From: Hydrurus foetidus
Lineage: Eukaryota
NCBI GenBank assembly: GCA_900617105.1
Contig: UYFQ01000474.1
Coordinates: forward strand, 1-52,929
Direction: 5' to 3'
Length of the DNA stretch: 52,929 nucleotides
Part shown: one piece after another, positions 1 through 52,929 of the stretch
Position numbering within the stretch: the first letter of the stretch is position 1
Layout: the number at the start of each line of letters is the position of its first letter
Translations under genes and position numbers: made by a program
The notes under the pieces: generated by a model
Databases searched by the model: none
Told to the model about the DNA's origin: nothing
What the model saw: the letters and a program-made list of their open reading frames with translations, nothing else

Positions 1-1566
1 GGTGAAAGAACATACCGCATCCGTGGCACCATCGGTGGCGATCGTATCCATTATCCCGGCCCGACAACTGCTCGAACCGCTGCAATGCCCCTGGTAAAAA
101 TCCTTCTTCAATCAGTCATATCCGACGGAAGCAAATGGCTCACCATTGATATCAAAGATTATTACCTAAACACGCCACTTCCTCGCCCTGAGTACCTGCG
201 CATCGCGTCAAAATTTCTCCCGTCTACAGTAATTCATCAACACGACCTTCAGCAATTTTTTCATAATAATGCTATCCTCTTCCAAGTCAACAAAGGAATG
301 TATGGCCTACCTCAAGCAGGGCTTCTAGCACAACAAAGGCTCATCACCCACCTGGCATCCCAAGGCTATCATCAAACCGATACTATTTGTCTCTTTCGCC
401 ATGTGACTAATGGAACGGTGTTTTCGCTTGTTGTCGATGACTTTGGAGTCAAATACACAAATATGGACGGCGTCAACCACTTAATTCAAACGCTCCAAGC
501 CTTATACACCATCACCGTTGACTGGACAGGTTCCAAGTATCTCGGTTTCTCGATTGACTTTGATCAACGTCATAGTACTGTTACGCTCAGCATGCCAGGT
601 TATATTGCTAAAGTGCTTCAGCGCTTCGCGCCATTACTCAAAATTGGAGCCAACTCTCCAGCTGTATACATCCCACCCAAGTATGGCGTCGGACAACAGA
701 CACCACACATCGACACCAGTACACGTCTATCACCCGCAGAAACTACTACATTACAAGAGATTGTTGGCTCCCTTCTCTATTACGCCAGAGGTGTAGATGT
801 AACCATATTGCCGGCGGTAACACACCTGTCGTCCCTACAAGCGCAACCTACACAAGACGTTCTCCAGGCCGCGCAACGCCTCTTAGCTTACTGCTCACGC
901 TATCCCAACAATGGTCTCCGATACTATGCATGCGATATGATCTTACATATTCAGTCGGACGCTTCCTATCTCTCTCGTCCCGGAGCTCGTTCTGTAGCTG
1001 GAGCTCTCTTTTACCTGGGAAATATTGGTCAACCCACACACATCAATGGTTCTGTACACGCACTCAGTTCTATCATACCTGCTGTCGTGGCCTCTGTCGC
1101 TGAAGCTGAATATGCAGCTCTCTTTCACGCTGGCCAAGAGGGAATTTGGCTCCGGCATATTCTCCAATCGCTCGGATATCCTCAACCGTCAACAACCATT
1201 CTGTGCGATAACAAATGCGCTGAGGGAATCGCATTAGACACCATAAAGCCAAAACGCACCAAAAGCATCGACATGCGTTTCCACTGGATTCGTGATAGAA
1301 TTCGTCAAGGACAATACACAGTCACATGGCGCAAAGGAGCCGACAATCTTGCTGATTTTTTCACAAAACCTCTGCCTGTTCACTTACATCAAAAGCTTAT
1401 GCCGCTGCTCGTTCACATTCCTCCTGCCCAGTACGCCACAAACACCACAAGCTCAGCATCTCGTGCACTCACTCATCGAAACAAAAAGGCTTCAACCACC
1501 GAAACTCCCCCTAATTATACTGATTTGAAGGACGAGTTGGTGGGATTCACCTACAGTGCTTCGTAG
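1..1566 (+). mobile_element. pol: Ty1/Copia LTR retrotransposon pol, 3' part (reverse transcriptase + RNase H); 5' truncated by the window edge; resembles diatom CoDi-type Copia
   Basis: Frame 1 is open from base 1 (GERTYRIRGTIGGDRIHY) to TAG at 1566. RT motifs: DIKDYYL, KGMYGLPQAG, LVVDDFGVKY, YLG. Copia RNase H motifs: SDASY, SVAEAEY, CDN, KRTKSIDMRFHWIRD, NLADFFTK. Confidence 0.95.
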
Positions 1567-1590
1567 GCCGACACCCATACCACCGCCGGC

Positions 1591-1665
1591 GAGCACCCTT
1601 TCGGGGATCGAACCGACGGCCATTCGATTATGATTGATCATCACTGACCAATCACGTCACAACTC
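1591..1665 (-). other. Degenerate tRNA-like sequence (CAT anticodon) in the Copia 3' UTR; probably not a functional tRNA
   Basis: Minus strand reads GAGTTGTGACGTGATTGGTCAGTGATGATCAATCATAATCGAATGGCCGTCGGTTCGATCCCCGAAAGGGTGCTC. It shows a D-loop-like TTGGTCAG, anticodon loop TCATAA and T-loop/B-box GGTTCGATCC at tRNA-like spacing; stems are imperfect. Confidence 0.5.
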
Positions 1666-1720
1666 TGTCTTTTTGTCCTGAAAATACGAATACATATCTG
1701 TTCAAGCATGCACCATGTTT

Positions 1721-2029
1721 GAGAGGGTGTGTTGATAGCGCACGTACAACATAGTTAACACGCACCGTACGCAGCGTACATACCAGGGCGCACGTACAAC
1801 ACATGTACGCAGCGTACACACCAGGGCGCACGTACAACACATGTAACACACATTGTACGTAGCGTACATACACTACACATCGTACGCAACTATCATTTTC
1901 AAACACTGTCAATTGCAGCAACAGTTAGCCATGCGTATTGACTTCCATCCCGCATAATTTAATTCCAACACCTGTGAAACACGTACATTCGTTTCACCTT
2001 TGGTGCGCAATTTAATCTGCGGATCAACA
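1721..2029 (+). mobile_element. Polypurine tract (1721-1729) and putative 3' LTR (from 1730; right end uncertain)
   Basis: GAGAGGGTG is immediately followed by TGTTGAT at 1730; its inverted complement ATCAACA lies at 2023-2029. Alternative CAACA ends occur at 1923 and 1970. The 5' LTR is outside the window, so the end cannot be confirmed. Confidence 0.6.
1767..1842 (+). repeat. 38-bp tandem repeat (2 near-perfect copies plus degenerate flanks) in the putative LTR
   Basis: GTACGCAGCGTACAYACCAGGGCGCACGTACAACACAT at 1767-1804 and 1805-1842. Confidence 0.9.
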
Positions 2030-2247
2030 GGGTTTGTCACAGATTCGTTTTTTCTTCTCAATATTTCAAAAATGAACACCTCTTTACAGGAGATTCGATC
2101 GACACGACACTCCTTCACAATCCCCTGTTAACTAACAAGAGCCGGGAACGTTATTGCCGAGCAGTTACATCCGTCATCAAATAGGAAAGACCACCTGTGC
2201 CCTTCGAAAGCTCAACTCTTTCAGATTTCATTGCACCCTACCACAAA

Positions 2248-4327
2248 ATGATGAAATCTATCACCTTCGTTCTTCTATCATTGCCCATGCTGCTGACCTC
2301 GTTCCAATTCAGCTCAACTCAACGAGGTGTACCGCTCACAAGGATGCAAGCCTCCACCTCGAGAGATCTGATGCACAGCACAAAAACAGTCGAATGGTAA
2401 GCGATGGTGTGAGATTTGTAACCCGCTACAGAATTTGACCTTGGAAGTCACCTCATGATAATATTTCTTCACAGTAAATTTTCTTTTGAAAGACTGCCAA
2501 GCCCTCTACGAGCGAACTCACAAAAGGCTGCTCTGAAATTGATATCTGCCTCAAGGAAGCTGCAGAATTTGATGAGGGTTCTGTCATATGATGAAGTCAC
2601 TCTCGTCACTGGCCTCTCGGCTGAGAAGATAATGAAAATTATTGCTAAATCCAACATAATAGAGCAGAAGCTGCTTGAAGGTATGCCGCCAACGTTGCAA
2701 ACTCTCATTGAATACATAGCCACCCCTTCACAAATGATCGTTTTCAACGCAGTCAATCTACGGTTGGTTCACTCCATCGCACTGCAACATCAGGGTATGG
2801 GTTTAGAACTCGAAGATCTCGTTTTCGAAGGTACAAGATACTTGAATACGCATAAAATGGAAAATAAAAGCAAGTAAAAGATAGACAGTTGTTTGAAATT
2901 GTCTTCTATTGCACAGGTGTAAGAGGGTTGAAGAAGGCATTGTCAAAATTTGAACCTGAGAAAGGCTGCGCGTTCAGTACGTATGCGTATCCATGGATTA
3001 GAGAGTACATACGTTCCGCCCTCGCCTCCTCCCTCCCAATTGCTCTTCCTCGGCATGTCTATCGCCTTCTTGTGCGCGTAAGAAGCATTCAGCAGCAAAT
3101 GTTATCAAGTGGCAGTGTTCCCACAGACGAGGAAACCGCTGAAGAAATGGGCATCCCCATGGAGAGATTTGAAGTCGTTAGGAGGGCCATGGCGCTGGCC
3201 GCTCGGTCCAATGACGCGACACCTGCAATCGCATCTTCTGGGAGTTCAAGTGGAAGGATTCAATTTCACGAAGCTACGTGGGAGAGGGTTGTTGAGGGGC
3301 ATACGGAAGGAAGGTAGGCAATATAATGTTGCTGAATACTTTCATCGCGTTACCTTCACACCATCAATTCTCAATTCAATAGTCGCTCGTACGTACGTAC
3401 TAATTATTTTGATGACGTACTGTTCCATTCATTTAGTGTCATGGAGCATGTGGTGTCGAATCAAGCTCAGCCGCATGCCCATTCAGAGAGGGCACAGAGC
3501 GAGATGAGGGGAGCAGTGTTACGAGCACTGAACACCCTGCCTGAAGACGAGTCCAGGGCAATCCATGAAAGACTCGGACTAGGTGATAAATATTTCTTTT
3601 TAGTCTGTGAGTAATGGATTTCAGATTGAAGTATCCTTGAACCCTCTCTCTGTTTTCTTGATCGAGACACCCCAAGCAAACGAAATCAATCTATCATATC
3701 ACATGGTATTTTCAGTACTTTTAAAAGGACATATCCATCTATTAGCCACTTAACATATACGCATCGTATTATATTATATCACATCATATGATATGACATC
3801 ACATCATATCATACTAAATAATATTACATCACGGTATATCATATTCTCAATCACGTATATTTTATCATCACGTATAGGATCATTTTCCACGACTGAGAGA
3901 GGGACGGACAGAGGAACGAATATTCTTCGATTCAGCGAAATGGACACATCACTCGGATTGGACAAGGAAACGTCCAAAGCTCTGTACCAAAAAGGTGAGT
4001 TAACCGTAAAAATTGGCCGTATCCGGTAAAATTACTCGTATTCTTTTTAATATGTGTGACAAAAATTTGTTCAAAAAATGTCATCCTAATGACGGGTGAC
4101 AGCAATGTCTATTTTCATTTTTTTTTTTAATTTCTGCTTCACCAATACATGAGCGTAGTTCTGAGGAAATGGATTCTAATACTATATACTTTACTAATAT
4201 TATTCTGATAGGAGTGAGAAGATTGAGGAGGAGGGCGAGTGATCCGAAGTACCCAGAAATGAAAGCTTTGGAAAGAATCTTCAATGAGCTGGAATATTCC
4301 TCGGGAAACGTTCTTCAAGATGCTTGA
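2248..4327 (+). CDS. Nuclear-encoded, plastid-targeted sigma70-family RNA polymerase sigma factor (6 exons: 2248-2396, 2475-2830, 2917-3313, 3437-3582, 3878-3994, 4212-4327)
   Basis: Signal peptide MMKSITFVLLSLPMLLTS-F. Region 2: NLRLVHSIA..GLELEDLVFEGVRGLKKALSKFEPEKGCAFSTYAYPWIR. Region 3: IALPRHV..PTDEETAEEMGI. Region 4: LNTLPEDESRAIHERLGL..KGVRRLR. All introns are GT-AG and in frame. Confidence 0.9.
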
Positions 4328-5495
4328 ATTTGATAGGAATACATCAATGAATGCTGTACTATAAAAGACTTCATCTTCTATCGGACAGCGCAATACATTT
4401 GATGCAGTGCAGTGCAGTGCATCGTAGTGCATTCTATCTCACTGTCTTGCGGTATGCTGTAGTACTGTACACTGTAGTTTATGGCTCACACCGTATACAC
4501 GGCAGACAATATTGACCTTATCTCTCTTCAGATTGATAACATTTCAAATCACATCACTACAGATATTTCATATACTATACTACATGCACCGCAGCACACA
4601 CCACGCAGTTCTGCATACCCCACCATTTGGTACTCAGTACCTCTTACTATTTTCCGTTTTACACATCGATATCGGCCTATCCGACCCACTAACGCTCTTC
4701 TTTTCTACGTCATTTGTCTGTCCCACTGCCATACTTTATCTTTTCCAATTTTTGAAGTCTCATTTTTCTTTTTCTTTTCTATCTGTTTGATTACATGGGC
4801 ATTAGTCTCGTACTATTTCACTCCTCCCTCTTCATACTGAGGATATGGAAGATTTCAATAAACAAAATTTTGGTACTAACATCCATGATTAAGCAGCATA
4901 TTATAATATTTTAATTTAAAGTCTAGCATAGACTCTGCGAATTTACATGAATTTTGAAAATTGAATAATTGAACTACATAATGACATAATATAAAAAAAT
5001 ACTTAAACTGAAAATTTGGTTATGTGCACGTTTAAAAATTAAGAACTTTTCAAAAGAGAAATTAAAATTGAGGAAGCTTGACAAGCAAACAAGTGTGAAA
5101 AGAAATATAATATAATCAATAAGGAAATACAACAGGGACAAAAATGGTAGATTGTACACTCCTTGGAGACAAAAGGTGCGTAGGTGGCATAATACAGGAC
5201 TCCAAACTGTTTGCATGTTAGAGGGAAATGCGTAGGTAAGGATGATTGCTGAAGTGATACAGTAGGTGATCTTGCTGCATTTACTGGATTGATGGTTTGT
5301 AGGGACTCTGCTTTTCAAGCCTGATTTGGGACTTCATTCAAGTGATGAGAGGGTAGAGGAGGGGAAAGAGAGAGGCGGAAATAGAGAGAGTAAAAGAGAC
5401 AGAGAGAGTGTGGTTACGTGAGAGAGAGAAAGGAGGTAAGATAAAAAGAAAGAGAAAGAGAAAAAGCAGGGTGAGAAAAAGAGAGGGACAATTCA

Positions 5496-6911
5496 TCACG
5501 CCACGGTAGCCTCTTCAGACAAAACAGCTTCAGCTGGCTGTATGAGTCCAATAGAATCATTCGTTAAATTAGCTGATGATTCAACAAATTTGATGTTCTC
5601 TGTATGGAAGTGTTCAAGCGCTCTGGACAATTCTTCAGAAATCCATCCATGCCCCGGGATGGACGGGTCCGGTTTTGAGAGATATCCGCAATGACCCCCT
5701 GTTTTTGTGTATATGAGTCTCACAGGTGCATCACCAATATCGTCTTTCTCAGTTGGGAGAGTAAATTCGTCAACAAAAGGATCGTCAATTGCGTTTATAG
5801 CAATAGTTGGCACTCTGATTTTATGTAAATATTGCTTGCTTGCAGATTGTGTGTAGTAGTCCAATTTGTTCTTAAATCCGTAAATCGGCGCTATAAAAGC
5901 ATCGTCAAAATCACCGATTTTAGAGCAGGCGCGAATGGCTTTGATATCGATGAAATCGGGATTTTTCTCTCCGAATTCTTTGTACTGACGTTCTGCCTTC
6001 TTTTTCAGAGATGCAAGAAAGTTCCCAGAGTAAACCACCCTGCTAAAGCCTACGTCAATCTTCTTCTGACATTGCACTGTGTCAAACGGAACACAGAATA
6101 CAGCAGCACCCATGATGTTCCGAGATATTGCCGTTTCTCCTAATTCGCCCAAGAACTTCAAACAAACATTTCCTCCTAAAGAAAATCCACTTAGGAAGAT
6201 CGGTTCCTCAGGATACCTAATCAAATTTAGCGGAATATTCTCGTTAAGATTGGAACTGGCTCTATAGCGCATATCAGCTGATATCTTACCTTTCTTGCAA
6301 ATGCTTGCAAACAAGATCGACATCTTTTGTGAATCCTAAGTGGTAGCCTCCTGGCGTTTTGTTATCCTCTCCACTGCAGCCACGAAAATTAACCAGGCAA
6401 CAAGAAAATCCTTTGCTGAGAAATCCTGTAGTCATCTTGCTTACCAGTGGTCCCCTCGTATTCGATTCCAGGCCGTGCAGGACTACTACAGTCGCTTTCT
6501 TGTGAACAGTGTCACCTCTTATCGTTGCATCTTGATCGTTGAAGGATACATGATCCAAATCAAGGAAGTCGCCATCTGGAGTAGATACTCGCTCCCTCTT
6601 TGTCGTGAATGATCTAAGAAAGTCAAGGATCGAGTAGCACCGTCAGCCATTCTTTGTGTTTCTGATACAATATACACAACAAACTACCTTGGATAGTCTC
6701 CCCCCTTAAACTTCATCTGAAGAGCCTCCGAGCCAATGATTGTTTGCCAGTGATGATTCTCAAATAAACGAAATGGTCCAGACTGTGGTGTGAAGGTGCC
6801 AGCTTCGAAAGACTTTACCACACTGCGACGCAGAATTGCTGAGTCTGTCATCACTGAAAAAACTAGAACTTGCAGCAAATGTCCTACGACACAAACTGTT
6901 GGATTTTTCAT
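5496..6911 (-). CDS. Alpha/beta hydrolase, YheT/ABHD1-3 family (3 exons: 6911-6688, 6613-6290, 6216-5496)
   Basis: HWQTI, RERVSTPDGDFLDLD, VLHGLES, NFRGCSG, nucleophile elbow GFSLGG, DDPF acid, GGHCG His. Confidence 0.92.
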
Positions 6912-7396
6912 GCCAGCGCCAGCAGCGATTCCCTCAAACGAGTGTCGGGCTACAGATCGAGGTCAAGGATGGCATTACTGCATCGATCTTGTCTATGGAA
7001 ATCGGAAATAATCCTCACTACCTACTCAAAACTCAAACCTCCGTCATTTCCAACAAACGTCACTGTGTCGATTGACTGACGAGAGAGAGTCCCGATATAA
7101 TATGTCCGTCGTCCGTATGTGTGTAACTAGTTCGTTTTGTGCACGTACCACACTAGGTGCTGTGTACGTACACGATGATCCCTTTGAATCTTCTCGTTTC
7201 AAAATTTTGAAAAATTGACCCAAGAATGAATCCTCTGAATGTTGACATGTCAAACGATTACTGTGAAACACTTCCTCCTCGCTATCCCTGTCCGTCTTGT
7301 GGTCACTTCTAGGATAACGGAATCACCCTCCTTCAAAAGTTTGAATATCTTAGAGCTGCAGCTGGAGTAAGACTGCCCAAAAAAGTGAATACTACA

Positions 7397-8367
7397 ATGG
7401 TCGCTCAACTCGTCATCCTGACCGCTGTTGGTGTTCTTGTAACATCCTCGTCAGCGTTTGTACTGTCAACTTCCTCCTACTGTCAGAATAGTGGACGAGA
7501 TGTGGCACATACCATTAATATAGGGTGCGCAATAAGAATGAAACCGCGCGAGGCCAAGTCGAAGTTCCGAGAAGAACCTACAGGGACAGAATCTTCAGGA
7601 ACGATGAAGCAGATGAAGAACAAGAAATCTTACAACGTACCTGGCTATATAAAGGGAAATCATGACTTGATCCGATCCGTGTTTAGAATACATTCAATCA
7701 ACGGAGAGATGACTTACGCCGCATTCTTGGATAGTAAATACCTCCGATTTTGGCCAGGTACTTCATTGAGCTCTGAGCAAATAACCACTGTAACACATCA
7801 CTTGATGTTTCATCTACTGTTATGAAATCAGCCATAACCCATCTTAAATAAATAATCATTTTAGGGCGTAGAATTGAAATCGAGAACATTTGGGAGAATG
7901 TAACATACGGCTGCGAGACAACATCAGTAACAATCGAACAACTGCCATCTCTCTTATCGAAACTGGATGAAACTGCTGACAAGACTGCACTCGATATGGA
8001 GCAAGAAAGGTACAGCACTAACAATGCCTGGAAGTTCTGCTTCTTGTATCGAGATAAGAGCTCTCACTTTTTCATTTCATTTCATTTCATTTTTTCAATT
8101 ATCGCCAGACTCGCTTGGGAGTTAGAAGAAATCAAGCACAACTTTTTGGACAATTATTTCGAGTCAAGAGCAAGAGAACGTGAACTATTTTTTATCGATT
8201 TCATATCATGGGAAAACATTCAAGCAGAAATATGGTATAATAAAAGAGGAGTTACCGATAGGATAATTGCAGATATTTGGGAAAACATTGCGGGGTGCGT
8301 CACCAGAGGAGTTGACAAAGACACTTTTGTACGAATTTATAAAACCGTATGTAGCGGTAATGTTTAA
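7397..8367 (+). CDS. Hypothetical plastid-targeted protein with two degenerate helical repeats (3 exons: ~7397-7756, 7866-8009, 8109-8367)
   Basis: Signal peptide ending SSA-FVL (ASAFAP-like). GT-AG introns join the ORFs in frame. A recurring F..(W)....I.(N/D)IWEN...C.T..V motif is present. Confidence 0.65.
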
Positions 8368-9599
8368 AACCGAATAAACCCTCCGACCAAAATTTTCAAA
8401 TCTCTGAACATCTGACAATTTGCTTGTCCTCCATCAACTTAGGGTATTTTTTTCATCAATTTCTGGCACTTTCTCGTGCACATGTGTACTCCATTATTTA
8501 GTACGGGACTCTATTGATCGATCATATCCGATTTCATGTAAAAATGCACAATATTTTGTACAAAACAATTTCGGTGTTTAAGTTTCTAGATTACTTCAAT
8601 GTGCTACGTACGTACCAAGAAAGTCGATAGTTAACATGACTGTCAAAAGTATGTACATGGATGTTAAATAATAAAATATGATGACATATTGGCACCACCA
8701 TCATAGTGACTGGAAATCAAAGAATCAAGAACAAAATGTATTCAGTATTTAATATGATGAAGAAATCAAATACAAATATAATATGATGAAAATCCGCCGC
8801 CGCCTTCTTCCATGTATATTGTATTTGATAAATTAACTGAAGATTTTGCGACTATCAATAAATGACAATTCACGTACATGGAAATTTAAATACATAGTTG
8901 TAGTAAATTGCACTAAAAATTATCTATGAATTGTGATAAAAATGTACTGGAAAAAAAATAGTAAACTTAAGAGGGGACAAATGGTCGATTCGATAACCAA
9001 TTCCGTTACTGTACTGTACACCGCAGCTCATCGTACGTGCAGAGCGGGTAAGTATAAAGTTTTGAATAAAATCGATCCATCTCGTGCACAAACAAATAAT
9101 ATCCCCTTCTCGTTTCCTTCTATCCGCCACGTATGTTCTCTCCTTTCTTGAAATGATTTTTCTGAAGTCATTTCTTAGTAGTCTTTTTCGCTTTCTTTAT
9201 GAACTCATTTTGTTTTCCTTCTTTGCTAAATCCCCGTCTTACATTTTAGGGAGTGAAAATTTTGAATTCCGCAAGTGCATATGTCTGTGCGCAAATTTTA
9301 CAATAAAAGTGCGTCCTGTACATATGTGCGTGCGTGTGTGTAAGTATGTGGTGCTGTGTGATGTGTTATGTATAGTGCGGTTCTGTTTGCCGATTGTTCG
9401 GTGGCTTGCGTTGTACGATTACAAGTACGTACGTACGTGCGAGCGTGCGAACATGAGATTGTGCCTAAAGCGCTTACGGTACTGTCATGATGGCTTGTTG
9501 ACGTGCTGTACATACGGAAGGTACGTACATGCGCATGACGTACGCACCCTGACTATGTCAGTTGTCTGCATCAGTGAATGAGCTACTTTAATTTCCTAT

Positions 9600-12500
9600 C
9601 TAAAATCTGGTTGCATTATCCGGCGTGTAGAATTTTTGTTGTTCCGGTTTTATTAAACTGTGACTTTTGTCGGAACTTTCGCACCCATGTTCCGCGACGA
9701 ACTTCAACAAGGAAGATAAATGCTCTTCCCTAAAGGGCTTGGAAAAAACACAGTCCGCGCCTGGTACGTACGCACGTACGTGGATAAGTGTTAGGCGTAG
9801 AGTACAGCAAGGAAATGAAGACAACGACTGACGCATAGATAAGAAGAGGTAGTATTCCTTCCACAGAACCAAACAAACAAAAACGATGCTAACGGCTACT
9901 CACAGAACCAAACAAAATTAACATTTCAACTTCAACTAGAACTTCAAGTCGAAAGTGTACTTACCGGCTTTGATGAAATTCGCCACATCATCATCCAAAG
10001 CATTTCCGGTTAGCCCTACTATCAATCCGCTAAAGCCGAGAGCCCGGATGATTGAAGATGCTTCTAGGCCGTTCTACGGTATAATACGGTTATTTTTCAA
10101 ATGAGTTTTTGTCATTTGTGTGGGGTTTATTGTTTGAATTTATTTGTGTGTGTAGTTCGAATTGTTTTATGTGTAGAGCGGAGACATAAAGTCAACCGTA
10201 TAAAACAATCTACAGATATTGAAGTACGTCAGTCGATCTGCCCTACTAGGGGGTCTAAATCTGTGTGGGAAACCATGTGACCCTCCTCAAGAATTGTCGG
10301 TTATACATGAGGGCCACTGTATAGCAGTCTGTCTCCGCATCGGTGTGCCACTGTCTATCTGCCTATCTATCTGTATGTCTCTCATAGATGTCGTCAGTTA
10401 ACAACCACCTATTGCTCGTGAAGACACTGCTGGAGACTCCTGATTATGTATTTTTCTCTGTGTAAGTACAATTGCACGTACGTACCATGACAGGCATTGT
10501 GTAATCCATGAAAATGACTTCGTATATCGTGGATCTCCTCGCACCCCCGTGATTAAATGCGGCCTGATATGAAATAATAAAATATTATTTTAGAATGAAT
10601 ATGGAGAAATATTACGAAATTTTCTGTAGAATTTATTAGTGGAAAATGATTTATTATCTTATTTTGTAATAGAGAAATAAAAAAACAGAAATTAAGTTAA
10701 AGATTGTAAAATTATACGGCGTATAAAGATGTCATCAAAAACAATGAGACAGAAAAGTGGCGAAGTAGAAAGCGATGCGTAGCAGATAAAAAGGTGAAAA
10801 GTATGTGGTATATGATGTTATGTAATGTATAAAGAGGATGCAATATATTCGAATTATTTTTGAAGGCAAACGACAGAATATCATAATAAAAATAAAATCA
10901 AATTGAACAATGAAAATTAATACCAAAAATTATTCGACATGAAGTATTCAACACATATATGAAAATCACGACTAATAAAAATCAAATATCAAATTACAAT
11001 AAATAGAGGGAGGAGGAATGAGAGACTGTTTGTAAGTACAATTGAAACTGTACTCACACAATGGAAGTACGAGATGTACGTACTTTGAAAGCTGTGACGG
11101 CCTCTAGACCATTGAACGCAATGTCGCACTTTATACCCTTTTTATTCAGAAGCATTTTTAACATCTTACAATTCGATTCCGCATCTAATAATTGGAATAA
11201 AATCAAATGAGGGAAGTAGATGGAGATTAAGTAATTGAAATATGGCCATGAAAAAAGAGAAGTTGTTAATATCTAATATAACATTATTTCAATATTGAAA
11301 ATTATTGACATCATTTCTGCAAATGGTGAACTAAAAAAGGATGCAGAATATAACAGTAAAATTGCAGGCATGCTTATTACACTTCTAGCAAGTGAAAGAA
11401 AATTAAGGGCACAAAATAGAAAATAAATATATTGCAGTGCTTTAAGAAGAAATCTCCGTAATATTATTATGTTCAATAATAAAATACAAAAAAAGTAAAT
11501 TTTTCACACTCACCATCAACAAGTAAAAAGTGCATTTTTCTGTCCGTTTCTTTGTCACCAGCAATTCTCGAAGTCCCACCGACAGAAAGGCCTTTCAGCG
11601 GACTTTTCGATGTCAAGGAAATGCTACTTCTCCCACTCCCACTGAGCATTTCTCTCCCTACTCCCCCTCTTTCACTCCCTTTATCTCCATTTAAAAAACT
11701 GTTTTGCTGACTGCGTGTACTGACGTCTGTGCTGATGCTTCTTGCTCTTAGGATTAATCCGGTTTCAGAATCCCTCTTTCGTAGCAAAGGACCGACAGCT
11801 GTAGGTACGGGTGACGTTACACTGTCACCTCCACTACCGTTCCTGCTTGCCCCTCCACTCGTATCACCGCTCACCACACCATTCATCGCACCACCTACTA
11901 CACCACTCACCACTGCATTCATCTCTCCATGTACCACACCACTCCTCACTCCGTTATCCGTTCCACTAGGAAATCCATTCGTCACGCAACTAGGTACTTT
12001 GTTAGATGTTCCGTTGAGAATTGTATTTCTGCCTACAAACACACCACCCACTGTGCTGTCAACAGCACCGCTCTGTGGTACATCAACTTCAACTTGAACA
12101 TCAGCACTCGCACTAGCTTTCCCTTCCCCACCACTACCTCCTTTCTCTCCTCCTCCTCCTACATCTCGTCTCTCTACCCCTTTTACAACATCCCCTCCAT
12201 CCTCCCCTGCACCCAATACACCCCTCCTATCCCCACTATCATCATCAATCATATGAGCCATCCTATTCAATCTTCGATATTCATCATTATCTTTTCCTCT
12301 CTGTATAGGTTCTGGAATTAGGTCTAGTTCCGCACCAATCGTATTTTGTTTAAATGATGTACATTCCGATTCTCTGAATTGAGAACTATAAGCGATAGAA
12401 GGAAACTGGTGATATCCTCCGTTATCGGTTATATCTTGTATTGAATTACTCCGTTTTTGTGGAGGTTTTGTGTATATTATACCTAGATCAGGTCTATTTT

Positions 12501-15500
12501 GAATCCTATTTTCATGAGTAAATTCAGGAACGGATATGTGGTGTGCACTGACGTGGTGCACAGATGGTGTGATGTGTTTTGGCTGACCGAGGTCCACTAC
12601 AGTGAAGGGGATTGTAAAGCCAAAAGAACTTCCGCAACCTAAATAATGGAAATGGCAGCAAATAATTGTTGTGTATTAGATAATATTCATTTTTGTATCG
12701 TTCCATTTTATTTCATAATTTCTCTCCTAACGTGATGATGTTCATCATTTCGTTTGGCACAATATATCGCACAACGTACCAAATGTGATGCTATGCCATG
12801 CTTTGTTACTAAACGCATATACCCATATAACACATATAAATCTATATAGTTGCATATCATGCAATGTTGTAAAAAGAAGAATACGTCACAGCACAAAACG
12901 CTGCAATGGAATCAGAAATCTCTCGCTTGAAAGTTCGAGCTTACCAAGCTCCGACTTGAACAGCACTTCACCACCGTGCAGTGTGATGATCTCCTTCGCC
13001 ATAACTAAGCCTACATAGTAATGGGGGAAATAGATAAAAGTGTGAGGGAGTGTGTGAGAAGAAGAAATTGAGAAAAAAAAGGAAGGACAGGAGAAAAAAA
13101 GGGGGGGAAACAAAACAAGGAAGAGATTGTGGTGTTAGAAAAAATATGTGGTGTTGGATGGTGACTGTGCGAAAGTGTGTGTGTGTGTGTGTGTGTGAAG
13201 GGGTTGACACTAACAATTGCACCCACTCTCAGTCAAGTGTTCTCAAAACTGACTGACTGACTGACTGACCGACTGACTGACTGGCCGAATGACAGATACA
13301 CTAACTGATTCACTCACCCAGCCCTGACCCTCTTCCTCCCTTGCCCTCTAGATTATGTGGTCGAATCTGAGCAAACGCTTGAAACAGTTTCCCTATTGAA
13401 GAAGTGACAATGATTTACAGCAGATAATGAGAACCCTCGTAAGTGATGTAATAGAGGAGTAATATAAGACTAAATTACTGGGTTTTAATCACCTTGATCA
13501 TCTTCATGGATACCCGCTCCCAAATCATTCACCAAAACAGTGACGTATCTGATTTGACAATCTCTCACTGATTTATTATCTCTACTAGGCGACTGTTGAA
13601 TTTTTGAAGATTTTCCATGGAATGAAAATCTTTTTCTTTTACTCTCCGAATTTCTACGTAACTTGAAAAATTTTCCTGTTGAAAATTCTGAAATTTTTCT
13701 TGATACGCACTTAAGAGCACTGCCTACTTCGATGGTTACGACACTGCCCACTACACTGAATTTTATGGCGTTGGACAAGAAATTTACGAGCACCAAATGT
13801 AGTCGATTCTGAATAGTGTAAGAGCAGGAGAAGTGATGCGGAAATTAGATGTTATGAAATGATAATACATGATAACGCAATAGCGTCGTAGGGAACGGTT
13901 TTGTAAAATACAAAAGAGCTGATTGGTGTCATATAAAGTACAGTATAACGAAATTGGAAAAAACTTGTATATGTATACATCAAAAATTGAGCAATATTAT
14001 TTCAAAATATAACTTTTTTATTCCTTAATATAAAAATGAAGAAAAATAGCAGACTCGTTTCAAAATTTTGTATAGGAAGAGTAATATCACAATTATATCA
14101 GTAAAACGAAGCAGTATTGATTGTCGATTACCAGCATTATTCTTTGCTATTAATAATAAGTGCTATTGGTTATCATGCAGTATAAGACTTGTAATTATGT
14201 TGTGTCAGTAGTCATCGCTATCTAGTATCGCCACTCATACCTATTGAGATTCTTCTGTTATTTAGTATAATCAATGGTCTTACCTCATCTCCTAAGATAG
14301 TTAAGTTCCTCGCTTCGTCCCTCGGAGACAGTCCCTTCACTATGATACGTACTGCCTTATTACCCGCTAGATTGCGTACAGCTCGCATAGCACCTTCCAA
14401 CAGAGACAATAAAGTAAAAGCCTTCACTACGAGACTAATGGCACCGTCTTCTATTTTACTCATACTTAACACGTCATTTAGTGTGTTGTTCATAAATCCT
14501 GCTGCTGCATCCATCATTGCCACCACTTCCTGACTTGCCTCGTCTAGCACCCTAAAACACAGAGAAAACGATACATAAAAATATGTGAAAAAGTCGAGGA
14601 CAAATAAAACAATGAAAATAACGCATGAAGAAAATAAGAGATGGAGGATGAGAAAATAGAAAGATATTGTCAGGAAGATAAAAGGAAAAGAAATAGTAGT
14701 TATTTTGAGAATGTAATTAAACGAAGACGAACAAAAATAACAGAATGTTTGTCCTTACATAGCGTCATCTTTTAACACGGTGATGCCCATTGTAATCGTG
14801 TTTAAAGGCACCCGAACTTCATGAAACACGTATCTCAGAAACTGCCTTCTTCTTTCATTGACTTTTCGTTCCGATGCGAATTGCATAACTACGGATTCCA
14901 AAGACAACGTGCTCACGAAGACTAGTTTAACTACCAAACCTATTAACATATTTGCCACCACTACTTCGTCTCTGTCCAGGACATGTACGATTCCTACGAA
15001 TTTTATACGGAATACAATCATCAATTGAAGTGGAAAATATGTGCGATACCTAAGGATTATACGGTGTAAAATAATGCGGTATATTTTATACGGTACAAAC
15101 AACGTCCCCTCCCATGTATTATAACTTGCATTCATTCCAATATGCACACAGATGTACTTTTATTGGCATGGTGGAATAGGAAATGAAAATTAAACAGAAT
15201 ATAAAATTTCAATCCAAAGTGGGTATCATGAAGATTTCAAAAAGATAAAGTTCATATGATATTTCTGTTACAATAGGCTTGTTTTCTCACCTAGGATATA
15301 CACAAAGACAAATAGCGGTAAGAGCCAAAAGAGAAGTTGTGCTAATTTGCTTTTCATTCTCATTCTTTCCAATATCCACTGACGAGAAAGAAGTTTCGAT
15401 GACTCATGATTCTTAGTATTTTCTTTCGCTTTTAAGGCTAGGATAATATTTCCCACCATACAAAGAGAAGAAAGAATAAACAATATAATTCCCCAAGCTA

Positions 15501-16182
15501 AATCCACGAAAAAGTTCATCACAAATCCGAATAGAATACATAGGAACATGAGAATGATAATCAACCAATCCTCAACGGTCAGTTTCTTTTTATCCTCGAC
15601 AGCTATGGCGATGTAAACCAACAAAGGCGCTGCAACAAGCCATTCAGGCCACTGGCAATTCGGAGTATCCATTCCTAATGCATCTCTGCAGACAGCCTGT
15701 CCTAAGGACGTCAAATATACAACAGTAGAAGAGCCTGCTATAAGGCTCATCGTGAATGCTCCTGCGTAAACAGCTCGCAGATGTTCTGTTTCTTTCTGTG
15801 CCCAAGATTCAACGGCTAGACCGTTGACGAAATTATAACACGCGGACAGTCCAAAACAAGCAGAGACAGCTATTCCAACATCAAATGTCCAAGCAGCGAA
15901 AGGTTCGTTACGCTCACAGAATTTCGACTGAGTATTTAAAATCGCCTGTAACATAACATAACATAGCGTAGACAGTGGCATCACGTAGTGCCATTGTCTG
16001 CTTATGAGAGTTCTCTCATCTGAGAGAAGATCCATTGATCTGTCCGCGTCGCTCATTTGAAGATTACTTCTGGTTCTCATCACAGGATCAGATTCGTGAT
16101 GCCCTCGAAGTATATTGTCAGTCTCACGAGAGCGATAAAATGAATTATCAGGATTTTCAGGGCTGATCCCATCGTCTGCCAT
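9600..16182 (-). CDS. Microbial-rhodopsin-like 8-TM sensor fused to histidine kinase (HisKA + HATPase_c) and response-regulator receiver (histidine kinase rhodopsin-like), ~1141 aa. 11 exons: 16182-15291, 14993-14759, 14551-14284, 13808-13493, 13392-13318, 13010-12945, 12638-11514, 11184-11084, 10563-10486, 10073-9965, 9760-9600
   Basis: Rhodopsin: helix C QWPEWLVAAPLL (cf. bacteriorhodopsin RYADWLFTTPLL); helix G LIGLVVKLVF with Lys at 14926-14928. Kinase: H-box FLRYVFHEVRVPLN, N-box NFLSNAIKF, G1 VNDLGAGI, F-box LFQAFAQ, G2 GRGSGLGL. Receiver: FLLVDD, FMDYTMPVMNG, GLTGNA, FSKPF. Exons sum to 3426 nt with frame preserved. Confidence 0.9.
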
Positions 16183-17320
16183 CCTCTTGACGTTGTTTAT
16201 GCAAATTTCTTTGATCACCAGCTAGTCTCTCTAGAGCACATCATCAGCCAGCAAGAGAAGTTAGACTGTGCCACATTTTTGACCAATCTTCAAACAGTGT
16301 CACCAATGACTAAAAAACATCAATTTGAAGCATCTGCAGCAAATCTGACGATGAAAAATACCGCGGTCGTCGCTGGTAAGGCGTCCTATAAGCCAAGGCT
16401 GTTTCTGTATCTTGAAACGCTGAATTTATGGTGTTCGTCAATGACGTCGTTGAACACAAAACCTATCAAAATTCCAAAGCCGAAAAAAATAAAAAATACC
16501 CAACAGTTTTTCGTTTCTCGGCTGTGGGTATCGGTATCTCACTCGGAATCTTTCCAACTGTAAGTCCAAGGTCTGGACATAATTCTGCACACGTACTTTC
16601 AACTTTCGTGGTTGCAGGTTGCAGGGGGTATCGTAACGTACATACATACGTGAAGATACTACATAAAAGATATATTAGATACAGTACGGTATATGTATTA
16701 TGACTACCAGTACCCCCCTTTCAATTTCCCGTCTGTATTCCACACGTACGGTACCTACCGTATACTGTAACTATTTCTACGGTAATATGTATGGTATATT
16801 AAGGTACACATCGGGACAGAATATGGAAGACCGTAAAATGTCCTGAACACAGGAAGGAAACAGATTCCAGCACTGTTGAGATCACCAATTCAACCTCGGA
16901 TTCGTTTTCTTTCTTAGATACTTTATTCCGCTGCGGTACGGTTGTACATCTGATCTCATCTAGATACACTGTACATTGTACATCAAAGCTGGTTTTGAAA
17001 CTCTTCGCTAGCACTTCAAAAATCCACTAAAATTTTATATGAAGAATCGTCAAATGTTTCGCTTTAGATTGCAAGTTATGTTTATTTCAGCAAATAATAA
17101 TTAAAACACAACTGCCAGTGTACATGTGAGCATTGCCCCTGACAGAATGGGTTCTTGGTACTATCTTGCCCCTCATTTTGGCAAACAGTCCAGTGGTGAG
17201 ACGATAGTGAAGCAACTTTACCGATCATCACCAGGCACGATGCTGTCAATGTCACTCCATCATCCAGCCATCCACCTCACTGACCACATAACCGGTGAGT
17301 TGAGGGTAATGCGCTTCGGC

Positions 17321-20300
17321 TTAGAGCGACCGTGCTGTCCAGTCCATGAAATCTAACTGACTATAATCACTACTTAAAGAATCATTCAAAAGTTTTTTAC
17401 ACTCTGCTTTTTTTTTTCGTAAAATTTTCGCGACATCATCAACTGTAGTTGAAATTTGAACCTTTTTTTCATTTACTTTTTTCTTTGTGAAAATTTCATC
17501 ATCATGCCCTTCAGTCGAATCATTCGGATCGGTTGGTGTGGGGCCGAGAATGTTCCTGAATATTGCTTCTCCCTCTTTGGTCGCAGCGGCTATCATGTCT
17601 TCCATTTCAAGGGTTGTAAGAGAGGAAACAGCGTCAGTTTGACAGGTGTTATTATCGCCTCCAGTGCCACTGCTATTACCGCCACTTCCTTTACTGCTGC
17701 TGTTATTGTTGCTGCTATTGTTGTTGTCCAACAGGCTATTGACTAACTTTCTCTTCTCTCCTACTTCCACCTCCCCCTCTACATCTCTCCCTTCCCCATT
17801 GGTGCCATTCTTAAAACCTTCTTTCAATGCTCTTTTTTTCACTCTGTCAATGACTTTATCTGATTGGTGTAATAATACGGCTAGTTTTCTCTCATAATTC
17901 AATTGCATCATTTCTTCTTCTATTAGTCGTTCCTTCTCATCATCTGTGTGAGATTAAATAGAGTGGATGTCAGTGGAATTGTACATGTTGAACTATTGTC
18001 AGCTTGCAACTAATGAGTTATAGATATGTGAGTGGGTGAATGCATGGGTGAGTAAGTATGCGTGAATGGGTGGAGGTGAAGTGTAAATTAGTGGGAGTAA
18101 GTGCGTGTGCAAATGACAGATTTAGTTTCAATCAGTTGAGAGACATGTGCAACACAGCACCACACAGTACAGCACAGCACCATATAGTGTAGAAAGTAGT
18201 GAAAAATGAAATAGTGGCGCATTCAAGTATCGCATTCAAGGAAGAACTCGAATAGGTGCAGAGACGCACAGAAAAATCGAAGACTGAGGAAGTTTGTTAA
18301 AGCGCTTATAATCTTCAGTATATGCGGACAGATGAATGCGACCATGATGGATCCTCATATTATTGGTTCTCATGTCTATTTGATAGTAATGGATGTAGAA
18401 CGCACGTAGAGCAATAGCACGTAAATGTACAGTATAGTATAGTACAGTACAGCTGCGTAGGCCCATACGCAATACGCAGATATATACGCAACGGTGTGCT
18501 GTACAGTACGTACATACAATACCCCCAATATAGACAGTACTGTATGTTGCAATACAATAAGTAAGTAAAATTGCAGTACAGTGTAGTATGCAGACAGTGG
18601 AGTACAGTACAGTACAGTACAGTACAGTACAGTACAGTACAGTACAGTACAGTACAGTACAATACAGTACAGTACAGTACAGTACAATACAGTACAGTAC
18701 AGTACAGTACAGTACAGTACAGTACAGTACAGTACAGTACAGTACAGATACAGTACAGTACAGTACAGTACAGTACAGTACAGTACAGTGCAGCACTCTA
18801 CAGTACAGTGTAGCACTGTACAGTATGGTACAGTATAGTGCAGTACAGTACAGTACAGTACAGTACAGTACAGTACAGTACAGTACAGTACAGTACAGTA
18901 CAGTACAGTACAGTACAGTACAGTACAGTACAGTACAGTACAGTACAGTACAGTACAGTACAGTACAGTACAGTACAGTACAGTACAGTACAGTACAGTA
19001 CAGTACAGTACAGTACAGTACAGTACAGTACAGTACAGTACAGTACAGTACAGTACAGTACAGTACAGTACAGTACAGTACAGTACAGTACAGTACAGTA
19101 CAGTACAGTACAGTACAGTACAGTACAGTACAGTACAGTACAGTACAGTACAGTACAGTACAGTACAGTGTAGTACAGCACAGTACAGTACAGTACAGTA
19201 CAGTACAGTACAGTACAGTACAGTACAGTACAGTACAGTACAGTACAGTACAGTACAGTACAGTACAGTACAGTACAGTACAGTACAGTACACAGTACAG
19301 TACAGTACGGTACAGTACAGTACAGTACAGCGGTACAGTACAGTACAGTACAGTACAGTACAGTACAGTAGGTACGGTACAGTACAGTACAGTACAGTAC
19401 AGTACAGTACAGTACAGTACAGTACAGTACAGTACAGTACAGTACAGTACAGTACAGTACAGTACAGTACAGTACAGTACAGTACAGTACAGTACAGTAC
19501 AGTACAGTACAGTACGGTGTAGTACAGCACAGTACAGTACAGTACAGTACAGTACAGTACAGTACAGTACAGTACAGTACAGTACAGTACAGTACAGTAC
19601 AGTACAGTACAGTACAGTACAGTACAGTACAGTACAGTACAGTACAGTACAGTACAGTACAGTACAGTACAGTACAGTACAGTACAGTACAGTACAGTAC
19701 AGTACAGTACAGTACAGTACAGTACAGCACAGTACAGTACAGTACAGTACAGTACAGTACAGTACAGTACAGTACAGTACAGTACAGTACAGTACAGTAC
19801 AGTACAGTACAGTACAGTACAGTACAGTACAGTACAGTACAGTACAGTGTACAGTACGGTACAGTACAGCAGTACGGTACAGGTACAGTACAGTACAGGG
19901 TACAGTACAGTACAGTACAGTACAGTACAGTACAGTACAGTACAGTACAGTACAGTACAGTACAGTACAGTACAGTACAGTACAGTACAGTACAGTACAG
20001 TACAGTACAGTACAGTACAGTACAGTACAGTACAGTACAGTACAGTACAGTACAGTACAGTACAGTACAGTACAGTACGGTACAGTACAGTACAGTACAG
20101 TACAGTACAGTACAGTACAGTACAGTACAGTACAGTACAGTACAGTACAGTACAGTACAGTACAGTACAGTACAGTACAGTACAGTACAGTACAGTACAG
20201 TACAGTACAGTACAGTACAGTACAGTACAGTACAGTACTGTACGATACAGTATAGTGCAGTACAGTACAGTACAGTATAGTGCAGTACAGTACAGTACAG

Positions 20301-21860
20301 TACAGTACAGTACAGTATAGCACAGTACAGTACAATACAGTACAGTATAGCATATACAGCACAGTACAGTGCAGTACAGTATAGTACAGTATAGTACAGT
20401 ACAGTGCAGTGCAGTACAGTACAGCCATGTACACGGTGCGATACCATGCGAAACAAAAAGATGCATACAAATTCAATGAAGTAGAATACGGCAATGTGCT
20501 CTGTGATGGAAAAGACACGATTCAATTCGATGTAATATCATAGTGCAACACAGGACAATACATTTGAGGGCAATACAATACAGAATAATTAAATAAAACA
20601 CGATGCAATACAATACAATGTAATACAATACAATTCCGTTTAATACAACACAATACAACACAACACAACACAACACAATCTCACCGAATTCTTCTTGTTC
20701 TGTGCCAAGATCGCCATCTTGAATTTCTTCTATCGCTCCAAGAAAACTGACAAATAATTGTGAGTAGAAATTCAATTCAGCTATAACAAAATCAACACTT
20801 GTTTCGTAGTAAATTTCTGTATGGAGTGTAACACTTACCGGCACCAGCATAGTAATAAACAAAGCAGCATTTACCATATAAATTAATTTTCTAAACACCA
20901 AATATCATCTTCAAAAAGTAGAAATTTTGTTGCAATACATGCAAGAACGATTTGAAAGTGTGTATTTTTGGCTTATTTCTTCACTAAATTTGTGACTGAC
21001 CTTTTCAGTTCTTCTTCTTCTCTTTTCTCCTGTTTCTTTTCTATTTTCTTTATATCCACTCCTCTTGCTTTAAGATCTGCCAAGGGATCATCAAAGAATC
21101 CTCTGGGAATTACAGAGTTCGCACCCGCTTCAACTATCAATTGTTCTGCGATAAAAAGGGATTCCAACTTACTTCATCACTATCATGCACTTTCAAATAG
21201 GAAATCTTGCAAAATATGTAAATTGATATGTTATGGGTACATAAAGGAGTGCAGTAGAGTGCTCAAAATACATGACATCAGTCGTATGGCATCTACTACC
21301 AATATTCATTTACACAGCACAAGATATTCATCTGACAGCTAATGCTACACTACTATCACTTATAAAGACAGAAATTGACCTGTGTACTCCTCAGTAGCAT
21401 TACCACGAGGAATTTTAGTTGGTGGGGGTTGTAGGTCAGGTGCTGAGTCGAAATTGTAGGTTACATTCAAACGTGACGAATCTGCATGAATTGTATGACT
21501 CCTGATCTCGGAAGAAGGTTCGTCAAAGAATCCAACAGGGGGACCAGCTGTCGCATCATGGGATAATCCAGCTGGAAGACCGGTAATCGCGCTATCAAAG
21601 AATCCAGCTGGAGGACCAGCTGACGTAGATGTCGCGGTAGACTCAACTTTCCCACTATTAGCACTTTTCATGGTGGGAAGCTGCACGACTGGCTGCTTGA
21701 GGAGATTGACCTGAACAACAGGCTTGATGCTTTTGATCTCCGCAGGTCTCTCCTTCTTTTCTTCTCTTAAGCTCTTCAAATACTTCGCTTTATCTTTCCC
21801 TGTGAGGCCGCCATTTCCCTTCGCCTTCATCAGAGACCGCAATTCAGCAGCTCGGTCCAT
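17321..21860 (-). CDS. ZNF830/CCDC16-like spliceosome-associated protein (4 exons: 21860-21380, 21145-21001, 20746-~20685, 17944-17321)
   Basis: N-terminal ELRSLMK. Repeated P.GFFD motifs including IPRGFFDDPLADLKARGV. Acidic coiled coil. C-terminal DWTARSL resembles the family's terminal DWR.K motif. Confidence 0.75.
18601..20423. repeat. ~1.8-kb (CAGTA)n pentanucleotide microsatellite inside the last intron of the ZNF830-like gene
   Basis: Directly visible; largely perfect, with scattered CAGTG, CAGCA and CGGTA variants. Confidence 0.99.
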
Positions 21861-24001
21861 GACAGAAAATCTATGGGGATCGAATAGAAGCCTCAATAAT
21901 TGGAGTCAGGAAAAAGTGATAGCAAGGAAGCCGTAATAACTCTGACTGTGCGTTCGAGAGTTGTTATGAAAGATGAGATGAGAGCTGATTGAGAGATAAG
22001 AGAGTGAGACAGGAGAGAGTCCCCCATATGTTTCAACAAGTAGAGTTCGGTAAATACGAATTTTTCGAAGAAAATCTGTATTTATATCGGAGATGTTGTC
22101 TTCTGTACTCCGGATGTGATCACTCAAAAGGCACAAAGGTTGACAATGGCGACTGTTCTTGAACCCTAAAGCCTCGTGTAACATTTTTGAGGCAATATAG
22201 GACATATTTGAGAGATCTTTTGCGTATAAGTGATTAAGACATTGCTACAGAGACAGTTATGGTGCCATGATGAGTCATCACAAATTCGTCATCGCCAAAT
22301 GCGTCGTGAGAGAATAAGATACAACAATTGAGATAGAATGCCAAGGGGTAATACCAGAGAGACAGCTAGGATGTAGATAATGAAATAAAGCCATTCAAAG
22401 CAGAACTGCTTTATGACACATTCTCCAATCTACTGTGTTAAAATTTTCTTGACTTCTCTTTTGTACGAAGGCTCAAAACGATTTCAGATTGAAAATCTTT
22501 TAGTTACCGAATGGATTGCAAAAATCAAGCAAGTTAGGTGGAATATGACAAGATGCTACAGGCTGTGATTTGATGTAATGAGATGTGATTTGATGTGTTG
22601 TGATGTGTTGTGGTATGTTGTGATGTGGAGGCTATCAAGAAATCCGGTACTGTAACTCATACACTCAGAGTTGCGATAGATTGATCGGACTCAATAAGAG
22701 GAGGAGAATGAGATGTGAAGATGATTACGAAGCACGTACTGAGTTGTACTTACTAAATTGTACTTACCAAGTTGTACTAGTAAAGTAAAGTACAGTTCAG
22801 TCAAGTCTACCTTGACTCTATGTTGAAAAATCGAATTTAAGATGAATTGCAGAAACGGTCCCCATGAATTGTGATTGACTCGCAGTCTCTCTACTCGACA
22901 TTTGAAATCAAAAACAGTCGTTCTTGCTATTAATTCATTCTAGAGATGAGTACATTCATGTAGTCATGCAGTATAATGCAGCGAAATCGAGATTGGGATG
23001 AAAGGAGGTGACTAATTGATCAGATTTTTTTAGATGCTTATGTCATTGTTTACCAGAAGTTATTTATTTCCACTTTATGTTTGGTTTTACTGACAGGGCT
23101 GACAAAGTATGAAAAGAGAAAATTGAAAAATATCAAGAAAAAACGATCTTTTTCGTCTGATTCTGTTTTCATTGATTCAAGTCTGGAATGTTATGCGATG
23201 CACAACAAACTGACAATATTCGATTTTCTGTTTTCAATCTGTGTTACTAGCCCATGTATAATTATTTTCTTTTTTTTCATATTTTTTTATGGTGCTGATG
23301 CTATCTATTTTCCTGTTTCAATATCTTCCTTTTTTGCTATTTTACTGATTTTGCCTGTTGAACCTTCGCACAGAAAGAATCGACAAATAGCAGATATACA
23401 TGGTGTACTCTACTGTCTGTCCGTGCGGTATAATGTGGTATGGCGGTGAATAGATGCTTACGTATGGTGTATGGTGTGGCGTAATGATGCGAAAAATTCA
23501 AATAAAAAATGACCGACTGAGATGAAAATGAAATCGCGGATAAAAATCGCTATTGTTGAGTAGTGTGAAAAGTATGAACGAATGATCGGTCGATTATATG
23601 AATAGATGGATGAATGGAATGGATTTTTACAAGAGTGGAAAAAGGTGAACGTACAAATAAATTTTGTTGTAAAAAAGATTTTTTGAAGTGTAACAAAGTG
23701 GAGTGCGAGTCGGAGTTGTAGGAGTGTTGCGTAGTGAAGTGTAGTGTAGTGAATTGTAGTGTAGTGTAGTGCGAGTAGGAGGAGTGTTACGTGATATAAG
23801 GCCAGTCTGAAGGGATTTTCTTGATGACTGATAGTATATGATATGATCTAACTCAGTCTTGTGCTCTATGAGTATTAATTAATGCAGAATCGCAAAGTAT
23901 CTATTGTATTGTGTGGTGTAGCGTGTCGGATGGTGTGTAACGGATTGGACGGGAACATCGGCTCTAAACGGTATAATCTATACTGCTCAGAGCATCGAAT
24001 G

Positions 24002-26468
24002 TCAGGCGGGATAGGCATAGGAATTTACCGGGTACAATACAGGAGTCACTGTCAGAGTCCTTGTGGGACTCCCTATAGGGGTTGCAGTGGCTGTAGGAGT
24101 GGACATTTTTTTGTCCTCCTCAATTGGTATTTTTTCTGGTGTGCATCTTTCTCTGATACAACAGAATAATAGTGCTAGCCCGATAGCGCTCATAAGAGAT
24201 ATTAATGTTCCTATCGCAACTGCCACCACATACGCATCCGAACCCGTACCTAATTTTCGTTTCAAAGTTTGTTGAATTAGACAATTGCGAAGTACTGTTG
24301 AGTAATAAGATGTACTTCGTACGGCAGTTCAGAGGGAATAAAGTTATCAAATGACTGAAATAAAAAGGCAATAAGAAGTAAGATTACGAGCAATCGAATT
24401 CTTTACTTACTTTGGTATACTGCCAGCGGATTGGATAATATCGTGGACGGCGCGAATGTGACTCTGCGTGTGGGGGGAGGGGTGGGGGTAGAGTACGTGG
24501 TTGGGCAGCGACTGAAACCCGGAGTGGCAGTCCCAAGTGACAAGAACACGGATTGCATTTTACCGAAATTAACTGACCCCAGCCCAGTAGTGGGGTCCCA
24601 TCCTTCGGTAGCGTGGAATCCGTGAGGACAGCACGTACCGTCCGCCGCACATCTGTTGTCACCGCTTGTGATGTCATTCACGAATTGGGATCCTTTCGAA
24701 TACAGTGTTGGGTTTATCCAGCCCACAGAGCCCTTCCCAATCTCAAAGCGAGCTGCATTGATGTTCGAAAAGTACCCGGCCAAAGTGGGAGCTGAGGCAG
24801 ATGTACCGGATAGCAAATACTCCTTTCCGGCTATCACGGTTAAATAGTTACTGCCAGCCAGGGATATATCCGGATATGCTCTCATAGAGGAGTTGTAACC
24901 GGATCGTAATTTGATTCCTGCTGCAGCTGCTGATGCGAAGTAGGCTTCGACAGCCTGCGTCTGCCAAGATGGGCGGGGATAGTAGGTTGAGAAACCGCCA
25001 CCGGAAGTGATAACCTGACCGGGTGTGTTGCCCTGTGCTACGACCTCGTTAGTGTCTCTCTCAACACCCTATACATAGAATGAGAATAGTGGAATGTCAG
25101 AGAATGAAATTAATTGATAGAAAGGTGCACATGTGACGTGATGATGAAGATAAATAATGAAAGGAAGTGATGATTCAATTTCAGTCGTACCGAGGTCGCG
25201 CCAACTACTGTGACGTACTGACTCGCAGCCGGAAAGTCTGACACATATCTGCATGACTTCACCGACCCTCCTCTCACATTCCTACTCAGCACTCCATCGT
25301 CACCACTTGATACAAATATCGTGACACCCATGACACTGAGTTTAAGAGCCACCACATTGAATGCATCATGAAGAGATTTAGAAATGTACTTTTCCTCCGT
25401 TCCATAACTTATGCTTAACACCAGAGGCGGTTTCGGGCTGTTCGATACAGCCACGAGCCATGCATTGAAACCTTGGTCCGTGTACCAGTGCGTTGTTGGA
25501 GATTTCTGAGAGGCCGCCATGATGTACTGAACATCTAAATTGCTTTCGCTGCACAGCTCAGCATTCTTGACGCATACGGCATGACTGTTATGGTCGTTGA
25601 TGACATCCACACCTTGTACTCGCAGGCCATGGTCTGTCTGGAACTGCGTCAGATCGGTGGGGCTGACGTTTTGTCCGATAGTTGCGAATATCGCTTGGGT
25701 AGATTTCTCGCTGCCAGACCCAGTCATATTGTAGACTGAATTGAGCTTTGCTGGAGTTACCACGCCATATTCAGCTGTCTTACGAAGATCATCGGTAAGT
25801 TCTTTGAAGATTGATTCGCCACCCCTTTCGTTGTACGGCATCTCGATAGTGTTGAGAATGCTAGCAACATGTGCTTCCAGGTGGGCAGGAACGGAATAAG
25901 TCTCTGCCCTTATTGAATGAGCGTACTCTCCATTCAACTTCTTCTGCTGGAATGAGTAGAACTCTGTATTCAGCAAACTTTCCCATACTGAAATCGGAGC
26001 CTCGCACGTTACGAAGTCTCCATCGAGGGTGACACTTTTGATCCTCGCGCCACTTTCTTCCAAGAATGAAGACACCAAGGATAAAGACTCTGGATTCGAT
26101 GTCAGGCTAGAGACCTCAAGCCTTGATAGATGCTGTCCGTAATTGACGCTGAGTGGATCTGACACATCGTGTAATATCCGAGACAGCTCTTTCATGTTGA
26201 GCTGTTTGATAACAAAAATGACCTCATGAATAACGTCACTTAGTACTCTAGCATTCTTCACTACGTCATCGCGAGTCTGAAGGTAAGGCATGGCCTCCTG
26301 GAAGACGTGCGAGCTTGGCCTGGGATTGGAGGCCTTCGCACGATCATCTGATCTCCGCAAGTTACCGAGGCTTGAAATTGAACTTAGACTCGTACTTGAA
26401 TATGAGCGTTGACTCGAGGAGGACACATGGCAGAAAGCGACGAGTAGAAGAAGAGGAGTCAAGCGCAT
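24002..26468 (-). CDS. Sedolisin / tripeptidyl-peptidase I-like S53 serine peptidase with prodomain and C-terminal TM anchor (3 exons: 26468-25191, 25068-24411, 24294-24002)
   Basis: Signal peptide MRLTPLLLLVAFC. Pro-kumamolisin prodomain (DVSDPLSVNYGQHLS). Catalytic ESNLDVQY, SISYG, SSGDDG, RAYPDIS, GTSASAP. Ca site DITSGDN..GWDPTTGLGS. Confidence 0.93.
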
Positions 26469-27727
26469 CGAGCACATTGCGCACATCGAGCACAGTGTCG
26501 AATTATGTACTGTAATGTATGTCGAATATTCAATTGACAATCCCGAATCCCAAATCTGGTAAAGTGCTGGTGCGTGTCGCTGTGTCGTGAGGTCCGTTCG
26601 GTTCGTTGCATACAGATCGAGATGTGAGGGTTGGTGCGATGAAATGAAAGAAAAAAGAAAAAAGAAACCCTCACACGAAACCGACACGGTTTCTTTTCTT
26701 TTTTGAAACCCGAAACCGATGGAGACGTTTTACTCCGTGCGTGTGTGTCGCATGCAAGTGCAAATGTTTTAATGTTTTAGTGTCGCCAGTGAATTCCCTG
26801 TACACGAAGTTGCATGATCAGTTTCCTTGAAACTCCCGTACGCTCTAAAGCAGGGTGACTCTTCTGAGTGAGAAGGAGCTGAGAAAGAGCAGGTAGATTG
26901 AATCGGAGAAAAACTACCGTACGTGGCCTGAAAGTGAAAGGATTAAACTGACAAAAATGAAGTGTATTCATACGAATGCTGTAACATATTTCCGACGCGG
27001 TAGGTATGGATTATCCTAACACTATTCAGAAACTTAATGAAAGAAGTTCTGAAGAAGTTTTGAATGGTAAAACAAAAAAAATTATTCTGACATGACATCT
27101 TTTTGAAGATTTTTCCTAATTTTACCTCAGGATTACGGTTTTGGAGCCAACAGTAAAAATTTGACATGACCACGTCATATACACAGAAACACTGATTTGT
27201 TGTTCCGTCACTGTGTCCAAGATAATCTGATGGACCTTTCTCACTATGTTAAGTGATTCTCATGGCTTGTCCCCTGTAGTCTATTCTGTAATCTTCAGCA
27301 GTGTTCGAACATGCTATGTATTTTTATGCACAGCACCATATGGACTGTAACGTACTGAACTGTAACATAGCGAGGCGTAACGAACTGTAATGTACTCCTT
27401 ATTTACAGAACCACTCAAAAATAAAAATCCGTACTAAAATTGATGACATGTAAAATTGTCCATTTTTCTGTATTTTAGTTCAAAATAGTGGCTACTCATG
27501 GAAATGTGCACATTGTCGTTTCTATCAATTATGTTCTTAGTGGACAATGTTCAATTTGACGGCAAAAATTAAACAGAAATTCGATAGATATAGTTGGTGT
27601 CATGTCACGTGCCTTGAAGTGGAGAGTGAAGAGTGAAGTTAAGTGGAGTCATGTATGTGCATTTGGTCATAAGATTTAACACTGCCTTGAATCTAATTTT
27701 ATTATCATCTTGTCTCTCATTTTGCTT

Positions 27728-30700
27728 TTATGTCGTTTTAAAAGTGTTGAAATCGCGCACCTAAAAATGAAAAAAAGAAAAAGAAAAAAGTGAAAAAAAT
27801 GACCTCATAGCAAATTATAAAATAATAAAAGAAAAACGATAGTAGTTGACTCAGTGAGTCTGTCAGTGTTTACTTCGCTGAGAATCTCCATTGCTCTTTG
27901 TAAGAGCTCCTTCATTTCCTTGCACGCTTTTCTCCGTGAAGCCACTTCGTCTGTTTCTCGCATCAATTCCGTTATAATGCCTTCCCTGTGTATTTTGAAT
28001 TGTGGTGAGTTATGTCATTTTAATGTATCAACAGTAACAACAATAATAATGGTAGCAACAACATTAGCAACAATCACAAAAACAATGTCTTTGGACTTTC
28101 AACGTAACACATTCCACACACACATCCACACGCACGTACGCACCTGTACAGTTGTGACACCAGTTCGTTCTGTAATCCGTCTTTGAATTTATTCACCAAA
28201 AAGTGCATCACTGCTTTAGGTACCAGATCCATGTAATTTTTCTGAAATAAATGAATAAACGGATATTGAGTAGGTCAGGCAGTCATACGAACAGGATGCT
28301 ATTGTCAGGGAGTGTCTCTCCGTACACTAGGGATGAGAACATATCTCATCTCATTCAATCAATCTCAATTCTATTCAATTTAATTCTATTCTATTTAATA
28401 TAATTCAATTCTATTCAACTCTACTCAATTCAATTCTATTCAAAATGTAACGGTTGGCCCTACTTTCCATCGCGCTACTATGATAATTTCATTTAGTACC
28501 CATACATTCACACAAATATACATACATGTTTATCTAACAATAGTCTGTCGATTTTTTCTGTCCAATCTGTTCACTACATCCCTCTCCTTCTCCTCCCTTT
28601 TTTTCCTCTCCTGTCATCTTTCGTAAATCGTCACAAATTCAATCTATCTCTCTCTCATTCATCTCCTCCCTTCTTCGCTCCTCCTCTTTCTACCCTTTTT
28701 CTCCTTTACCAACTTTCATAATCATCTCCTATCTTCTCTGCTGCTACAACACTTCACTCCGAACATCCTTCTTTTCCTTTTTCTTTCTCTTTATTCTTTC
28801 TTACCTTGACGATGTCGAAGTATGATCCAATCAGAGATTTTATTATTTCCGTTTCGACCCTATTTATTGGAGAGAAAATAAAATAAAATGTTTTCATAAG
28901 AAAAAATCAGCGTCTAGAAAAAATAAAATAGTATTTCTTACAGACGTAGGAGTATGAGAATTCAATACTTGTATTCAATAAAAATCGATGGTGCACAGTA
29001 AGATTGTACAAAGAGTAAGTACGTTTTGCACGTACCTTTCTCTGTCGGTGGGCGTGGTGGTACCTCTCATGCGATCAGGCACCTGATGGAGACAGTGATG
29101 GAGAGTGATGGTGAGTGATGGGGAGTGATGGGGAGTGTGTGTGCGGTGATGGTGAGTGATGGGAAGTGTGTGTGCGGTGAATGGAGGAAGGAAGGGGGTG
29201 GGGACTAGAGGAATTGATGACGGATTGGGAGTGGGGGTCAAGTAGGAGGAGGGAGAGGATGTGCGTGTGAGTGTGTGGAGGGATGTGAGGAGGAGAAGGA
29301 AGAGGTAAGGGTAATGCCTGAGAGGTGTAGGAGTTGAGTTTCACATCACATCGCTTCATATTTACCGGAGGTAGTTTAACGTAGGAATCTTGAAATGGCT
29401 GGTTCGCGGTCCCCGTCCCTGTCCCTTGATACACTGGGAAGCCATTGGCAGCTGAGGAGAAAGAGAAAGATTATGTGTTGGTTTGAAATGTATTGATTTT
29501 TACGGATTTACCATTCTTAGTGAATTGTTGAGCGATTATAAAAATGCTGATAATGATGATAATAGTGATAATAATAATAGTAACAATAATAATGGTAATT
29601 ATCATCATAGTAAAAATGATGATGTAGTGATGGTAATGTAATCAGAATGATAAAGATAATGATATTATGTAGGAGTCTTAAAGTGACCACTAAATATTGT
29701 CAACAGATACTTCATTTGAACAATTTCATGTAAACAATTCAAATATGGACTTACCTTGCTTTGCCGGAACCTTACTGGTACTTACTACCGGGGGTACGGC
29801 TTCCCTCCCTTTAAATATTCCTAAGAAACCTCCCTGGGCTGTAGCAGCAAATCAAATGTTAAATCATCAAATTAATTTGAATTGTAAAAAGAATCATGGA
29901 AAATCGAAAGAAATAAAACACAGCAAAACAAAATTGATAATTATCACCAGTGAGAAGAATTATAAAAAAGCAATATTTCGTACAAATAACTCACTTTGAG
30001 GCTGGCCACCCATGAATCCGTTATTTTGCCCTCCAGTGGGAGCGGGTGTTGGGGTGGTGAGGGATGCAGCCTCTTTGGGGACATTGACGGCTGTGGGGGT
30101 ATTGGGGGTTTGGGGTCCTAAAAGAGAGGGAAAAAGGAAGAAAAATGATATGAAAAACAGAGAAGAAAAGAGGAGGAAAAAGAAAGAAAAAAGATATGAA
30201 AAAAGAGAAGAAAAGAGTAGGGAAAAGAGAGGAAAAGAGGAGGAAAAAGAGAAGTTGAAGGGTATGAAGGAAGGAGAATGGGGTGATATAAGAAAATGAC
30301 GAATGAGTGAAGAGACATGAGGGAGGACGATGGCTGGGAGATGGCAGGCAGATACAATGAGCAAGATAGATGGAGAAGAAATGAGGTAGGCCTTCTCCCC
30401 ACACACACACACACTACATCGCCCCCTCATGAGTTACATTCTCTCCGTCCCCCCATTGTATCTCCACTACCATCCCCTCCTTCTTCTCATCCTCTAAATA
30501 GGATTTCTCCACTCCTCCCCCTCATCTCTTGTATCACATAAAACAAAAAATGGACGATTCTTAGCTTCTCAGTGTTTACCTTGCTGGGCGAATGCTGCTT
30601 CTCCAGCTGTCTTAGGAACATCGCTGGGATTGTTCAATTTCTTGTTCAACTGAGCAACTGCCTGTAAAAAAGTAAAGAAGAAAAGAGGAGAAGAGGAAAT

Positions 30701-33515
30701 GAAGGATTGAATAGAGGTGAGAAGTGAGGTGATGTGATGCTAAAAAAGAGAGATTTGAGGCTCTGATGGTGGCGTGGAAGATATAAAGGGATGAAAAAAC
30801 AGTCTCAGTAAAGAGAAGAGTTTGGGAAATTAAAGGAAAAAAAATATTGTAGCATTGTACAGTATATTACATTTTGGCGAAGTAAACTTAATTTACGACA
30901 GCTTTATGGACCGTGGGTCAGATTCCGTACCTGTTTTCCACCGATAAAATCCGGGTGGGAGGTGTTGATGTATGCGAGTTCTATGGCGATCAGGTTAGAG
31001 ATCATCTTCTGCGCAGGTATCACACAGTCCTTCAGGGACTGTTAGTGAAGGAGGGGAGGGGGTGGGGAGGAGTAAGGGAAGAGGGATAAGATGGAGGAAG
31101 GGGGAAGGGATGGATAAAGGGATGGAGAGAAGAGGGAGGGATGAGATGATGAGATGAAATGATGATGAGGACGATGATGATTGATGATGATGATGATGAT
31201 GATGACGATGATTACGATGATGATGATGATGATGATGATGATGACATATTATGATGATGATGATGATGATGATGACGACATGATGATGATGATGTGATGA
31301 TGATCATATGATGATGATGATGATGATGATGACGATGATGATGATGATGATGACGACCATATGATGATGATGATGGATGATGAGACATATTATTGATGAT
31401 GATGATGATGATGACATGATACAGTGATGATGAAAAGAAGGGATGACATAGAAATGATCATGATGATGGTCGAGGACAAAGACAGATCACGATCCTGAGA
31501 TGCAACAATGACAAACGATCTTATATGTAATAGATGGATAGCAGAGGAGGAGAAGAACGAGAAGAGAGAAAGAGTGGGAAAAAAAAGAGATGGGTCGCGA
31601 TAGGGATGAGATGAGACAGGAGAAGAAGAAAGAAGTTGATATAGATGTAGGAGAGGGACAGAATAGGATAATTGATGAGCGAAGAATAGATGAGGGGAGA
31701 TCAGCGACAATGCAATCTCAGTGTTATTAAGAGAAGAGCTGTTGAAAACAGAGGAGGGAAAAGAAGTAATCTATTTTACTGTGGATGTATCTCAGCAATC
31801 ATTAAGAATGACATTTTATTAATAGGCATTATCAACGCACCTCTTTCACGACATCGAACATTTTGCTTTTCAGTTCCGGGTACCGACTTAAATCCATAGG
31901 AGCACATTGAGACGCCTGTTAAGTGATAGAAAGTAAAATAAATAAAATAGTATATTAAGATGCCTTTCCATGAATATTAAGTCGAGTGATGGGAAGTTAA
32001 TTGAAGGAAAAAGTAAAGTATGGTGAAGTAAAGTAAAGTAAAGTAAAGTAAAGTAAAGTAAAGTACAGCAAAGTAAACAGAAAGTAAAGTAAAGTAAAGT
32101 ACAGCAAAGTAAACAGAAAGAAAATGAGATAGGATGTAATGGAATTACATGAAAAGTGTGCTGTCATTTATTACGAACTAAATTGAAATTGGCTTCAAAA
32201 CGCGTCCATGTAATCACAATGAATACAACAACAAAAGTATTTCCCATCAATTGATCACGGCAACTTTTTTAAAAGGTATTACAAATACTTTAATTACGAT
32301 AAAATTGAATAAAATTTAAAAAAACGATTTAAAACAAAAGGAGACGAAAAATTTCAAGTAGTTGATAATATGAAATTTACACACCATCCTTTCCATTTCA
32401 TCGTATGAGAGTTTGACGCATTCTAGTCCAGGTTGCTCTAATCGGGATATCTGTCTTCTCACCAACAAATCAAATGAAATTTCTGGCGTGAAAAAGAAGA
32501 GAAAAAGTGATTGATGTTAGTTAACACCGTAGTGAGAAGTAGATAGTGTAAGAGCGAAAAGGAAAAGAAATGGATAAATGAGAAAAAAGTGACATATGAA
32601 GTGAAGTAGAAGAGAGAGAGGTATCGAGTGAGGTCGCATCGAGTAAGGCTGGAGTGGATTATATTGGCTGACATGTACATTTTAGCATACGTATGTAATT
32701 ACAGAGGAAGAGTAGTATGTAATTGCTCTACATGATTCAAGCACTAAAATGCATTGGAGTCAAATCAGGTATTCTCATCTAACTAAAGATAGGCAGCTAC
32801 TGAACAAAATAGAAAATACAAGAAACAAACAAACATGCAAACAAACATACAAACAAACAAATAAAAATGAAAAATCAACAAAAAAAACACATTAATTCCT
32901 ACATATAATCAGTGACTTACCAGGAACGAAAAGAGAGGACCTGGGACCGTTTGCATTCGCTATGGCGATTCTGATGTCCTCATCGTCCAGGCCTTCGAAG
33001 GGATCCAGGGTCTTCATTGTCTTGCCGAATATCTTTGATTGTTGTTATTTATGTGTGTGGTTTCGGGAATGTGATTTTATTGATGTGAATCTTGGGTGGT
33101 GGGCGAAGATGTATATGGATAAGTGGTGACATCGATTACGTGCAGACTACGTTTAGATCGTACGATTAATATCGCGATGACGTGACGTGATGACTGTGAT
33201 GACGGTAGTGCAGAGATCAGTGATGGTGATTGCAGTGATGGGGACTACTGTTACTTTGATCACTTAATGGTGACGGTGACATTCATTATCCTACTTGTCA
33301 CTGCGACTGTGATGGTCAAGATAAACGTAATTGTGCGTGACACAAGGGATGAGTCGAATAGAGGGTATGTGGGTGTGAGAGAGATAGACGTAGATAGGGA
33401 GATGAGGAGAGTGATAGCGCACACACAGAGAAAGACTTCAAGAATATGCGAATGCACGGAAATAGACAGACATATCATACTTATATGTATATGCATCTCT
33501 CTCACTCTGTCTCTC

Positions 33516-33586
<71 letters not shown>

Positions 33587-36003
33587 GTCTCTCTCTTCCT
33601 CCCCTATCTCCCTATATTTCTCTCTTCATTCTTTCACACATTGAAAATACTCATACATGAATACATACGTGTGACTGCACTTGCGCACGTGCGTATATGA
33701 ACACACACACGCACATGTACATACACACGCGTACATACGCACACATGCATACGTACTTCATTGAATATGTAAGATAGCCGTGCCCCTCCGTATAGATCGT
33801 TCATCTCCTCGCCCCCCACAGTGGTTCCCTTCCCATCCACCCCGTCACACACACTCATGGCGTACTTGGACAGGAGGTTGAGGAGGATGCCACCTATTGT
33901 GTGTTGTGTTATGTGATGTGATGTGCAATGATGTGTTGAGATCTGTAGTGTGTTGTGTTACGTGTAATGTGTTGGGATATGGGTGATGGAGGTAGATATG
34001 ATGATGATAGAAGAGGTTATCGTTATTAAGATGATAGTGACATGACGACGGTAAAGATGATCAAGATATAAATGTCAATGCAGAGCAGACACACGCGTGT
34101 TGTCACAGTTTACGAGAAAATATGTGTCATGACTTGAAAAGAATTCATTTAGTAAACTGCTAATGCTTATGAAAGCTCCCACCCATTTTCGATATTCCCT
34201 GTGCATCCGCTGGCTCTCCTAGGACATCAATGTTGCTCTGTGTATTTGTTGTACGTAATAGCGTATTTTACTTAACGTGATAAGTGACATTTGACATAAT
34301 ATTATATTCTACATGATACATAACTTTCGATATGATATGTAAAATTTAATACAATTAATTAATATAGAATAGAATAAATAGTAGAAGTGACATTTGCGAT
34401 GGATTAGAATTTAGCACTCTAGAAAAGAGCACATCCAATAAAAATAAAATAGTACCTGTACACTATTTAACAATGCGACAATTCGAGCTTTAATTTCCGG
34501 CAAACTTTCTTTAATATGCAACATTAAAATTTGATTTAATGATCTGGACAAATTAACTGTCCCACATTTGGTAAGAATGTCTCTGTATTTAGGATGAGAT
34601 TGGAAGAACTTTTGTTCTTTTATTAATCCTTGTCTGATAGGCAGATCTTCGTTGATATCTTTTTGAGAACGATTCACGACTGCCACATATCCTCTACAAA
34701 GAAGAAAAAGAAGAGGAAGAAGAAAAAGGAGAAGCAGTAGGAGATGTAGATCACATAAGAAGAAAATAGGAAAAAAGAGGAAGGAAGGATAAAGAAGAGG
34801 GAAAAAAGAAAAAGTACAGAAGAAGGAGATTTGAGGTAATGTGACTGGGAGTATTGTAGTACATACGGTACACGACTTCGTGCATGATGCCTTTGTGTGG
34901 AGACACTGATGTGTGCTATGGGATCAGTGCAGTGCAGTGCAGTGCAGTGCAGTGTGGAGTAGTGTGATGTAGTGTAGTGTAGTGCAGTACAGTAAGGCGC
35001 ACTGAAATGAAGTGCAGTGCAGTGCAGTGCAAAGCAGCACAGTAAAAACGTAGCAGTGCAGCGTAGTACAGTGCAGTATCGCGTGGCATCATATCGTATC
35101 TATCGTACGTACACACTTACGTACCTTTTCAGCGGCACCACACGATTGAGCAGAACTTCTGCACAGTCAGTTCCCTGAAAGAAGTCGAGCATTCAAAACA
35201 TTCATAATATTGCGAGTGCTTTTATTTGTTGTGATTGGTATGTGTTATTGAATAAATATTGCGTGAATCAGTTAGCACATAAATGATAGTGTCTATCGGT
35301 AAGGCACTGTGCAGTTTGTTAAATACGGTCCATTGACTTATTAAGTCAACAATTCAATAATCTATTTAGTCGCTCTCTCGTACGTGCTTGAAGTTGCGAT
35401 AGTGATATCATAGAGTGCATAACGGTGACGGTTACACTTCAGACAATTTCTACGGATACTTCAATACAACTTCATGTTGAAGTGTTACCGAAACAGAATA
35501 AAATATTCAAAATGACGATTGAAAACGGGTTGAAGTTTGAGCACTGTTGAAGTCACCATATCATTTTCAACGTGGATTCTTCTCATTCTTAGATGTCATA
35601 TTTTATTATATTTTGGGAACAATTTACCTGGTCCATGATGTCCACTTTGGTGAGAACTCCCACGGTCCTGAGTCCCTCTGGGTCCACACTGCGAGCCATC
35701 TTCAACCCGTCACTATTCACTGGGGTGAGAGGGGAGGGAGGAGAGTGGGGGTGAGAGGAGAGGGAGGAGAGTGGGGGTGAGAGGAGAGGGAGGAGTGGGG
35801 GTGAGAGGAGAGGAGGAGTGGGGTGAGAGGAGAGGGAGGAGTGGGGGTAGAGGGAAAGAGGTGGGGTGGGAGAGAGAGAAGAAGGAAGACAGGAGCAGAA
35901 GTGACTGAGGTGAAATGGAATGGCAGAAAATGTGAATGAACAATTGATAATATGGAATGGATAAGGCATGTGACACATGTAGCAAAAAGCGAACATAAAA
36001 ACA

Positions 36004-36047
<44 letters not shown>

Positions 36048-38345
36048 GACCAATCATTTAGTCAGCCACGAATTGATTGATTCACTGACTATCTGAAAGA
36101 CCACAAACTGATTGACGGGCAAAGTAACAGACAGACAGACAGACAACAGTCATAAACGTGACTCACCTATATCTTGGTTCGCCCCTGTGACAGCTAGTAT
36201 GATTGCGTTGGGATTGCTGATGAACTCATAGCACATTAGTCGAATCTGTCGCATACAATAAAAGATGACATGGTATTAGTCTTATTTATCACGAACAATT
36301 CGATGCAGTGTAGGAATGATGGATGAGGTATTGGCTAGTAGAAATGACATCTTGTGGGATGCAATGCAATGAAATGCAATGCAGTGTACCGTAATTAAGA
36401 TGTGCTTCTACATAACATCGGTGAGAATGATACAGTACGCGTAGAATTTGATTCCCTCTCAATCAGGTGAGAAACATTTTGTATTCCGTATTCTGTATTT
36501 TGTATTCTGTACCTGCTCCTCCACATCTTCAGGTTGGTCTCCTACAATATCCCCAGGGGGAAGATTACATTTCAGTATTAGAACAGTGGAGGTCAGAAAT
36601 AGAAAAGCAAAGATGACTAAATGAAGACTTGTATAATGAGTTGATAACTTTGAATAATAATGCAGGCAGTGCGACACTCTGATTTTCAGAACTCGATGTG
36701 TAATAGAAATTTGTTCGAGACAGTATTTACGGCTAATTTATTGAACGGATATCAGATAAAAATGAATCTTTTTTCCATTCTCACAGTGTAATGCAATCAA
36801 CAAGTCAATACAAACACATTTACAAATGCACACACACACACACACACACACACAAACTCTCTCACACACTCTCTCGTACACACGTTCGTACGTACCTGTA
36901 GGAACCTTCGTTATACCGGGTAAGTCGACAAGTGTCAAGTTAAGAACGTGTGGGGAGAAAATCTTGAGATTAATTGGGATTTTAGAAATTCCTTTATTCT
37001 TTCCTGTGAGAGAATTACGTCAGTGCGATGTTTAAAATATTTTGAATTTTATGAAATTTAGTGTGGTATGATTCGTCACATTTTTTTCTTTTTCTTTTTC
37101 GTATCCTGTTGAAATATTGTTGTAGTGGTGCTGAATGGTTGATGACATAGTCTGATATGAATGTAAAGTACTTTATCAAGAAGAATGACGTCACACTTGC
37201 AATCGGAACAATATGCAGAACACTACAGACATTCTGATGCACATGACGACAGAACAAATAATTGTTACTACAATAAAATCCCGATAAGAATAATAGATTA
37301 ACAATATCTAGAGATGATAATGGGAATTTGACTAGACACTATTTGACACAGAATTTCATTTGGAAAAATTAGTGCAGCAAAAAGAAATAAAATCCGAACA
37401 AATTTAACTTCAAACAACGTGCTTCTTACCTGACATTCTCTCTGTTTCCTTCTCGATTTCTTTTCTAATTGCACCAAAATCGTAGAATCGATTAGACGGC
37501 AAGTGAAGAAACTCTCCCCACTCTTCTCCTCTGAATAATTGTTGCAGAATGATGTGCGTCAGACCCACAGTAGAACTTTTTAAAACTCTCAAAACTAACA
37601 TCCAGAATATTAACTGACGCCACAATTGATGACGTTTTCAAAAAATTAGCACAATTCACACAAACAACTTCAATAGATAAACATCATTCTTAGGAACTTG
37701 TGTTAGGAACTTGTGCTAGGAACTTCTGTTAGGAACTTTTGTTCTTACCTTGCGGCCTCCTCTTCGGTGAAATCATCGATATTGACTTGATACAGCTGCA
37801 GAACAAGCGGTCTCCGAGTGCATATACCGTGGGATCGGGGGAGGAAGTCTCTGCGTAACAGTTGGTATAATATGGTCAATCGACAGACTGGTATATGTAT
37901 AGATAGATGTTATGATCAATTAGAGCGTCAAAAGATGCGTCACTGGCCCGATATATTCTTCTCAATGCGACATGTGATTCGTGATCTATCAGCTAAATTG
38001 ACAGAGGATCGATGACTTTGTATTCGAAGACAAATCCTTATAAATCATATTCCGCAGCAGTATTCTAAAGCTGCATAAGTGGAGCAGCTCTCGCTAATCT
38101 CTAAAGCTGTCGATATGTGAAGACATCGGTATCATTTGCATGGGTCCTTGTCGAATCCCGCTGGATAGAGGCAGCTTCACATCCACAATTCAAGTTGGTT
38201 ACCTCCCGACGATGTTTTCGAGAACTGATGATTTCCCGGCAGACTGGGAACCAACGACAACAATTTGCGGGAGATCAACTGGCTGGTGACCAATGGCACC
38301 AAAGACATCCTGAAGTTTATTGACAATTGGGATCAGCTGATCCAT
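27728..38345 (-). CDS. Dynamin-related protein (DRP1/Dnm1/Vps1-like GTPase), about 24 exons
   Basis: [14 protein letters not shown]-loop [71 protein letters not shown]. Last exon [10 protein letters not shown] at 27760-27728. Includes a 29-nt exon at 36541-36513. Confidence 0.96.
31141..31435. repeat. (GAT)n microsatellite in a dynamin intron
   Basis: Directly visible imperfect GAT run. Confidence 0.95.
32026..32120. repeat. (AAGTA)n pentamer run with an internal duplicated block in a dynamin intron
   Basis: AAGTA units plus a repeated AAGTACAGCAAAGTAAACAGAAAG block. Confidence 0.9.
33517..33580. repeat. (TCTG)n microsatellite in a dynamin intron
   Basis: Directly visible. Confidence 0.95.
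35720..35860. repeat. G-rich ~19-24 bp minisatellite (GTGGGGGTGAGAGGAGAGGGAGGA-like) abutting a dynamin splice acceptor
   Basis: About 5-6 imperfect tandem copies; pyrimidine-rich on the gene's sense strand. Confidence 0.85.
37690..37743. repeat. 13-bp tandem repeat (TTAGGAACTTGTG) x4 next to a dynamin splice donor
   Basis: Directly visible, with point variants. Confidence 0.9.
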
Positions 38346-38785
38346 TTCTCTGGAGACAATTGACCGTTGTTTGTTGCTTTTGTTCTAGGGGCAGTTTCGA
38401 TTCAAAATGAAATATTTCGCGCAGAAAGTAATCAAAACAGAGTAAAGTCTTCGACGACAGTCTCGCGCAATTAACCGCCAATAGATATCAATGAATTCCG
38501 GATCTCAAAAAGATGAAGTGTAACCACCAAGCAGGGAAGGATCGATCGATACTCTCTCGATCAGATCAAAGATCAAAGTGGTATTTTCAGGCATTTCAAT
38601 TTTCGATCAAAATAATTTACGGAAATTTCCTGGGCATCATTTTTTCCCCGATTTATTGCAACCCGACCTCGATTTCCAATTTCGACAGTTGAGTTGACTT
38701 CTCCCTTTCGTTATTTTGTTCTCTCGCAACACTGCGGTGACGATGTTCCCACACAAATAATACAGCACCTCCATCTCTCAGCACA

Positions 38786-39289
38786 ATGAGCACAAGCTTT
38801 ATTTTGATGTTGAAGCTCGCCATTGGAATCATTGTGGTTGCCATTGTGGATGCCGACAGCTTGTGGAACTTCGCAACCACCGCATCTGTTCCTCTCGGAG
38901 AATCCGCCAAGTACGCAGCCATGGCGAGTACCTCCGCAGGATATGACATCGGACGGACGAGAAATCATCGATGTGACTCTGAGATGAATTCTGGTGCGGC
39001 CAGTCCAGGAAATTTCATACGAAGCGGAGGAATCATGGAAATCCACAACACGAATCAAAAGAAACGTCTCAATCGCATCGATCGCGCTATTAACACTTAC
39101 AAAGTGCCGGCCCCTGGTTCATGTCCCAACCCAAAAATTTGTGAATCGCCATCCGACAAAATCAAAAAGCCTCCCGCAAGCCCTGCTGATGAAAGCCTGT
39201 CTCCCACGAAGAACTTTTGGGACAAAAAGATTTCACAGTTCAAACACTTTCTGTCATCGTCACCAATGATTTCTAAGTATCTTCCCTAA
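38786..39289 (+). CDS. Hypothetical secreted protein, 167 aa, intronless
   Basis: ATG-initiated ORF with hydrophobic N-terminus (LAIGIIVVAIVDA) and coding-like GC content; divergent from the dynamin start 440 bp away. No recognised family. Confidence 0.55.
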   Translation: MSTSFILMLKLAIGIIVVAIVDADSLWNFATTASVPLGESAKYAAMASTSAGYDIGRTRNHRCDSEMNSGAASPGNFIRSGGIMEIHNTNQKKRLNRIDRAINTYKVPAPGSCPNPKICESPSDKIKKPPASPADESLSPTKNFWDKKISQFKHFLSSSPMISKYLP

Positions 39290-39953
39290 ATCCGAAGATT
39301 CTCTGAAGCACTTTTTGAGGATAACCAGTAGTGCATATAAGAATGATGAGTTGCATGTAAAACGTGGAGTCGCCCCTCTCCTCGCATCAAAAATTCATTT
39401 TGTGGACGATTTGATGCAGTAAACTAACGCGAATAAATATCATGATTAGCTTCTTCCACTGCACCCAATGCATCAAGTGGTTATGCAAAACGATTCCTAG
39501 ATAATTTGCAGTTCCATATCTGGTGCTCTTCTAATCAGATATGGAATGTCCACAGAAATGGTCAAATTAGTACATCACTCGATGAAGCGATTCGCAGATG
39601 AGTTCTTATTTTTGTGATACGGCTCAGATTCTTCCCACTTTCGGATCGTACTGTTGAAGGAAATCCCCTGATAGATCATGTAATCTTCAGTGCTTTCATA
39701 TTTCATATGTTATCCGTGAGACAAAAATAACATCGAGAGACATGTACGTTGGAATGTACGAAGGTACGGAAAGAGCCACGAGACGAACCCGATCTCGATT
39801 TTGTGATTTCCGTAGCACCCACAGAAGCTTCTGCTCATCTTCGTGTCGACATAATATGTGTACGAGGCAACAGCAATACGCCACCATACCACCCAACCAT
39901 CTCAATTTAACTCCTCATACAGTGAAATTTCACCTCTGCTTCCGAACGTCAAA

Positions 39954-42408
39954 ATGTGGGGTCCTCAGAGAAGCGTCGTTACGGCTTGCTTCGGCATAGC
40001 GATATTGAGCAGCTGCGTGAATGCTTTCGCTCCTCACTGTAGTTCAGTGCGACATAGCAAATTCACGATCTCCAACAAACCGGATCACTCACCATTTCCC
40101 CAGCGAATTCACGGAGAAAATCAGCCACATCGATGCAGCAGGTTGTTGGCCTCCAAATCAGAGCCTGTGCCAGGTTTTGGAGATGACGGATGTGCTCTAC
40201 CAAGTCCCTCGAAGGTCAACACCCTTCCTCTACCAGCGCAAGCCGCCGTATTCTTTGGAATCTGGCTCGGTCTGTACGGAGGAACAGCAGCTCTCGTCGC
40301 TGGTCAGTTCAAAACCAATATATGCAACTGGAACTCATTTTCACACAGCAGTATCGGCTGTCTGCTCCTACTTTTAAAGCTAAATCGAAGATGGCGATGG
40401 AAATCTTCTGAGTAGAGCCACTATTATTCAGCATTGCTCACTTGAATCAGCTCAGCTCACATTCAACCCCGGTAAATATCTCAGAAGTAAACGAACGATA
40501 ATTTTCGTAGGAATCGATGCATTAAAGCATTCCTACCCTGATTTCATGGCGTCCTGGATGACTTCTTGGCCACTACTAGGCCCTATGTTCATGGCAGCAG
40601 GACTCTCACACTTTTCGATGAAAGAAGGTGATGAAAAATCCGTTTGATGTTCCTCTTAGCAATGCTCTATTGTAAATTGCTGAGTTGAAACGGAAGAACG
40701 TCTCGACTGATTAGCGTCAATTATTACATTTCTACATCTTTTCCAAGAAATGTCTCAGAATGGTAGTAATGGTCCAATCAGATGTGCAACTTTTACTGTT
40801 ATGTACTTTGGATGAATTCGATGCAACAAATTTCGCAGCGCCTACCTGTGACATTAAATTTGAGTTGACTGCACTGCATCGTGTGGTTTACTGTATGAAT
40901 TCACACGGCAATGCCCTGCTCTCAAATACTCTCTTCTTTCAGAGAAAATGCATTGTAAACATCCGCACTGCTCTCTCAACTCTACTCTACACTCTACAGT
41001 ACTCCTCAGAAGTGTACAATACCTCACTAACTGCAAATCACGTACACAACACACACCGTCCGTACTTACAGGTTTTGAGAACATGATGCCAGTTCAAGGT
41101 GCTTGGGGATTCTGGTATCTACCGGGCAGTAAATCTTTCCATGTCGCATGGACAGGAGTTGTGGAATTCTTGGCTGGTTTGTGGCTCACCATTGGAGGGA
41201 CTTCGAACCTAATATTCGGAATCTCCTTACCTGACGCATTTGAATTAGGATCAGGTATGAAGTCTGAGTATTTAGCAGCTTCGACTAAACTAGCATTTTC
41301 AATTTTATAGTGCATTATTCTCACTGAAAATCATTGCGGTGTATACTTCGTGGCAAGCACCTTACAGTTTTTTTTTCGAATTTCAAGGAAAGTTATCGGA
41401 ATGTTTATTTTCATTGGTCCTACCTTCTCCTTTTCTCGCCTATTCCCACAAACAAAGAGTGCTATGACGGTGATATTACTCTTTTCCCACGAATATTTTA
41501 ATTTTCGGTTATTTCAACGACGAAACCAAACTCTAACTTCAAAATACGACACGTACTAATAGTAGAAGAAATGATAAACACACTCTAAGACTGTGACCAA
41601 TATTCCTTACTAGCACTGATGACGTACTATCTATCTTCAGGTTCCATAGTTGCGGATGCATCTCTCGTTCTACTGCTTCTCACCATCGCTGTGACGCCTG
41701 CCAACATCTACATGTTCACACACGGTGCAACTCTGCCTCCTGTCGCTGTCGAGCCCATTCCTATTGCAGGTATTCTATTCTGTTATCATATCGTATCTTA
41801 TGTTATATTCTATTGGGTTGGGTTGAATTGGGTTGGAGTGGAGTGTTGTATTCTCCTGTACTGCACTGCACTGTACTGCACTCCAATGTACTGTACTGTA
41901 CTGCACTGTACTACACTGTACTGTACTGCACTATACTGTGCACGTTATATTTTCTGGTCCAGTCTATTTACATTTTCATCAAATCAGTGTTCGGGAATAT
42001 TGGTAGTTCTCATTATTGTCTGTAGTGTCTCTCTTGACGACTGGTACTGCGTCTCCAACCCCTGCCACATATTGTCCTCCCGTCCTGGAAGATGAATTCA
42101 TCATCGAATATCACATGAGTTTCTTTAACTCTGCCAAGTTCTATCGAAAATGATTCATCACGATCTTCACTTCCGGATTTGTGGGACATGATATGACATA
42201 GATGATTCTGTATCACACAATATTGAAATCTCTTTATCGTGGGATATCGATGTTTGTCTATCGTATAACATCGAAGTTTCTAATCATGTAACAACGATGT
42301 GTTTTTTCAGGTCACGCAGCAAGGGGTGTTCTGCAGTGTTTATTATTCGCAATATTCTACACCATGGCCATTCCCTCTATATATCACCTCCAAACCCTGT
42401 CTGTCTAA
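39954..42408 (+). CDS. Plastid-targeted DoxX-like (COG4270-type) membrane protein (5 exons: 39954-40302, 40511-40627, 41072-41254, 41641-41769, 42311-42408)
   Basis: Bipartite presequence with VNA-FAP. Motifs FMAAGLSHF, MMP, HVAWTGVVEF, AVTPANIYMFTHG, GHAARGVLQ. Confidence 0.85.
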
Positions 42409-43190
42409 ATGTTCAATGCATGTCGGTAAGGAACTCTCGTCAGCTGAATAGAAATGAGAGGAAGACAATTTGGATTCTACTTGTTATCCAGATATCAAAC
42501 TTTTATGTTTTTAATATTTCGCATGATTTCTTAGATAGATTTTGGATTTGATGATTTTCCCCCTGATGGTAGAAACGAAAATTACGCACAATCTTTAATA
42601 TTATCCTAGTGTCATACTTTTATTTTTAACTGTAGACTTGATTTCTCCTTTTTTAATTCGTAAATTCGATGACTCAACTTTCCTTTTGATGGCATGAATC
42701 TCTTTATCTGTAATTTCATAGTTCTTCTACAAATTTTGCTTATTTTTTATCTGTTGTGGTTGAAGTATTTACGAAAAATTTCTTGTGAAGTCGTAGTGGA
42801 GAAATTCTGACGCAACTAAACCAGAGTTCGACTGGAAATATTTTGCACTTTTCCCTACTTTTCTAGTGGCTATCAAATGCATCGGCAGAAATCCAACACA
42901 GAAATGTTGGCGACTTTCACGAGAGTGACCTGCTGTCGAAGCTAGACTTCATAATTCCGTTGTCCGGTCCAGGGTCCAATATTTTGACGATCAAATTCCA
43001 GGAAAAGTTCCAGGTTTTTCTAGTTGCACCCATATTATTTGAATTCAAATTATTCAAATAAAATGTTCATCGATTTCGCTCCGTTCTGCGTTTACAAGAG
43101 CTGTCGCATGCTCTCCTGAGAGAAACACTTTAGGCAGTGCAATCGCTTTGAAAGACTCGTGATCTCTCTGGCAAATTGTCTAGAGAAATC

Positions 43191-46100
43191 ATGAAGGGCG
43201 ATGTGCCGATGAAAATCAAACTGAGATTTGTGAATTACGACGATTATAGTAAGTTCGTTGTAAACGAGACAGGCGGCAGGCATCTGGTTGATCTCTCTCT
43301 GAAGGTAGCTCATGAGTGATAACGTTTCTCCTTTGTAGCTTGCCAGTAGTATGAGATACAAATAACTTTCAAGGCAATCAATCACTCATGCTAGTATCTA
43401 TCCTCCACAGAAATCTAAATCATGGAACAGCATCGTTGATCATTTCGAGCAGAAATGGAACTTGGTGGTCAACTTGAGAAACAGAATACGGGTATTCTTT
43501 ACAGATGTCGATGGTCGACAAAGCCTGGACATGATATCGTCCTTCCCGACCACATCGGTTGGGGACACCCTTTCCCTACATCCATCAGTACTTGCTTTTC
43601 AACAAGACAGACTCAGCACTACTGCAGAGCCAGATTCATTGATAATTGAGATGTTCTACTGCTTGCGGAGTCCAGAATCTTGTGAGAATACAGCATCCAA
43701 AAAATGCACCGTAAATCCTTCCAAGGGATTATCTTTATCTTCCTATCGCACAGCGAAGAGCAAGAGAGAACTTACAGCGAAAAACAAAACGGGCATGTCA
43801 AATACATCTTCTCAACACTTGAATATCGCACAGCCAGTGAGGGTATCTTTACCAAAGGAGAGTTGTCAGAATGGGAACAATTTCGAAACAACAGCTCAAT
43901 TAAATAATGACAAAAATAAGAACATGAAATTAAACGGAAATGTCGCTGGGAATTTCTACCAATTGAATAACTATCAATTGAACAATGTCCCCAACAGTAC
44001 AATTAGTGAAGATTGTGATATTCTTAGGAATCCTGTCCAACTTATCAGTTCGGAATTTAGTCAGAGTTTATGGAATCAGATGGGTTCAGAGTCCATGACT
44101 GGGGAGTATAAGAACGATCCTACGAACATTCTTGCATCTTCCCATCTCGGAGAATGTTCTGCAAAAATTGGTAATTCTCAAAACAGTTTATTTTCTCCTA
44201 TAAGACGATTCAGCTGGGGGAAAGAAAATGGGACTGCATATTCTGAGAACGAGAACACTCTTGACATTGTCAACAAAGTGGCGTGTGGGATGATCGATGT
44301 GAACGACATGGATTTCGGCTGTGCTTCAGCTTCAACTTCGGCACCTTCTTCGTCAACTTGTAAAGATGCAGATCATTCCGGAAGATTGAAGAGTTCTGCG
44401 GAATGTTATCGAAATGTTCTGAATCCCCCAAGGGATATTCCGAATCCTAACACAAACACTACATCAGAAGTACTGACGACTGACAGAACTGCAAATCATA
44501 AACAAGAACAACTCGAATTTAGAAGTGTAGGAAATAAATGCATTACTGATCTACAGCAATCGAAGTCGGACAACAGAGATAAAATCCAACATGAAAAAGA
44601 AATGAAGAAAAGGGAACGTACAGGCAGTAAAGATGTGCATCTCGTCCCTTCTGTAAGTACGGCTAAAAATACAAGCGTAACGGACGGTACCAACAGCCCT
44701 TTGTCCTACAATATTTCAACATACGAATTTCCAACGGAAAGTTTGATAATGTTTGATGGTGGAATTTACGAGTCCAGGGATTTAAATGCACTTCAAAATC
44801 TTTCAACAAACGATTTATTCTCAAGCAGTAAATCTCAAAATACTCCCTTGAGGGACGAAAATAAAAACGGTGACGTCATCGGATTTCTTCCGAGTAGCAA
44901 TGACGGACTGAATTTTTTCAGTAATATTGGGGAGAGTATAGGATTTATTGATTCTGCTTTTAGGTCCATGGTACCAGACAAAAATGAAAATGGAAATAAA
45001 AATGGAATTGAGAATGAAAATCAAAATCAAAATCAAAATCAAAATCAAAATCAAAATGGAAATATTGGTGTTGCTTGTTTGAATGCAGCACTAGAAACCG
45101 ATGAGAATAACAACGGAAATACATACAAGGAAACGTCACAAACAACGAATTGTAAGAACGTATGTACGTACGAGAATTGCTCTCCGGTCCATCAATTAGA
45201 TGTTGGTAACGCGATTATTTTATTTTCAACCTCTTCAAATTGTGAAATTTCTCCATCCGGATATTCCTTCTCAGCTTTCCCAGACCTTTTTCTGGATTCT
45301 CCGGAATGTTCTGTAGACCGAAGAGTGCCATTGTCATTATGTTTTCCTAGGAAAAATAATGAAATTTTTCCTGAACATAATAGTCAGAACAATAATGTCG
45401 AGTGTAAGGAAGGTATGGAAGTTGATGCGTCAGACGTTCCGATTGATATTCCTCAGAACATTCTTCAATCAGGGCACATTCTCCAAATGAGAAATTCCCA
45501 TGAAAGCATCTATGAGAAAGTAAAAAATGACTATGAAAATGAAAAAAAAATTGAAAGTGAGAAGAAAAATGAAAAAAAAAATGAAAATGAAAATAAAATA
45601 CCTTTCGACAACACTAGAGGAGTGCAAAAAGAAAAATTAGAGGAAGCGGCTTCAATGTCCAAAAAAATGAAATTACAGTCAGATGATGTTCTGGAATCTA
45701 GGTCCATAGTCCCTGTACAGACAATTATTGCTCCCAACGAACAGAAGGATCTTGGGTCAAATTCCACATCAAATTCCGTGGATTCCGGCAGTGGAGTACG
45801 GCTGTTTGGATTTATTGAGAAAATTGATGAGATGAGGAGAAAAGATGAAATTGCTCGATTGAGCCCTATACTCGACATTCGCAATAGTTCCCACCATGCT
45901 GTTAAAGCACGTGGTGAGGTTGGTGGTACCATGGTGGATGGAGAGGATGAAAAGGTTGGAAGGGTCTTGTGTGAACAGGGGAAGATGATGGGCATGAGTC
46001 GTACGGAAAACGCAAGCATGAGTGAAAGAGTAAATGAAAATATAAATATAAATAAAAATAAAAGTGACATAGATGCTGAATATGAAACTGAAAATTCAAA

Positions 46101-47211
46101 ACAGAGAATAGCCAAATCTGAGAAGGTTCACGAGAGTAGCCACTATCAAAATGACGACGAACACGAGGAGGATGAGAAAGAGAATGGGAATGGAAATGAG
46201 AAGCCATGGAAAGGAGGTGAGGACCGTGGGTGCACATTCCACACTTCAAGTCTAAGTGGATTGAGCAGCAGTAACAGAGGGGAAAACAATCCTAACGTCA
46301 TCTTCACTACCTCGAACACTACCTCTGCTTCAGACTTAATCTCAGCTTCAGCTTCAACTTCAACTTCAACTTCAACTTCAACTTTAGCCTCCCAATTAAA
46401 ATCACTTGCTCAAGTGTCTTCGTCTATTCCGAGTTCAGGAAGTAAAAAAAGAAAAAATATCAGTGATTATTTCACACGGAAATGCGTGAAAAAAGAAAAT
46501 GACAATTTGAAGAATGTACGAGACATTACATCCAATAGCGCAAACCAAAATGAGAGTGGAAGTATTGAAATTGCATCTAATGAAGTTGAAGTTCATAATT
46601 GTGGAAATAATGTCGAAAATATTAATAAGTGTGAAATAAAGCAATTAGGCCTTTTGATAGAAAAAGAGAAACGTGCCGAAATGATGGACGTTCAATGTGA
46701 CAATCATTCGGAAGAAGGTAAAGAAAAAGAAGAAAAGGAAGAAAAAGAAAATAGCATGTCTATTGATATAAATAGCTTTGAAAATAAAAATGCAATTAAT
46801 TGCGATAAATGCAGAGAAAAGGATGACGAAACTGGAACTGAAAGTGAAATGGAGTTGGACTGCAGAACAGACAAAAGTTCCAGTTCATCCTTATTGACTA
46901 ATGTGCAACCCAATACCGTCCTCGGGATCGTGGATCCAAATTCTAGTAGCGATAGTAACAGTGAAGATAGTAGTCTCAAGAATGCAACAACAAAAACAGC
47001 AACAACAACAGCAATAAAGGATAAATTGGACGTGTTTAATATGTTCTATACTGAAATTAATAGTACTATTTTCATTTCTTCGAGAATTAAAAAAGTTCGG
47101 TCCAGTCGTGTTGCAAAAAGAATCACACCTACTTTTTTAGTTCCACTTTCACAAAAAAGAAAATATTTAGAATTTTTGACGTTTGAAAATAGTTTTAAAT
47201 TTTCACTGTGA
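43191..47211 (+). CDS. Large (~1304 aa), mostly low-complexity protein with N-terminal TKI1/Cramped-like domain (exons 43191-43304, 43411-47211)
   Basis: A GT-AG intron links MKGDVPMKIKLRFVNYDDYSKFVVNETGGRHLVDLSLK to KSKSWNSIVDHFEQKW in frame with the 1249-aa ORF. The remainder is N/E/S-rich, with NLS-like KKRK. Confidence 0.7.
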
Positions 47212-47710
47212 ATTTTATATTATTCTATTCAACTCCGTAGAGATATTTCACTTGACTCTCATTACCTGATGCGTGCAATAACATAGCGATTATGCCTACT
47301 TCAACAAAGAACATTTCGAATTCATCCGAATTTATCATTTTTGCAAGATTTTAAACTGAGAACAAAACTCTATAGAACTTCATGAAAGCGCATCGCCACT
47401 CATACTGATACGGATAAGGAGCAGAGAACTAACTGGAGGTGTCAGGTAAGCCTCAACAGACTAATCGCATGAGCAAATTAGTTGGAATTAAAGCCACCGT
47501 CATCAAATCCGGCGGAATCCGGCTGAGTTCGGCCAGATTGGACAGTGACAAATCAAATGACCAATGATGACAGAGGGTCGCTGATCAATCGATCGATCAC
47601 ACTTCCGAGTAGATAGTGGCAGTTGCACTTTCATAGTATCGTCATTTCACTCCCAGTCCTGTCTTTAAAGTTCTTTGGCCTTCTCTTTAGCAATTCAAGA
47701 TCGCGAACTG

Positions 47711-49402
47711 ATGAAAATGAGCACACTGTGCATAATTTACGTCTCAGAAGGTCTAAAACTAAATATAATCAATCAGCTTTCGCAGAAGGCAAGCAGTGGC
47801 GGGCCTCTTGTTCACTCATTTGTTGATGCCACTTATGGTCGGACGAGCTTCTTCTTGATGGGTGAGCTCTTATACCCTACTCATCAGCTCAATCGACATT
47901 AGTTCGGCATCTAAATGACTGTGTGTGTTTTTAGGTGATAACTTGGTGAACAGATCGCTAGAACTATGCAAGGAGGCATTCAAGCTCATCTCATACGATC
48001 CACTGCAAGGAACGCACCCAGCTCTGGGGGTCGTCGACCATGTGAGTTCAGTACTCTCACTGTGTCCTTTGCGAAAACGATAGTTTAGACTAAGAGTGTA
48101 TGTAATGATATTTTGACTCCCTCACTTTGTCTTCTTCAACACCCAAATCTGCAAATGCCCAAATCTGCAAATACCAGGAAGATCAAGCTATAGCCAGCTA
48201 TTATTCTGCAAGTCAAACGAGCAAATTTTGATAGGAATCTTTGTGTCTGTAGATTGGACTGTTTCAATTGATTCGTTATCCCTGAACTTTCGTTCATTTT
48301 TCATTTACTAACTGCCTGAGAATTTTTACTTCATAAAAACACAACAGATTTCCTTTTCTCCAATGGGACCAGACGCTACTTTATCCGATGCAAGCGCATT
48401 AGCTCTTGAATTCGCCACGAAATTACATGCAATGGAGAAAATTCCAATTTATACATATGGTGACGTATCAACGGATAAACTTGTTCTAAAAAATATCAGA
48501 AGAGATCTCGGATATTTTTTGAAGGTGCCATCATTCGACAAAGAGCTGAACATTTTGAGACTTAGAAGATTGTGCTAAGAATGGCAAATATGCGATTGTT
48601 ACGTTTGAATAAATAGATTGTGCAGGTGTATGACTCTAATCATCGTTTGTGAATTATCTCGTAATCAACGTCTCGTAATTCAGAATTTCAAATATTTGAT
48701 ACTTTCGTAATATATTTATGTACTGGAAATACAGTATATTATGATGCGTGTATATACAAATATACAGTATTTCAATTGAATACATAACACAAAATATCTA
48801 AATTATCTAATTTTGACAGTCATAATAAATCTCCCTTTCCTTTCGACTCAACCCCTCACAGGGAGAGGACTTGATTAAAAACATGCGTCACTCTACAGCT
48901 GTCCCAGCAATGGGCTCTATGGACCTCGATTTCAATGAAAAAAAGGGAATAGCGTGTGTGGGTGCAGTGTATTACTTGCAAAATGTTAATATGCGATTTA
49001 GACCAACGGACGATCGGAAGCACGTACTGCAAATCACAAAATACATACGCGAGCCTGATGTAAGTGTCAACAGATTGAATTTGTGTTTTTTATTTCTGGG
49101 TTGCGTTCTTGTCAAAATTTCTGTTACGATGTATCCGTATTCTGATGATGATCCTTACGACACGTCATCTTCTTGTAAACAATATGTCTTCTCCTTCGAT
49201 GAATTTACCTTCTTCGATGAAGTTGTTAAGTAACTCAATAATTGATCAGATCTGTGCATGTCTCCATCCCCGCAATAGAACAAATATGCACGTATATTTG
49301 CATACATACATACATACATACATACATACATACATACATACATACATACATACATACATACATACATACATACATACATACATACATACATACATACATA
49401 CA

Positions 49403-49434
<32 letters not shown>

Positions 49435-49469
49435 CATACATACATACATACATACATACATACATACAT

Positions 49470-49530
<61 letters not shown>

Positions 49531-52065
49531 CTTAATCTCGACACAATCCATCAGGTCGAGGCACTTACTCTTCAGCATGAAGGAGGGTCCTACGAAGTTG
49601 CGTGCAACTTGAGGAGGCCTCGGGTAGTCACACCAGAGATGGTGATAGCTAAGGTACAGTGTGGTGTGGTGTGGTGTGGTGCAGTGCAGTGCAGTGCAGT
49701 GGAGTGGAGTGGAGTGGAGTGGAGTGCAGTGCAGTGGAGTGCAGTGCAGTGGAGTGGAGTGGAGTAGAGTGAAGTGGAGTAGAGTGGAGTGGAGTGGAGT
49801 GGAGTGGAGTGGAGTGGAGTGTACTGTATTGCGGTACAGCATTGTATAGTATTGCGTTGAGTGGCGCAGAGTCGTATAATTTCGAAATGTAGATCTTAGA
49901 GATTTGTCATGTGATGCAATACGATGCTATGCATTTTGGCAAATATCACACCTTTCGATTGGTCAATCCTGTTGGTTGACCTGTTGGTTGTGATGTTGGC
50001 CAACTTGTGGGTTGCGATGTCGGTTGACCAGTTGGTTGACTGGTTGGCTGTCCCGTAGGCTGCCCGGTTGGTTGACTTGTTGGCTGCGTGGTAGGCTGAC
50101 AAGTTGGTTGACTGGTTGGTTGACCTGACGGCACCGACGTCGGCTGACCTGTTGGCTGACCTGTCGGTTGTATGGTAGGATGAGCTATCGGTTGTGATGT
50201 AGGCTGACCTGTTGGTTGTGATGTAGGTTGTGATGTTGGTTGCGACGTAGGCTGACCTATTGGTTGTGAAGTGAGTTGTGACGTCGGTTATGATGTCGGC
50301 TGACCTGTTCGTTGTGATGTGGGTTGTGACGTTGGTAGTGACGTCGGCTGACCTGTTGGTTGTGATGTTGGCTGACCTGTGGGTTGTGATGTTAGCTGTG
50401 ATGTTGGCTGACCTGTCGGTTGCGATGTGGGTTGTGATGTCGGTTGCGCTGTGGGCTGACCTGTGGGTTGTGATGTCGGTTGTGACGTCGGCTGACCTGT
50501 TGGCTGACCTGTTGGTTGTGATGTTGGTTGCGATGTTGGCTAATCTGTAGGCTGTCCTGTCGGCTGACCTGTTGGTTGTGATGTCGGTTGTGATGTGGGT
50601 TGTGACGTCGGTTGTGATGTCGGCTCACCTGTCGGTTGTGATATTGGCTGACCTGTGGGTTGTGATGTCGGTTGCGCCGTGGGCTGACCTGTGGGTTGTG
50701 ATGTCGGCTGTGACGTCGGCTGACCTGTCGGTTGTGATGTTAGTTGCGATGTTGGCTGATCTGTAGGCTGTCCTGTCGGCTTACCTGTCGGTTGTGATGT
50801 CGGTTGTGATGTGGGTTGTCCAGTTGGTTGCATGGTTGGCTGATCTGTCGGTTGTGATGTTGGCTGACCTGTCGGTTGTGATGTCGGTTGCGCCGTGGGC
50901 TGACCTGTGGGTTGTGATGTGGGTTGTGATGTCGGCTGACCTGTCGGTTGTGATGTTGGTTGTGATGTTGGTTGCATGGTAGGCTGAGCTGACGGTCTAG
51001 ATGTCGGCTGTCCGGTCGGTTTGCCCGTGGGTTGCCCAGTAGGCTGAGCGTTGGGACGACTTGACGGTTGTACAGTCGGTTGACCTGATGGCTGCCCTGT
51101 CGGCATGCGGGTCGGTTGATTTGTGGGTTGACTGGAAGGTTGGCCTGTGGGCTGACCTGATGGTCGTGATGTCGGTTGACCGGTGGGCTGACTGGATGGC
51201 ATCACCGAGGGTTGCCCTGTTGGCTGCGATGATGGTTGCGCAGAGGGTTGATGACTCGGTTGTCCTGTAGTGTGCGGTATGTATGGAAATATTTCATGAT
51301 TTTAGTTCAATTATTTGTTCTGGCCAACTTACTTGAGCATAACATCGCGAGCTTACCAGTAGGCTGACTTGTCGGTTGACCTGATGGTTGTCCAGATGGA
51401 TGCCCGCTTGGTTGTCCTGTAGGCTGATTTGTCGGTTGTGCCGTTGGCTGTCCAGAAGGTTGCTTCGTCGGTTGACTTGTTGGTTGCCCTGTAGGCTGAC
51501 CTGTTGGTTGTCCTGTCGGTTGTCCTGTTGGCTGGCTGGATGGCTGACTCGTCGGCTGACCAGTTGGCTGGCTGGTAGGCTGACCAGACGGTTGTTCAGT
51601 AGGTGCCATAGTAGGCTGACCGGTTGGTTGTGCTGTTCTTTCAGATATGAAATGATTACTAGTTACTGATTACGACTCATAATCAGTTGCAAAAAATACT
51701 AAAACTCTACCCTTCACCTTCTATAAACAAATTGTTAAATGTAAAATTTTAGTCAATTGGGGCAATGGCCAAATTCTAATTTGCAATTTGCTGATACAAG
51801 AAATATCTGTAATTCTGACAGATTCAATTATGTTAATACAATTAACAATTCATGCGAGTCATGTAACTGTTTTTGACCGATATTGATCTAATTTTTTTAT
51901 ATTTTACTTCTTCCTTTTTCGCTGTTTATCATTTAATTTATTTATTTTTTATTTCTTTAGGCGGAGAGAGCCATCGAGGAACTTGGACTGAGGGAATTCC
52001 TGAAAATCGCACATTCTTACACAACCGGACCAACAGAACTCGAACTTTTATCAAGACTGAAATGA
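47711..52065 (+). CDS. Glutamate formiminotransferase (FTCD formiminotransferase domain only); 6 exons: 47711-47861, 47935-48041, 48348-48524, 48862-49059, 49555-49653, 51961-52065
   Basis: YVSEG, FVDATYGRTSF, GTHPALGVVDHISFSP, PIYTYG, LKNIRRDLGYF, GIACVGA, VEALTL.HEGG.YEVACNL. Final exon AERAIEELG..SYTTGPTELELL follows a polypyrimidine tract and TTTAG. Confidence 0.88.
49301..49527. repeat. (CATA)n followed by (CA)n in a formiminotransferase intron
   Basis: Directly visible. Confidence 0.97.
49660..49822. repeat. Mixed (GTGGT)/(GCAGT)/(GGAGT)n pentamer microsatellite at the start of the last formiminotransferase intron
   Basis: Directly visible. Confidence 0.95.
49946..51638 (-). pseudogene. 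Mucin-like (QPT[S/G])n repeat gene fragment nested antisense in the formiminotransferase intron; two exons (~51638-51357 and 51267-49946) with an in-frame TAG at 50542-50540
   Basis: About 530 codons of PTSQ/PTGQ repeats with varied synonymous codons and its own GT-AG intron. CAG>TAG relative to the sister copy near 50757. No signal peptide or globular domain within the host intron. Confidence 0.7.
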
Positions 52066-52929
52066 AAGAATAACTTGCGAAATAGTGACATTTGAGAGTC
52101 TGTTCTTCTCAATGTACCGAATTGCAAACATAGGCCAGTTGTCATTATGATTTATCAGTGATTGTGCTACCCTCCCCTGTGACCCCCTTCTTTCCCTCTC
52201 CGCCCCTCAAAAGTATGCAATCATTTATAAAGTATACCTCGACACTTTCTACGTAAGGTATACTTCGCTACTGTAAGAACTGGTTCAAGTAGATAATTAT
52301 TCGTTTATTTGTTTTCCAGAGGATCTTGAACCGGACTGACTCTACAATTGCCCACACAAGATTTATCAGTTATCGTTGATACGGTATTCTGTTGCAAGAA
52401 TAAGAGGTGACACTAATTTGACTGATTCAAATTGATTGTGGTGTTTAGAATTGTTAGAGGATTTCTATTGACGAGGAAAGTTTTGACGGAAAAGATTAGA
52501 TGTTGGATGCAAGATGGCTGTCATGTTAACCGATCGTATCAATCTAACGGAGGTGTGATTCCACTACTGCAGAAAGTGAAGCTTAAACGATAGTGACGGT
52601 GGACTTCCAGCTACTAGTGATGGACGGAGCGGGACGTTGATTTAAAAATCTGATCTATATACGGGAGCATATTGTACGTGAATTGTGGTAGCTTGTGTAA
52701 TTAAACATTATCCACGCTCCATGGTACGATGTACGAACATGGGCTACTACTAGGGATAGACAGCATCATCTAGTGTGCCACAATTTCATTATTCCCTTCA
52801 TTTGGGACCAGCTGTTTGTTACGCTTCAAAACTCAAGTAAAAAAAGAAAAAAGGTTTCCTTGAGCTGCGTAACAAAGTCGCCGTGTTATACGTTATCATA
52901 CGGCCAATCTATAAAGTACGCAAGTGCAC

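Follow-up and report, generated by a model that had tools for sequence, protein, structure and literature searches.

A gene on the minus strand of the window (the whole 52,929-nucleotide stretch of Hydrurus foetidus DNA analyzed here, contig UYFQ01000474.1) encodes, when spliced, an eight-helix rhodopsin joined to a full hybrid histidine kinase and receiver that probably binds retinal at Lys320 and probably acts as a light-switched kinase, a reading to which we give an overall probability of about 0.7. Its retinal and light parts are predicted, on the grounds that a rhodopsin-type domain carrying the pigment lysine and joined to a two-component kinase is likely to be a light sensor. Accounts of light sensing in chrysophytes, which are major freshwater producers and grazers, centre on flavin receptors; in the literature searched, we found no paper describing a rhodopsin kinase from these algae. 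The family of the window protein, with at least 243 sequence clusters that standard annotation only partly recognises, would add retinal-based input to chrysophyte signalling, and the RNA-confirmed exons and intact catalytic residues make the window gene directly testable.

Gene structure and transcription

The preliminary description, made from the DNA letters alone, had proposed a rhodopsin-histidine kinase-receiver fusion hidden across 11 exons, and this was borne out: the 11 minus-strand exons spliced from the window give a single 3426-base frame of 1141 residues plus a stop codon, all 10 introns are GT-AG, and stranded poly(A) RNA reads of runs X20 and X21 support all 10 splice joints. 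Both runs come from a single sample and were read to about 6% each, and the short reads show each joint singly rather than one full-length molecule. The joint between helix F and helix G, which carries the Lys, was seen in 2 + 6 reads, and intron 6 is also spliced out in contigs of two metatranscriptomes. As every joint is present in RNA, a pseudogene or mis-joined genes were rejected as explanations. Within exon 1, the X20/X21 depth falls to about 0 at 15381-15451, a dip bridged by a contig of run X14 (15292-15654). A read pile at 13248-13295 was rejected as expression, being an intronic simple repeat.

Exon 1 (15291..16182; residues 1-297), defined by the frame, RNA, and a structural model, carries the start codon, the N-terminal tail, an extra membrane helix (TM0), and rhodopsin helices A-F. 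Frame and RNA define exons 2-11. Exon 2 (14759..14993) holds helix G with Gly316 and Lys320, a helical linker, and the H box; exon 3 (14284..14551) holds the second DHp helix and the start of the ATPase domain; exon 4 (13493..13808) holds the N box (Asn474 and Asn478), a basic 56-residue insert, and the G1 box (Asp560); exon 5 (13318..13392) holds the F box and the initial part of the G2 box; and exon 6 (12945..13010) holds the remainder of the G2 box followed by a helix. Exon 7 (11514..12638) completes the ATPase domain and runs through a Gly/Ser-rich linker of ~354 residues into receiver strand 1, and the rest of the receiver is divided among exon 8 (11084..11184; acidic-pocket Asp993 and helix 1), exon 9 (10486..10563; phospho-acceptor Asp1046 at 10506-10504), exon 10 (9965..10073; Thr1074 at 10010-10008), and exon 11 (9600..9760; Lys1096-Pro, with the Lys at 9740-9738, the C-terminal tail, and the stop codon). 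The frame ends 45 residues past the receiver Lys, and RNA goes on as a 3' UTR of at least 600 bases (9000..9599, minus strand). At the other end, reads extend to ~16445, giving a transcribed 5' leader (16183..16445, minus strand) in which five upstream ATGs open short frames of 6-10 codons. The gene adjacent to the rhodopsin-kinase gene groups with chrysophytes, which supports the ochrophyte origin proposed earlier, and the rhodopsin-kinase gene is likely that of a golden alga.

The rhodopsin fold and its retinal pocket

The AlphaFold model of exon 1, which spans TM0 to helix F, has a mean pLDDT of 92.4, and its best match among 48,161 chains is the eight-helix Rh-PDE 7d7q (Z 18.6, rmsd 3.0, 220 residues aligned), in an alignment that covers model range 1-238 and includes TM0. 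Ranks 1-36 of this search are all microbial rhodopsins, and Foldseek agrees. TM0 itself, which the preliminary description had pointed out, lies at residues 65-82 (15937..15990, minus strand) and is a helix in the AlphaFold model (model residues 5-25) aligned only to the TM0-bearing chains 7d7q and 7pl9. Helix G was modelled in a relative, P0012, whose full domain adopts the rhodopsin fold (TM 0.82 to sensory rhodopsin II) and has a single helix at 300-367 that takes in both helix G and the H box, so that helix G is predicted to be continuous with the kinase helix, with no break. Further, Lys and Arg are richer in inside than in outside loops, which fits an N-in orientation, and both termini are predicted to be cytosolic with TM0, as in enzyme rhodopsins (type Ib).

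The earlier remark that such a protein is easily missed, with helix G on a separate exon, proved apt. Pfam gave no rhodopsin match at E<=1 for exon 1 by itself and none in 10 single exon stretches, in which HisKA and HATPase_c appeared only below threshold, and a single-sequence search of the PDB gave one match only, at E 8.8. The family profile, in contrast, matches solved rhodopsins down to E 3.8e-10, placing the Lys on the retinal Lys and the Glu on the counterion. By fold, Lys7.50, and carboxylate counterion, the exon-1/2 region is a type-1 (microbial) rhodopsin whose retinal chemistry is predicted; heliorhodopsin identity was rejected by fold and TM0.

Lys320 (14926..14928, minus strand), the predicted Schiff-base Lys (7.50) from alignment of the family profile with solved rhodopsins, is the least variable helix G column and is Lys in 85/92 relatives. 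The helix C motif, also noted earlier, was found at residues 177-188 (15619..15654, minus strand), with Gln177 at the Arg82 position, Glu180 at the Asp85 position, Trp181, and Pro186; Glu occupies this counterion position (3.45) in 126 of 134 relatives. In 83 of the 88 rows spanning helices C and G, with the window protein counted among the rows, the Lys is kept along with an acidic residue at the counterion position, and the sole sister pair without the retinal Lys also has Glu replaced by Gln. The helix F pocket side (15298..15321, minus strand) consists of Leu288 (6.50, the Trp position), Phe291, Val292 (6.54, the Pro position), and Tyr295, and Gly316 occupies the Asp212 position (7.46) in helix G. 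Thus, in place of the usual pocket set Arg3.42, Trp6.50, Pro6.54, and Asp7.46, the window protein has Gln177, Leu288, Val292, and Gly316. Excerpts of PMC13739731 describe positions 3.42, 7.46, and 6.50 as well conserved in characterised clusters; among the relatives, Arg at 3.42 occurs in 3/136, Asp at 7.46 in 3/91, and Trp at 6.50 in at most 2/113. Since exceptions are known for 3.42 and 7.46, we read the missing residues as marking a variant and not as grounds against membership. The aligned sequences indicate that the equivalents of Arg82, Asp212, and Trp182 have mostly disappeared from the family and that a conserved cysteine pair has been acquired: Cys89 in the TM0-helix A loop (15916..15918, minus strand; Cys in 96/98 relatives) and Cys165 in the B-C loop (15688..15690, minus strand; 113/122) are predicted to form a disulfide, and their equivalents are jointly present in 83 of 89 relatives.

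These changes bear on whether the domain senses light at all. A rhodopsin-fold sensor of a non-light cue (a lipid-soluble ligand, pH, outer-Cys redox, or membrane state), with Lys320 and Glu180 as a buried ion pair, would suit the family-wide losses and the conserved extracellular cysteines, and both the divergence of the paralogues (median pairwise identity of 23% over 93 rows), as in a ligand-receptor repertoire, and the complete absence of the kinase in some members point the same way. We nevertheless hold it to be unlikely, as Trp3.46 (132/135), Gly4.54 (112/137), Phe/Tyr6.53 (97/112), and Lys7.50 (85/92) are retained together, and as heliorhodopsins and xenorhodopsins bind retinal without Asp7.46 (excerpts of PMC13739731). 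Raphidophyte relatives, in addition, combine Gln3.42 with Asp7.46 and Trp6.50, which looks like stepwise change of a retinal pocket. In the preferred, light-sensing reading, Glu180 would be the single counterion, since the joint loss of the Arg82 and Asp212 equivalents keeps the net Schiff-base charge unchanged. The family is a natural test of a Schiff base deprived of Arg82, Asp212, and Trp182, and its paralogues differ at the known colour switches 6.54 and 7.49.

The kinase, the receiver, and the family of relatives

The H, N, G1, F, and G2 boxes are intact directly behind helix G, and the earlier architecture of eight-helix rhodopsin, coiled linker, HisKA, HATPase, and receiver is supported by fold and motifs. 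The phospho-accepting His355 (14821..14823, minus strand, exon 2) and Asp1046 lie exactly where they had been placed. Val359 occupies the +4 phosphatase position, which, going by this residue, suggests little phosphatase activity. The receiver exons are short and singly gave no Pfam match; Asp992/993, Asp1046, Thr1074, and Lys1096 align with relatives that match Pfam Response_reg. The Lys-to-His spacing is 35 in the window protein and 35, 38-39, or 41-42 in 42/43 family rows, values set apart by roughly one helical turn, as in the coiled-coil linkers of photoreceptor kinases (parts of PMC6798134). We envisage that, in a dimer, retinal isomerisation would twist the coiled coil formed by helix G and DHp, that His355 would autophosphorylate and pass its phosphate to Asp1046, and that the signal would exit via a separate phosphotransfer protein or receiver partner, given that neither a cyclase nor a DNA-binding domain is attached. 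By analogy with 2c-Cyclops, light may inhibit the kinase; the sign is unreadable from sequence.

A full HMMER scan found 243 relatives at 50% clustering. When exon 1 was searched against longer proteins with a word index, 0 of 1601 candidates scored, which we attribute to a failure of sensitivity because the full scan found these 243. The three named relatives, among 28 clusters looked up, are all chrysophytes, with no green alga among the three. Of 69 relatives scanned, 28 match Pfam Bac_rhodopsin at E<=0.01 (19 pass the curated cut-off) and 46 contain HisKA, HATPase_c, or Response_reg; some family members are fused to RGS or cyclase domains. The phospho-His is kept in 50/72, and degenerate kinase motifs in several relatives imply pseudo-kinases within the family. 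A DNA-level scan with few exact patterns, whereby absence is unproven, confirmed no related locus in metagenome contigs, viral contigs, or prokaryote genomes.

This diversity raises a second alternative, which we consider slightly less probable still than a non-light sensor: that the family binds retinal but the window protein is a weakened or accessory subunit, either functioning only when paired in a heterodimer with another member of the family or having a kinase uncoupled from its own pigment. Fungal rhodopsin cyclases that function as heterodimers only offer a precedent (parts of PMC7655827 and PMC8815786), many paralogues exist, some with dead kinases, and Val292 replaces a helix-F Pro that is retained in 81/109 relatives, including the closest, P0001. 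However, the catalytic residues of the window protein are all intact, and 6.54, a known colour-tuning switch (PMC13739731, in part), is Thr, Ala, Gly, or Val in 24/109 relatives. Further, among the differences listed for RNA of another strain, nearly all fall in the linker exon, and the sensor, kinase, and receiver are free of residue changes. The earlier proposal of a candidate photoreceptor stands in its architecture, but the pocket losses, Val292, and the large diverged family had been missed.

More tentatively, at somewhat under even odds, golden algae may possess a large, lineage-expanded repertoire of eight-helix rhodopsins whose minimal one-Glu pocket is devoid of Arg82, Asp212, and Trp182, whose outer face is disulfide-capped, and whose outputs can be exchanged (nucleotide cyclase, histidine kinase, or RGS together with kinase), an overlooked multi-colour system with photochemistry unlike that of tested rhodopsins and an independently arisen rhodopsin cyclase. 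The cyclase-fused member and the short 35-residue Lys-His link make candidates for optogenetic tools.

Comparison with known systems

Ot-HKR of Ostreococcus tauri has the identical domain order, without a cyclase, and shares Glu3.45, Trp3.46, and Lys7.50. Its row in Dataset S3A of PMC8017926 gives a Lys-to-His spacing of 42, one heptad longer than here, and keeps, besides a canonical H box, Arg3.42, Thr3.49, Trp6.50, Pro6.54, and Asp7.46, whereas the window protein has Gln, Ala, Leu, Val, and Gly at those positions, with Val also at His+4. Chlamydomonas HKR1/COP5 and Cr2c-Cyclop1/COP6 and Volvox Vc2c-Cyclop1 have, as here, an eight-helix opsin with both ends inside that leads directly to kinase, long spacer, and receiver; their function requires the Lys, His, and Asp (parts of PMC6284317). 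They carry a guanylyl cyclase, which is absent behind the receiver here, and 2c-Cyclop identity was rejected on this ground; their Lys-to-His spacing is 54 (K298-H352) versus 35, and the phosphatase residue Thr356 is Val in the window protein. HKR1 has Arg3.42, Met3.45, Trp6.50, and Asp7.46 as opposed to Gln, Glu, Leu, and Gly.

The best structural match, Salpingoeca rosetta Rh-PDE (7D7Q, 7CJ3), aligns with TM0 included at 12% identity and has a phosphodiesterase output; it is absent among the 60 matches listed for the family sequence profile. Heliorhodopsins and xenorhodopsins resemble the window protein in having an acid at 3.45, no Asp7.46, and a single counterion, but they are without the TM0-kinase architecture, heliorhodopsin topology is inverted, and they score well under Rh-PDE in fold (Z 12.4 and 15.3 or less). 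That the rhodopsin part is an ion pump or channel with the kinase tail as a regulatory appendage is very improbable, and a pump was rejected, because, even though the family profile scores higher against pump-type and sensory rhodopsins than against Rh-PDE and inward pumps likewise lack one counterion (PMC13739731, in part), the 3.45/3.49/3.56 positions read Glu/Ala/Ile rather than a DTD, NDQ, or TSA type of motif with its proton donor and acceptor (3.56 being mostly Ile, Leu, Val, or Met across 140 relatives), Arg3.42 is missing, and the best fold match is a non-transporting enzyme rhodopsin with TM0, a class described without pump or channel activity in excerpts of PMC12558739.

With respect to novelty, the earlier claim held in part. 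Dataset S3A of PMC8017926 already includes, in the portion consulted, rhodopsin-kinase fusions of Heterosigma, Chattonella, Dictyocha, Aureococcus, and Pelagomonas as 'enzyme rhodopsins' together with two chrysophyte-type fragments of the window protein's family; experiments on any of these were not found in the literature searched. The chrysophyte family may also figure in PMC13739731, excerpts of which describe an uncharacterised 'cluster 5' without the 7.46 counterion. Newly reported here are the family size, the stripped pocket, and the RGS- or cyclase-fused members. Compared by eye over the first 400 residues per row, the 'enzyme rhodopsins' of clade A.5 (raphidophytes, pelagophytes, dictyochophytes, and chlorarachniophytes) have a rhodopsin followed by an H box near-identical to that of the window protein, and the raphidophyte rows share its Gln3.42, Glu3.45, and Trp3.46. 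Raphidophyte and chlorarachniophyte rows retain Trp6.50 and Asp7.46, whereas the chrysophyte family is largely without both. Rows 112 and 113 of the dataset display the family's helix C and G pattern, and row 113 is, by eye, approximately identical to the relative P0059.

An expressed, intact 11-exon gene

The preliminary description had placed an 11-exon gene at 9600..16182, and its exons, which run from 16182 down to 9600 on the minus strand, splice to a single open frame of 1141 codons without an internal stop. The 10 introns are all GT-AG, with a G+C content mostly below that of the exons. Reads of stranded poly(A) RNA (X20 and X21, two runs of one sample whose coded species label matches that of the window) map to the expected strand and join the exons across every intron, with 6 to 31 reads at each of introns 2-10 (both runs summed) and 8 at intron 1, which separates helix F from the helix-G lysine; the Lys-bearing helix G thus lies, as claimed, on a different exon from helices A-F. 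The codon of this lysine (Lys320) is 14928-14926, and the coordinates claimed for His355 (14823-14821) and Asp1046 (10506-10504) proved correct. We conclude that the rhodopsin-kinase gene is real, expressed, and intact. Transcription extends upstream to ~16445 and downstream beyond 9000, and the transcribed leader holds five upstream ATGs (16244-16333) with frames of 6-10 codons.

Predicted fold and putative retinal pocket of the membrane domain

A Pfam scan of exon 1 gave no rhodopsin match, and the ESM Atlas placed the exon at 0.92, adjoining bacteriorhodopsin-like clusters. The AlphaFold model of exon 1 (62 aligned sequences) has seven helices with a mean pLDDT of 92.4 and, among 48,161 solved chains, best matched rhodopsin phosphodiesterase 7d7q (Z 18.6, rmsd 3.0, 220 aligned), which covered the entire model. 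Because bestrhodopsin likewise aligned to the first helix of the model, whereas alignments of 7-helix rhodopsins begin only at model residue 26-39, we assign this helix as TM0, in agreement with the extra TM0 described from the sequence. This model gives the predicted fold of the exon-1 part, and helix G was modeled in a relative, P0012 (alignment of 74), whose predicted fold is a full rhodopsin in which a single unbroken helix takes in helix G and the H box. An ungapped alignment of exon 2 with another relative, P0006, shows 51% identity.

A HMMER search of 1.84 billion representatives yielded 243 related clusters at E<=0.001 (91 at 1e-10), the best 150 of which were used for the family analysis. 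Position labels follow PMC13739731. Counting rows with a residue in the column, the family keeps Glu3.45 (126/134), Trp3.46 (132/135), Pro3.51 (135/138), Gly4.54 (112/137), Phe or Tyr at 6.53 (97/112), and Lys7.50 (85/92) and has lost Arg3.42 (present in 3/136; Gln in 87), Asp7.46 (3/91; Ser in 46, Gly in 21, and Asn in 17), and Trp6.50 (at most 2/113). We take positions 3.42, 6.50, and 6.54 to be Arg82, Trp182, and Pro186 of bacteriorhodopsin. In the window protein these pocket positions are occupied by Gln, Glu, Trp, Leu, Phe, Val, Gly, and Lys; its Val292, at the helix-F proline, is peculiar to it, Pro being found in 81/109 rows and in a 69% identical relative. Cys89 and Cys165, in predicted outside loops and beside beta strands in the model, have been gained (both in 83/89 rows).

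Among 88 rows spanning helices C and G, 84 carry the helix-G Lys. Of the other four, two appear to be truncated or misaligned. The remaining two, P0072 and P0075, form a sister pair in which Lys is replaced by Asn and the helix-C Glu by Gln; this joint loss is one event and hence a hint only. A membrane domain that senses something other than light is, in our judgment, unlikely.

Kinase, receiver, and proposed light control

The H, N, G1, F, and G2 boxes of the kinase and the Asp-Asp, Asp1046, Thr1074, and Lys1096 of the receiver are intact and align with those of 22 relatives. The residue at His+4 is Val, in contrast to Thr356 of Cr2c-Cyclop1, which PMC6284317 proposes for phosphatase activity. 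In 43 rows with a recognizable H box, the Lys-to-His distance is 35 in the gene's own subclade (5 rows) and 38-39 (9), 41-42 (28), or 66 (1) elsewhere.

The most likely reading, to which we give a probability of about 0.72, is that retinal is attached to Lys320 with Glu180 as its sole counterion and that light alters the relay from His355 to Asp1046. Its basis in fold, motifs, and splicing is observed or predicted; chromophore binding, light control and its sign, the dimer state, and the partner are what we infer. Photoisomerization would, in a dimer, shift helix G and the coiled coil that extends into the DHp helix, phosphotransfer from His355 to Asp1046 would be altered, and a separate protein would relay the signal onward, as PMC6324907 describes for eukaryotic multistep relays.

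Ten relatives keep the rhodopsin Lys with the His replaced or the H box degenerate (P0012, P0163, P0165, P0046, P0050, P0062, P0038, P0092, P0116, and P0142) and are likely pseudo-kinases. That the window protein, with its intact motifs, is itself a helper subunit or an uncoupled paralogue seems slightly less probable still than a non-light sensor. Ion transport by a rhodopsin part whose top structural match is a phosphodiesterase is highly improbable.

A Gly/Ser-rich linker of 354 residues separates the ATPase from the receiver. Among the differences listed for the X20/X21 strain, 22 of the 24 classed coding differences fall in the linker exon and the remaining 2 are silent; the 13 codons changed in meaning are all in the linker. 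Within exon 7, the stretch 11514-12100 shows >20 fixed RNA differences in ~500 linker bases, with exons 1-2 nearly identical; either this segment evolves fast or it belongs to a divergent haplotype block. Within exon 4, positions 13554-13721 encode a 56-residue insert in the ATPase domain with 16 Lys/Arg versus 4 Asp/Glu; relatives' inserts at this site differ in sequence.

Family, earlier records, and genomic setting

In 69 relatives chosen mainly by length, scans found a kinase or receiver domain in 46, a Bac_rhodopsin match in 28, an N-terminal RGS domain in 2, and a guanylate/adenylate cyclase in 1. The last, P0107 (745 aa, JGI/IMG), joins the rhodopsin domain directly to the cyclase (Pfam E 2e-58), with an apparent receiver start behind it and Glu3.45 and Lys7.50 kept; it is possibly a rhodopsin cyclase that arose separately from the fungal ones. 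P0027 (Mallomonas marina) and P0051 carry RGS, rhodopsin, and degenerate kinase domains in that order, an arrangement that may connect light with G-protein signaling. P0054, P0056, P0059, P0061, P0053, and P0055 consist of a rhodopsin domain and a low-complexity tail without a kinase; they may act as sensors on their own or as partners in heterodimers.

Of the 28 clusters looked up, three have a named source organism, in each case a chrysophyte (Mallomonas marina, Epipyxis sp., and Mallomonas annulata), and another three contain MMETSP transcripts. Median identity is 23% among 93 near-complete domains and only 25% between the two Mallomonas members, indicating old paralogues. Further, 17/150 rows extend to helix F without most of helix G, several stopping a few residues on, which fits gene callers halting at an intron and thus poor annotation of the family.

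In the parts of the sources available, reviews assign enzyme rhodopsins to fungi, to green algae, and to choanoflagellates (PMC12558739), and a 2026 preprint on marine single-cell genomes reports them from haptophytes and green algae (10.64898/2026.04.17.719054). In the passages available, a kinase survey that included four stramenopiles recorded rhodopsin kinases from green algae and from Thecamonas, and from none of those four (PMC6324907). Opsin, histidine kinase, and photoreceptor are absent from the main text of a 2026 chrysophyte genomics preprint (10.64898/2026.10.27.762293). The claimed novelty for ochrophytes held in part: no work on a rhodopsin kinase of an ochrophyte came up in the literature searched, with subscription papers mostly outside it (the PMC13739731 supplement may hold the family as an uncharacterized cluster), but the fusion is already catalogued. 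In the accessible portion of PMC8017926 Dataset S3A, clade A.5 (35 rows) includes eight rows from named ochrophyte genera (Heterosigma 2, Chattonella 3, Dictyocha, Aureococcus, and Pelagomonas) in which the rhodopsin is followed by a kinase H box, as well as two kinase-less fragments of the present family, neither group being discussed at the places examined in the main text. Row 112 of that dataset, filed as the dinoflagellate Gymnodinium catenatum, has the family's pattern and may be a chrysophyte contaminant. We class the window gene as a variant form of histidine kinase rhodopsin; the chrysophyte expansion, stripped pocket, Cys pair, and alternative outputs appear undescribed in the searchable literature.

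A neighboring alpha/beta-hydrolase exon (5499-6215) has only ochrophytes as named relatives. In its tree (FastTree, 78 rows), the distance is 1.06-1.19 to three chrysophytes (Mallomonas annulata, Ochromonas CCMP1393, and Chlorochromonas danica) and 1.81-2.22 to four other named ochrophytes; a chrysophyte affiliation of the window is likely on this one gene with moderate tree support. An intron-split sigma-70-type gene (2422-3507, plus strand), expected in a plastid-bearing alga, probably encodes a nucleus-encoded plastid sigma factor. The minus strand also carries a sedolisin/tripeptidyl-peptidase-like protease with a pro-kumamolisin domain (24403-26729), exons of a dynamin-family gene (34411-36053), and a mucin-like long frame with a Pro/Thr/Ser/Gln tetrapeptide repeat (49900-51300). 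At 18400-20300, a ~2-kb array of a 5-base repeat has long open frames on both strands, which are not protein evidence.
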